Assembly: GCA_036785375.1 (NCBI GenBank)
Contig: JAWMAR010000020.1
Location: 9,052,001 to 9,116,000, forward strand
Reading direction: 5' to 3'
Source: Leucoraja ocellata
Lineage: Eukaryota
Length of the DNA: 64,000 nucleotides
Part shown: one piece after another, positions 1 through 64,000 of the stretch
Layout: every line of letters begins with the position of its first letter
Position numbering within the stretch: the first letter of the stretch is position 1
Program-made: the position numbers and the translations under genes
The notes under the pieces: model-generated
What the model was told of the DNA's origin: nothing
Database searches by the model: none
Seen by the model: only the letters and a program-made list of their open reading frames with translations

Positions 1-149
1 GTATCTCTAAACTAAACTAAAGGTTCTACACTGATCATCACCCACATCGCTTCCCAATTGCCTCGTCCCCACCATCTTCATTCACGACCCCCTCCTTCAT
101 CTCATTCCCCAACAACCCCTTCTGAATCTCCAACCTACTGCCGTGCATC

Positions 150-355
150 TTTTAAAATTCACGTTCAAGATCTGGGTATCACTAATAGGCCAGCATTTAC
201 TGCCCCTCCTGATCCGCCAGCCCTCTCCTGATCCACCCTTCAGGAGATGCCAGTGAGCTGTGGCCTTGAATGACTACAAGCACTCTGGTGAAGGAGTTCC
301 CACAGAGCCGTTGGGGAGGAAGTACCAACGTCTAGACCCAATGATGCTGATGAAG
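150..355 (-). mobile_element. Old decayed LINE 3' end (L2/CR1 group)
   Basis: Degenerate resemblance (ggccagcatttactgccc...ggtgaaggagttcccacag...gggaggaagtacca) to the reverse complement of a common chondrichthyan LINE 3' end; recalled, not searched. Confidence 0.4.
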
Positions 356-359
356 AACA

Positions 360-760
360 CAGGAAATAGAACATAGTAGAGCCCACATTGTCTGTGCCAG
401 ACATGATAACAGGTTACTCATCTCCTCTAGCTACAAGTGATCCCTATCCCTCCATTCCCTTCACATCCATGTGCCTATCTAAAAGCTTCTTAAACACCTG
501 TATTGTTTCTGTATCCACTACCACCACCGGCAACCATTTCCAGATACCCAGCACTCTCGATGCATAAAACCTGGCCCCCACACATCTCCTTCAAACTTTG
601 CCCCTCTCATGTTAAAGCTACGCCCTCTCATCTTTGACATTTCCACACAGGGTAAAGGTTCTGACTGTCTACCCTATCTGTGCCCGTCATGTTGATTTTA
701 TAGACTTCTATGATGCCTCCCCTCAAACTCCGACATTCCAGAGAAAAGAATCAGATGAGT
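360..760 (-). mobile_element. Decayed CR1 LINE 3' fragment
   Basis: Reverse complement of CR1 3' motifs (ccctatccctccattcc, atccatgtgcctatctaaaag..ttcttaaa, accaccac, ttccagatacccagcactctc). Confidence 0.7.
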
Positions 761-913
761 TTCTGTTCCACGGTGACACCCCCTTCAAACCCCGCCCCCT
801 CCTCCAAATGTTGATTGTGGTGAGTTTAGTGTTGGTAATGTCATGGAATATCAAGGGAAGGGCACTTTCTTCTTGCTGATGCTCAAGGCTTGGCATATTT
901 GTGGCATAACTGT

Positions 914-1166
914 AGTTTAGTTTACTTTAGTTTAGTGCAGAAGTGGCCCTTTGGCCCATTGAGTCCGCGCTGACCAGCGATCATCCCGTACACTCGCGCT
1001 ATCCTACACGCTAAGGCCAATTTACAATTTTAATGAAGCCAATTAACCTACAAACCGGTACGTCTTTGGAGTGTGGGAGAAAATCGGAGCACCCGGAGAA
1101 AATCCACGCAGGTCACGGGGAGAATGTACAAACTCCGTACAGACAGCACCCGTGGTCAGGATCGAA
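914..1166 (-). mobile_element. HE1/V-type tRNA-derived SINE, head truncated
   Basis: (TTTAG)n tail, V-domain (tctttggagtgtggga...ggagaatgtacaaactccgtacagacagcaccc) and B-box remnant, all on the minus strand. Confidence 0.9.
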
Positions 1167-1314
1167 TTCAAACTGCGGGTCTCCAGAAGTCAAAACGTAA
1201 CCTCCCCCCACCCCTGGACAGACTCACATTCAGCATCCACCAGCGACCATTCTGAACCCTAGTGTCCAGTGCATCACCCTGCACTCAGATCTCAAACAAA
1301 GCAGCATCAGGAAG

Positions 1315-1740
1315 AGAGGAATAGATGGGGTCGATGCACAGAGTCTCTTGCACTGAGTCGGGGTAACAAGGACCAGAGGACATAGGTTTAAGGCGGGAGG
1401 GGGGGAGGTTGGGGAGTGAGAGATTCAATAGGTACCTGAGGGGTAACTTTTTCACACAAAGGGTGGTGGGTGCATGGAACGAGCTGCCGGAGGAGGTAGT
1501 TGAGGCAGGGACTATTTCAACTTTTAAGAAACATTTGGACAGGCACATGGATTGGACAGGATTAGACAGAAGGTTGCAACAGAAGGCTGTGGAGGCCAAG
1601 TCAATGGGTAAGGCAGAGATAGATAGATTCTTAATTAGTATGGGTGTCAGGGTGTATGGGGAGAAGGCAGGAGAATGGGGTTGAGAGGGAAAGATAGATC
1701 AGCCATGATTGAATGGCGGAGTAGACTTGACGGACCAAAC
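1315..1740 (+). mobile_element. CR1 LINE 3' fragments (two subfamily pieces joined)
   Basis: ORF 1409-1684 RGNFFTQRVVGAWNELPEEVVEA..FKKHLD is the CR1 ORF2 C-terminus; CR1 3' UTR follows. Confidence 0.9.
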
Positions 1741-2069
1741 TCCCCCCCCTCATAACCTAACCTCTGAGTGAACTAAGACTGCTACATCCTCTTCCTCCCA
1801 CCACTTCACCACATGTAAAGGTAACCACCCTTTGTACCTTCATTACAGCCAGCAATGACTCTCGGACTGTTCATGGACAAAAATGCATGGGACGTCTATC
1901 GCCCTCTTGAGTTGACTGGCAGGACTTCATTTTAGCAGCTCCTCCAACATTTGCCTGGTATATCATTGCACCCAGCCCATATCTGAGGGGCTATTGAAAG
2001 CTAACTGTGAGCATAAACCCCCTGAGTATGCTCTGAAATTTAGATAAATGACAAAATCTATTATCTTCC

Positions 2070-2690
2070 AAAACAACTTCCTTAGAAGGCTTAGGAAATT
2101 TGGCATATCCCCAACAACTCTCACCAACTTCTGCAGATGCACCATAGAAAGCATTTTATCGGGATGCACCACGGTATGGTTTGGGAACAGCTCCGTCCAA
2201 GACCGCAAGAAATTGCGGAGAATTTTGGACGCAGCCCAGACCATCACACAAACTAATTTCTCTTCCATTTACACCTCATGCTGCCTCGGCAAGACCACCA
2301 GCATAATCAAGGACGATTTGCACCCTGGACACACACCCTCTTCTCCCCTCTCCCATCGGGCAAAAGGCTTTGAAGTGTGAAAACGCACAGCTCCAGATTC
2401 AGGGACAGTTTCTTCCCAGCTGTTATCAGGCAACTGAACCATCCTATCACCAACCAGAAAGCACTCCTGAGCTACTATCTACCTTATTGGAGACCCTCAG
2501 ACTATCTTAGATCGGTCTTTACTGGACGTTATTTTGCTCTAAACCTTATTCACATTATTCCCTTTTTCATGTATCTGTACACTGTGGATGGCTCGAATGT
2601 AATCATGCATTGTCTTTTCGCTGACTGGTTAGCACGCAACATAAGCTTTTCACTGTACCTCGGTACACTTGACAATAAACTAAACTAGAC
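2070..2690 (+). mobile_element. Rex1/Babar LINE 3' fragment
   Basis: FLRRLRKFGISPTTLTNFCRCTIESILSGC..W and RFRDSFFPAVIRQLN motifs; 3' UTR ends in GACAATAAACTAAAC. Confidence 0.88.
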
Positions 2691-2904
2691 AATTCAGTTA
2701 ACTCAGTACTGGAACCATCTCGACGGCCTTTCCAAGTGCATAACAGAAACTAAAGCTAGTGTCCGTAATGCAGCTAATGTGTGAACACAAGTGTGCCTTT
2801 CAGAGTAAGGAGGCTCATGGACAATAGGTGTGAAACAATAGGTTGAGGCAACATGTTCTCTTTTGTAATCATTCTCTTGTTTCAGTCACTGTTCCCCAAA
2901 TCTT

Positions 2905-3118
2905 ATTGAGATTGAGTAGACTTGATGGGCCGAATGGCCAAATTCTGCTCCTATCACATATGATCTTATAGGTTATGGGAAGAGGGCAGGAGAATGGGGT
3001 TAGGAGGGAGAGATAGATTTAGGACATGAGAAGAAGAAGATCAGCCATGATTGAATGGCAGAGTAGACTTGATGGGCCGAGCGGCCTAATTCTGCTCCTA
3101 TCACTTATGATCTTATGA
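2905..3118 (+). mobile_element. Two tandem CR1 3' tails
   Basis: gagtagacttgatgggccga..ggcc.aattctgctcctatcac.tatgatcttat occurs twice. Confidence 0.8.
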
Positions 3119-3369
3119 GATCAGTCATCATTTCCTAGGACTTCAGAACTGCAGTGGTGGACGGGCCACTGGTAGGTCCTATAAGGCATGGAGAAGATTC
3201 ACCCACTTCATGAGCCACCCACTCCAAGGACCGGCTTGTATGTTTAAGCATCATCTCAGTTAACAGCAGCTGACAGAACAATGTTTGGATTACTCATAAA
3301 TAGCCTATCCTTTTTTTATCTTAGTTGCTCAGTTAGCATTTCAGTCGGGTTAAATCATTACCTTCTTGT

Positions 3370-3990
3370 TTGAGAAAGGTCATCAATGCTTCTACTTCCT
3401 TCGAAGCTTAAGGAGGTTCAATATGTCGACGGATATTCATAAGTTCATAAGTGATAGGAGCAGAAGTAGGCCATTCAATCACCATCCACCATTCAATCAT
3501 TGGCTGATCTATCTTTCCCTCTTAACCCCATTCTCCTGCCTTTTCCCCATAACCCCTGAGACCCTTGAAATTCTACAGTTGTACAGAGGGGAGCACAATA
3601 AGTGTTTGTATTATGGTCTGGTTCAGCAACTCGAAAGCCCAAAAAAATAGACACTGCTTGATCCACCACAAGTACTGACCTCTTCACCATGGAAGGGATC
3701 TATAGGAGACGCTGCCTCAAAGCATCATCCATTATCAAACACTCACACCACCCTGGCCACAATATCATTTCACCCCCACTATTGGGAAGAAGGTATAGGA
3801 TTCCGAAAACCATGACACTGCATAACACTAACCTATGGATAGACTTTTGTTATGCTGAGGACATCGTGTTTTTAAAACAGTATGTATTGGGGTTAATAAT
3901 CAAATGAGTTTTGTATTTGTTATATATTGTCTATATGTATTGTGTTTATAGGCCGGCTATGCAGCTGCAAGTAAGAATTTCATTGTACCT
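3370..3990 (+). mobile_element. Decayed Rex1/Babar 3' fragment interrupted by a minus-strand CR1 tail (about 3437-3560)
   Basis: YFLRSLRRFNMS, RCLKASSIIKHSHHPGH and GRRYR motifs, plus Rex-type 3' UTR. Confidence 0.75.
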
Positions 3991-3992
3991 TT

Positions 3993-4256
3993 GATAGACA
4001 CAAAATGCTGGAGTAACTCAGCGGGTCAGGCAGCATCTCTGGAGAAAACTAATGGGTGACGTTTTGGGTTGGAACCCTCTTCGGACTCAGATCTGAAGAA
4101 CGGTTCCGACCCGAAACATCACCTATTCCATTTCTCCAGAGATGCTGCCTGACCTGACCCGCTGAGTTACTCCAGCATTTTGGGTCTATCTGCGGTATAA
4201 ACCAGTTCCTATCTATCTGCGGTATAAACCAGCATCTGCAGTTCCTTCCTACACAT
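3993..4256. mobile_element. Penelope-derived short unit, inverted (fold-back) pair with decayed hammerhead motifs
   Basis: Arms are reverse complements around tcagatctga (about 4087-4096); plus arm reads ctgaagaacggttccgacccgaaacatc. Confidence 0.8.
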
Positions 4257-4276
4257 TTCATAGTTCTATAGTCCTG

Positions 4277-4628
4277 CTAGATGCAGGAAGATTGTTCCCG
4301 ATGTTAGGGAAGTCCAGGACAAGGGGTCACAGCTTAAGGATAAAGGGGAAATCCTTTAAAACCGAGATGAGAAGAACTTTTTTCACACAGAGAGTGGTGA
4401 ATCTCTGGAATTCTCTGCCACAGAGGGTAGTTGAGGCCAGTTCATTGGCTATATTTAAGAGGGAGTTAGATGTGGCCCTTGTGGATAAAGGGATCAGAGG
4501 GTATGGAGAGAAGGCAGGTACGGGATACTGAGTTGGATGATCAGCCATGATCATATTGAATGGCGGTGCAGGCTCGAAGGGCCGAATGGCCTACTCCTGC
4601 ACCTAATTTCTATGTTTCTATGTTTCTA
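4277..4628 (+). mobile_element. Young 5'-truncated CR1 LINE
   Basis: ORF 4292-4531 SRTRGHSLRIKG..FFTQRVVNLWNSLP; (TTTCTATG)n tail; nearly identical to the reverse complement of 54678-55025. Confidence 0.95.
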
Positions 4629-5009
4629 TTGTTCCACTGTCGGTGCGGTGCATTGGACAATTAAGCTCTCGACGCTTGAGTTAAGGGGAGCCCTCTGGAA
4701 TCGTCCCGTTTCCGTGAAAAAAATGAGGCAACAAAAGGCTGGGAGATTCCAGAGACTAACCCCGGGGCCTCATCCTGAGCCCCTCTCCCAGTTCACGGTG
4801 AATTGTAATTCAGAAGTAAACAAGCATCTCTTCTGCTTCATCCCTCCCAGCTGCCCAGCTGCTCACCTGTCCCATGTGCCACTAATTGTCAAGCTTGGCT
4901 CCTCTGGGGATGTGGTTGGTGATGGGGAGTAAACTTTGCAATTACAAGGCCCCCGTTCGAAGGCTGGCTTCTCCAAACCGGCTGCTAGAAGTTTGACTTT
5001 TTTTTTCTC

Positions 5010-5220
5010 AGTTCATTTTAGTTTATTGTCGCATGAACGGTGAAAAGCAATTGTTGCGTGCTATCCAGTCAGCGGAAAGACAATGCGTGATTACAATCGA
5101 GCCATTTACAGTGCATAGGTACATGAGAAGGGAACAACGTTTAGTGTAAGGTCAACCCAGCAAAGTCCGATCAAGGATAGTCCAAGGGTCACCAAAGCGG
5201 TAGATAGTATGGTTAACAGT
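5010..5220 (-). mobile_element. Rex1/Babar 3' UTR fragment
   Basis: Reverse complement of the tail at 2490-2690. Confidence 0.8.
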
Positions 5221-5399
5221 AGTAATGTTACTCCATTTACTACATTAATACAGGGGTAATGGATAGAATGGTAGACACAATGTTTGGAAGAACCACTTTT
5301 ATTTCCAGGCACGTTAGCCACCTCCACAAAAAGGTGGCTTCCTATACCAGCATATTCCAAAGAGGCCTGTTCCCCCGTTACACTTTCTTAAGGTTTATG

Positions 5400-5830
5400 T
5401 GTGGCACGGTTGTGCAGGTGGTAAAGGCGCAGCCTCACAGCGTCAGGGACCCGGGTTTGATTCTGACCTCTACTTTCCTCCCACATATGGATTTGTAGGT
5501 TAATCGGTCACTGTAAATAGCCCATAGTGTAAAGGGAGTGGAGCAAAAAGTGGGGTAACAGAACTAGTGTGAAAGTGTGATCAATAGCTGGTTTCCCCCC
5601 CACCTCCAAAGACGTGCGGGTTTGTAGGCTAAAGGGACACAAAGTGCGGGAGTAATTCAGCAGGTCAGGCCGCTTGGATAGGCGACGTTTTGGTTCCGAC
5701 CCTTCTTCAGACCTTTGTGTGCTTTTGTGTAAACCAGCATCTGCAGTTCCTTGCTTCTACAGGTTTGCAGGTTTTGGTCACTCGAAATATCCTCCTGTGC
5801 AGGGAATGAATTCAAAAGTGGGATAACATT
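5400..5830 (+). mobile_element. Degenerate V-SINE pieces containing a Penelope short unit (about 5632-5760)
   Basis: tRNA-like head, V-domain fragments, and gacgttttggttccgacccttcttcagac. Confidence 0.65.
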
Positions 5831-5849
5831 AATTTGCAAGTTGAAGGAA

Positions 5850-6345
5850 GGAAAATGCATTGTCAGCATTTATTTCAAGACGACTAGAATATAAAAACAG
5901 AGATGTAATGCTGAGACTTTATAAGGCTCCGGTCAGACTGAATTTGGAGTATTGTGTGCAGTTTCTGACCCTATATCTGTAGAGCGATGTGCTGGCCTTG
6001 GAGAAGGTCCAGAGGAGGTCTACGAGAATGATCCTGGGGATGATTGGGTCAATGTATGAGGAGCGTTTTAAAGCTCTCGGCCTGTACTCACTGGAGTTTA
6101 GAAGGAGAAAGGGGAACCTCATTGAAAACGTACCGAATAATGAAAGGCCTGGATGGAGTGGATGTGGAGAGATTGTTTCCTCTAATGGGTGAGTCTAGGA
6201 CCAGGGGCCACACCCTCAGAATAAATGGATGCACCTTGAGAAGGCAGGAGAATGGATTTGAAAGATAGATCGACCATGATTGAATTACGGAGTAGCCTCG
6301 ATGGACCAAATAGCCTATTTCTGCTCTTATGACTTGTGAATGTTT
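5850..6345 (+). mobile_element. CR1 LINE 3' fragment with internal deletion
   Basis: LALEKVQRR.TRMI.G..YEERFKALGLYSLEFRR..GNLIE and SRTRGH motifs; CR1 tail. Confidence 0.9.
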
Positions 6346-6555
6346 GAACATAGGACTAGCGTGAATAATTGATCAATGGTCGGTCGGCATGGACTTTGTG
6401 GGCCGAAGGCACTGTTTCCATGCTGTATCTTTCAATTAATTCAAACAAAGAAAGGTTGGAATCCGTAAAGCTATTTGCATTGAAGTATCTGGAGTTAGAC
6501 ATAAGCCCGCAGCTTCTGGCTCACAGGCAAGAGTGCAGCCACGTGATCTCGTTTG

Positions 6556-6878
6556 GGGCGGCTCGGTGGCGCAGCGGTAGAGTTGCTGCTTTACAGCGCC
6601 AGAGACCCGGGTTCAATCCTGACTACGGGTGCTTGTCTATACGATGCTTGTACGTTCTCCCCGTGAAGACCTGTGCGGGCTTTCTGCGAGATCTTCGTTT
6701 TCCACGCACACTCCAAACACGTGCAGGTTTGTAGTTAATCAGCTTAGTATAAATGTAAATTGGCCCTCGTGCGCATATGATAGTGTTAATGTGCGGGGAT
6801 CGCTGGTCAGCGCGGACTCGGTGGGCCGAAGGGCCTGTTTCCATGCTGTATCTCTAAAGTCAACTAAACTAAACTAAA
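6556..6878 (+). mobile_element. Full-length HE1/V-SINE
   Basis: A-box (tggcgcagcgg), B-box (gggttcaatcc), V-domain, CR1-like tail, (CTAAA)n end. Confidence 0.95.
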
Positions 6879-7659
6879 CCAACACCTACACTATTCATGT
6901 TAGAAATAAATAACCTGTGTAGTGCACAAGTTGAGAACACCATCAGTCATCTCCCCTGGCACACTGGCCTGCGTCAATGCAGCACTGTGCAGACGGTGTA
7001 AGTCTAGGTAATGCAATGTGTCCAGTTTATAGATTCAGTTGCGGATCCTGGCAACTGAAGAACTAGATGTGAATCATTAGCTTTCATCCACAAATTGCAA
7101 AGGCAGCTAGAAATCTGCACAAAAAAAAGGCAAGACACAGTACCAAGAGAGACGAGAACTATTTTGAGAAAGATTACGGCACCCACCATTGCTATCCCAT
7201 CTGACACACCAACAGCTTACATACGCAAGGAAGGTAGTGGAAGAATTTGCAAGGAGATGTCCGATGTTAAGTGGCTAGTGGGCTGCCATGATCATTCACT
7301 CATTCATCATCTGCAGTACTCAATGTGTCAGGCTTGGCTTTGAACTTTCAATTATTTACAAGGTGCTCCTGTCTTCTGCTTGCGAAAGGCCAATTAATCA
7401 TGAGCAAGTCTGGCCCTGGAATTCTGCACAACTTCTGTGTAAGCACCAGTAAACAAGGGGCCAGGATGATAACCAGCCACTGAGTCGCACTAACATTCTT
7501 GCACCACAATCAATAAAAGAGGAGATGAGAAGATTTTTAATACGGCAGCTTGTTAGGGGCCTAAATGCACAACCTGAACGGGTGGTGGACACAGATTCAG
7601 ATGTAACATTGAGGAAAGGATTGGGCATTTACTTGGAAAGCAGCAGAGACGTTCATTTA

Positions 7660-7800
7660 AAAGCAAGGAACATCAGATGCTGTTTTATACCAAAGATTAG
7701 ACACAAAGTGCTGGGGGAACTCAACGGGTCAGGCAGGCAGCATCTCTGGTGATAAAGGCTGGGTGACGTTTCTGGTCGGGACCCTTCTTCAGACTCAGAA
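7660..7800 (-). mobile_element. Penelope-derived short unit
   Basis: ggtgacgtttctggtcgggacccttcttcagact is the reverse complement of the hammerhead-bearing motif. Confidence 0.75.
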
Positions 7801-7829
7801 GTATCTGAAGCAGAGACTACTTTCATTTT

Positions 7830-7975
7830 TAAATTCATTTAGCATCTTTAATGGCACTAAACATCCCTTGGTGCTTCAGATGAGCATTATCAATAATGTT
7901 TCAGGAATGTCTTAAAAGATGGGTCGAGAACAAGAGATTTAGGAAGGGAATTCCAGAGCTTGGCATCTTTTGATC
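7830..7975 (-). mobile_element. Old L2-like LINE 3' end
   Basis: Degenerate tail (gcatctttaat..aaacatccc..gcttca; aggaagggaattccagagctt); recalled similarity only. Confidence 0.45.
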
Positions 7976-8169
7976 ACCCCTAAATATCATTGTTGGACAA
8001 TTGGCAGCCATGTGTTGGCCCTGACTGTTAGTGCTTATGGACAGTAGGAGACCATTATGCAGCACTGTCGAGCTGAAAGTTTAATGACGTCTCCAGGTCT
8101 GTCACGATAACTTCCTGCGCTTGTAGGAACAGGCACACAACAATATGCCACTTCAATCACTGGATTGAG

Positions 8170-8420
8170 TTCATACGTTCATTAGCGATAGGAGCAGAAT
8201 TAGGCCATTCGGCCCATCAAGTCTACTTCGCCTTTCAATCATGGCTGATCTATTTTTTTTCCTTTTCCCCAGCGCCATCAAAAGCACATCATGTGTTCAC
8301 CCCCTCATTCCTGGGATAATTCTCGTAATCCTCCTCGGGACCCACTCCAGCGCCAGCACACCCTTCCTCAGATATGGAGCCCAAAATTGCCCACAATACT
8401 CCAAATGCGGCCTGACCAGT
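8170..8420 (-). mobile_element. CR1 fragments
   Basis: Reverse-complement CR1 tail and RPHLEYCGQFWAP coding segment. Confidence 0.8.
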
Positions 8421-9129
8421 AACGACCTGTTTCCATGCTTATCTTTCAATCAGTCAATTAACACCCATTGCATGAGATGTGAGCTGGTCCAATGATAACC
8501 GTACTCAGTTGTGTGCAAACAAAATCACATTTGCTGCCTTTTGGCTGAGCACACAGAGCGAACTCGTGGGCACATCCATAACCTTTTATTCTTTAAATAG
8601 TTATTTACACCCTTGCTCCTTCCTTGCCTATGTTCCAGTCATCCACTAACAGGATAACAGCGCGGTATAAATTGCCACTTCGTTTTTTTAAAATAACCTT
8701 AAAGCTAATAATAGAATGAATGTCATCAAGTTATTTGGAAATTATTCTCTAATAAACTTTGCTGAGGCATATCAAAACGTCTGCCAGTATATTATGTTCA
8801 CCGTAGTCATAGCTGATATTGATGGTGGGATTACAGTCGCTATATAATAATCCTGTATATGTTTGTAGTTCATCAGCGGCTTATGGTGAGCTGCCTGTAC
8901 TTGCCACACCAATGGCTGGAAAGATTTATTTTTATGATGATTGACTTTCGGGAAAGGGCAGTGAAGAGTGAGTCTTGGCCCACTCCAGATTCCGTGATGT
9001 ACTTTGTGGTTCTATTGTAACTGAATATCATGAGTGGTGGTGGCTGGAACTATCTGTGGTTCAATGGCACAGTTAGCTGCAGCTTTCTCAGCCCTGTCTG
9101 CAGCTTGAGGATGGAATTAGACATATCAT

Positions 9130-9720
9130 GTGAGGCAAACTAGCCCATCCCCACAGAGGTGGATAAGGAATGCTTTAAATCCTGCATCAAACAGCTCTGT
9201 AACAGAGGACTCTCTGATTTATGGGCTGTTCCCAGGGACGCATTCAGACAAGGACGTTGAGTGCTGCTGGAGGGTCATCAACTCGGTGAAAGACTTTCTT
9301 TGGTCTGCCTGAACTTTGTTGACCTATTGACCGTGCGAGATGTCCGTCAGGGAATGTTGCCGACTGGCCCTCTCCAGACTGCAGGGGTACGTGCTGAGGG
9401 ACGCACTGAAGCTCGCTGCAGCCAACGTCAAGGCTCTGTGGGGGAGGACCACAGTCTTGGGACCTTCCACTGCTGGGCATTGGGGCGAAGTCTGGTGGAG
9501 ACGATCCTCAAACAAGGGAAGGGATATCATCCCAGGGGGCTATACGTGTGGCAAGGGTGCTAGGTACAATTATGGTCCTTGACAACACTACAAAATGTAA
9601 CGCTAACGAATGTGCGTCTAGCCACGGAGAGTGTCAGAGGAATTCAGCACAGTCCTTGTTCTGCACATATTTTTTAGGCTGAATCAAGTATTTTTTTTGT
9701 TTTTTTTTCAATCACCTGCC
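9130..9720 (+). mobile_element. Tx1-clade (L1-like) LINE 3' fragment
   Basis: SVTEDSLIYGLFPGTHS..CCWRVINSVKDFLWSA and ECCRLALSRLQGYVLRDALKL..ALWGRTTV resemble the Tx1 ORF2 C-terminus; homologous to minus-strand 38240-38450. Confidence 0.75.
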
Positions 9721-9789
9721 AAAACTAACAGAACGAAGTCGCTTCACATTACACACATTACTTTCATATTCCACACATATTTACATTAC

Positions 9790-10075
9790 ACTCCTCTCCT
9801 TATCTTAGACCCTTTTATCTCCTTTTTATTTCTTGCCATCATTCATCCATCTCCAATCAAACCATCCATGCAACTGTATCCACCTATCACTTGCCAGTCT
9901 TAGCCCTGCCTCAAGGTCTTTTCCAGCTTTCTCCCTCCTACTACAATCAGTCTGAAGAAGCATCCCGACCTGAAATGTCTCCTATCCATGTCATCGGGGT
10001 ATGCTGCCCAACCACTTAGTGACTCCCTCACTTTGTATTTTTTGTAAACCAGCAGCTGCAGTTCCTTGTGTCCTG
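9790..10075 (+). mobile_element. Penelope-like 3' UTR and short unit (second subfamily, decayed)
   Basis: atcagtctgaagaagcatcccgacctgaaatgtc followed by aaaccagcagctgcagttccttg. Confidence 0.7.
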
Positions 10076-10295
10076 TATGAAGTAGCAACCCATTGTACTG
10101 AAATGACAAAAGGCAGATCAAGTCTTCATGTAACAAACAGAACAGAAACAAAGAAAGTTTAAAAGTTATTAACTGACTCCGTCAATTCTTCATATAGTTT
10201 ATGTGGAGGTTGAGAAAATAAAGATTCCCAAATGGTCATTGATGCTAAACAAGAGTAGTCTTATTGACTTTCATCCAATATCTCTTGTCTTAAAG

Positions 10296-10441
10296 GGGTG
10301 GCACAGTGGCGCAGAGGTAGTCGCTGCCTTACAGCACCAGAGACCCGGGTTTAATCCTGACAATGGGTGCTGCCTGTACGGTGTTTGTACGTTCTCCCTG
10401 TGGCCACGTGGGTTTCTCTGGGTGCTCTGGTTTCCTCCCAC

Positions 10442-10442
<1 letters not shown>
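10296..10442 (+). mobile_element. V-SINE 5' half (resumes at about 12507-12537 after a Rex1 insertion)
   Basis: Head and V-domain end at cctcccaca; tccaaagac..ggtttgtaggttaatt resumes at about 12507. Confidence 0.85.

Positions 10443-10485
<43 letters not shown>
10443..10485. repeat. (TAA)n microsatellite forming the Rex1 3' tail
   Basis: About 14 TAA units directly abutting the Rex1 3' UTR. Confidence 0.95.
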
Positions 10486-10486
<1 letters not shown>

Positions 10487-12506
10487 TATTTTATTGTCAT
10501 TGCACGTCAGTGCAACGAGATTTAGTATGCAGCTCCAACCGATGAGAAAGAAAAGTAAAATAAATAAATAAGCTGTGCGACGTGACCATCCGAGGGAGAC
10601 AGTCCAGGGGGGGTGGGGGGCACTCAGCAGGGCCGGTTCAGAGCCGCTATAGCTCTTGGAATGAAGCTGTTTCTGAGTCTGGACGTACGGGCGTAGAAGG
10701 CCTTGTAACGTCTGCCAGAGGGAAGTAGTTCAAACAGTCCGTTACAGGGGTGTGATGAGTCTTTATGGATGCTGACGGCCTTCCTGAGGCACCGTGTGTG
10801 GTAGATGCCCTCCAAGGCTGGTAGCTCTGTCCCAATGATCTTCTGAGCTCTGTGGACGACGCGCTGAAGAGCTCTCCTCTCCGCCTCCGTGCAGCTGAGA
10901 TACCACACAGATGCCATACGTTAATATGCTCTCTGTGGTGCAGCGGTAGAACGTTGTCAGCAACTGTTGGGGCAGACCAGTCTTTTTTAATGTCCTCAGG
11001 AAGAACAGTCGTTGCTGTGCCTTCTTTACCAGCGCAGCAGTGTTGGTGGACCATGTGAGGTCCTCTGAAATGTGAGTGCCCAGAAACTTAAAGCTGGACA
11101 CTCTCTCCACAGTTTCCCCGTAAATGGAGATTGAGGCGTATTCTCCATTACGTGACCTCCTGAAGTCAATAATCAGCTCCTTGGTCTTGGAGATGTTTAG
11201 TGACAAGTTGTTACGTGTACACCAGTCCGCCAGGTTCTGCACCTCCGCTCTGTATTTTGTTTCATCACCGTTGGTGATCAGCCCAATCATTATTGTGTCG
11301 TCTGCAAACTTCACGATGGTGTTGGTGTCGAATGCAGGAACAGAGTCGTGAGTAAAGAGGGAGTAGAGCATGGGGCTTAGTACACAGCCCTGTGGTGTGC
11401 TGGTGCTCAGGGTGATAGTGGAGGACAGGTGAGGGCCCAGTCTCACTGCCTGCGGTCGCTCCGTCAGAAAGTTCAGGATCCAATCGCATATATCGGCGAG
11501 CTGAGGCCTAGCTGGTGGAGTTTGGTGGTGAGCTTGGTGGGGATGACCATATTGAATGCAGAGCTATAGTCAATGAAGAGCATCCTCACGTACGTGCCCT
11601 GTCTGTCCAGGTGAGTCAGGACAGTGTGAAGAGCCAGAGAGATGGCATATTCTGTTGATCTATTTGCCCTGTATGCAAATTGATGAGAGTCCAGTGAGGC
11701 AGGGATGCTGGATTTGATGTGGGAGAGGACCAGCCTTTCGAAGCACTTCATTGGGATTGGAGTTAGGGCAACCGGGCGGTAGTCGTTCAGGTTGGTGACG
11801 TTAGACTTTTTCGGCACCGGCACTATGGTGGCTGTTTTCAGGCACTTGGGGACCGTTGCCAGAGATAAAGACAGATTGAAGATTCTCGTGAATACCTCCG
11901 CCAACTGTACAGCACAGTCCTTTAGTACCCTTCCCTGGACTCCATCCGGGCCTGCAGCCTTGCGTGGATTGATCCTACTCAGAGCACACTGTACCTCCTG
12001 AGTGCTCAGTGTTAAGGCCTGTCCCTCCGCCATGGCCGGGGTTATTCCACTCCTGGTGGTGTTGCCAGTTTCGAAGCGGGCAAAGAAGGTGTTTAGTTCG
12101 TTGGCCAGTGTGATATCACCGTGGGGGCAGGCGGGGCTGCTCTTGTAGTCAGTGATGTCCCTGACGCCCTGCCACATGCTTCTGGTGTCCGCGGTATTGA
12201 AGTGGTCTTCCACCCTTTGCCTGTGGATGTCTTTGGCCTTTTTTATGCCTTTATTCAGGTTCGACCTGGCCGCACTGTAGGCAGACGTGTCCCATTATTT
12301 AAAGGCATTGTTGCGTGCCCTTAGCAGATCCTGAACCTCCTTGTTCATCCAGGGTTTCCGGTTTGGGAACATCTTTATTTGCTTGTCCACTGTGACAGTC
12401 TCCACACAGCAGTTGATGTAGGAGAGCACATTGGATGTGTACTCTTCCAAGTCTACCTCTGTACCACTGGTAGCCTGTTGTGCAAACAGGTCCCAGTCGG
12501 TGCAAT
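10443..12506 (-). mobile_element. Rex1/Babar non-LTR retrotransposon, 5'-truncated, RT domain disrupted
   Basis: ORFs 11473-12213 ([30 protein letters not shown]), 10763-11446 ([18 protein letters not shown]) and 10624-10917 (GRRY..RLRNSF); frameshifts between them; (ATT)n tail at 10443-10485. Confidence 0.95.
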
Positions 12507-12537
12507 TCCAAAGACCAGCAGGTTTGTAGGTTAATTC

Positions 12538-13055
12538 TTTCCTGGAGACTGGCCCGGAGCTTCAAGCCGCGGAGCCTGGGATCTTTTGCTGAGGATCGCC
12601 AGTGTAGGAGCTGCGACCGCAGGGCCCGTGGACTTTAACACCGTGAAGCAGCGGTCTCCGGTAAGAAGCGGCCGACTCGGGAGCTCCATGCGCGGAGTGT
12701 TCCGATCCGTCCCGACATCGCAGTTTCAATCATCCCGACGAGAGGGCTTGAAAATGGCAAGTGCGGAGGGTACATAGAAAATAGAAAATAGAAAATAGGT
12801 GCAGGAGTAGGCCATTCGGCCCTTCGAGTTTGTACAGTGAACAAAGGAGGAAGGTGACTGAACTTTATTGCCTTCCATTACTGTGAGGAATGTGGATTCC
12901 GCCCTGGTGGATGCTTATGTTAAATTTAATTTTATGTGGCTGAATTGTGTATTGTGTTATTTTTTCTCACTCAGTATGGCTGTATGGTGACTCAAATTTC
13001 ACTGGACCTTAATTGGTACATGTGACAATTAAATTGAATCTTGAATCTTGAATCT
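12538..13055 (+). mobile_element. CpG-rich non-coding retroposed segment with Rex-type tail; contains a minus-strand CR1 tail (about 12771-12828)
   Basis: Shares gaacaaagg..ttgccttccat.ac.gtgagga..ggatg.ttatgt with the reverse complement of 51210-51300; ends gtgacaattaaa(ttgaatc)n. Confidence 0.6.
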
Positions 13056-13129
13056 AGTCATCATGGTTTTGTATGTGGGAGATTGTGTCTCCTTGAATCT
13101 GAATCCTTGAATTATTTTTTTTTAAGTAA

Positions 13130-13455
13130 CCAAGAGAAATGCACAGTCTTTTTTCCAGAGACGGGGAATCAAGAAATAGAGGGCTTTGGTTTAAGGTGAG
13201 ATGGGAAAGATTTAATAGGGACCTGAGGAGCAGCTTTTTCACTCACAGAGTGGTGGGTATATGGAACAAACTACCAGAGGTAGTTGATGCAGGTACGATA
13301 ACAACATTTAAAAGACACTTGGACAGGTACATGGATAGGAGAAGTTTAGAGAAATATGGGCAAACTGCAGGCAAATGGGAGTAGCTTAGATGGGGCATCT
13401 TGGTCGGCATGGGAGAGCTGGGCCGAAGGGCCTGTTTCCGTGCTGCATGACCCTG
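13130..13455 (+). mobile_element. CR1 LINE 3' fragment
   Basis: ORF 13139-13384 FFTHRVVGIWNKLP..FKRHLDRYMD; tail gggccgaagggcctgtttcc shared with the SINE. Confidence 0.9.
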
Positions 13456-14093
13456 TATCTCTGATGTCCACTTCATAATTTTTATCTAAGCACTGGGTTA
13501 GATTTGTTGGCAATTAAATCTCAGAAGAAAAAGTGTATGTACATGATCATAATAAACTGTATTGTGAATCAAGTAAATAAATGGAATAATTTGGTAGAGA
13601 TAAACTTTATATTGCATACAGATTTCATTCAGTGTAAAATGTTATAATTTGCTCATTGTAGAATCAGGAGTGCCCATTGCATTAACTGGCCACTTATTTA
13701 TTGGTATTGATCTTATTGTCGTTTATTGTAGCTATTTGTTTCAGGCACAATAGTCAGAAATAAACGCCACAATGCATTGAAATACTTTGAATCTGCTAAA
13801 AATGTGCATTCAACAACTATCAATTCTGTGGTTTGAACGTTTGAAAAATATCGCATAGTTTACCCTGCCTCCACACTCTTCATAATTTCAGGTCAATGAT
13901 TTGCACCGGCTTCCTGCATCTATTTAAGGCAAAATCTATAATGATCACCCTAATGCAACTGGCCGTGAATAATTCATAAACTTACCTGCTTCACTGGATG
14001 TGTCTGTGCACTTGTACCAGTCGTTCCACATTGAGCTCCTCTCAACAACCGTGTTGCAACTTAACCATTGATTTATGGAGAGGCCTGCGACCT

Positions 14094-14339
14094 NNNNNNN
14101 NNNNNNNNNNNNNNNNNNNNNNNNNNNNNNNNNNNNNNNNNNNNNNNNNNNNNNNNNNNNNNNNNNNNNNNNNNNNNNNNNNNNNNNNNNNNNNNNNNNN
14201 NNNNNNNNNNNNNNNNNNNNNNNNNNNNNNNNNNNNNNNNNNNNNNNNNNNNNNNNNNNNNNNNNNNNNNNNNNNNNNNNNNNNNNNNNNNNNNNNNNNN
14301 NNNNNNNNNNNNNNNNNNNNNNNNNNNNNNNNNNNNNNN
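14094..14339. other. Assembly gap
   Basis: Run of N. Confidence 1.
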
Positions 14340-15464
14340 TACGCTCAATTTGAACAGTTTATATTTCTGATATAAAGGAATAATGCTTTTAATTTGTGGA
14401 CCATCGAACACACTTTCCCTTTATCCAAGGAGAATATTCCTCGTGGAAAATTAATTTGGATGATCTTAACCCTTTCCCTGGGGACAGTAGCCCGCAACAC
14501 ATGTTTCCCTTTAATTTATCTTTAATTGGATCTAATTTGGCAAACCTATGTAGAAGGGACAGATGGTGTAAGAAAAACTGTAACAGTCACGGCAGTGCGG
14601 GGAAAGGTACTGTTTTAAGATTAGAAAGGCAAGTTGTGGAGGTAATTTGGCAGGAGCTTAAATTATGTCGAGCTGCTGGAGTTTCCAATTAGTGAGTGCG
14701 TAGTGCTGCCGTTGGTTAAGGGCTCGCCTATTCTCCCTTTGTGGCATTTATCATGTCCAAGGCCTTACTCTGCCCACAATTCCACCATTCGAGATGTGTT
14801 TTGTACAGAGTCAGTGATGACAAAATCCGTTATGTCTACCTGCGTAATTACATTGCCTACAGTTCCACAGTTACACAAAAACGAGTTGACCCTCAGGACC
14901 CATCAGTTTTACAAATGCATTTTCTTTCCAGTCAAACCAGGAATTTAATGATTTCAATTGCGTGGACCAGATGGAGGAAGCCTGTGATCTTCTCCCTTCT
15001 TTTATCTGCAGATTCTGACTGGATTTTGACCTGCTGCACCTATGTCTATTGTCTTGCTATTTCTCACCACCTGCTACCAGCCCCGTTTTAGCCCCAGAAT
15101 CGTAAATTGGGGATTCTTTGTACTTCTGAAACAGGGTTAATCGTTACCTGCAAAGTATCAGTCAGCAAACCGCTTTTAGGTATTTGGTTTCTCCTCTTTC
15201 TGCTCCGAAATTAATGACCCATGGTGAAGTGTAGTTGTAAGGGCACCAGCTGGCTTCCCTGTCTCTTGACTAAATGTGAATTCCTCCTGTTTGAGCCTAG
15301 ACACTCAGCAGCGAACATCAGGCTGGCTAGAAAATATTCCAACATCAAAGTTTAGCCAAAGGACAATGCAATGAATCCAAAATGCAAATGGTCCATAATA
15401 ATGAATGGAAAAGGGGAATCGGTGTCCAGTTGTGTCATAGCCACAGCTATATTTCCGAAGCAGA

Positions 15465-15752
15465 GCGGCACAGTGGCGCAGCAGTAGAGTTGCTGCCATT
15501 CAGCGCTAGAGACCCGTGTTCGATCCTGACCACGTCTGTATGGAGTTTGTACGTCCTCCCCGTGGGTTTTCTCTGAGATCTCTGGTTTCCTCCCACACTC
15601 CAAAGACGTACAGGTTTGTAGGTTAACTGGCTTGGTATAATTGTGAAATTGTCCCTGGTGTGCCTCCCAATGCGAGGATCCCTGGTCGGCGCCGATTCGA
15701 TGGGCTGAAGGGCCTGTTCCCACGTTGTATCTCTAATCTAAACTAAACTAAA
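15465..15752 (+). mobile_element. HE1/V-SINE
   Basis: A/B boxes, V-domain, CR1-like tail, ctaaa repeats. Confidence 0.93.
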
Positions 15753-15791
15753 AGTATAGCTGTCTGTCAGGAGTTTGTATTTTCTCCCTGT

Positions 15792-16012
15792 GTAAGAAGG
15801 ATCTGCAGAAGCTGGTTTACACCGAAGATAGACACAAGTGCTGTAGTTAACCAGCGGGTCAGACAGCATCTAGAGAGACAAAGGATGGGTCAGAACACTT
15901 CTGCAGACTCACAACTAGTCTGGAAGGGTCTGACCCAAAACGTCACCCATCCTCTTTCTCCAGAGATGCTGCCTGACCCGCTGAGTTACTCCAGCATTTG
16001 GTGTTTATCCTT
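15792..16012. mobile_element. Penelope-derived inverted pair inserted in a V-SINE (15755-16205)
   Basis: Arms are reverse complements around agact-cacaact-agtct; SINE V-domain is split on either side. Confidence 0.75.
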
Positions 16013-16375
16013 TCTTTGTGACCACTCGGTTTTCTCCAGCTGCTCAGGTTTCCTCCCACACTTCAAAGACGTGCAGGTTAATTGGCGTCTGTTAATTGTA
16101 AATTATCCCTAGTGTGTAGGATAGTGCTAGTGTACGGTGTGATCGCTGGTCAGTACGGGCCGAAGGTCCTTTTTCCACGCTGTATCTCTAAAGTCTAAAG
16201 TAAAGTCTAGAGCAGCTCACAAAAGCACTTCATCGGTTCTTTAGGCAGAGTCGCAACAACTGTGGCTCAGCTGCAATCATTGTATCACCCACAATAAACT
16301 TACCGGTAATCATATATTGATCAGGAGAAACTTGTGTTGCTGGAGAATTCATTTTCCGCGCCTTTATTCAATGTC

Positions 16376-16570
16376 CTTTGGCAATCCCCACACACTAACA
16401 CTATCCTACACACTAGGGCCAATTTACAATTTACAAACCTGTACATCTTTGGAGTGTGGGAGGGAACCGGAGCACCCGGGAAAAACCCACGCGGTCACGG
16501 AGAGAACGTACAAACTCCGCACAGACAGCACCCGTAGTCGGGATCGAACCCGGGTCTCTGCCACTGTATA
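16376..16570 (-). mobile_element. V-SINE
   Basis: Reverse-complement V-domain and B-box (gggatcgaacccgggtc). Confidence 0.9.
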
Positions 16571-17094
16571 TAGTGTTATGGTCAGTTAGTCAGCTGATAG
16601 CGTATTTTATAGAACTGATGGTGTCTTGCGAGAACTTAGTGGATGAGACTTATGAAAGGAAAAATGTGTAGAGTTGGCAGCAGAAGTTGAGGATGGAGAG
16701 CAAGAGTAGAGGTGGGTTGTAAAGGTTTCATATTAAGATCGACCAACTCACTAATTGGAGAGCTAGGAATTCACAGACAGCGTTTGCATCAAGTTGCAAA
16801 GCAAATGCCAGAGGCAGCAGAGCAAGGCAGTAAGGCGGACTTGGTGGAGAAGAAATAGTGTCAGCTGGTGGCAGAAAGGAAAAGTATGACATGCAGTATG
16901 TGTATTTCTTTGCAATCGTAGTCTGTGCGAGTGTATCCTGGTCTCATGCAAGAGTGAGATTTGTGATGTTACTGTGAGCTTAATGATGGGCTAGGATTAG
17001 TGGAAGATAGGATGCAGATGTTTAGCATATATTAGAGTGAGCTAGTTGGCTGCAGCTTCCGTTATTTAGTAGATAGCATTGGTGCTGAGTCAGG

Positions 17095-17375
17095 TATTGC
17101 GCGCGGGGACGGACTGTTGAGCCTTCCCGAGGTGTCGTTGGCCCAACTCAACGGAACACCAATGAAGGGAGGTGCCCACTTGATAACCCCAATGATACTC
17201 AACAACGTACCTCGGTGACTGCCAATCACCACCCCCCCCCCCCCCCCCGGACACTTATTATTATTTATTCAAATCGTTTGCTATGTCGCTCTTCAAGGGA
17301 GATGCTAAATGTATTTTTGTTGTCTCTGTACTGTACACTGACAATGACAATTAAAATTGAATCTGAATCTGAATG
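17095..17375 (+). mobile_element. Retroposed 3' tail of Rex type
   Basis: Ends tgacaattaaaa(ttgaatc/tgaatc)n, like the other Rex-type tails. Confidence 0.55.
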
Positions 17376-18289
17376 ATATACTTGCATCTACAGAATAAGT
17401 ATTTTTTAAAGAATTAATTAATGTGTAGGTAGCTGTATTTTTGACATATGGAGTCACTTATTGTAATTTGGTGTATTTAGTTAGATAATACTTTAGTTGT
17501 GGGCTTGGTTTTCTTAGTTAAGCGCTTATCCCAGAGTTATAGCACGAGTACTTTGTGTTTTAATTGTAATCTGCTGCTCCACCATGCTGCCTCAGTTACA
17601 GTGGGAAACTGTTGATTTTGACACAATGCGTTTCTATAGGCTGTGCAATTATCCTGCTTAAAAGAAATACATCCAAAGCTCAGATATTCACCAGCCACTG
17701 CAAGAGCAATAAAAATAGAAATATGCTTTGAATGTTATCACAGTAGCAAATATATTTATAAATGATTCCTTCCTGCGGGACACATTTGTTAGCCTGGCTA
17801 GGGAGACTGAAATTATTATACAGTCTATCACTAAAAATAGAGTAACAATTTGGTTCAATACTATAAGGAAAAAATATAGTCATTTATGAAAACCTTGACA
17901 ACTCAGAACTCGCATTTAAAGGTCCAAGTGCTTAAATGGCTCTGTTCTTTAGAGCCTTTACTCCAGGAGCCACCCAGGGGCAAGTGAAAACATTCTTCCT
18001 TCTGCATTAAATAGCTGTATTTTCAAGTCTCACTCTAGGGCCTTGAGCACAAAATATGCTCTTTAGTTTATTTTTGTTTAGTTTAGAGACACAGTGCAGA
18101 ATCAGGCCCTTCGGCCCTTCGGCCACTGAGACTGTGCCGACCAGCGATCACCCCGTACACTAGCACTATCCTACACACTAGCAACGATTTAAAATGTTGT
18201 TTTTTACCAAAGTATCATTGAATGTTAGAGTAACACAGTGGGACAGGCACCATCTCTGGAGAAAAAGAAAAGGTGACATTTTGGGTCTG

Positions 18290-18434
18290 NNNNNNNNNNN
18301 NNNNNNNNNNNNNNNNNNNNNNNNNNNNNNNNNNNNNNNNNNNNNNNNNNNNNNNNNNNNNNNNNNNNNNNNNNNNNNNNNNNNNNNNNNNNNNNNNNNN
18401 NNNNNNNNNNNNNNNNNNNNNNNNNNNNNNNNNN
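18290..18434. other. Assembly gap
   Basis: Run of N. Confidence 1.
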
Positions 18435-19189
18435 CTTTTTTCTCATTTATTATATAGTTTACAGTGTACTATGCTTACATATTCTGTTGTGCTGCTGCAA
18501 GTAAACATTTAATTGTTCTGCCTGGGACATATGACAGTAAGACAATCTTGACTCTTGACTGTTGACCCGCTGAGTTACTCCAGCATTTTATGTCCATCTT
18601 CATTCTACCAGCAGAGTTGGGAAGGTTTATGAACTAATGCAAACGCCGCAGCATCAACACTTCCCATACCTTTCCAGGAAATACTTTCCAACCAACAGTA
18701 CTTCAGGGAACATCTCATTGTCAACAGTTGGTAAGAGTGATACCTGTTTATCTATCCCAGCTCGAGAAGAAGGGTCTCCACCTGAAAATGTCACCTATTC
18801 CTTTTCTCTAGAGATGATGCCTGACCCCAGAGTTACTCCAGCTTTTTGTGTCTATCCCAGCTCCATTCAGGTTGGGTAACAACTTGCTGCCCTCCCCCAA
18901 ACAATTTTGGCACAAAGTCTTTGTTAAAACATGTTGCACCTTATTAGCTTCCTGCCAGCCGCAAACCTGCCCCACTGTGAGGGAGGAGACAGGAATCCAG
19001 CAGCAGTCTGATGGAATGTATCCATGGCATAGGAAGTGGTTGCGATATTTTAATACGTTCAGAAAAGTGAAGAAGTTCTCGAAGGTCAACTCATGTTTAT
19101 GAAATAAATGCCAGAAAATAAATGCTAAAAAAACAAATTATCTCCTTTCCCATGATTTAAAAAAAAAATCCTGTCCAGTCTCCCTTCTT

Positions 19190-19635
19190 TTATTTAGAGA
19201 TATAGCATAGAAACAGGTCCACAACAACCATCGATCACCCGTTCAGACTCGTTCTAGGTTATCCTGCTTTCTCATTCACTCCCTACACACTTGAGGTAAT
19301 TTATTCCGGCCAATTAACCAACATACCTGCAAATCTTTGGGATGTGGGTGGAAACTGGAGCATCTGGAGAAAATCCACCCAGTCANNNNNNNNNNNNNNN
19401 NNNNNNNNNNNNNNNNNNNNNNNNNNNNNNNNNNNNNNNNNNNNNNNNNNNNNNNNNNNNNNNNNNNNNNNNNNNNNNNNNNNNNNNNNNNNNNNNNNNN
19501 NNNNNNNNNNNNNNNNNNNNNNNNNNNNNNNNNNNNNNNNNNNNNNNNNNNNNNNNNNNNNNNNNNNNNNNNNNNNNNNNNNNNNNNACCTGTGTCTCTG
19601 GCACCATGAGGCAACAACTCTGCCAGCTGCACCTT
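19190..19635 (-). mobile_element. Decayed V-SINE spanning a gap
   Basis: Tail and V-domain lie before the gap; head lies after it. Confidence 0.7.
19386..19587. other. Assembly gap
   Basis: Run of N. Confidence 1.
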
Positions 19636-19639
19636 TGTA

Positions 19640-19830
19640 TATGATGTTTGGTCTGTTTGGCGTGTGAGTGTTTGGTGTTTGAGTGCATTTCTGTGCATGT
19701 GTGTAGTGCGTGATACGTGTGTGTACATTCTGTGACTGTGCGTGTGGTGAGTGTGTATGTATGCATGATGTGCATCTATGTATATGTGCATGATATGTGT
19801 GTGTCTCCGTGTTTGTGTGTATGTGTTTGA
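19640..19830. repeat. Degenerate (TG)n-rich simple repeat
   Basis: gtgtgtatgtatgcatg-type low-complexity tract. Confidence 0.85.
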
Positions 19831-20221
19831 AAATATTGCTAAATCAACTGGTGGTTGAGTTGCTGACTTACAGCACCAGAGGCATGATTTAGATCCTGAC
19901 TGCGGGTGCTGTATTTACAAAGTTTGCACGTTCTCCCCGTGATCATGCGGTTTGCCGTATACGGGCCCACGAGATTGCAGGCAGCAGATTGAGAACGGGC
20001 TGCGTATGTCCCGGTGATTGGTTGAGGACGCACCGCTGAGGGAGACCCGGAGTGGGGCAGCTGCTGAGACAACAAAGAGGAATAATTGGGGAACGATAAT
20101 GAATACTTTTGTAAACTCTGTTGGCGCACAATACTATTTGCATACTCTTTGTATTGTATGCAAAACAAAGAATTTATTGCCACATGCACCCAAGGCAATA
20201 ATGTATCATCATCATCTTGAG

Positions 20222-20570
20222 TTCATAAGTGATAAGAACAGAATTAGGCCATTTGGTCCATCAAGTCTACTCCGCCATTCAATCATGGCTGACCTATCTT
20301 TCCCTCTCAACCCCATTATCCTGCTTTCTTCCCATAACCCCCCCGATACCCGTACTAATCAAGAATCTATCTATCACTGCCTTAAAAAATATCCATTGAT
20401 AGCCTTCTGTGGCAACGAATTCCTCAGATTCACCCTCTGACTAAAGAAATTCCTTCTCATCTCCTTTCCAAAGATACGTCTTTTAATTCTGAGGCTATGG
20501 TCTCTGGTCCTAGACTTTCCCGCCAGTGGAAACATCCTCTCCACATCCACTCCATCCGGGCCTTCATCAC
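20222..20570 (-). mobile_element. CR1 LINE 3' fragment
   Basis: ORF 20374-20598 VDVERMFPLAGKSRTRDHSLRIK..MRRNFFSQRV. Confidence 0.9.
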
Positions 20571-21239
20571 CCAGGCCTCGGATCATCATCGAAGGCATTG
20601 CTTTGTCACCACAGTGCTTTCAAGGGTTAAAGCTGCCTCGATGATGCACGTTCTCCTAATCAGCATCTGCAAGCATCGTGTGGTTTTACTCATTTTCCTA
20701 AGGGGAGCGAAGTCCAGCATTCCCCGAAACTAGTCTCGACTGGTTTGGGCCCAACATTGGCAGCTGGTTATCTTGTCAGGGTGATTTATGATCATGTGTC
20801 ACTACCGCAAATGTAGTAAATTCTTTTTTTCTCCCCCCCCCCCCCCCTCCCTCCCGCCTGCCTCTGCACAAAACAGTGAATTATGAAGATAATAAAGTTT
20901 TAGTGTTGATGGCCCTCACTTGTTGAAGGACAGTGTGCCTTATTTGATCCCCATAATGCCTAAAGTTTTTAGACAACTAAAACAATAGGCCTGTATCTAA
21001 AACTGTAACAAAATAGAATTGAATCTGCCAAGTGGTGTTGATAGATTCATCACCCAGTGTCTTGATGATTTACTGCGGTGACATTAACCTCCCTAGTTTT
21101 GGATGGTTGAAAAACAGTAACCTCTCACCTCCCCCAACCACAGATGGACTCCTCCAGTTACAGGCTTTGCTTGTTTAAATTTAACACCTATCTTCAACTC
21201 CACCTCATGGTTAAGCGCAGCTCTCTTAGTGGTCAGGAA

Positions 21240-21615
21240 GGTCATAGAGTCTTACAGCATGGAAACAGGCCCTTCGGCCCAACTTGTCCACATCAGCCAA
21301 CATGTCCCATCTACACATGTCCCACCTGCCTGTGTTTGGCCCATATCCCTCTAAACCAGTCCTATCCATGTACTTGCCCAAAAGTTTCTTAAACGTTGGG
21401 ATAGTCCCAGCCTCAACTACCTCCTCTGGCAACTTATTCCATACACCCACCACCTTCTGTGTGAAAATGTTACCCCTCGGATTCCTATTAAATCGACCCC
21501 CCCCCCCTCACTTTAAATCTCTATCCTCTGGTTCTTGATTCCCCGACTGGGCACGAGACTCTGTGTGTCTACCCGAACCTATCTCCATCATGATCTTGGA
21601 CACCTCCATAAGATC
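21240..21615 (-). mobile_element. CR1 LINE 3' fragment
   Basis: VGVWNKLPEEVVEAGTI.TFKK.L motif and tail. Confidence 0.9.
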
Positions 21616-21927
21616 AAGGTGTGACATTGCAGGGAGGTTTTATTTACCTGATGCTGGCAGACATCACCAGCGCAAGTTCCTGATTTTCCTTTGGGAGCCG
21701 GCAAGACGTATTATAACAAGGCCAGATAAAGAAAGGCAACCAAATGATAATTACTGCAGGGAATTAACTTGTAATGAGGCAGTCGTGAATTCTACGCTGG
21801 ATTACGGGGACAGAGAGCTAATTGAAGTATAAAGCAATAACTAAGTGCTTTAATAAGTTCAGAGTTCCCTGCTCTGCTATGAAATTTGCTGAATCAATGA
21901 TGGGAATTCTCAAAACCCTGTAGCAAA

Positions 21928-22460
21928 CAAAGGCCTGGATTGGGTGAAGGCCTGGATAGTGAACGGCCTGGATAGAGTGGATGTGGAGAGGATGTTTCCA
22001 CTAGTGGGAGATTCTAGGATCAGAGGTCATAATCTCGGGATTAAAGGTCGTTCCTGTAGGAAGGAGATGAGGAGGAATTTCTTTGTCAGAAAGTGGTGAA
22101 TCTGTGCAATTCATTGCCACAGAAGATTGTGGAGGCTGTCAATAGATATTTTTAAGACAGAGATAGATAGTTTCTTGATTAGAACAGGTGTCAGGGGTTA
22201 TGGGGAGAAGGCAGTAGAATGGGTAGGAAAGAACTGCAGATGCTGGTTTAAATCGAAGGTAGACACAAAATGCTGGAGTAACTCAATGGGACAGACAGCA
22301 TCTTAGGAGAGAAGTGGTGACGTTTCGGGTCGAGACCGTTCTTCAGGCTGAAGTCGGGGAATGGGTTGGGAGAGAAAGATAGTTCAGCATGATTGAATGA
22401 TGGAGTAGACTTGATGGGCAGAATGGCTTAATTCTGCTCCTATCACTTATGATCTTATGA
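21928..22460 (+). mobile_element. CR1 LINE 3' fragment interrupted by a Penelope short unit (22225-22358)
   Basis: GLDRVDVERMFPLVG..SR.RGH coding remnant and tail; insertion flanked by GAATGGGT duplication. Confidence 0.88.
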
Positions 22461-22489
22461 ACAGCTAACTCGCTGAGTTTCACTGTCTG

Positions 22490-22765
22490 CATAACTCGTT
22501 AACACCTAGCCCACAGCCAACAATGGACCATTGTGGGCTCCACCTTTCCTTGATCGTCATAAGTTTTTTGCAAATCTTTCATTGACTTGATCATCGTCTA
22601 TATCTCTCGTTTCTCTTTCCCCTGAATCTCAGTCTGAAGAAGGGTCTCGACCTGAAACATCACTTATTCCTTATCTCCGGAGATGCTGCCTGACCAGTTG
22701 AATTACTCCATCTTTTTGTGTCAATCTTCGGTTTAAAGCAGCATCTGCAGTTCCTTCCGACACAC
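22490..22765 (+). mobile_element. Penelope-like 3' UTR with hammerhead-motif unit
   Basis: agtctgaagaagggtctcgacctgaaacatc; upstream UTR matches the reverse complement of 35300-35420. Confidence 0.85.
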
Positions 22766-23254
22766 ATCAGAACATTTATTTTACACAAATATATTTCCTC
22801 TTCTTTTAGAAACCATTGGCAGGGTTCAGTTTGGTTTTAGAGGTACCAAAGGCAAGATTAAAAAATATATATATCCTGAGAGTTATTGGGATTATTTTTC
22901 CTCTTGGATTTTAATGGCAAAACACAGATTGCCACGCCTCTGCACTAGGAGTGCCTTCTGAAGGTATTTTGGCACAGGCACATCAGGGAAATGTTACAAG
23001 TTAGATTTACGAGTAGGAAGAGTGAGACGGAGTGTAAAACCCGTTTCAACATATGGAGGTGAGGTTTTTTTATCCTCTCCCACTCTCGCGGGCTAAGTGT
23101 AGCAAAATCGTAAACGCACTTATAAAGGACGGGTTTACGATTTCACTAAACTCAGAGCTTAGAGCAAATCTTTCCCCGCGGAGCTGTGTTTACTTTGCAG
23201 AGTGAGGAGTCGGCAAAGTACACACTTTTGAAAAGGAAAATGAGCAAACCCTCT

Positions 23255-23433
23255 TGTAAGGAGGAACTGCAGGTGCTGGTTTACACCGAAGACAGACACG
23301 AAATGCTGGAGTAACTCAGCGGGACAGGCAGCATCTCTGGAGAGAAAGGATGGGTGATGTTTCGGGACGAGACCCTTCTCTCCAGAGATGCTGCCCGTCC
23401 CGCTGAGTTACTCCAACAATTTGTGTCTAACTT
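23255..23433. mobile_element. Penelope-derived inverted pair with central deletion, 12-bp TSD
   Basis: Arms are reverse complements; TGAGCAAACCCT at 23241-23252 and 23434-23445. Confidence 0.85.
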
Positions 23434-23447
23434 TGAGCAAACCCTGC

Positions 23448-23661
23448 AGGGCCTGTCCCATTTGCGCGTCATTTACGCGACATCGTTTAGGCGTCACGAC
23501 ACACGTGTGACGTGCGCATGGCATGCATTACGCACGCATGGCACGTGGTGACGTAGGCAGTGGCGCGCGGTAGTACGAGGCGCTCCAGGATTTTGGGATT
23601 CTCAAAATCATCGCTCGCCACCTGCATGATGCGCAAATAACGCCCAAGTGGGACAGGCCCT
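23448..23661. mobile_element. PIF/Harbinger-type MITE (family A)
   Basis: TIRs agggcctgtccca / tgggacaggccct; same family as 43139-43331 in its core. Confidence 0.85.
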
Positions 23662-25185
23662 TTCCTGTGCACGAGGGAGACTTGATGGGGGAAGGAAAGG
23701 TGCGAAGAAAAGGGTGGCACAGATTTGATCCAAAGGCTGGAATGGGGTTTGGTCACTTTCACCCTGGTCTGAATGGAATTGTGTGAAATCAAAGACAACA
23801 TGGAAATAAGACATTACACACTGTTAATATTTCTCGAGCTGTTGCATGCTAAAGTCAAACTGTTGCTGTTAATCAACAAAAGCACATAAGGAATGATGCA
23901 AAGAGCAATAGTTGCCAGTTAGACTATAAACTGACTTGTTGGCCAACTGACCAGCAACCTGTTTAAGAAGGAACTGCAGATGCTGGAAAATCGAAAATGC
24001 AATAGTGGGATTGCATCAAACTAATGTGAATGGGTAATCAGTAGTTAGCACGGACCTGGTGGGCCAAAAGGCCTGTTTCCATGCAGTATCTCTAAACTAA
24101 ACCAAGCAAAAATGGGATAACATAGAGCTAGTGTACAGGTTGGCGCCAACTCGATGGGCTGAAGGGGCTGTTTCCACGCTGTATCTCTAAAAATTAAACT
24201 TTTTAAAAGCTAGATATCTGCAGTTTTCATACAAAGTCGGTCCAGCGTGTGTGTGTTAACTGTGGTCTAAAACTTGGATCAACTTCCTTGCATGCACTCA
24301 TCTCTGCTCATTAGTGCTAAACATGTGTGAAAGATATTGACCAATACATGTACTCACCTCTGGGCATTGGGATTTCACTGTAGGCAACAAAATTAAATGT
24401 GGGGCTGATGACTAGGAGCAGGTTCTGGCTTGCTTTCACCACCAGCTACTATAACATTGTCCCATGGGGAGAAAGTTAAGGAATGCTATAAAAGACATGG
24501 GAACAACCTGAGTTAATGCAACCTTCACTGTACGGGCCTTTAGACCAGTACTGCTGATTACCTGCAGACGTGGCTGGGGCCTTGGAGTCCATTCCTGTTC
24601 TTTAAAACTGTCACCTCTTAATCCTTTCCCTCCCGAGCCTGTTAGGGAGTTATGTGTCGAACCAAGGAACTGCAGATGCTGGTTTACACAAAAGGACACA
24701 AAGTTGCTGGAGTAACTCAACAGGTTCAGATTACATCTCTGGAGAACATTCATAAATTCATAAGTTCTAGGAGCAGAATTAGGCCAGTTAGCCCCTCGGG
24801 TCTATTCTGCCATTCAATCATGGCTGATCTATCTTTCCTTTTCAGCCCCTTTCTCCTGCCTTCACCCCATAACTCCTAACGCCAACTTTTCTAGTCGGGA
24901 CCCTTTTGCAGAGTGATTCTGGAGGGGGGGGTGTGGGGGGGGGGGTTTAAAGAACTCCCAGCTTTCTTCCCTCCCAACAATCAGTCCTGAGGAGGGGTTT
25001 GTAGCTTTTGAAGGTCACAGAAGGCATTGAGTATTTCTGTTACTGCAATGTGTCTCATTTCCCATTCCCTGCAAAAACGTTTTCTTTACCACTGTCGGCT
25101 ACTTGCTGCAAGCGGGTTCATCTGCAGCGACAGCATCGTTAATAAACTTATTGCAAGCAAATGTTCATACTGCGAAAACAACACG

Positions 25186-25365
25186 GGGGCAGCATGGTGG
25201 CACAGACGTAACGTTGCTTCCTTACCGCGCCAGTGTCCCGGGTTCGAAACTGACTACGGGTGCCGTCTGTATGGAGTTTGTACGTTCTCCCTGTGACCAT
25301 GCGGGTTTTCTAGATCGATGGACTCGATGGACCGAAGGGCCTGTTTCTATGCTGTATCTCTAAAA
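25186..25365 (+). mobile_element. V-SINE with internal deletion
   Basis: Head, start of V-domain, then a direct jump to the tail. Confidence 0.85.
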
Positions 25366-25656
25366 TAAACTTAACAGGTGTGTGCATGTGAGATAGAATC
25401 CTTATGGTAAAAGGACTAAGGAAGGGAATTGGGAAGCCTAACAAAAGGTGTGCCATCAACTGGTTTGGTTTCAATTGTTTTGAATCAGGAGTGTTAATAA
25501 TCAAGCATTTTATTTTCACTCCTAGTTATATGCCCGAACATAACGCACTCTTGAAAATATAAACCATATTACACACACTGCCATTTGGTTTCCTCTACTT
25601 ATTCAGCCCTGTATTTCGAGCTTATATCATTTTTACACAACGAGACCCTTATGAAA

Positions 25657-25800
25657 ATCCTTCTTCAGTCTGAAGAAGGGTCTTGACCCGAAACATCACC
25701 CATTCCTTCTCTCCAGAGTTGCTGCCTGTCCCGCTGAGTTGCTCCAGCATTTTGTGTTTATCTTCGATTCAAACCAGCATCTGCACTTCCTTCCAACACA
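25657..25800 (+). mobile_element. Penelope short unit with hammerhead motif and short 5' fold-back
   Basis: ccttcttcag-t-ctgaagaagg inverted start; ctgaagaagggtcttgacccgaaacatc. Confidence 0.85.
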
Positions 25801-26143
25801 TATCATTTTGACAGGTCTGTTCTAATGTACTTATCTTTTTTCGTCGCCAGGAACACTAACTGATCTTTAAGGTTACTTTCGCAGTCCAAGTCCTGTCCAA
25901 GGCTTGTGGTATGTTGGTCTGATTTCACAGCACATATCAGCTGGCTTTGTTTAACACTGATTGAATATGGCCACATTTGTCCAAGGGTGATACAATGGTG
26001 CAGCGGTAGAGTTGCTGCCAGAGACCTGGGATCGATCCTGACTATGAATGCTCTCTTTACGGAGTTTGTACGTTCAACCTGTGACTAGCTTTGTTTTGTT
26101 TTTGCATTATATTGTTTTGTTTTATTTATTGAACTTTTTATAT

Positions 26144-26510
26144 TTAGGAAAGAATTGCAGATGCTGGTTTAAACTGAAGATGGACCCAAAAAGCTGGAGT
26201 AACTCAGCGGGACTGGTAGCATCTCTCAAGAGAAGGGATGGGGGATGATTCGGGTCGAGACCCTTCTTCAGACTGAAAGTCACAGGAAAGGGAAACAAAA
26301 GATATAGGCGGTGATGTCGAGAGATATAGAGCAATGAATGAAAGATACGCAAAAAGTAATGATGATGAAGAAAACAGGCCATTGCTAGCTGTTTGTTGGG
26401 TGAAAACGAGAAGTTAGTTAGACTTGGGTAGGGGAGGGATGAAGAGAGAGGGAATGCCGGGGTTACTTGAAGTCATCTCTGGTGAGAAGGAATGGGTAAC
26501 TTCAAGTAAC
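26144..26510 (-). mobile_element. Penelope-like 3' end (tail, hammerhead unit, 3' UTR, ORF stop region)
   Basis: Co-linear with 35220-35500; contains native cttcagactgaa palindrome. Confidence 0.85.
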
Positions 26511-26529
26511 CACGGAACCTAGACTGAAC

Positions 26530-26990
26530 CTCAAAACTTAACATCAAATCAATTACCGAAGATTTATCCCAGCTCTCCTCACTCACTACTGCAATAACCT
26601 TCATGGACACCTCCAAACATAATATTACCAATGCTCTACTCATCACCCTGTGTCTTACACAATATATCTAGATCTCTTCTCCCAGACTGAATCACAGTCA
26701 ACCATTAATATCAGTCCCTGCTCTCCTCCCATCACTCCCATCCATTGACTTCAAGATTCCTTCTGCTTGCTTACAAATCCCTGATAACGTCTTACTCCCT
26801 CAAATGTCTCCTAATAGTTTCAATGCGATTTGCGTATCAATTTGTACTCCTGTGCACCGCCCCACTCTATTAGCACCCCTCCTCCCCATCCCATCTTTTC
26901 ATCTGTGATAGAATCTTTGTTCTTCAAAACCATCCCAGGAATACTCTCCATGGAAACCTCTGCCTTCCTGACTAATCCTCCAATTACCAT
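26530..26990 (+). mobile_element. Very old L2-like LINE 3' region (tail continues at about 27620-27760)
   Basis: Decayed catcaccc, attgacttcaagattc..cttacaaatccct and caggaatactctcc motifs typical of the L2 ORF2 end. Confidence 0.45.
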
Positions 26991-27077
26991 AAAAGTCACC
27001 AAGAAGACACAAGGTGTTGGAGTAACTCAGGGGTCAGGCGGCATCGCTGGAGAACATGGATAGGCGATGTTTCCGGT

Positions 27078-27505
27078 CATACGTTCGTAAGTTATATGAG
27101 CAGTAAAAGGCCATTTGGCCCATCGGGGCTACTCCACCACTCAATCATAGCTGGTCTATCTTTCCCTCTCAAGCCCATTCTCCTGCCTTCTCCCCATGAC
27201 CTTTGACACTCATGCTAATCAAGAACCTATCAATCTCTGCTTTAAATATACCTCAAAACATGGACTCCACAGCCATTTGTGGTAAAGAATTCCACAGATT
27301 GACCACCCTCTGATTAAAGAAATTCCTCCTCAACTCTTTTCTAAAGGTACAACCTTTTATTCAGAGGCTGTGGACTCTGGTCCTAGACTCTCCCACTGGT
27401 GGTAACATCCTCTCCACATCCACTCTATCCGGGCCTTTCGTTATTTGGTAAATCTCAATGAGGGTCCCCCTCATCCTTCTGAACTGCAACGAGTGCAGGC
27501 CCTTC
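27078..27505 (-). mobile_element. CR1 fragment inside a Penelope-derived pair (27000-27610)
   Basis: GLHSLQFRRMRGTLIE..DRVDVERML..ESRTR motif. Confidence 0.85.
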
Positions 27506-28039
27506 TTCATGTCATAACATTTGTTCAGGCTGCTGACTGACCCTGTTGAGTTACTCCGGCACTTTGTGCTTTTTGATCGAGAATCCAGCAACTGCTGTTC
27601 CTTGTGTCTGCCATAAAACTCATCTTGTTGACTGCGGTTCAGATAACTTTTTGTCACTGCTCCTGTTTGAAGTCTCCTTGTTCTACTTTATGAAGTAGTT
27701 TTGGGCATGCCATGTCATTAAGAGTACGAAGGTGTTATATAATTGTTATTTATTACATTACTGTTGTTTCAAAGGCGGACTCGTGTATTATCCGTGTGGC
27801 AGCTCTCCTCAGTCTCTGCTGGTAACTGCAGTGGAAGACTTAAAGGGTGACCTACATAAACAAAATGATCCCCGGGAGAGATTACACTGTATATATGGTC
27901 TGTATTGCTTACAAAATATATCAATGCTATGCTTCTTATTTTTAATGTCTATGTACTTCTGCATCGTGGCTTTGGTGCACTTAGACCATGTTTCTGCAGG
28001 GCATGTCATACCCAACAGTGGGAAGGCAGCAAGGTGAAA

Positions 28040-28270
28040 GAGCACGGTGCCACAGCGGTAGAGTTGCTGCTTTTCAGCGCCAGAGATCCAGGTTCGATCC
28101 TGAACATGGGTGCTGTCTGTACAGAGTTTGTATGTTCTCCCTGTGATCGTGTGGGTTTTCCCCGGGTGCTCCGGTTTCCTCCCACACTCCAATGACATAC
28201 AGGTTTGTGTGGGGATCGCTGGTCGACAGCGGGCCGAAGGGTCTGTTTTCGCGCGCCTATCGCTAAAGTA
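28040..28270 (+). mobile_element. V-SINE
   Basis: Head, V-domain, tail. Confidence 0.9.
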
Positions 28271-28336
28271 AACTAATTGGCAAACTAATTTGACTAAACA
28301 CCTTGTAAATTGTCCCTGGTGTGTAGGATGGCGAAA

Positions 28337-28748
28337 AGGGCCTGTCCCACGAGCGTGTGACTCTATGCGGCAAGCGCGACCTAAAGGGCCTGTCCCACCA
28401 GCATGCGCCTGCATGCGGCAAGTGCGACCTAACGTGGTCGCTTGAGCCGTACGGCCTTGCGGGGCCAGTCCCACTTCGATCGCCGGAGCCGTATGGAGTT
28501 GTGCGGAGCTGGTCCCGACATCGCGCGGGGTTCTGAAAAACTGACCAGGTTAAAAAATTCCGCACGGCAACGGCCTGCCGGCCCGCAGCCGCCTCAACGC
28601 CATACGCACCGCCATGACGCCGTATGCCCGTCGGACTTCGCTCGAACTTCACGTCACTCACTCGACCTCCGTGCGTACGCCGTCGGGGCGGCTGCGGGCT
28701 TTAGGTCGCGCTTGCCGCATGGAGTCGCATGCTCGTGGGACAGGCCCT
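28337..28748. mobile_element. PIF/Harbinger-type MITE (family B) with doubled left end, inserted in a SINE tail
   Basis: agggcctgtcccac at 28337 and 28385; gtgggacaggccct-TTA at the right end; about 48-bp TIR. Confidence 0.85.
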
Positions 28749-28974
28749 TTAGTGTGCGGGGATTGTTGGTCGGCGTGGACCCGATGGGCTGAAGGGCCTG
28801 CTACTGTGCTGTATCTCTAGATTAAGAAGCAGCTACAACGATACAAAAATAATTCTTAGCAATTTTTTTTGTTGAGCAACCATTTATGAATTTATCATGC
28901 CATGGAACAATTTGTAAATTTAATCCCATCCATTTTGGCCTTTGGTGGGGAAGGGGAAATTGGAAAGTTGTCGA

Positions 28975-29235
28975 GGCCAGAGACTTGGGTTCAATCCTGA
29001 CCACGGGCGCTTGTCCGTACAGAGTTTGGACGTTCTCCACATGACCTGCGTGGGTTATCTCCGAGATCTTCGGTTTCCTCCCACAATCCAAAGACATACA
29101 GGTATGTAGGTTAATTGGCTTGGTATAAATGTAAATAGTCCCTAGTGCGTGTATGATAGTGCGGAGATCGCTGGTCGGCGTGGACTCGGTGGGCCGAAGG
29201 GCCTGTTTCCGCGCTGTATCTCTAAACTAAACTAA
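28975..29235 (+). mobile_element. V-SINE
   Basis: B-box, V-domain, tail. Confidence 0.92.
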
Positions 29236-29239
29236 TTCT

Positions 29240-29368
29240 ATAGGAAAGAACTGCAGAACTGGTTTAAACCGAAGATAGATACAAAAAACTGGAGTAACTC
29301 AGCGGGTCAGACAGCATCTCTGGAGAAAAGGAATAGGTGACGTTTCGGGTCGAGACTCTTCTTCAGTC
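29240..29368 (-). mobile_element. Penelope short unit with hammerhead motif
   Basis: Reverse complement reads ctgaagaagagtctcgacccgaaacgtcacc. Confidence 0.85.
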
Positions 29369-29824
29369 GATCAGTAGGGTGGGGACCAGATAAGGGATTT
29401 CTCTTGATTCACACTGAGTAGTCACATATGTTTTCAGACTGGTTACCTCCCCACAGCACTTTGACCCGTGCAGGCTGGGTGAGAGGCAGCTTCTGCTTCA
29501 GGGGATGCATTGTCAAGTCGTGTTGAGCGGGTGCAGATGTTTCCATCTGTGGAGGGTTTAACTGCAGCAGTTCACGACGGTTTCATCGGGTACACAGTGG
29601 AGCCAGGGTTGTCTGGAATTCACTCAGACAATAGGCGCACCTGGCGGAATACCACAAACCCTCATTATTGTTGTTGGTCACAATGGTGGTGCAGTGTTTC
29701 CACCATGGCCAGTTTCGTGGGTTGCCTCTGATCGAAGGGAAGGGACAGGCTTTCATCGATGAAAGCATTTGTTTGCTGTGCTCACTGTTGGTTCACCGAC
29801 AATGAGATGTGTTATAATCCACAA

Positions 29825-30095
29825 AGTCATGGAGTCATACAGCGTACTAACTGGCCCTTCGGCCCAAATTGCCCATTCCGACCAACATGCCCCATCCAAA
29901 TTAGTCCCACCTGCCTGTTTGTGGCACATATCCTTGTAAACCTAACCTATCGATGTACCTGTCTAAATACTTCTTAAACGTTGTAATAATGCCTCAACTA
30001 TGTCTCCTGGCTGCTTATTCTGTACACCCACCATCTTTTGTGTAAACATGTTACCCCTCAGGTTCACATTAAATCTTTCCCCCCTCTCCATAAAA
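29825..30095 (-). mobile_element. CR1 3' fragment
   Basis: Reverse-complement CR1 tail motifs. Confidence 0.8.
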
Positions 30096-30136
30096 TGGCT
30101 CGCTCAATGTTTCTTCAGCTAATCTAACGAACACAC

Positions 30137-30460
30137 GGTGGCATGGTGGATGGCACGGTGGCGCAGCGGTGAAGCTGCTGATTTACATTGCCAGAGACCC
30201 CAGTTCGATCCTGACTACAGTTGCTGTCTGCGTGGAGTTTGCACGTTCTCCCCGCGACCACGTGGATTTTCTCCGGGTGCTCCGGTTTCCTCCCACGTTC
30301 CAAAGACGTACAGGTTTGTAGGTTAATTGGCTTTGGTATAATTGTAAATTGTCCCTTGTGTGTGTAGAATGATGTCAATGTGCGGGGATCGCTGGTAGGC
30401 ATGGACTCGATGGGCCGAAGGACCTGTTTCTGTGCTGTATCTCGAAACAAAAAAAAACTA
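30137..30460 (+). mobile_element. V-SINE
   Basis: Head, V-domain, tail. Confidence 0.92.
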
Positions 30461-30829
30461 TAAACTACTAAATATTTTGGGGGTTTTGTGGTCGTAGCCT
30501 TAGGGGCATCTGTTTTAGTATTCCAGGGATTGTTTTTAATGCAGCTTTCAATGGGCCTGGTCTGCTTTATTGTCTCGTGTTTCAACGCTTAAACTGCACT
30601 TTGGCAGACTCCTTGATGAACACTTCATTCCTTCAGCATTGTTGCACGCCAGTCAGGCATGCGAGGTCTCCTTCAAAGCACCAAGATAAAGAGTGAAGGA
30701 GTCGTAACAGAGTCGCTTGAACTACACATGGGGCAATGATACTCTGAGTTTGTCAGCTGCCAGCACACTGCGGACTAAATGTCTCGGCTGTTTTAATACA
30801 AAGGAGTCGTTCAAGACATTATACTCTCC

Positions 30830-31195
30830 GAGATGGCCGTCAGGAGCGAGGAAGGGCGTCGGTGTGAGTGGAGGACCGTCGGAGAGCCATCGCCCGCGTG
30901 GGTCCCAGCGGTCGGACGAGGTTGTGCCGCTGAGAGGAAAGAAGGAGCCGGTGTGGGGGTGCCGCCAAAAACAAAGTGGGACCCGGCATGAGAAGGGGGG
31001 GGGGGGGGTGGGGGGGCTGCCGATGGACCCGATGTAGGGGGGCCCACCAAGAGAACAAAGAGGGACTCCGGAGGGGGGGGGGGGGGGGTTGGGGGATGGG
31101 GAAGCAGAAGTGAGAGGAACCATCTAGACTATATTGAATACTTTTGTAACTTTGTTGCTGCCCTTTATGTGGTGACTCTTTGCATACTAAGTACA
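30830..31195 (+). mobile_element. GC-rich non-coding retroposed segment
   Basis: Internal repeats of the aacaaag.ggg.cccgg type; related to 38450-38610, 39573-39770 and 19945-20215. Confidence 0.5.
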
Positions 31196-31805
31196 AATTC
31201 AATGCAGACAGCACTCGTAGTCAGGATCAAGCCCGGGTCTCTGCCGCTGTTTGGCAGCAACTCTACTATTGCGCCACTGTTCCACCCTTTCATCTGCCAT
31301 TTCTATATTCCCCATCACTACTTCCCCAGCATCATTTTCCAATGTCCACTCTTGCCTCTCCTTTACTCATTATATATCTGAAAACACTTTTGATATGCTC
31401 CTTTATATTATTAACTGCCTTATCTTCATATTTCATCTTTTCTCCCCTTATTGCCTCTATCAGGGCCATTTACAGTGCTTTTTTTCCCCCTCTTTTTCTT
31501 TGGTAATTTTATATTTCATCCCTACAGTAACAATACATTTAAGATCTCTCCGTAAATAAAAGATGGTTTGGGCCCCAAATCTGTTTGCTCATTTTCAGGA
31601 TTGTCAAAGTTCACTCCTGGTACCTCTAGGTTCTGGTTAGCAAAAAGACAATTAATCAATCTTTTGTTCAGGCTGATTCCTACTACACAGGTAAATAATT
31701 GAAGGAAGCAAATAAACTGTATTTGTGGTAGAACGCAAAGTGCTGGAGTAACTCAGCAGGTTAGGCAACATCTCTGGATGATGTTGGATGAATGACATTT
31801 TGTTT

Positions 31806-32062
31806 TAATAGACAATAGGTGCAGGAGAAGGCCATTCGGCCCTTCGAGCCAGCATCGCCATTTAATGTGATCATGGCTGATCGTCCCCAATCGGTACCCC
31901 GTTCCTGCCTTCTCCCTATTTCCCCTGACTCCGCTATTTTTACGAGCCCTATCTAGCTCCCTCTTGAAAGCATCCAGAGAACCAGCCTCCACCGCCCTCT
32001 GAGGAAGAGAATTCCACAGACTCACAACTCTCTGTGAGAAAAAGTGTTTCCTCGTCTCGAGA
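31806..32062 (-). mobile_element. CR1 3' fragment inside a Penelope-derived unit
   Basis: SLWNSLPQRAVEAGSLDAFKRELDRA and tail. Confidence 0.9.
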
Positions 32063-32347
32063 CTGTTGTTCCTGTGAGAGGGCTGATTAACACCCAGATA
32101 CTGAGACTGATGGTGAGAGACACCTGTATTAGCACTCAGTTATTAGAACATAGCTTGAGGGAACTGTATCATCCATGTCCTTCAGAGAGGATGCCTAACC
32201 AACGGATTTTCTCCAGCGCTTTGTGTTTTGCACAAAATTCCAGTATTTGCAGTTCCTTGTGCCTCCAGAGATATTTTCAGCTTTGATTCGAGCCCTGAGA
32301 CCTGTGAATGAAGCCATATAAATGAAGAGGGGTGTACTATGGAAGTG

Positions 32348-33010
32348 CGACACAGTGGTGCAGCGGTAGAGCTGCTGCCTAAAGGCCCTGTCCCACTTTC
32401 CCGAGTTACTCATAAATTCTCCCGAATTTTCCCCTTGATTCAACTCGGACATGCCAGCCCTAGGTAGTCGGGGCTATTATTTTTACTCATGGGCACTTTT
32501 CAACATGCTGAAAAAACGTCCCGACTTACCTGATGCCCCGAGTACCTACACCTGGCATTATGAGCTGCTACGAAATATCTACGGAGTCTTACGGCCTCCA
32601 ACGGACCCGCTATGGACATTCTCCGAGTTTGAATCAATGGGAAAACTCGGGAGAATTCGTGAGTAACTAAGGACAGTGGGACAGGGCCTTTACATTGCTG
32701 GAGACCCGGGTTCGATCCTGACTTCCGATGCAGTCTGCATGGAATTTGTACAATCTCCGGGTTTTCTCTGGGGTTTTCTCAGGTTTCTTCCCACACTCCA
32801 AAGATGTACAGGTTAATTAGCTTCAGTAAACTTGTAAGTTGTTTAGTTTATTGTCACGTGTACCGTGGAAAAACGCACATGATTACAATCAAGCCATCTT
32901 ACCCTAGTGTATAGGATTATGTTGGTGTGTAGGATTATGTTGGTCGGCACAGACTCGATGGGCCGAGGGGCCTGTTTCCGCACTGTACCTCTAAAGTCTG
33001 AAGCCTAAAG
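32348..33010 (+). mobile_element. V-SINE interrupted by a MITE
   Basis: Head split at gctgcc-TAA/TTA-ca; V-domain and tail follow. Confidence 0.85.
32383..32689. mobile_element. PIF/Harbinger-type MITE (family C)
   Basis: TIRs aggccctgtcccact / agtgggacagggcct; flanks TAA and TTA; long imperfect palindrome. Confidence 0.88.
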
Positions 33011-33019
33011 TACGACATT

Positions 33020-33262
33020 AGTTTCAGTCTAGTTTATGGACACGTGTACCGAGGTACAGTGAAAATCTTTTGTTGTGTGGTAACTAGTCAGCAGAAAGGC
33101 AATACACAATTACAATCGATCCATTTATAGTCTATAGATACATGATAAGGGAATAACGTTTAGTGCAAGGTAAAGCCAGCAAAGCCCGATCAAGGATAGT
33201 CCGAGGGTCACCAAAGAGGTAGATAATAGTTCAGCACTGCTCTCAGGTTGTGGTAGGATGAT
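33020..33262 (-). mobile_element. Rex1/Babar 3' UTR
   Basis: Reverse complement of the tail at 2440-2690. Confidence 0.85.
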
Positions 33263-33431
33263 TATACCAGGGATATGGAGCAGTAAGGCCACCTACCATT
33301 CAGACGATCTCCATCTCAAAGCAACAGCATCTGCCTTAAAATACTACAGTTATTTTAAGATTGACATTGTTAGTACATGTTGCAAATTCCTCTCTCTTAT
33401 TTTAGTTGTGGCTTAACCTATTTTCCTATAG

Positions 33432-33569
33432 ATATCAGCAGCAGATGAAACCCTGGGAATAGATCTGACTGATGCAAATCTGCCTCGACGCAGATGTGAT
33501 ATGGTCAGTGATGTGAAGGGAATTTCTGCCAATTCTTTATCTGATCCTGGCACTCCATCGCCGAGAAAG
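33432..33569 (+). CDS. Candidate internal coding exon of an unidentified gene (46 codons, phase 0-0)
   Basis: Acceptor ctattttcctatag, donor AAG|gtaaaa, 138 nt; only phase 0 is open: ISAADETLGIDLTDANLPRRRCDMVSDVKGISANSLSDPGTPSPRK; non-repetitive context. Confidence 0.45.
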
Positions 33570-33916
33570 GTAAAATGTTGCCAGAATTCCCACTGTTATC
33601 AATGTTCCGTGATTCCGTCTGGGAAGTGTCCATGCGTGGGTGTGGGTGAAATCTGTAATTAACCTCAGGTGCGTTCCACATCATGAAATAGTCATCCCTG
33701 CAAGCTAGTGCGGACAGCTGTGTATGTACAGCTGCACAACAGCAGCCGTGGATCAGGGCGATGGGAAAAGCCGCGATCCATTCACTCCAGTTCCTGCAAG
33801 GTGGGGGTTACAGTGCGAGCAAACCTTTAACCTTCTTGCACAGCCTGGAAATAGGATCATGTGGCCCGACACAATGCGATCACAAAGAGAAGTGCAAACC
33901 CCACAGAGTTTGGTAA

Positions 33917-34140
33917 AGGCCTGTCCCACTGTACGAGGTAATTCAAGAGCTCTCCCGAGTTTAAAAAAAAAATCAAACTCGTGGTCAGCACGTGGAATGT
34001 ACGTAGCGGGTACGTCAGAGCTCGGGACGTCTCTTCGCGGCTCGTAACGCTAACGGCAGGTACTCGGGAAATGCGGTAAGCTCGTGAAGACTCGTGAAGA
34101 TTTTTCAACATGTTAAAAAATGTCCACGAGAGCCCCGAGT
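33917..34140. mobile_element. Truncated PIF/Harbinger-type MITE (left end only)
   Basis: TAA-aggcctgtcccact terminus; internal ttttcaacatg.t.aaaa palindrome shared with family C. Confidence 0.7.
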
Positions 34141-34224
34141 TCCTAGGGTTGTTTAGAGACTACAGTGCTTTGTGACAGCATATGTAAGAAAGGCCTATGA
34201 CAGTGTCAAAAATATTATACACCT

Positions 34225-34294
34225 TGTCCGGAGGCCCCTTAGATTTTGAGGCCCTGGGCTTCAGCCTACCAAGCCTATAGGTAGATCCGGCACT
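34225..34294 (-). mobile_element. Probable hAT-type MITE end
   Basis: Reverse complement begins cagtgccggatctacc..gggcctc..aaggggcctcc, resembling hAT MITE termini; partner end not found. Confidence 0.4.
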
Positions 34295-34309
34295 GCATGT
34301 GTACGTCGG

Positions 34310-34750
34310 GAAGCTCTCCACTTGAGATGCATCCTCCCCTCCAAGACTCCACCTCCCTTGACTCCAACTCCACCCCGAGGACGGAGCCAGCCAAGTTTCC
34401 AGATGAGTTTGTTAATCCTATTTGCGTACACGACCTTCGCCCTGCTGCCCCAGCCCATGATATCAAAGAAGATGGCACTGGCTACCACCGATTGGTAGAA
34501 CATTTGCAGCATCTTGCTGTCAGATGTTGAAAGAGCAGAGCCTTCTCCAAATGTACAGCCGACTCTGTCCCGTGTGTAGGGCCTCAGGGTTCGTGGATCA
34601 GTCCAGTTTCCTGTCCAAGGTATTTGTACTCCCTGGCAAAATCCACACCATTGATGGAGACCGGGGGCAGAGGTGTTCCTCTCCACCACCAACTTCTTAA
34701 TCTCGTTGGTGTTGAGCTGCAGGTGGATCAGCCCACACCATTCAACAAAG
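34310..34750 (-). mobile_element. Decayed Rex1/Babar RT C-terminal fragment
   Basis: ORF 34261-34755 FVEWC...LQLN..K.KKLVV and MLQMFYQSVVASAIFF...WGS. Confidence 0.8.
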
Positions 34751-34814
34751 TGCATCCATGTGCCTATCCAAAAGCCTCTTCAATAACACTATCATATCTG
34801 CCTCTGTATCTCTT

Positions 34815-35115
34815 GTTTAGTTCAGGGATACAGTGTAGAAACAGGCCCACCGAATCCGCTACAACCAGCGATTCCCACACACTGACACTATCCTGCACTC
34901 ACGCTAGGCATGATTTGTAATTGTACCAAGCCAATTAGTCTACAAACCTGTACATCTTCAGAGTGTGGGAGGAAACTGGAAAACACCCGGAAAAAGCTCA
35001 TGCAGGTGACGGGGAAAAAGTACAAACTCCGTACGGACAGCACCAATAGTCAGGATCAAACCCGGGTCTCAGGGGCTGCAAGGCAACAACTCTACCACTG
35101 CGCCGCCGTGCTGCC
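34815..35115 (-). mobile_element. V-SINE
   Basis: Reverse-complement tail, V-domain and head. Confidence 0.9.
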
Positions 35116-35219
35116 ATTATGGATATATGATTAGCTCACCGTCCATGGTACAGGATTGACTACTGAGGGTAGCACTGAAGTTTGGTTCAGTCACAGTGAA
35201 AAGGACCATAATTTGCACT

Positions 35220-35655
35220 AAAGATAGTCACAAAATGCTGGAGTGACTCAGCGGATCAGGCAACATCTCTGGAGAAAAGGAATAGGTGACCTTTCTTCAG
35301 ACTGATGTAATAGTAGAGGGAAACGAGGTATGGAAAGGTGGAGAACAGATCAGAGCCGGCACTAATGACCAAAGAGCCCACAATGGCTTATTGTTGGCTG
35401 TGGAAGAGGTGATAACAAGGAGATGCAAACAGTAAAACTAGCAGGGCAACTAGGATGTGGAGGGACGGAGAGAGAGGGAATGCAGGGGTTACTTGAGATT
35501 AGAGAAATCAAAAATCATACCGCTGGGGTGTAAGCGGCCCAAGTAAAATATGAGGTGCTGTTTCTGCAATTTACATATGGCCTCACTCTGACAATGGAGG
35601 AGGCCCAGGACAGAAAGGTCAGTGCTGGAATTGGAATGGGGAGTTAAAATGTTTG
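35220..35655 (-). mobile_element. Penelope-like element 3' end including the GIY-YIG endonuclease C-terminus
   Basis: Minus strand about 35653-35489 reads HFNSP..TDLSVLGLLHCQSEAICKLQKQHLIFYLGRLHPSGMIFDFSNLK*, typical of the PLE C-terminus; followed by 3' UTR and the short unit. Confidence 0.85.
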
Positions 35656-35839
35656 TCATTGCACAATGAGCAGGGACGTGTGTGAAAACCCCACGTCTGT
35701 TTGCTCAAAGAATGTAGAGAAATGAAAAATTGATGTCATGCGGACGTGAAATAAATCTTTTAAGTAAATGGAGCGGTGTTTCGTGTACTGAGAATGGTGA
35801 CATTATTGTACTGCATTATATACTTGCATATTTTATACG

Positions 35840-35972
35840 TAAGTTCTTCTTCTTCTTTTCGTGTCCATCTTGTTACAAATGTTGGCCTCGCTGTCATCGT
35901 TCGCCCTGAAAAGGACGCAAGCTTCCGGCGCCAATCAGCGGGAGCCATCACTTGTCGCAGTAGATGATGGTG
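35840..35972 (-). mobile_element. Possible LINE 3' end with (GAA)n tail (RTE-like)
   Basis: Reverse complement ends ggacacgaaaagaagaagaagaa; CpG-rich island in AT-rich flanks. Confidence 0.35.
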
Positions 35973-36751
35973 GTAGCAGAATTAGCTCAGGATACTTCCA
36001 GTTTCTAATCCCATGACGTGGAAGTTTCTGCTATTGGGCCTATATATAAGTTATCTTTATGGGATAAAACCCTAACTGATACAGCAGCTTTTCCTCACAC
36101 TGTTCAACACCCGTGAATGCATCCGCTATTCCCTCCCTCTTAACCCCTGCCCCTACCTGCTCAAGATCCTCTTCCCTGACAAGGATCTATTACCACCTGA
36201 TAAAATTGCTCTACTCTTTTAAATCCCTTTTCTAACTGTAATTCTAGCACAATTCCTGAGTGTTCTGATTATATTCTGCACTCTGTATTGTCCCCTTTGC
36301 TCTACCTTTTGTAATTGAGTTTGATTGTATTTTGTTTAGATTAGTTTAGAAATACGGCGCAGAAACAGGCCCTTCGGTACACCGAGTCCCTGCCGACCGG
36401 CGATCACCACATGACTCTACATGATATATTTTGCACAATTCTAAATGCCATATTTTGAAAAGGATAGATTTCCCAGGGAGGGTGTAAAAATGATTTGATC
36501 GTAATATTCCAGATAGCAGGAAAGGGTGGCTCTCTATTCTCAATCTGACTCCATAACTGAATGAACATAATCGATTTATAATCAAACAAGCATTCCCTGC
36601 TTCATCACATTTTATTTCTTTGTTTAACAGAATGTAATATCAGATTGATAACTATCAATTGACATGATATTACTTAAAACATTTTAATACAACCAAATGC
36701 CCATTGAAACATTTCCAAACTTTGCTTCTGAAAGATTGGCTCCAATTCTTA

Positions 36752-36977
36752 TGCCCCTGTCCCACTTAGGAAACTTGAACGGAAACCTCTGGAGACTTTG
36801 CGCCCCACCCAAGGTTTCCGTGCGGTTCTCGGAGGTTGCAGGTGGTTGCCGGAGGTTGCAGGTTGTGGAAGCAGATAGGGAGACTGACAAAAACCTCCGG
36901 GAACCGCACGGAAACTTTGGGTGGGGCGCAAAGTCTCCAGAGGTTTCCGTTCAGGTTTCCTAAGTGGGACAGGGGCA
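36752..36977. mobile_element. PIF/Harbinger-type MITE (family D), near-perfect palindrome
   Basis: TTA TSD at 36749-36751 and 36978-36980; about 85-bp inverted arms. Confidence 0.92.
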
Positions 36978-37529
36978 TTAGACACCATCTCTGGGTCGTG
37001 GACTGCCCAATAAATGGAAGTAATCTCGTTCAGTCTATTCCTTCAGTTTCTCGTACTTAAATCAAATCGCCTCCTAATCTACTGGCTATCAGGGAACACA
37101 ATCCTAGTTTTGGTAATCGCTCCTTGTAATTTGATCATAGTAGTCCTCTTAACATTGCAGTAAATCTGTACTTCATTACCTCCAAAAGCAACACATCTTC
37201 CCGAGCTTTACTCCCCAGAACTCCCTGTGCATGTGTGGTCTAATCAGAAACTTGAATAGTTGCATTTCTACCCTCCTGTATTCTAGTTCAAATATAAAGA
37301 CTAGAATTCATTAGATTATTTGGTTATTTTCCATCTGCATACCCCCAAGTGTCTCTGCAGTTCCAATGCTTCTAGCATTAAGAAAGTAATCTTGTAAACC
37401 TTTTTTAGATCAAAAGCAGATGAACTCACTTTTGGCTACATTGCCATTTACTTGGCAACGGTTTGTTGATTTGTTTAATCTTGAATTAATTATCTTTGAT
37501 TTTATGCTTCTACCTGCATGCAGCCTTAA

Positions 37530-37810
37530 CGGGTGGTACGGTGGTGCAGCGGTAGAGTTGCTGCCTTACAGCACCAGAGACCCGGGTTCGACCCTGACTA
37601 CGGGTGCTGTCTGTACAGAGTTTCTACGTTCTCCCGACATTGTGGGTTTTCGCCTGGTGCTCTGGTTTCCTCCAAATACGTACAGGTTTGTGGGTTAATT
37701 GGCCTCAGTAAAATTGTAAATAGTCTCCAGTGCTTAGGATAGTGCTAGTGTACAGGGTGATCGCTGGTCGCTGCGGAATCGGCGAGCCAAAGCTGTATCT
37801 CTAAAGTCTA
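37530..37810 (+). mobile_element. V-SINE
   Basis: Head, V-domain, tail. Confidence 0.92.
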
Positions 37811-37989
37811 CATGCTCAACTGAAGGCAAAGGCTTGGTGTGCAGTTGTCAAGAAGCACTAAATCGAGATTTTCAGCTTCATTGTACTCTCAATTCTATTT
37901 CCAACTGTGTTGTGGTGAAAATATTCTTGTAAATTTAACTCCCAGGTTTAGTGGATAAACAATGTGTGAAATATAATTTTTAGTCAATT

Positions 37990-38450
37990 GTCTTTTTTTC
38001 CCCAAAATACGAATAAAAAATATATTCAAAATAAAAACTGTGCAAAAACTCTTCGTACATTCTCAGTGTCATATTCAGTTATGTTTGCAGATATCTTTAA
38101 TGAAAACACATGCCACTCATAGAGTCATAGAGTAGTACAGCACAGGCCCTATGGTCCAACTTGTCCATGCCAGCCAAGATGCCCCATCCATGCTAGTCCC
38201 ACCTGTCCATGTTTGGCTCAAATCTCTCTAAACTTTCCTGCTACTCATGTAATCCACTGGAATGACATCCTTCCCTTCTTTGAGGGATGTCCCCACCGGA
38301 CCCTGGCCCTCAATGTCTGGCAGCGGAAGGACCCTGTACAGTGGTCCTCCCCCACAGAGCCTTGGCGCTGGCTACACCGGGTTTCAGTGCGTCCCTCAGC
38401 AGGTACTCCTGCAGTCTGGGGCGGGCCAGTCAGCAATATTCCCAAGCGGA
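37990..38450 (-). mobile_element. Tx1-like LINE 3' end with a nested CR1 tail (38120-38240)
   Basis: Reverse complement homologous to 9350-9700. Confidence 0.75.
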
Positions 38451-38609
38451 CATCCCGCTGTGCTGCTAAACCAAATGCTTCACACGCTCTCAGCGTCTAT
38501 ACGGTCGAGGTCGAAGACGGTTGAGGACGGCCCATGTGGTCAGATGTGTCACCAAGAAAAAAGGAGGAGCTGGCATGGGGGAACCGCTGAGAACAAAGGA
38601 GGACCCAGC

Positions 38610-39572
38610 CACTTGTGCGTGGGGAGAGGGCAGGGCTGAAGATGTCCTGGTTGGGTTGCTCCTATGCCTGGCCAAGTTGGGGTTACATCCGAGCCCGGGT
38701 GGTACTAGAGAGGGGGTCCACGGGCACTCTGGGGGATTTCCGGGACCGCGGGCAGTGGAATGCATCACTTCTATATTGAGTATAGAAGTTGGGATGTAAT
38801 GTTAAAATTGTACAAGGCATTGGTGAGGCCAATTCTGGAGTATGGTGTACAATTTTAGTCGCCTAATTATAGGAAGGATGTCAACAAAATAGAGATAGTA
38901 CAGAGGAGATTTACTAGAATGTTACCTGGGTTTCTGCAACTAGGTTACAGAGAAAGGTTGAACAAGTTAGGGCTTTATTCTTTGGAGCGCAGAAGGTTAA
39001 GGGGGGACTTGATAGAGGTCTTTAAAATGATGAGAGGGATAGACAGAGTTGACGTGGATAAGCTTTTCCCACTGAGAGTAGGGAAGATTCAAACAAGGGG
39101 ACATGACTTGAGAATTAAGGGACAGAAGTTTAGGGGTAACATGAGTGGGAACTTCTTTACTCAGAGAGTGGTGGCTGTGTGGAATGAGCTTCCAGTGAAG
39201 GTGGTGGAGGCAGGTTCGTTTTTATCATTTAAAAATAAATTGGATAGTTATATGCATGGGAAAGGAATGGAGGGTTATGGTCTGAGCGCAGGTATATGGG
39301 ACTAGGGGAGAATATGTGTTCAGCATGGACTAGAAGGGTCGAGATAGCCTGTTTCCATGCTGTAATTATTATATGGTTAATAAGGATGGTGATATAGTTG
39401 TATTTATAGTATAACTGGTATTGATAAATATTTATTTGTATTATAGTGGTGGGATTTGTTTTGATTTATTTTGTACTGTACATATTGTAAATAATTTAAT
39501 AAATTATTTTTGGTTAAAGAAAATGAGAATTACATTTTTTTTTTAAAGAAAAAGAAAAAAGAAAAAAGAAAA
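38610..39572 (+). mobile_element. Second Tx1-like LINE 3' end with A-rich tail and 15-bp TSD; contains a CR1 insertion
   Basis: GRAEDVLVGLLL.LAKL..YIRARVVLER..GTLGDFRDR..VECI, then NKDGDIVV after the CR1; AAAGGAGGACCC(A/G)GC at 38595-38609 and 39571-39585. Confidence 0.65.
38768..39378 (+). mobile_element. CR1 LINE 3' part (fairly young)
   Basis: ORF 38919-39305 YRERLNKLGLYSLERRRLRGDLIEVFK..TRGH..FFTQRVVAVWNELP. Confidence 0.95.
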
Positions 39573-40149
39573 AGGAGGACCCGGCTTTGGGGAACCGCCG
39601 AGAACTAAAGGAGACCACAATGGGATGAGTTAAAAATGGTTTGTGTTAAAATGGGATACTAGTAACTGTCGGTGCCCTTTATGTAGCAACTCTTTGCATA
39701 CCTTGGGTACACAAAACAAATATCACGGTGACTTTTCACATGTGATAATAAAGTATAATTCATTCATTCGCTTTCATTCGTGTTATACTCAGTAGTGTTC
39801 ACGTCTATCCTTAAACAAGCACCTTTGCCACTCTTGTGGCCCCCTGGGGTGATATCCCTTCCCTTCCTTGAGGGGTGTCCCCACCAGACTCTGCCGCTCA
39901 AGCCAACCAACAAATGAAGCGTAAATTATCACTAATAGTTTTGTCACATACTCTCAATAAGGGACCACCCTATCACTTGTTGTCCATGCCAATGCCAAAA
40001 TGTTCTCCTTTTGAACATTTCCCACATGTGGCAATACACCATTTACAAGAAGTGAACAACTTTTCATTTCTTAGCATAGTTATATGTGTGTTTCACACAT
40101 TTGCGCCATTTCGTGTAGTCTCTATTTAATCCACATTTGCAATTCATTT

Positions 40150-40660
40150 AAATATTCAATTATGCATCAATAATTGGCAGACGGGTAGTTTAATGCAGGT
40201 AAGCGCAGAGTTACGCATTCAGGGAGACAGAATAAGCGGAGAGATTGTGGGATCAGTGGGAAAACACTAACAAAGGTAAATCAGGAAAGCAGTCTGAGAA
40301 TAATGGTGGCTGCATCCCTCAGAACATCATGCAGTTAGCTGGCCAATGTAGATGTGGTGTGTAGGAAGGAACTGAAGATGCGGGTTTAAACCGAAGACGG
40401 ACACAAAAAGCTGGAGTAACTCAGCGGGACAGGCAGCATCTCTGGAGAGAAGGAATGGGTGATGTTTCAGGTCGAGTCCCTTCTTCAGATGGGTGTTGGA
40501 TTGTAATCAAAGGAATGGATTGCAGATCAAAGTAGGATAGTGTGCAGAAATGTGTTCAGAGCATACCAGGACCATTGTGTGTAGTAACAGGATGACCAAG
40601 AGGGTGGATGGGATCCTGCAAAGTTGTGGGGGGAGCATAAAGAGTAACAGATGAGACTCG
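40150..40660 (+). mobile_element. Old CR1 RT fragment with a Penelope short unit inserted (40360-40490, minus)
   Basis: Decayed WQ..FN..K..V.H motif; gatgtttcaggtcgagtcccttcttcag unit. Confidence 0.6.
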
Positions 40661-40704
40661 GGTCAAAGATCTTTGACACTTTCCATGGGAGGGAATACAT
40701 GGGC

Positions 40705-40981
40705 GTGCTGCTGCCTTACAGCGCCAAAGAGCTGGGTTCGATCCCGACTACGGGTGCTGACTGTACGGAGTTTGTACATTCTCCCCATGGCCCGTGTGAG
40801 TTTCCTCCGAGTTCTTCGTTTTCCCCTCGCACTCCAAAGATGTACAGCGTTGTAGGCTAATTGGCTTGGTAAAAATGTAAATTGTCCCTCCTGTGTGTAG
40901 GATAGTGTTAATGTGCGGGGGCCACTGGTCGGTGCGAACTCGGTAGGCCAAAAGGCCTGCTTTTACGCTGTTTCTCTAAAA
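40705..40981 (+). mobile_element. V-SINE with a hAT element in its tail
   Basis: Partial head, V-domain, tail; the ctaaa repeat resumes at 41755. Confidence 0.88.
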
Positions 40982-41754
40982 CAGCATTTCTCAACCGGGG
41001 TTCCCCGGAACGCTGGGGTTCCTCGAGAGGTCATCAGGGAAATAGTAATAAATAGGCTAATCATATGTAACTGCATTTTTTAGTTATTTTTTGTGTTTAA
41101 TTTCATATTCGTAATTTTATCATACATGTACGGCATATTTAGCTAATTCTATTTAGCACATTTAGCGACGTCTATATGACTTCGGTGTGAAAAGACCTTT
41201 AGTGGTCAGTGGACAGGACATGACAGATGTGTGTATCATCAAGTGACGCATGCATGGCCTCCATCAGTCTTCCTGGTGTGCGGGTACATTCTCTCATTCA
41301 CCCACGTTATTTCGTAATTTTTACCCATCATTTCGGGATGTTATATGAATTTAAAAAATGTAAGTATGGTTCTGTTTAATTTTGTTAGCTTATCAAAAGT
41401 TTATTCATGTATGTTTTTGTTAGTTTATGAAAAGTTTTTGAGTGTTGTTTTCTCTCTTTCTCACGTTCACTCTCCTCCAAGGTTAGTTCTTCTGCCTTTA
41501 TTTGTTTCAGTTTTGAACAAACAGTTTAATTTCAGGTTTTTTTTTGCATTGTCAATAAACTTGAGAAAAATGTGTTATTTTTTGCATAAACCAGTAATCA
41601 GAAAAATATATTATGTTTGCCTTATGAACTTTAAGTTTATGAAAGGGAAAGAAAGAGATTAATAAAGATATATAATAATTTTTATGTAGGGGTTCCCTGA
41701 GACATGAAAATAATTTCAAGGGTTCAGCAAGGGTAAAAAGGTTGAGAAACGCTG
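40982..41754. mobile_element. Non-autonomous hAT-Charlie-type DNA transposon
   Basis: 15-bp TIRs cagcatttctcaacc / ggttgagaaacgctg; 8-bp flanks ctctaaaa / gtctaaac; AT-rich interior. Confidence 0.85.
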
Positions 41755-41844
41755 GTCTAAACTAATCTAATTATAGCTTTGGCCAGAAGTGTTTGCTTTG
41801 GCATTTGTGCCTTACAAAGATGTAAGTGTAACCAGGGGCTAACT

Positions 41845-42420
41845 ATAACAACATTTAAAATAAATTTGCTCAGGTACATGGATAGGAAAGGTTTAGAGGG
41901 ATATAGGCCAAACATGGGCAGGTGGGACTAGTTTAGATGGGGTATCTTGGTCAGCATGGGTTAGGTGAGCCAAGGGGGCTGTTTACTATGACTCGGATTC
42001 TGGAACAATATGAGTAAAATATTAATTCACTTACTTTGATCTTATAGATGTGTATAAAATCATGAGAGGAATAGATTGGGTAGATGCACAGAGTGTCTTA
42101 GTCTCTTGCCCAGAGTAGGGGAATCAAGACCAGAGGGCATAGGTTTAAGGTGAATGGGGAAAGATTTTATAAGAATCTGAGGGGTAGGTTTGTCACACAA
42201 AGGATGGTAGGTGAATGGAACAAGCTGCTGGAGGAGTTAGGTTAAACTAATGCAGCGTTTAAGAATCAATTAGACAGGTATATGGATAGGACAGGTTTGG
42301 AGGGATATGGGCCAAATACAGGCAAGTGGATCTAGTGTAGACAGGACACGTTGGTCGTTGTGGGCAAGTTGGGCCGAAGGGTATATTTCCACGCTATATG
42401 ACTCTATGACCCTCTAACTA
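41845..42420 (+). mobile_element. Two CR1 3' fragments
   Basis: DLIDVYKIMRGID.VDA..ESRPEG remnant; two tails. Confidence 0.85.
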
Positions 42421-43138
42421 TGACTTGGAATACAGTTGATTTTTTGAATGCCTACCAAAAATGGTGGAGTAACAAGTAGCAGATAGCTTAGATCTCTTCA
42501 TCTTGAAGAGAAATGCATTATTAATTGTCAGCGCAAAGACTGCAGGAAGGCCTTGGAGAACCAATTACACCTTCCAGCCTTAAGCCCTTCTAAGTCAACG
42601 GAGATTTGACGGATTCTCTATCGAGCTACTGACTATGTATACACATGTATTTCATACTATGAAGTAGAAGCTTTAGCACAAGGGCATTCCGGATACATTT
42701 ACCAACATCTGTATAATAATACGTCCTGAATCTGAAGAGAGAAAATGCATTTTTTAAAGTAATTGCACCATGAAACCTTTTCCCTTTTAAGGGATGAACA
42801 GAGTTTGCATTCAATGAAAATGTTCACCAAAATATTTCAGCTAGTTTGGGTCTTGATTAAATCAATCACCCTTTTAAAATGCCAAGTTAGTTTTATACAC
42901 GCTTCAGAGATCCCTCCCAAATACCATGCTTGTCAATACCTGGACTAGTGAAACGATCTTCCATTAAGCTGTAGATGCCTCTGTTGTATCTATAGTCATA
43001 GCCACTCAAGAATCAAGAGTATTATTGCCGTTTGTCCCGGGCAAAACAATGAAATTCTTACTTGAAAATGAAATTCTATCCAATTGTTATTTACTACTGT
43101 GTGAGTGAGAGTGGGACATGATTATCACTGATCAGTAA

Positions 43139-43331
43139 AGGGCTTGTCCCACTTGGGCGTCATTTGCGCGACACCATTTACGCATCACGACGCACGGTGC
43201 ACGGTGCACGGTGCGTGGTGACGCAGGCAGTAACGCGCGGTTGAGCGCGCCGCCCCAGGATTTTGGGATTCACAAAATCTTCGCACGCCACCTGCGTCTC
43301 GCGCAAATGATGCCCAAGTGGCACAGTCCCT
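43139..43331. mobile_element. PIF/Harbinger-type MITE (family A)
   Basis: TAA TSD at 43136-43138 and 43332-43334; about 33-bp TIRs; core ccaggattttgggatt..caaaatc shared with 23448-23661. Confidence 0.9.
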
Positions 43332-43989
43332 TAAGTGGTGGGATCAGAGTGGGAGTCAGCCATCTTAGTTTAGTGGGAGCGAGGGAGGTGATAGAGAAGT
43401 CAAGGAGGTGGGAGGGAGGAGGGAGGGAGAGTCAGGTTAGGTGGTGCGTGCGCAGTTTGGCAGTCAAAGGTCATAAGGTCATAAGCCATTCGGCCCATCA
43501 AGTCTACCCCGCCATTCAATCGTGGCTGATCTATCTCTCTCTCCTGCTCCCTCCCCATCACCCCTGACACCCGTACTAATTAAAGTGAATATTATTGGGA
43601 TGCAATGAGCATTGGGGGACGTAAGGGTGTGCTGGACAGTAAGAGGAGGGTGTGGTTGATGGGTGATGTGAGGTGGAGTCTGTTGTGAGTGGGGTGAGTA
43701 GGTGGGTAGTGGGAGCTGAGGGGGGTTATGATGTTCGGGGCTACAGGAGATATGGGCTACCACGGTCTCTTTTCAGTTTTTTCATCATTCAGTTGGCAAA
43801 ACCTGCTGCTACAGAGTTCAATGTTCCCAGCTTTATCGGATGTATTCTATCCTAAGTGGCCTGTCCATATTAAATCCTGTTTGCTTTAGTTCAGTTTAGT
43901 TTTGAGATACAGCGCAGAAACAGGCCCTGGTCTGCCCCAGCGCTTGCTGGGAGTTTCCCTATTGCGCCTTCCTTATTACTGAAGTATAT

Positions 43990-44297
43990 TTTAGTCTAGT
44001 TTAGAGATACAGCACAGAAACAGGCCCTTTGGCCCACTGAGTCCACACCGACCAGCGATCCCTGCACATTAATACAATCCTACACACACTGGGGACAATT
44101 TACAATGACACCAAGCCAATTAACCTACATACCTGTATGTTTTTGGAGTGTGGGAGGAAACTGGAGATCCTGGAGAAAACCCACGCAGGTCACGGGGAGA
44201 ACATACAAACTCTGTACAGACAGTACCCGTAGTCAGGATCGAACCCGGGTCTCTGGAACTGTAAGACTGTACCTCTACCGCTGCGCCACCGTGCCGC
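43990..44297 (-). mobile_element. V-SINE, full length
   Basis: Reverse-complement tail, V-domain, A/B boxes. Confidence 0.94.
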
Positions 44298-44805
44298 TTT
44301 CCTGCAGCATTATCTATTCACTTATTCAATTTTTATGTTTGTAATTATCTGATCCCATCTTTACTGCTTGGAATTCAGCATTTCTTCATGTTGCGGGCAA
44401 ACCCGGGTACCAAGCTTTCTATTTTCATCATCTTAATCGATACAGAATACAGTGAACAGTTCTGTATTCATCTATGACCTTTGCATGATCCCACCGGTTA
44501 GATTCTGCCCATTACTGTCTCCAACGTCACCTGCCTACTCTCTTGACTAGGTTGATGGTTTTGCAGCATTTTCAGGAACACCAGCAGTGTGAAATGCCTT
44601 CTGAAACTTTATACAGAATAGCATCTGGAAACAAAGCCCAGCCCATAACACACCTCTTCAAAATATTCACACAGGGCTCAATTCGTGAACCCGGGCAGCT
44701 TCTGTAGTTACGAGCAACGCACCTGTAAGCTCTTCACCTGGCTTTTTTATTGCCCTACGGTGGTGATCATCTGTTCCTGGATGTGTGTGCACTTTTGGAT
44801 ATTTT

Positions 44806-45157
44806 AAGTTTAGTTTAATTTAGTTTAGTTTATTTTAGTTTAGTTTAGTTTAGTTTAGTTTAGAGATACAGCGCGGAAACAGGCCCTTCGGCCCACCGAG
44901 TTTGCACCGTCCAGCGATCCCCGCATACCAACACTATCCGACACACCAGGGACAATCAACAATTTTACAAAGCCAATTAGCCTACAAACCTGTACGTCTT
45001 TGGAGTGTGGAAGGAAATCAGAACACCCGGAGAAAGCCTACACGGTCATGGAGAGAACGTACCAACTCCGTACAGACAGCACCCTTAGTTAGGATCGAAC
45101 CCGAGTCTCTAGAGCCGTAAGGCAGCAGCTCTAATGCTGCACCACTATGCCGTCCCT
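44806..45157 (-). mobile_element. V-SINE with expanded (TTTAG)n tail
   Basis: About 10 TTTAG units at 44808-44862; full body. Confidence 0.94.
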
Positions 45158-45289
45158 AACATAAAACAGTACAGCACAGGAGCAGGCCCTTCAGCCCGCA
45201 ACGTACATGCTAAACGTGATGCCTAGATGGCGCTGAAGCCAGGCGACTATTTGCGTCTGGTTCCAGGAGTGGATCTGCTATCATTCATT

Positions 45290-45500
45290 ACAATTGTTCC
45301 TCTCTTTTAAATCTTTACTTCATCAGCAGCACTTCTTACTCTAACTATGCTATTCCCTTTATCCTGTATCTGTACACTATGGGCGGCTTGATTTGTAATT
45401 ATGTGCAGTCTTTTCACTGACTGGACAGCACACAACAGAAAAGCTTTACGCTAGTTCTTGGTATGGGTGACCATAATAAACCAAACTAAACTAAACTAAG
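45290..45500 (+). mobile_element. Rex1/Babar 3' UTR
   Basis: Homologous to 2540-2690. Confidence 0.75.
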
Positions 45501-45694
45501 CTAATCTCCTCTGCCTGCATGTGATCCATATCCCTCTTAATAGCCACTTTCATAATAGCCAGTCCTTTAGCCCTTTAATCTTAATTTAATATTCATTCTA
45601 AAATTTCCTCTGCATCACTTAATTTTATGTACCTAGACATTATTGGGACTCTTCCTTCACTGTGGAAACAGAATATAGAACATCCATTTAACGA

Positions 45695-46348
45695 GAGTGC
45701 TCTCCATAATGTTTGGGACAAAGACACATCATTTATTTATTTGCTTCTGTACTCCACAATTTGAGATTGCCTCAAAACTCATTGGCCGGCAGTTCGTTCT
45801 ACAGCAAGACAATGATCCCAAACATACTGCTAAAACAAAAAGGAGTTTTTCAATGCTAAAAAATGGTCAATTCTTGAGTGGCCAAGTGAATCACCCGATC
45901 TGAACCCAATTGAGCATGCCTTTTGTATGCTGAAGAGGAAAGGGGACTAGCCCCCAAAACAAGCATAAACTAAAGATGGCTGCAATACAGGCCTGGCAGA
46001 GCATCACCAGAGAAGACACCCAACAACTGGTGATGTCCATGAATCGCAGACTTCAATCGCAGTCATTGCATGCAAAGGATATGTAACAACATACTAAACA
46101 TGACTACTTTCATTTAGATGACATTGCTGTGTCCCAAGCATTATGGTGCCCTGAAATGGGGGACTATGTATAAACACTGCTGTAATTTCTACAAGGTGAA
46201 ACCAAAATGTATAAAAATGGCTTTTATTAAATCTGAAAATGTGCATTTTAACCACGTGATTTTTTTCTATTACAAATCTCAAATTGTAGAGAACAGAGGC
46301 AAATAAATAAATGATGGGTCTTTCTCCCAAACATTATGGAGGGCACTG
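45695..46348 (+). mobile_element. Tc1-family transposon, internal-deletion derivative
   Basis: TIRs (c/g)agtgc.ctccataatgtttgg..aatttgagatt at both ends, TA after the right end; transposase remnant FVLQQDNDPKHTAK..LEWPSESPDLNPIEH. Confidence 0.92.
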
Positions 46349-46999
46349 TATTACTATCCGTTATAGTCTTTCCTGTGTCTGTCTCTAATGAATCCTTGGT
46401 CATTGTTTCTTTAGAACACAATCATTATATCAGAACAACTACTTAGTCAATCAGAACGAATAAAATTATTGTATCCTGTTTGTTATTTACTTAATGACGA
46501 TATATCACAGTGACACATCGGGGAATGAGATGTATCGAGATAAGCTGATGTGCCGTTGGGATCCTCTGGTGATGTATTATCTGTCAAGTGTCGAGTTTGA
46601 CATGTAGCCTCATGGCTTGTTATTTTTTCTGGACAATCATTTTCCATGTGAAATATAAATCTGCAGAGTATGTTAAAGGTGAGGCGGCAGATCTTTCAAC
46701 ATTCTCAATTGTTCTGTGTCCTCTGCATTGTATAGAAATAGCTGGCTTGGCAAAATAAAACTGTCTGCTCCCCAACAAGCAAATGATTACTGAGTCTAGC
46801 TTCCAATGGATTTAATCAGTAGCTTTAAAACCAAGCAACACTTTATTCCGCTGAACACCTTCGCTCAGTCCGCCTTGGCCTACGCGATCTCCCAGTTGTC
46901 AAACACTTTAACTCCTCTTTACATTCCCACCCTAGTGGCCTTGCTAATTTCACAGCCATCCTGCTTAATTTCGCTGTATCATTTATTAATTTCTAGTGT

Positions 47000-47295
47000 T
47001 CTTAGTTTCACATGTCTCCTCGTTATCACAGCCAACAATGGACCATTGTGGGCTCCACATTTCCTCAATCATCGGTGCTGCCTTTGATTTGTTCCTTTCA
47101 TACCTTTCATTAATTTGTTCCTCGTATCTTTTCATACCTCTAGTTTCCCTCTGCCCTGACTCTCAGTCAGGAGATGGGGCTCGGCCCGAAACGTCTCCAA
47201 TTCCTTTTCTCCAGAGATGCTGCCTGACCCGCTGAGTTACTCCTGCGTTTTGTGTCTATCTTCGGTGTAAACCTGCATCTGCAGTTCCTTCCTAA
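47000..47295 (+). mobile_element. Penelope-like 3' UTR, short unit and tail
   Basis: Homologous to 22490-22765; decayed core tcaggagatggggctcggcccgaaacgtc. Confidence 0.85.
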
Positions 47296-48174
47296 GCGCT
47301 CTGGTCATCCTGTGTGCTCCTGGCTCCTTTTAAACAGCAGGTGCCATGGAAGACCATCGCAATAAATAGCCACCTCCATGCACACAACAGTTCCTTGAGC
47401 ATTTTATGAATCACTAAGGAGTAACACAGCATCAAAAGAGGCTCATGAACTAGGCATGAAATAAGCCTCGTAGGTTGGTCTGATGCCCAAGCATCATCAG
47501 CACATTGGTTTTTTATGGCTCAGGCAGTCCTTTCAACACATTGCTTTATTACTCAATAAATACCTGTACAGAGGGGTTAGTACTTAATGGCACAGGCAAA
47601 GGTTCCCTTTCTGTGGTTTGGAACCGGGTAACAAAATATCCATTACTTTTAGTAATAATGCATAAGAATTTCTGGCTTCCTGCATTTGCTGTAATTATAT
47701 TTTTCTATACCCAGTCAACGAGCCCTGATTAAACTCTGGATTAAAGGGGCTGTTTCATTTCCTTCTGTTCATCCTATTCCAGTGCGGACTGTTGCGGCTT
47801 CCCAGTGTCGAGGCTTGCTTGTAATTGATGGGGTAGGCTTCGAGTGTAGGATTCTGATTGATTATCCTGGAGTCAGATGATGGAGCTAACTCCCAATCTT
47901 TCATGTTGAAATGTAATTGAGTGTGTGGGTGCTGAGAAAACAGTCCAGCATAGAAGGGGACTGTTCTGGCTATGCTACAAGGGCTTAGTAAAGAAACTAT
48001 TCTTTGAGTTATATTTTGATGTGGTTTGCAACCCATTAATTTTTACCATACTTATATCATACATGAATGGTTATCTGTGAATAGATTAATATTTATGCTA
48101 TAATGTAAAATTTATTACGTCAAAAGGAACAGAAAATGATTGCAGAATAACTGAGGTATTGTTATCAGTTCAAG

Positions 48175-48320
48175 TGTAGGAATGTCTAAACTGGTTTAAA
48201 CCAAGATGCTGGTTTAAACCGAAGATAGACACAAAATGCTGGAGCAACTCAACGGGTCAGGCAGCATCTCTGGAGAGAAGGAATGGGAGACTTTTCAGAT
48301 CAAGATCCTTCTCCAGATTC
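48175..48320 (-). mobile_element. Penelope short unit (decayed)
   Basis: gatagacacaaaatgctggag..gcagcatctctggagagaaggaatggg. Confidence 0.8.
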
Positions 48321-48552
48321 AATTTCAGATTCTGTTCATGATTTACTTTTTTTAATCTTGCCAGAGGAATATACTGCAATAAAATCTCAAACTAAATCAG
48401 ATAATAATACTGAAAAGTAAAGGGAGTCTTATGTTGCTACTTTTTCCAACTGTTCCCAATGCTTCGCAAAGATTTATGATGATCGGTGCCAGTGAGGAGA
48501 GATTTGCCTGGTAGCTCAGTTTATGTAGAAGCAGTAGGGGCCCCAGAATGTT

Positions 48553-48767
48553 TAGGAGGGAACTGCAAATGCTGGTTTACATCGAAGATGGACGCACAAT
48601 GCTGGAGTAACTCAGCGGGACAGGCAGCATCTCTGGAGAGAAGGAATGGGTGATGTTTCGGGTTGAGACCCTCCAGACGTCTTCAGTCTGAAGAAGGGTC
48701 CCGTGCCGAAATGTCGTTCATTCCTTCACAGCGGGCTGTGTTACTCCAGCATTTTGTATCTGTCTTC
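48553..48767. mobile_element. Penelope-derived inverted pair, about 15-bp TSD
   Basis: Pivot cttcag-t-ctgaag; flanks gggccccagaatgtt (48538-48552) and gggcccaggaatgtt (48768-48782). Confidence 0.82.
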
Positions 48768-49054
48768 GGGCCCAGGAATGTTGTTGGCTTCTTTCTGTAG
48801 GTGGGGGCCAACCAATGTATTGTTTGTGTTGTGCAAAGCTAGCATCTCCATTTGGTCATTCAGGGACAACTCATCCAAAACCAACACGAAAGATTCAAGT
48901 GCAAGTTACATTCATCACCCATTAGGTTTGTTTAATCTATTGCATCTGTTTAAAAGCAATCATACTGGAGACAAAGCATAAGGATGGTCATGTGTTCGCA
49001 CTGAGATCATCACCATGATAAATTCCCTCACATTGTGCCAGTTGGCAAGTCTCT

Positions 49055-49460
49055 CGTAGAGTCATACAGAGTGGAAACGGGCCCTTCGGTCCAACTTGCC
49101 CACACATGTCCCACCTACACTAATCCCACCTGCCTGCATTTGGCCCATATCCCTCTAAACCTCTCCCATCCATGTACCTGTCCAATTGTTTCTTAAACAT
49201 TATGATAATCCCTGCCTCAACTACCTCCTCTGGCAGCTTGTTCCATACACCCACCACCCTTTTGTGTGAAAAAGTTATCTCTCAGATTCCTATTAAACCA
49301 TTTCCCCTTCACCTTAACCCTATTCAGCCAGCTAGTGCTGGCTCGAAGGGCCGAATGGCTTACTCCTGCACCTAGTGTCTATTGTCTATATCCTCTGGTT
49401 CACAATAGCCCCATACTCTGAACCAGGGACTCTGTCCATCTACCTGATTTATTCCTCTCT
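49055..49460 (-). mobile_element. CR1 3' fragment with a short plus-strand CR1 tail inserted (about 49335-49390)
   Basis: Reverse-complement CR1 motifs. Confidence 0.85.
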
Positions 49461-50006
49461 GGGGCTTCTTAAAATTGGGCTGCTTTTATTTTGGGTGCTA
49501 GAAAGCTCACTGAAGTGCTTAAACTAGACTTTCAGCGAATCCAATGGGCAAATTTAACATGCATGATATACACACACATTTGCAGAAAGGCGAGGAAATG
49601 AACACTTCAGGAAACAAATCGAATTTCGCTCAGTATTTGTGTCGGGGTTGCCGATTACAGAAACTCAGCTGTAAACGTCCTTTCTTTTCACCTTTTGAAG
49701 ATGAAATCTGATTGCATGATGACAACACGGAGCTGAAGTAAATCAGCACAATAAAACACAGCTTACTGACGACGATTCTATAGAGAATACAAAAACACCG
49801 CAAATAAAATTTCCAAAAGTGTGCATTGTGTTGGAAACGGAATAACTACACTGCACTCATCAGTTTCTTTTGTTGAAAGCAGGGGTTAAACAGGCACATT
49901 AACCATTCTGTCGTGACAGGTGAGCTTGCTCTTGTTTGCAAAATGTTGAAAGGCATTGAAAAGATGTGCACTCTGCTCTGTTTCCTGTTTGTTTTGTGCA
50001 CTCCAG

Positions 50007-50132
50007 CTCAATCCAAACACAATTCAAACCGTGCAGGTGCGCTGGGACTCTGAAGCTAAAGAGCTTGTTTGGGCCAAAACAATTACATTTGGGTTTACAG
50101 ATGAAGAAACTGTTGCATGGGGTACATACATG
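50007..50132 (+). CDS. Candidate internal coding exon of an unidentified gene (126 nt)
   Basis: Long pyrimidine tract ..ctgtttcctgtttgttttgtgcactccag, strong donor ATG|gtatgt; phase-0 translation LNPNTIQTVQVRWDSEAKELVWAKTITFGFTDEETVAWGTYM; a second frame is also open. Confidence 0.45.
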
Positions 50133-50204
50133 GTATGTCCATGGTGTCATCTGCCTCTGTGTTTTGAATACAAAATTTAATGAGCACAATACTCCACAGA
50201 AGAA

Positions 50205-50320
50205 GTGTCTGAAGAAGAGACTCGATCCAAAACGTCACCCATTCCTTCTCTCCAGAGATGCTGCCTGTCCCACTGAGTTACTCCAGCTTTTTGTGCCTAT
50301 CTTCGGTTTAAACCAGCATT
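50205..50320 (+). mobile_element. Penelope short unit
   Basis: gtctgaagaagagactcgatccaaaacgtcacc. Confidence 0.82.
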
Positions 50321-50329
50321 CTACACTCT

Positions 50330-50815
50330 ACATCCAGAGGTGTTTTACGAGAATGATCCCAGGAATGCTTGGGTTAACACATGATGAGTGTTTGACGGCA
50401 CTGGGCCTGCACTCGCTGGAGTTTAGAAGGATGAGGGGGCACCTCATTGAAACTTAATAAATAGTGAAAGGCCTGGATAGCGTGGATGTGGAGAGGATGT
50501 TTCCACTAGTGAGAGAGTCGAGGACCAGAGGCAACAGCTTCAGAATAAAAGTATGTACCTTTAGAAAGGAGATGAGGAGGATTTTTTTTCATCAGAGGGT
50601 GGCAAATCTGTGGAATTCATTGCCACAGTAGACTGTGGATGCCAAGTCGTTTTAAAGTAATTTTAAAGCAGAGATTGACTGATTCTTGATTAATAAGGGT
50701 GTCAGGTGTATGGGGTGAAGAGAAGAGAATGGGGTTGAGAGGGAAAAATACATCAGCCATGATTGAATGACGGAGTAGACTTGATGGGCCAAATGGCCTA
50801 ATTCTGCTCTATAAA
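50330..50815 (+). mobile_element. CR1 LINE 3' fragment
   Basis: QR.FTRMIPGM.GL..DE.L.ALGLHSLEFRRMRG.LIET and tail. Confidence 0.9.
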
Positions 50816-50949
50816 ACATGAAAATATAAAATTGAGGCATATTTTCGCCTGGCATGGAATTAGAGGGCTAAATGGCCTCATTCCGTGGCACAAGTTTCTA
50901 CGATTCTACCATACGTTACAACATTGTGGGTTTAGTGCATAGAACTAAT

Positions 50950-51900
50950 AGAGCGGTACGGGGGTGCACCGGCAGAGTGACCCGGGTTCGATCCCGACTA
51001 TGGGTCCTGTCTGTACGGAGTTTGTACTTTCTGCCCGTGACTGCGTGGGATTTCTCTGACATCTTCGTTTTCCTCCCACACTCCAAAGATGGTCAAATTT
51101 GTGGATTAATAGAATAGAATGCCTTTTATTGTCATTCAAACGGCTTGGTTTGAACAAAATTGCATTTTCTACAGTCTTACATTCCAAAAAAAAATCCAAG
51201 ACCCACACTTAGCAGTTTACATAAACATCCATCACAGTGAATCTCCAACATCTCCTCACTGTGATGGAAGGCAAAGTCTTATCTCTTCCCTTTGTTCTTC
51301 TCCCGCGGTCCAGCAGTCCAACTGCAGCGTTGAGGCGAACTGGGGCTCCGATGTTAAAGCCCCTAGCGGACGATGGTAAGTCCTGTGGCCGTTTTAAGCC
51401 ACGCCGGGCGATGTTAGGCCCCGCTCCGAGTCCTTTAAACCCCGCGATTCCAGTGGGAGAAGTTGCCGTTGCGGGAGTTCGGGAAAGCTGTCTCCCACCA
51501 GAGACCTGCGAGCTCCCGATGTTCCTGTCCACCGGGCCTGCGGCCGGAGCCTCCGAAGTTCCGAAGTCGGGTCGCAGCCGTGTGCCACCACAGCTCTTCC
51601 CGCTCCGAAGTCGGACAGCTCCGCGATGTCAGGTCCGCAGGCTCCGCAACTGGAGCCCTCAGGCTAGTCCCAGCCGGAGGCCGCCACAGACTCCTCGATG
51701 TTAGGCCCAACGACAACGGAGACCCGACAGGGAAAAGGTCGGGTCCCCGTGCAGGGAAGAGATTAATTGGCTTGGTATAAGTATAAATTGTCTCTAGTGT
51801 GTGTGGGGTACCGTTAATGTGCATGGGTCGCTGGTCAGCGTGGACTTGGTGGGCCGAAGGGCCTGTTTCCATGCTGTATCACTAAACTAAACTAAACTAA
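50950..51900 (+). mobile_element. V-SINE split by a 650-bp CpG-rich minus-strand retroposed segment (about 51110-51760)
   Basis: SINE 5' half ends at about 51110, 3' half starts at about 51761; gattaat on both sides; insert ends gacaataaaaggca(ttcta)n on the minus strand. Confidence 0.8.
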
Positions 51901-52654
51901 ATAGAGCACAAATTTCTTTCCCGTTTTGTTTCATTCCATGGGTTAGTTGTCAGATTCAGAGGGAGGAGTGCCAATAAAAAACCAGCACCAGAATAGCCCT
52001 ATTCCCATTTTCTACCAAGAATCTTGCTCGGATCCATAGTCTTATAATTGCATCATGAATAAATTGTGACAGCCAGGTCATTTGTATGACAAGACTAGTC
52101 ATTGGACTAATGTGCTTCAGTCAGAATTAGATGTAAAAGTATTGTGCTCTGAAAATTCTCGTCTGAAGCTGGGGGAAAGACAACCTGTCTAAGGAGATCA
52201 TTTGAAGTTATTCTGAGAGGAGCTTGTTATAAAATGTGTTTACCTGAGCCAGACACTGAACACATCCTTCATGGTGACATATCTTTTCCTATCAGACGTG
52301 TGTGTAAATATATGCTTTACGTTGACCATAAGAATGACTGATCAAAGTGGAGTTACTGATTTTCTTCGACGTCTGGAGTCTATATAAACTGGTTGCCGTG
52401 TGTAAATGTCAGTAATATTTAAATACTGTATTACTGATTGTCCACTCTGTGCATTAGCTGCAATCAACTGCGTTAATATGGACAGTGCAGTATATAGCAA
52501 GAAATTTCAGTCAAAGTGGCAAAAGTACACTATCAAAGTGGTCAGGCTAATTATTCTAATGGAGATGTTCGAGTGATAGCTGAAAGCAAATGGATATTTT
52601 ACAATAATTGTGTTTGTATTTTTCTTCATATTTATCACAAAACTGTCTCGGTTC

Positions 52655-52977
52655 TCAGTTTACTTTAGTTTAGAGGTACAGCGCGGAAACAGGCCCTTCG
52701 GCCCACCGAGTCCGCCCCGACCAGCGACCATCTCCCCCTACATTAACACTACCCTACACACACTAGGGACAATTTACATACGTATACCAAACCAATTAAC
52801 CTACAAACCTCTACATCTTTGGAGTGTGGGAGGAAACCGAAGATCTCAGAGAAAACCAACGCAGGCCACGGGGAGAACGTACAAACTCCGTACAGACAGC
52901 ACCCGTAGTCGGGATCGAACCCGGGTCTCCGGCGCTGCAAACGCTGGAAGGCAGCAACTCTGCCGCTGCGCCACCGT
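52655..52977 (-). mobile_element. V-SINE, full length (variant head)
   Basis: Full body; 9-nt cagc duplication in the head. Confidence 0.94.
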
Positions 52978-53067
52978 TACTTGAGGGTTAGGGCTTCTTT
53001 TTAGCATCTTAGGTTGTTTTTGCAATGCTAAACCTCGAATAAACTTAAACTGTTCTTGCAATTGTTG

Positions 53068-53790
53068 CAAACCAGGGCAGGACCTATACAGTAAATGGTG
53101 GGACCGTGGGGTGGGTTGTAGAGCAGAGGGGTCAGGGAGTGCAGGTACATTGTTCCTTTAAAGTGGCATCAAGGTAGATGGGGTGGTCTAGAGGCTTACA
53201 GTACATTGGCTTCAACAGTCAGCGTATTGAGGAAAGAAGTTGGGATGATATGTCACAGTTGCACAAGACATTGGTGAGGCCGCATTTGGGTTTTTTTAGT
53301 CACCCTGCTCTAGGAGGGATGTTGTTAAGCTAGAAAGAGTGCAGAGAATATTTATGAGGATGTTGCCAGCGCTAAAGGGCCTGAGCTATAGGGAGAGGCT
53401 GGGTAGGCTTGGATTTTATTCCTTGGAGTGCAGGTGAATGAAGATGTCATATTCAGGTATGGAAGATCATGGGGGAAACAGATAGGGTGAATGCTCAGTC
53501 TTTTACCCAGAGCAGGGGAATCAAGATCAGAGGTTTAAGGTGAGAGGGGAAACTTGTAGTAGGAACCTGCAGATCAACGTTTTCACATAGAGAGGGTGGT
53601 GGATGTATGGAACCAGCCACCAGACAAGGTAGTTGAGGCAAGAGACATTTGGACAGTTACATAGACACGAAAGGTTTAGAGGGAAATGGACAAAAAGTGG
53701 GCAAAATGGGACTAGTGTGGATGGGGCATCTTGGTCGGCATGGGCAAGATGGGCTGCAAGGCCTGTTTCCGTGCACTGTGACCCCCATGA
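53068..53790 (+). mobile_element. Older CR1 LINE 3' part
   Basis: Decayed LVRPHL, LERVQR, LSYRERLGRLG.YSLE motifs and tail. Confidence 0.85.
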
Positions 53791-54134
53791 GTCGAAGTAT
53801 CTCATGCTGTTCCACATATAAAACTGGTGCCAATTCACAGAAACATTTAGTCTGGGAGAAATGCTGTGATAATATAAATTCCAAACCTTGTAATGAACAT
53901 CGTGCTTTGTAATTTGACCGATAATTAAAGTTTGCGACTTTGTACATCGCAAACGGTCTCTTTTCTTGATGTGTAAACATAATTGATGCCTTTTGAAACT
54001 CTCACTTTAAAGGAAAGCATTGTTGACTTTAGCATTGATCAAAGCTGGGAAAATACTGAATAATTTTGAGATGTGAAAAGATAATAGTTGTTTTCATCTT
54101 TTATTCTCATAGTCACAGAAAGCAGGAAGTTAGG

Positions 54135-54645
54135 AAACAACACAGAAACAGGCCCTTCACCCCAACGCCCATGTCAAGCAAGGTACCCCGTCTAAGTGGG
54201 TCCCATTTGACCTTTCGGGTTCATATTTTTCTAAACCTTCCTATTCATGTACCTGTCTAAGTGTCTTTTCATTGTTATAATTGTTCCTGCCTTAATTACC
54301 ACTTCTAGCAGCTCATTCCATATACCCACCACCCTCTGAGTGAAAAAGTGGCCACTCAGGTTCCAGTTGCATCTATCTACTCTTATCTTAAACCTATGTC
54401 CTCCGGTTCCTAATTCTTCTATCTTGGTTTAATGATTGTGTGCATTCACCCGAGCAGTTCACCTCTTAATCTGTCCACCTCTATAAGATCACCTACAAGA
54501 GCCTCCTGTGCTCGAAGGAATAAAGTCTGTGGTTGCCCAATCTCTCCCTAAGTCCCGGGAACATCCTCGTAATTCTTCTTTGCACTCTTTCCAGCTTAAT
54601 GTTATCCTTCCTATAGCAGGGTTGTCAAACCTGAACACAATACTC
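54135..54645 (-). mobile_element. Older CR1 LINE 3' part
   Basis: Reverse-complement CR1 motifs. Confidence 0.8.
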
Positions 54646-54677
54646 AGTTCAGTTCAGTTCAGTTCAGTTTAGTGTCA

Positions 54678-55444
54678 CATAGAAACATAGAAATTAGGTG
54701 CAGGAGTAGGCCATTCGGCCCTTCGAGCCTGCACCGCCATTCAATATGATCATGGCTGATCATCCAACTCAGTATCCCGTACCTGCCATCTCTCCATACC
54801 CCCTGATCCCCTTAGCCACAAGGGCCACATCTAACTCCCTCTTAAATATAGCCAATGAACTGGCCTCAACTACACTCTGTGGCAGAGAGTTCCAGAGATT
54901 CACCACTCTCTGCGTGAAAAAAGTTCTTCTCATCTCGGTTTTAAAGGATTTCCCCTTTATCCTTAAGCTGTGACCCCTTGTCCTGGACTTCCCTAACATC
55001 GGGAACAATCTTCCTGCATCTAGCCTGTCCAACCCCTTAAGAATTTTGTAAGTTTCTATAAGATCCCCTCTCAATCTTCTAAATTCTAGAGAGTATAAAC
55101 CAAGTCTATCCAGTCTTTCTTCATAAGACAGTCCTGACATCCCAGGAATCAGTCTGGTGAACCGTCTCTGCACTCCCTCTATGGCAATAATGTCCTTCCT
55201 CAGATTTGGAGACCAAAACTGTACGCAATACTCCAGGTGTGGTCTCACCAAGACCCTGTACAACTGCAGTAGAACCTCTCTGCTCCTATACTCAAATCCT
55301 TTTGCAATGAAAGCTAACATACCATTCGCTTTCTTTACTGCCTGCTGCACCTGCATGCCTACCTTCAATGACTGGTGTACCATGACACCCAGGTCTCGCT
55401 GCATCTCCCCCTTTCCCAATCGGCCACCATTTAGATAATAAATC
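54678..55444 (-). mobile_element. Young 5'-truncated CR1 LINE with uninterrupted 225-aa ORF2 C-terminus, inserted in a Rex tail (55445-55620)
   Basis: ORF 54769-55446 RDLGV..KKANGML..LVRPHLEYCVQFWSP..RRLRGDLIETYK; (TTTCTATG)n tail. Confidence 0.96.
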
Positions 55445-55949
55445 ACGTGTGCCGTGGTACAATGAAAAGCTTTTGTTGCGTGCTAACCAGTCAGCAGAAA
55501 GATAAAACATGATTACAATCGAACTATTTACAGTCTACAGATATGTGATAAGGGTATTATGTTTAGTGAAAGGTAAAGTCAGCAAAGTCCGATCAAGGAT
55601 AGTCTGAGGGTCACCGATGAGATTAGTAAGGGTATCAAAGGTTATGGGGAGAAGACAGGAGAATGGGATTGAAAGGGAAAAATGGATCAGCTGTGATCGA
55701 ATGGCGGAGTAGACTCCATGTGGGCCAAATGGCCCAATCCTGCACCTATGTCTAATGGTCTTATGTTGGGTCAGATCACACATAGTTCAGACTGGGGATA
55801 GATGCCAGAGCTTTTTGCTGATGGACTTCAGTGAACCAGACCGGCTTTCACAGCAACCCAGAGGTTTTGTGGTCACCATCACGAAAGTCCCCCCCCCTGT
55901 CATTGTACTAGTTTCATTGTCGTCCTGTTCAGTTTCATTGTCCGAATAA

Positions 55950-56182
55950 CTCGTTATCACCTAATCCACAGCCAACAATGGACCATATTGGGCTCCACCT
56001 TTCCTTGATTATTGTTACATTTTGCATATCATTTGTTCTGTATCTCTCTATATCCCCCTTTAAATATCTCTCGTTCCCCTCTCCCCTGACTGAAGAAGGG
56101 TCTCGACCTGAAACGTCACATATTCCTTTTCTCCAGAGATGCTGCCTGACCCGTTGAGTTACTCCAGCTTTCTGTGTCTATC
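55950..56182 (+). mobile_element. Penelope-like 3' UTR with hammerhead unit
   Basis: ctgaagaagggtctcgacctgaaacgtc at about 56090-56117. Confidence 0.88.
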
Positions 56183-56227
56183 ACTATAGTCTAGTTTGTC
56201 TTTTTAAACTTCAGATGGACAGATTCA

Positions 56228-56545
56228 GGGCGGCCCAGTGGCACAGCAGTAGAGTCGTTGCTTTACAGCGCCAGAGATCCGTGTCCAGTCTTGACTATGG
56301 GTGCTGTCTGTATGGAGTTTGTACGTTTTCCCAGTGACCTCGTGGGTTTTCCCATGTGCTCCGGTTTCTTTCCACACTCCAAAGACGTACAGGTTTGTAG
56401 GTTAATTTGGCTTTGGTAAAAATGATACATTGTCCCTAGTGTGTAGGATAGTGCTGGTGTACAAGGATCACTGGTCGGCAGGGACTCGGTGGGCCAAGGG
56501 ACTTGTTTTTGCGCTGAGTCTCTAAACTGAATTAAACTAAACTAA
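56228..56545 (+). mobile_element. V-SINE, full length
   Basis: Head, V-domain, tail. Confidence 0.92.
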
Positions 56546-57227
56546 ATTTGAAGGTAAATTCCAAGCAGCTATGGTGCGATTTAACTTCCTGCCTCCCGAA
56601 TGTTAGTCCACTCCTTTGAATTACGAGGCAAATAAAGTAAATACTGTGCCTATTCCATAGCCTTTAAATAACATGATCACATTGTTAGATTTCTTTTCTG
56701 CACCAATTTTCAACACAAAATAAAACAGAAAAGAAAATGCTTCTGATTTTGAAATAAAATGGATTTTCACAGGTTTAAAAGGGAACGTCACAGACAACAG
56801 TGTTTGGCAGAGTCTGTATAAAGTCAGATACCAACACCATAACCCAGTCCAACCGGGGACAAAAGAAGAATCGATATCCCACACTGGAGGTGCCTAACTA
56901 TCATTCACACCACAGGGAGAGGGAATGGCACTTTGTACTGAGCTCGGCAAGAAGCTACTGTCAAAGAAAGGCAGGATTTGATTAGTAGCTTTCTGACCAA
57001 AGCCCTCAAATTAGGGGGTGGGTCAGGTACCTGTAGTGTTGCTATTGTTACACGCTGTTAGTACATTTCTTTTTTAGAATGTGCTGTGTATTTCTTTCAT
57101 GAGACTATATATATATTTCTAAGCATGCCCAGTATCTTAGACTTTGTACTAAGTAAAGCGGCCATTTTGTTTTTCAAGTGAATGTTCTTCTGCAGTGAAT
57201 TTATATGTATTAGGGCTTAACTTTTCC

Positions 57228-57530
57228 TTTAGAGATGCAGGCCCTTTGGCCTACCGAGTCCACGCTAATCAGCGATCCCCGCACACTAACACTATACTAC
57301 ACGCAAAGGGACAATTTCCAATTTTACCAAGCCAATTAGCCTAAAAAAAGCGTACATCTTTGGAGCACCCGGAGAAAACCACGCAGGTCAAAGGTTTCAA
57401 AGGTCTTTTATTGCCACTTGTACCAATTAAGATACAGTGATATGCAAATTACCATACAGCCATACGAAAGGAAAAGAGCAACAAGACACACAAATACATA
57501 AAAACTAACATCCATTCCCCTACTCTGGGC
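57228..57530 (-). mobile_element. V-SINE 3' half followed by the minus-strand tail of the CpG-rich retroposed family
   Basis: SINE tail and V-domain to about 57390; then reverse complement of a 12900-13050-like tail with (cctttga) repeats. Confidence 0.7.
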
Positions 57531-57751
57531 ATGAGAGTGCCCCCCCTCCCCCATGTTTTGAGAGGTGGGGGAAATCCCCCCCCCCCCCATGTTTTCTTGT
57601 ATGTCGAAACGTAAGTTAGGCCTATTCTCCGGACCCTTTACCCCCCTAAGTGCTCCCACCCACCACGGAAGGAAGCCAGCGCTACGCTCTTCCCAATTAA
57701 GCCAGTGCTAACTGTGATTACCGTATCATGCGTACGCATATACGTGTATAT

Positions 57752-57815
57752 CAGGGATCTCTAAACTATGGCCCGCGGGCCACATCCGGCCCGCCATGAG
57801 ATTTTTTCCGGCCCT
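57752..57815 (+). mobile_element. hAT-Charlie-type left end (orphan)
   Basis: cagggatctctaaactatggcccgcgggccacatccggcccgc resembles Charlie-type termini; no right end seen. Confidence 0.55.
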
Positions 57816-58114
57816 CAGGACAGAGCGGTGTCAGGTAGGAGTTGAGTCGATTTGAGTCGGGGAGCACGGCGGCCCGGAGCTGCTCCTAGTGCTGTTACCG
57901 GGTAGGTCCCTCGAATTGTCAGAGCCGAGACATCTCAGGGCCGCCATGAAGAAGGGAGCAAAGATGGAGAGTGGGTGGTTGTTCGGCGGCGATGGCAGCG
58001 GTCAGAATGGGTCAGCGGCACGTTATAACATCCGATCGTTCCTTTCTGCCCGCTCGCTCTCCCCTCTATGCCGTCTCTCTTTGTGTCCTCTCCATGTTTT
58101 AAAAGCGATTGCCG

Positions 58115-58520
58115 CGACCCCCCCACCATCACAGGATCTACAGAAGCACTGCATCAAAAAGGCAGCCAGCATCATCAGAGACCCACATCACCCTGCCCAC
58201 ATTCTGATTTCTCTCCAACCACCAGGAAGAAGGTACAGGAGTCTGAAAACCTTGACCACAATGTCAAGAATAGCTTCTTCCCGACAAGCATTAGGCTCTT
58301 AAACACTACACAACATTAAACTCATCCATGAATTTCTATGGACTGTCTTCAGTCGCATGAAGGAGTTTGCGTGTTTTGCACTTGCATTGCGGTTATTAAA
58401 GTATTGATTTGATTTTGCTTGTTATACATTAACTGTGTACATTGTGTTTGCAGTCCTGTTAAGCTGCAGGTAAGAGTTTAATTGTTCTACTGTCAGCACA
58501 TATTACTATGCAATGCTCGT
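58115..58520 (+). mobile_element. Rex1/Babar 3' fragment
   Basis: CIKKAASIIRDPHHPAH..GRRYRSLKT..NSFFP.SIRLLN. Confidence 0.85.
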
Positions 58521-58564
58521 GACACCCTATTGACACTCTCTCTTGATCCTCTTCAGACTCAGTG

Positions 58565-58697
58565 GAGAAGGGTGAGGGGGAGGGGGGAGGGGGAGGAGGG
58601 GTGAGGGGGAGGGGTGAGAGGGAGGGGTGAGGGGGAGGGGGGAGGGGGAGGGGTGAGGGGGAGGGGTGAGAGGGAGGGGTGAGAGGGAGGGGTGAGG
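58565..58697 (+). repeat. G-rich (GGGTGA/GGGGGA) low-complexity tandem repeat
   Basis: Many runs of 3-5 G separated by 1-4 nt. Confidence 0.9.
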
Positions 58698-58734
58698 CAG
58701 TGGCGGGCAGGCATTAGGTGGAATGATGTCCCTA

Positions 58735-59250
58735 GTCCGCACCGACCAGTGTAACACTGCCCTACACACCCTAGGGACAATTTTATACTTCTTCTAAGCC
58801 AATTAACCAACAATGTCTTTGGAGTGTGGGAGGAAACCGATAATCTCGGAGAGAACCCACGCGATCACGGGGAGAAAGTACAAACTCCGTACAGACAGCG
58901 CCCGTAGCCGGGATCGAACCCGGGTCTCTGGAGCTGCTACCGCTACACCACCTGTTCACGTATCCCTGTTTTGCATTCTTGTATTGTTCAGTGTTGTCAC
59001 CCACCAAGCTGTACGGTGTACAGTCGCGGTGGCGCAGCGGTATAGTTGCTGCCTTCCAGCAAAATGCAGCGCCAGAGACCCGGGTTGGACCCCGACTACG
59101 GGCGCTGTTTGTACGGAGTTTGTACGTTCTCCCCGTGACCTGCGTGAGTTTTCTCCGAGATCTTCGATTTCCTCCCACATTCCAAAGACGTACAAGTTTG
59201 TAGGTGAATTGGCTTGGTAAATGTAAACATTGTCCAGTATAAAATTGCCC
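58735..59250. mobile_element. Two divergently oriented V-SINEs (minus 58735-58950, plus 59023-59250)
   Basis: Reverse-complement V-domains about 80 bp apart. Confidence 0.85.
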
Positions 59251-60178
59251 AACTTCCAGTATCGTCCCTGGTGGACTCTTCGGAAGGTACAAGGTACAAC
59301 TTGGCTACGTGATTTTATTCTCTCCCTGACTTAATCTTCCGTGCATTCCGTGCCCGCGACTCGTTCACCATCACTTGGGTTCATTGTTCACTCAGCATCA
59401 TGCAGCCAGTCCTTTGGTTTTGTAGTAACTCCCCCCCTACTGTTTGGTCCCTCTGTCTGCCATTTAAATGCTGACAATGACTCTTTTCTACGGGGTGAGA
59501 GATACGTGCAGACCACTCTCGGCAGACACAATCGTTATTTGTTTCCAGACTCCCACAAAATGTGCAAAATATCAGCATTTTCAAGCCAGTGGCTTAACTG
59601 TGAGAGGTGGGGGGCGGAGAGGGGGGGAGAGGGAAAGGCGGTTTCCATCTGTTGAACTTTTGAGTCCTGTTCAGAATCCATGCATCACGTCTCAGAGTGT
59701 GGGTCGTAGTCTGATGCTTGTCGAATGTCACGTAGAAAGCTACCCAAGTGGGGGTGCGTCCACGCACATAAACCAAGCGCCGTTTCTTTATCAGTTGCTA
59801 AATGAACTGCTATGGATTTGCAGTCAAATCTCACGTTCACATTTCAGCTTTGCACCACCACTGCTTCACACAGTTTTTCATCAATCACCTCACACTCTTT
59901 CCCTTTGCAATCATTTTTGCTCACTATGTGCGTTTTATTATAAGGGATTGATATGCTGCTCTAGAATTACAAACTTTAGTTACTAGTATTCATATATATC
60001 ACCAAACCTTGCTGCAAAATATTTATTTTTGTTTTAAACTTTAGACTTTAGAGATATATGGACTAGGCAAACGAAGAAGGTACATCAACACGTTTTGGTC
60101 TTTTTTTTGTGTTTCTTTTTATTATTTTTCGTTTTTGTTTTTTTATTTTTTTGTAAGTTTTTACAGATACCTCTAAAC

Positions 60179-60867
60179 CAGGGGTGGGGAACCTGCGGCT
60201 TTAGGGCCGCATGCCTTCAATGCCATTAAGTGCGGCGTTTTGAATGAATCCAAATTTTGTAGAACAAATCCTTGTATTTTTATTAATATGTTTTTGTTCG
60301 TCTTTTATTATTTTTATTTTAATCTTAAAATAAACGTATTTAAAATACCAAAAATTAAATGATGATTCAATGAATTAATCCTCCCCGACTGACGGCCACA
60401 ATTAAAACATTAATAAGTCATGAGGGCTATTTTAACACCTGTTGTGCTCATGATTTAGTTCTAATGTACGTTAACTTTGACAAACGCACGAAAAATGCTT
60501 TCTTGCTTTTCAACCACATTGCTGCGAATCTACATTCTCCTACCTAACCCAAATCAAGACGCCCTTAAGGTCACAAATGACGGACACCCATCTGGAAGAT
60601 CATCTGAAACTGCGTACCTCCATGTTGCAACCAAATATTCAAATGCTTTCCCAAAAAAAACAGTCACAACAAAGTCATTAAAAGGTTAATTAACTTTAGA
60701 ATTAACCATTTTTTTTTCATTTTCTTGAAGTTAGTACATAGTAGTTAGATTTTTACAAAATAATGTACATTTTGAAGTATATCTAATTGAAGTTTCTTGG
60801 ATGCGGCCTTATTACATTACAGCTAACTTAATGCGGCATTCCAACATGAAAAGGTTCCCCACCCCTG
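60179..60867 (+). mobile_element. Non-autonomous hAT-Charlie-type transposon retaining the transposase C-terminus
   Basis: TIRs caggggtggggaacct / aggttccccacccctg; perfect 8-bp TSD CTCTAAAC; remnant FSTT.CCESTFSYLTQIKTPLRSQMTDTHLEDHLKL..QPNIQML..KQSQQSH*. Confidence 0.93.
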
Positions 60868-61139
60868 CTCTAAACAAAACTAGGCTTCCTTCTCTGCATT
60901 TTAGAATAACCTTTTAGATTCTACAAGCAAGGATTGTCAGATTTCATTTCTTCAGCAAAAGAGTAAAAGTGCTGTTGTTCATTAAATATAATGGATGTTG
61001 GCAATATTCTCCTGTGGAATCCCCCTCTATATTAAGGAATGTTTTGATAAAATTTAAATAAAGCCTATTATATCAAGAAAATCAAATGGATTATCAGCCC
61101 AAGTCATTTAGGAACTATGCCATGAACTCTATGGATGCA

Positions 61140-61960
61140 AAAGAAGGACTTGTATCTGTATGGTTCCTTTACCAGCATCTTAATGCTCGTTACGGGCAAA
61201 TAAGTGTGTAATATAGATCATGTGAACCCGATTACCACTCTGCAATGTAATGAGAATCTTAGTCGCTTTTTGGTGATGCTGATTAGTTTAGTTTAGAGAT
61301 ACAGCGCGGTAACGGTCCATTCGGCCCACCAGGTCCACGCCGACCAGCGATCCCTGCTCATTAACATGATTCGACACACACTAGGGACTTGTGAGTAGGT
61401 GTACACACTGAACTTTCTTTTCTCTCTCGTTTATCGTATTGTTTACAGCGTACTATGTTTACATATTCTGTTGTGCTGAAGCAAGTGAGAATTTCATTGT
61501 TCTATCTGGGACACATGACAATAAAACACTCTTGACCCTTGACTCTTGACTTGACAAGTTTTTTTTACATTTACCAAGCCAATTAACCTACAAACCTGAA
61601 CATCTTTGGAGTGGGGGAGGAAACCGAAGATGTCGGAGAAAACCCACGCAAGTCACAGGGAGAACGTACAAACTCCATACAGACAGCACCCGTAGTCTCC
61701 GGTGCTGCAAGCGCTGTAAGGCAGCAACTCTACCGCTGTGCCACTAAACTGCAGATTAAAAGGTGACTAATGACCAGATTGCCATGGATAAATCCTCTAC
61801 GTTTAACATGATGATATATGTCCACACATGCAATTTTTTAGTCCCTTACCTGAGTGATAGTATCTCTGACAATGCGGCACTCACATGGTACTACCCTCTG
61901 TGTTGGATTGGATTTAATGCACATGCCTTTGAAGTTTGGCTGAATCTCCAACCTTGTATA
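61140..61960 (-). mobile_element. Fragmented ancient Deu-domain SINE (SacSINE1/AmnSINE-like)
   Basis: Tail-like 61140-61283; Deu-like atctctgacaatgcggcactcacatggtact..tgttggattggatt at 61860-61915; recalled similarity only. Confidence 0.45.
61284..61745 (-). mobile_element. V-SINE with a nested plus-strand Rex-type tail (about 61390-61555)
   Basis: SINE split after ctagggac; insert ends gacaataaaacac(tcttgac)n. Confidence 0.88.
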
Positions 61961-62054
61961 GTTTAAATGTGTAGGAAGGAACTGCAGGTGCTTGTTTAAA
62001 CTGAAGGGTATTGACCCACTGAGTTACTCCAGCTTTTTGTGGCTATCATCCTGT

Positions 62055-62338
62055 TTAGATTAGTTTAGTTTAGAGATTTGTTAAATAAATAAACAGGCCC
62101 TTCGGCCCACCAAAATCCATGCTGACCAGCGATCCCTGTACTCTAGCATTACCCTACACACAAGCGACAACTTGCAATTTTTACCAAAGCCAATTAACCT
62201 ACAAAACCGGAGTGCCCGGAAAAAACATGGTCACGGGGAGAACGTACAAACTCTGCGCAGACAACACCCGTAGTCAGGATCAAACCTGGGTGTCAGGTGC
62301 TGCACGTTAGTAACTCTACTGCTGCACCACTGTGCCGC
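62055..62338 (-). mobile_element. V-SINE
   Basis: Reverse-complement tail, partial V-domain, head. Confidence 0.88.
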
Positions 62339-62564
62339 TCCAAAGAGTCACTGTTGATACAATATGTGGGAACAGAGAAATTAGTGTCAGAATAACAATA
62401 AATACAATTCTTTATGAAAATGATAATAGACTTCTATTGTGTGATTTACTGCACTAGCATGCATTTGGATTGGGCGTTTCCTAACATGACTCACCTTGTT
62501 CTTTCATTACCATTCACACATGCAAAAACATCATTAGTGGGCACAATATTCATCTCTGTCTTAC

Positions 62565-62878
62565 CATAGAGTCATAGTGTCATAGTCTTACAGCGTGGAA
62601 ACAGGCACTTTGGCTCAACTTGCCCACACCGACCATCCACACTAGTCCCACCTGCCTGCATTTGGCCCATATCCCTCTAAACTCGTCCTATCCATGTCCT
62701 TGTTTAAATGTTTCTTAAACATTGTGATAGTCCCTGCCTCAACTGCCAAATCCGGCAGCTCGTTCCATACGCTCACAGTCACCACCCTTTGAATGAAAAA
62801 CGTACCCCTCAGGTTCCTGTTAAATCTTTCCACTGATCACCCTAAACCTTTGTCCTCTGGTTCTCGATTCCCCTACTC
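62565..62878 (-). mobile_element. CR1 3' fragment
   Basis: ORF 62642-62833 RNLRGTFFIQRVV..WNELP. Confidence 0.9.
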
Positions 62879-63274
62879 GTAGAGCAGAAAATGAATGAGA
62901 GTGAAAGTGAGCAGTGGACGTTTGACAGAAGGCACTGTGCATTTGCAGAGCTGAGAGCATTTAGATCCAGCACGTATCTCTGCTTGTGCAATTGTCTTGT
63001 AATGTTAAATGCTGCTGTTAATAATACAAGGCACCAGAGCAGTGGAAGATGCTGAAAGCTCCACAGGAAGAAGCCTGAGGCATTTAATATCCCAATCCAT
63101 GATTCAGTTACCTTGCATTCGAGCTCATGTAATCAACATTTTGCCATTCTTTTTATTTATTTAACAAATTAGCCCAACTGCTAATGGATGGCCAAATGAA
63201 GATGGCCCCTTCATCCAGTATTATCCTTTGCTCTTGTTCATTCTCCATTTTGCAGGGATGTGGGTGTTTTTAGT

Positions 63275-63457
63275 AGGAAAGAACTGCAGATGCTGGCTTA
63301 AATCGAAGATAGACACAAAATGCTGGAGTGGGTGACGTTTCGGGTCAAGACCCTTCATCAGACTGAAAAAGGGTCTCGACCCGAAACGTCACCCATTCAT
63401 TCTCTCCAGAGATGCTACCTGACCCACTGAGTTACTCCAGCATTTTGTGTCTATCAT
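63275..63457. mobile_element. Penelope-derived inverted pair, 14-bp TSD
   Basis: Pivot tcag-a-ctga at 63358-63366; flanks tgggtgtttttagt (63261-63274) and tggttgtttttagt (63458-63471). Confidence 0.9.
63331..63364 (-). ncRNA. Minimal type-I hammerhead ribozyme motif (Penelope-associated)
   Basis: Minus strand reads agu-CUGAUGA-A-GGGU(cuug)ACCC-GAAA-C-GUC-acc: intact core, 4-bp helix II, palindromic ACGU in place of helix III. Confidence 0.6.
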
Positions 63458-63804
63458 TGGTTGTTTTTAGTGTTGCTTTTTTTCACCACCCACATATCAA
63501 ATGGATTTAATTCATGTAACGCACTTTTAAACATAATTAGGCAGAATGTATTATGTATAACCGGGCTCTTCTGCTGCCTGCCTTGTGCAAGGGGCAGTGT
63601 CCAGTGCCTGTGTTGTCCAGCTGTGCACACGCACACACACACTGGGGAGATGGATGGACGCAGCTTCCCGCTCCTGTACCCGCGGCGCTGTCACTGCCGA
63701 TGATGATCAGCCGGGAGCCCCCAAAGGCAGATCCCGTGCGAGGTTCCCACTGCACTCTCCGGAACACAAGGACGGACAATGCAGCTAATATCAAACCATT
63801 GATC

Positions 63805-64000
63805 GAGGGAAGGAACTGCAGATGCGGGTTTAAACTGAAGATAGACACAAAATGCTGGTAACTCAGCTGATCAAGAGTCAGGAGTCAAGTGTTTTATTGT
63901 CATATGTCCAGATAGAACAATTACATTCTTACTTGCAGCAGCACAACAGAATATGTAAACATAGTACACTGTAAACAATATTAAAACTGAGGGGAAAAAG
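63805..64000 (-). mobile_element. Penelope tail fragment followed by a minus-strand Rex-type tail
   Basis: ggaaggaactgcagatgc.ggtttaaa..; then reverse complement of the 61420-61550 tail. Confidence 0.8.

Follow-up and report, generated by a model that had tools for sequence, protein, structure and literature searches.

Minimal hammerhead ribozymes sit in the pLTRs of metazoan Penelope-like elements (PMC4209133, Cervera and de la Pena 2014). The descriptor published for them asks for CUGANGA with an optional extra nucleotide, a stem I of 3-7 bp, and a stem II of 3-7 bp with a loop of 3-10 nt and G10.1-C11.1 closing, together with a GAAA-NN-UH box whose 15.2-16.2 is palindromic; Fig. S3 of the same paper shows cases with a 2-bp helix I, from Drosophila virilis, D. 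rhopaloa, D. kikkawai, Culex and Oikopleura (PMC4209133). The monomers are inactive and dimers cleave weakly in vitro (PMC4209133). Penelope-like elements occur in all vertebrates studied, elephant shark included (PMC4350176).

In the endonuclease-bearing Penelope elements of Adineta vaga the inverted pLTR overlaps the direct one, a 31-bp tail is optional, target duplications are 8-10 bp, solo pLTRs occur, and palindromes at the junctions are read as self-priming (PMC3846280). The Poseidon element PAc of Anolis carolinensis has its tail between two reverse transcriptase (RT) start sites, one of which lies 111-118 nt past the start of stem II; its hammerhead cleaves only with the element's protein, uncleaved RNA is the substrate for insertion, and no RNA-seq ends fall at the cut (PMC11167929). 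Retrozymes derive from Penelope pLTRs, which act in trans (PMC3846280; bioRxiv 10.64898/2026.07.22.740005). These non-LTR retrozymes are hammerhead-bearing pLTR derivatives, many of them monomers, with one chondrichthyan genome represented, and one of nine Xenopus dimers with predicted hammerheads cleaved (bioRxiv 10.64898/2026.07.22.740005).

The association of Penelope elements with minimal hammerheads is already known; the present repeat extends it to a very abundant family in a cartilaginous fish. A literature search by title and start of abstract, with repeat databases outside its scope, listed no study of this repeat family, and no paper combining 'hammerhead ribozyme' with 'elasmobranch'. 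The repeat is described from a 64-kb stretch of the Leucoraja ocellata genome, hereafter the window, which holds 593 N in three assembly gaps (14094-14339, 18290-18434 and 19386-19587); a copy at 18287 starts at a gap edge.

A repeat with a minimal hammerhead core

The hammerhead core motif was matched 11 times with at most three mismatches in the 64-kb window and not once in 100 shuffles. A profile built from ten copies of the repeat unit gave 38 matches, 22 of which cover the core. The 38 matches merge into 29 blocks totalling 3692 bases, or 5.8% of the window and one block per 2.2 kb. The unit is about 135 nt long and runs from -7 to +129 relative to hammerhead C3. An earlier inspection of the letters (the sequence-only reading) had estimated about 25 copies of a 130-140 nt unit at one copy per 2-3 kb, which these measurements bear out.

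The consensus motif runs U2.1, CUGAAGA, one additional A, helix II (GGGU/ACCC closing a loop of 4 nt), GAAA, CG, UC and AC. Position N7 is A in 21 of the 22 core-bearing copies and T in the copy at 63361 only. Three features that had been recognised by inspection are present in this consensus: the extra nucleotide after A9 of a minimal-hammerhead-type core (CUGAAGA-A), the palindromic helix III (GAAA-CG-UC, with a C15.2-G16.2 pair) and a helix I of only about 2 bp.

The skate repeat shares with the published minimal hammerheads CUGANGA plus an extra nucleotide, G10.1-C11.1 and a GAAA-CG-UC core with the palindromic 15.2-16.2; in both, the upstream sequence is U-rich and copies are mostly single, with some close opposite-strand pairs. 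The consensus helix I of 2 bp, by contrast, falls below the 3-bp minimum of the descriptor, so the motif is a 2-bp-helix-I variant like the cases of Fig. S3 and not a descriptor match (PMC4209133). Cartilaginous fish are absent from the motifs of that figure. When the descriptor was re-implemented with a stem I of 3 bp, it passed only the copy at 22634(+), which has lost G16.2; with a 2-bp stem I it found three places in the window and with none required five, and the control gave 1 in 20 shuffled windows. Comparison with Rfam had been put forward as a check, and no Rfam hammerhead family matched anywhere in the window at E <=1. Both Rfam and descriptor searches miss the skate repeat because its helix I is 2 bp. 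Neither the core nor the flank pattern had a match in the viral contigs and prokaryote genomes scanned. The density of 22 core copies in 64 kb greatly exceeds the descriptor counts of about 4,000 in coelacanth and 9,000 in Xenopus, which are not like for like.

A single hairpin insertion at 63275-63461

The sequence-only reading had assigned a hammerhead motif to 63275-63457. The motif is there; what had been overlooked is that the interval is one hairpin insertion with a second, plus-strand motif. Its features are:

63275-63461, both strands: the complete Penelope pLTR insertion, its two arms head to head, with a target duplication of 10 bp on either side
63265-63274, plus strand: left target-site duplication, 10 bp
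63462-63471, plus strand: right target-site duplication, 10 bp
63332-63363, minus strand: formally intact minimal hammerhead (C3 at 63361, C17 at 63334, helix II 4 bp, helix I 2 bp)
63361-63392, plus strand: a further hammerhead motif, opposite in strand to the first, with C3 at 63363 and a G8-to-A change at 63368
63358-63366, both strands: TCAG-N-CTGA micro-palindrome, with the inversion pivot at 63362, which is hammerhead position 2.1
63275-63329, minus strand: 3' portion of the minus arm, which meets the hammerhead across a 38-nt internal deletion (segments -7..+32 and +71..+127)
63393-63455, plus strand: 3' part of the plus arm, stopping at the short, tail-less end

The tail of about 35 nt is carried by the minus arm only. 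The minus-arm motif is the sole copy of the 22 in which core, helices II and III and the 2-bp helix I are all intact; the claim of an intact core at 63331-63364 on the minus strand therefore holds, with helix II paired 4/4 and C15.2-G16.2 present. A transcript of either strand is predicted to fold as one hairpin (-97.4 kcal/mol, z -11.5). For the minus strand, the hairpin is computed at -98.3 kcal/mol and the forced hammerhead fold at -55.4 kcal/mol, a cost of 43 kcal/mol, and by this folding model the formally intact hammerhead is locked inside its own hairpin. The two motifs lie on opposite strands, and hence a cis dimer is impossible.

Hallmarks of a Penelope pLTR

Eight of the 29 blocks are two-armed insertions, in which an inverted, 5'-truncated copy adjoins the 5' end. 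Besides the locus above, the following copies were catalogued:

35209-35704, minus strand: longest remnant, with the C-terminus of a GIY-YIG endonuclease (35704-35492), a 3' UTR of about 190 nt and the unit 35306-35209, most of whose hammerhead is deleted
46850-47296, plus strand: second copy with an endonuclease remnant (46850-46930), then 3' UTR and the unit 47161-47296, with U4 and A6 changed
22223-22763, both strands: two-armed insertion with inverted unit 22223-22353, 3' UTR remnant and direct unit 22628-22763, both arms tailed
55790-56213, plus strand: copy with upstream 3' UTR remnant and an intact core, helix I having lost its 5' strand (start approximate)
26143-26480, minus strand: copy with upstream 3' UTR remnant (outer limit approximate)
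9947-10068, plus strand: diverged copy with a short upstream 3' UTR match
3981-4253, both strands: head-to-head hairpin insertion, only the plus arm tailed
5616-5754, both strands: two-armed insertion, tail on the plus arm only
15790-16011, both strands: head-to-head hairpin insertion, only the minus arm tailed
23255-23432, both strands: head-to-head hairpin insertion, only the minus arm tailed, target duplication of 12 bp
48551-48769, both strands: head-to-head hairpin insertion, only the minus arm tailed, with its pivot at position 2.1
61970-62063, both strands: short two-armed insertion without a hammerhead
25650-25798, plus strand: solo copy that folds back over 10 bp at position 2.1 and has a target duplication
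7663-7798, minus strand: solo copy with a 9-bp common flank
18766-18857, plus strand: solo tail-less copy with a 10-bp target duplication
29239-29370, minus strand: solo copy, core intact, one helix II mismatch
40360-40492, minus strand: solo copy, CpG-decayed
48203-48319, minus strand: solo copy, decayed
50206-50328, plus strand: solo copy, G12 changed to A

The 3' ends of the 38 matches are bimodal, with one group of 20 at +122..+129 and another of 12 at +84..+103 relative to C3 (the profile model ends at +129, where the flanks diverge). The two groups of ends imply an optional tail of about 35 nt. It is present on one arm only in seven of the eight two-armed insertions and on both arms in 22223-22763. 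Of 15 insertions, 8 have common flanks of at least 7 bp and 4 of at least 9 bp; among 210 control pairs the corresponding numbers are 11 and 1. The target duplications vary from 7 to 12 bp, and 7 of the 15 insertions tested have none of 7 bp or more. There are no head-to-tail tandems in the window, where same-strand cores are 370-21498 nt apart.

The 5' ends are likewise clustered, with 22 of 38 matches starting at -7..0, six of them extending into the 3' UTR. Among the core-bearing copies, 16 of 22 start within about 7 nt of C3 without the common upstream 3' UTR. The cut site is at +28, and none of the 38 matches begins within 5 nt of it; by this measure the copies would have arisen from uncleaved RNA. 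The native sequence before the core, read from the 3'-UTR copies and from the loose-end consensus of sequencing reads, is a TCAG-T-CTGA micro-palindrome. Position 2.1 is the exact pivot of two hairpin insertions (63362 and 48687), another two pivot within about 8 nt of it (4090 and 15914), and short fold-backs at position 2.1 are found in the copies at 25670 (10 bp) and 22346 (6 bp).

The inverted pLTR, one-arm tail, short target duplications and solo pLTRs are likenesses to the Adineta vaga elements; the skate repeat differs from these, which have few copies, in being very numerous, in pivoting on position 2.1 and in having relatives that point to Neptune (PMC3846280). With PAc it shares a hammerhead in the pLTR, an RT start site of PAc that is close to the skate long end at +122..+129 from C3, insertion from RNA that is uncleaved (probably so for the skate repeat) and the lack of RNA-seq ends at the cut site. 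PAc belongs to another clade, and its cleavage, which needs the protein, has been demonstrated, whereas the skate hammerhead is a candidate ribozyme (PMC11167929).

The copies 25663-25798(+) and 26143-26277(-) are independent of each other and stand tail to tail, 336 nt apart; a read-through transcript would contain a 139-bp duplex that is 84% paired, like those of the hairpin insertions. It is possible that such duplexes and the hairpin insertions are substrates of ADAR or Dicer. A separate hairpin or MITE-like family is present at 28335-28752, 23448-23661, 43133-43337 and 36747-36982. In the first three of these the arms start with AAAGGGCCTGTCCCA or a sequence close to it; one member is nested, and one adjoins a pLTR hairpin at 23448. 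A different repeat lies head to head over long stretches at 58815-59189 and 16028-16487, with arms of 47-73 nt that are 85-92% complementary.

Endonuclease remnants and relatives

Sequence upstream of the core is common to six copies (22628, 56084, 47161, 26277, 35306 and, weakly, 9947). A 71-codon frame at 35704-35492 is located 190 nt upstream of the core of copy 35306(-), and a shorter endonuclease frame at 46850-46930 precedes the unit 47161(+). Both remnants match the relative P0009, at E 3e-11 for 35704-35492(-) and E 1e-3 for 46850-46930(+). A word-index search with the 71-aa endonuclease remnant gave no match; phmmer succeeded, with 38 proteins at E <=0.001. Its top match is a Rhinoraja gene model, and six of the eight proteins looked up are named, from Leucoraja, Hypanus and Rhincodon. 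The Pfam GIY-YIG family matched P0009 (E 0.0013) and P0005 (E 0.008), both below the curated cut-off, and none of the other 22 of the 24 relatives scanned. The sequence-only reading had pointed to Penelope-like elements, and the endonuclease remnant, tail, inverted arms and target duplications show that it was right.

P0030 and P0009 align across the endonuclease and a C-x4-C-x2-C linker. Upstream of its endonuclease P0030 has RT-like motifs that are visible by eye and give no Pfam match. A tblastn search with P0030 matched its endonuclease part only, so that no RT remnant was found in the window; for this reason the full element and its clade rest on relatives. Neptune elements possess a CX2-5CxxC zinc-finger-like linker between RT and endonuclease, and Nematis elements also have a zinc-finger-like linker (PMC8557442). 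The source Penelope element probably belongs to the Neptune clade, to judge by a linker known from the relatives only. Four of these relatives (P0001, P0005, P0009 and P0029) are public skate or ray gene models in which an endonuclease fragment is fused to unrelated coding sequence; P0001 models a receptor gene to whose end the endonuclease piece is fused, and a neuromedin-U receptor 1 model with an endonuclease fragment is an example of such fusions. They are probably annotation artefacts or cases of exonisation.

A metagenome scan with the core pattern, covering 11 of 64 parts, returned at least 123 loci, 122 of which were analysed. Among the loci listed (122 read), there are 25 endonuclease C-terminal matches in 24 loci, and 24 of the 25 have a hammerhead 73-165 nt downstream on the same strand, which independently supports an endonuclease followed by a hammerhead. 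The loci listed represent other Penelope families, whose homology to the repeat unit is limited to the core; one of them matches the repeat-unit model, at positions 5-44. They hold 128 minimal hammerheads (L001-L122) with varied, paired helices I, and six of the loci (L032, L039, L074, L085, L095 and L106) hold two hammerheads on opposite strands.

Integrity and conservation of the hammerhead

The core is complete in 12 of the 22 copies; seven of these also have C15.2-G16.2, two in addition a full helix II, and one the 2-bp helix I as well. Helix II has its four pairs in 11 of 22 copies, with 80% of cells paired. Helix I reaches three pairs in 3 of 22 copies; by comparison, it has 3-7 bp in 105 of the 128 hammerheads among the metagenome loci listed. 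At CpG sites within the motif 24% are changed. The individual copies cited by the sequence-only reading can be judged in this light. At 56090(+) the core is present and the 2.1-1.1 pair is not; at 29366(-) the motif is there with one helix II mismatch, and at 22346(-) with G10.1 changed to C, again without the 2.1-1.1 pair in either. The copies at 22634 and 25670, which it took to be CpG-decayed, are so, both having changed G16.2 to A.

Helix covariation, also proposed as a check, is absent within the window for helix II as for the helices in general: the score is 0.119 against 0.130 in shuffled alignments, and 332 of 500 shuffles score as high (19 of the 22 core copies, aligned as one family; three with a large deletion or insertion were left out). 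The expectation that the core would be more conserved than its flanks is borne out. Non-CpG sites depart from the consensus in 7 of 212 core cells and in 99 of 1178 flank cells (seven polymorphic columns excluded from the flanks; p = 0.007), in a small sample whose cells are not independent and whose alignment ends favour the 5' half of the core, and sequence context may contribute. None of 5000 base-matched draws was as strong, and the core, at 0.028, is more conserved than any 11-column window of the flanks (0.061-0.203). In an alignment of 25 rows, variants common to several copies fall in 2 of 247 core cells and 119 of 1509 flank cells; the figures for single-copy variants are 5 of 247 and 61 of 1509 (p = 0.15). 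That shared variants avoid the core is most simply read as selection in the source elements, followed by near-neutral decay of the copies. These patterns suggest that the constraint on the core acted in source elements and not in the copies; single-copy variants are half as frequent in the core, a difference that is not significant, and some selection on the copies themselves may have occurred.

Pairing in trans through ACGU is computed to add about 3 kcal/mol (-12.7 against -9.6), and an alternative dimer fold reaches -30.3. The nearest same-strand cores are 370 nt apart and neither is intact. Constrained folding found no extended helix I, bar that of copy 22634, which has an arm of 3+4 bp at 5.6 kcal/mol above its own minimum. 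A splice acceptor at the CAG before the core, swapping in a longer helix I as at an intron end of D. virilis, was considered and set aside: the acceptors score modestly (1.6-5.4), such motifs generally have U-rich sequence upstream, and the loose ends of RNA run on into unspliced upstream sequence.

Transcripts, abundance and age

Sequencing reads were analysed for 44001-64000 at a likeness of 85, using one polyA RNA run of a related species (organism D) and three contig sets. RNA reads of organism D cover the repeat on both strands (302/302 at 48003-48669 and 306/261 at 63344-64000), and unique bins have a depth near 0 in this single polyA run, about 6% of which was read. Repeat reads from both strands beside near-silent unique bins fit passenger transcription from other loci. 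The sequence-only reading had suggested looking for RNA ends at the cleavage site; no pile-up of starts or ends was found in this run, a weak test given the fragmented polyA library, the related species and the 6% of the run. In X6 the contig depth is 2.5-3.6 million over repeat bins and about 35 over unique pieces. This is not a copy number; together with the density in the window it suggests that the family numbers 10^5 copies or more. In organisms D and E, contigs cross from unique sequence into copies 47161 and 48203, which are present at the same places in those species, so that these insertions predate the species split. The median tip branch of the repeat copies is 0.092.

The sequence-only reading had thought it possible that copies lie inside host introns. 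The analysis identified no host gene in the window, nor any host exon or splice joint, in a table of joints swamped by repeats. A 123-nt open stretch at 50010-50132(+), flanked by AG and GT, resembles an exon on inspection; it was rejected, having no homologue (Pfam E 0.042 only, Atlas <0.9) and not being among the eight candidates of a crude splice scan. Other repeats in the window include one at 51338-52004, which has strong and strand-biased RNA coverage in organism D (1251 against 263) and thousands of loose ends at 51706 and 51745. The 3' part of an abundant LINE, which we take to be CR1-like, lies at 54772-55482(-) and is the deepest-covered bin in DNA and RNA runs. At 10444-12772(-) there is a broken LINE-type reverse transcriptase in two frames, with matches to Pfam RVT_1 and ALKBH8_N, and smaller LINE-type RT pieces lie at 2048-2377 and near 34264-34779.

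Discussion

Available data indicate, with a probability that we put at about 0.88, that the unit of about 135 nt is the 3' pLTR of an endonuclease-bearing Penelope element, that the hammerhead core was selected in source elements and that the copies are decaying passengers. We propose that the source element was ordered as RT, GIY-YIG endonuclease, a 3' UTR of about 190 nt, minimal hammerhead, about 65 nt and an optional 35-nt tail; this order is observed from the C-terminus of the endonuclease onward, and the RT would be placed by its relatives. The protein of the element would nick DNA and reverse-transcribe uncleaved RNA from two internal start sites, putatively giving the short end near +92..+99 and the long end near +128, as the distribution of ends and the behaviour of other elements suggest. 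Synthesis of cDNA would usually halt or self-prime just upstream of the core, at the TCAG-T-CTGA micro-palindrome. Halting and folding back would yield the solo units, the short fold-backs and the head-to-head hairpins, in which one arm is tailed and the target is duplicated over 7-12 bp. In the source element the hammerhead was most likely a weak, protein-assisted ribozyme, as in the Anolis Poseidon element, and the dispersed copies would be old passengers decaying mostly at CpG rather than working ribozymes.

The short unit could instead be no by-product of 5' truncation but a non-autonomous element, like a monomeric retrozyme or a SINE, whose transcript begins shortly before the hammerhead and which a Penelope protein mobilises in trans. 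This reading is compatible with a Penelope origin and differs in the template RNA. The many core copies without common 3' UTR that start close to C3 would be expected of it, as would the several sublineages in the tree, which have weak support, and there is precedent in pLTRs that act in trans and yield retrozymes (PMC3846280; bioRxiv 10.64898/2026.07.22.740005). The skate repeat resembles non-LTR retrozymes as a short hammerhead-bearing derivative of Penelope pLTRs in a chondrichthyan, but these form head-to-tail tandems of at least two units, of which the window has none (bioRxiv 10.64898/2026.07.22.740005). Moreover, copies with and without 3' UTR are mixed in the tree with no starred branch between them, the polyA RNA of the related species is about equal on both strands with no pile-up of ends, and the micro-palindrome accounts for the clustered 5' ends without a separate transcript. 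We regard the non-autonomous unit as unlikely, though worth keeping in view.

The sequence-only reading went further and held that the genome disperses a potentially self-cleaving module, two copies of which might cleave as an ACGU-paired dimer. In its strongest form, thousands of working minimal hammerheads would cleave host transcripts in this way. The conserved core, complete in 12 of 22 copies, speaks for activity, as do the weak cleavage of minimal hammerhead dimers in vitro (PMC4209133) and the cleavage of the Anolis motif once the element's protein is added (PMC11167929). Against it, (i) the one copy with all helices is predicted to be hairpin-locked by 43 kcal/mol; (ii) helix I has 2 bp, and helix II lacks covariation; (iii) the gain from ACGU pairing is small and the competing dimer fold is lower; (iv) the window has no tandem, and RNA ends do not pile up in the weak test available; (v) eight of nine Xenopus dimers with predicted hammerheads stayed uncleaved (bioRxiv 10.64898/2026.07.22.740005). 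Neither the dispersed module nor the dimer survives this comparison well, and dimer cleavage of host transcripts is very improbable. That the hairpin copies are MITEs of a DNA transposon, with hammerhead letters that are incidental, is hardly credible: many insertions are near-perfect palindromes of 100-270 bp, but their arms are unequal, with the tail on one side, their duplications are 7-12 bp, the solo copies are polar and linked to a Penelope endonuclease remnant, and endonuclease and hammerhead keep their order in 23 of 24 loci with an endonuclease C-terminal match among the metagenome loci listed.

One further idea follows the protein-assisted cleavage of the Anolis element to its limit. 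In a lineage with about 10^5 or more core copies, the Penelope protein could trigger cleavage across the transcriptome, the 2-bp helix I keeping the copies silent by themselves, the core remaining under constraint and the CUGA box doubling as the self-priming pivot of the hairpin insertions. This is a long shot. If it were true, about one in three copies (core and helix III intact) would be cleavable whenever Penelope protein is expressed, and a genome would carry 10^5 or more core copies, far above published vertebrate counts. The family would gain this greater importance only if protein-assisted cleavage of host transcripts were demonstrated. As a pLTR family of a Penelope element, it offers a natural data set on the Penelope mechanism, in which two RT starts, a fold-back pivot at position 2.1 and insertion from uncleaved RNA may be followed across many copies.
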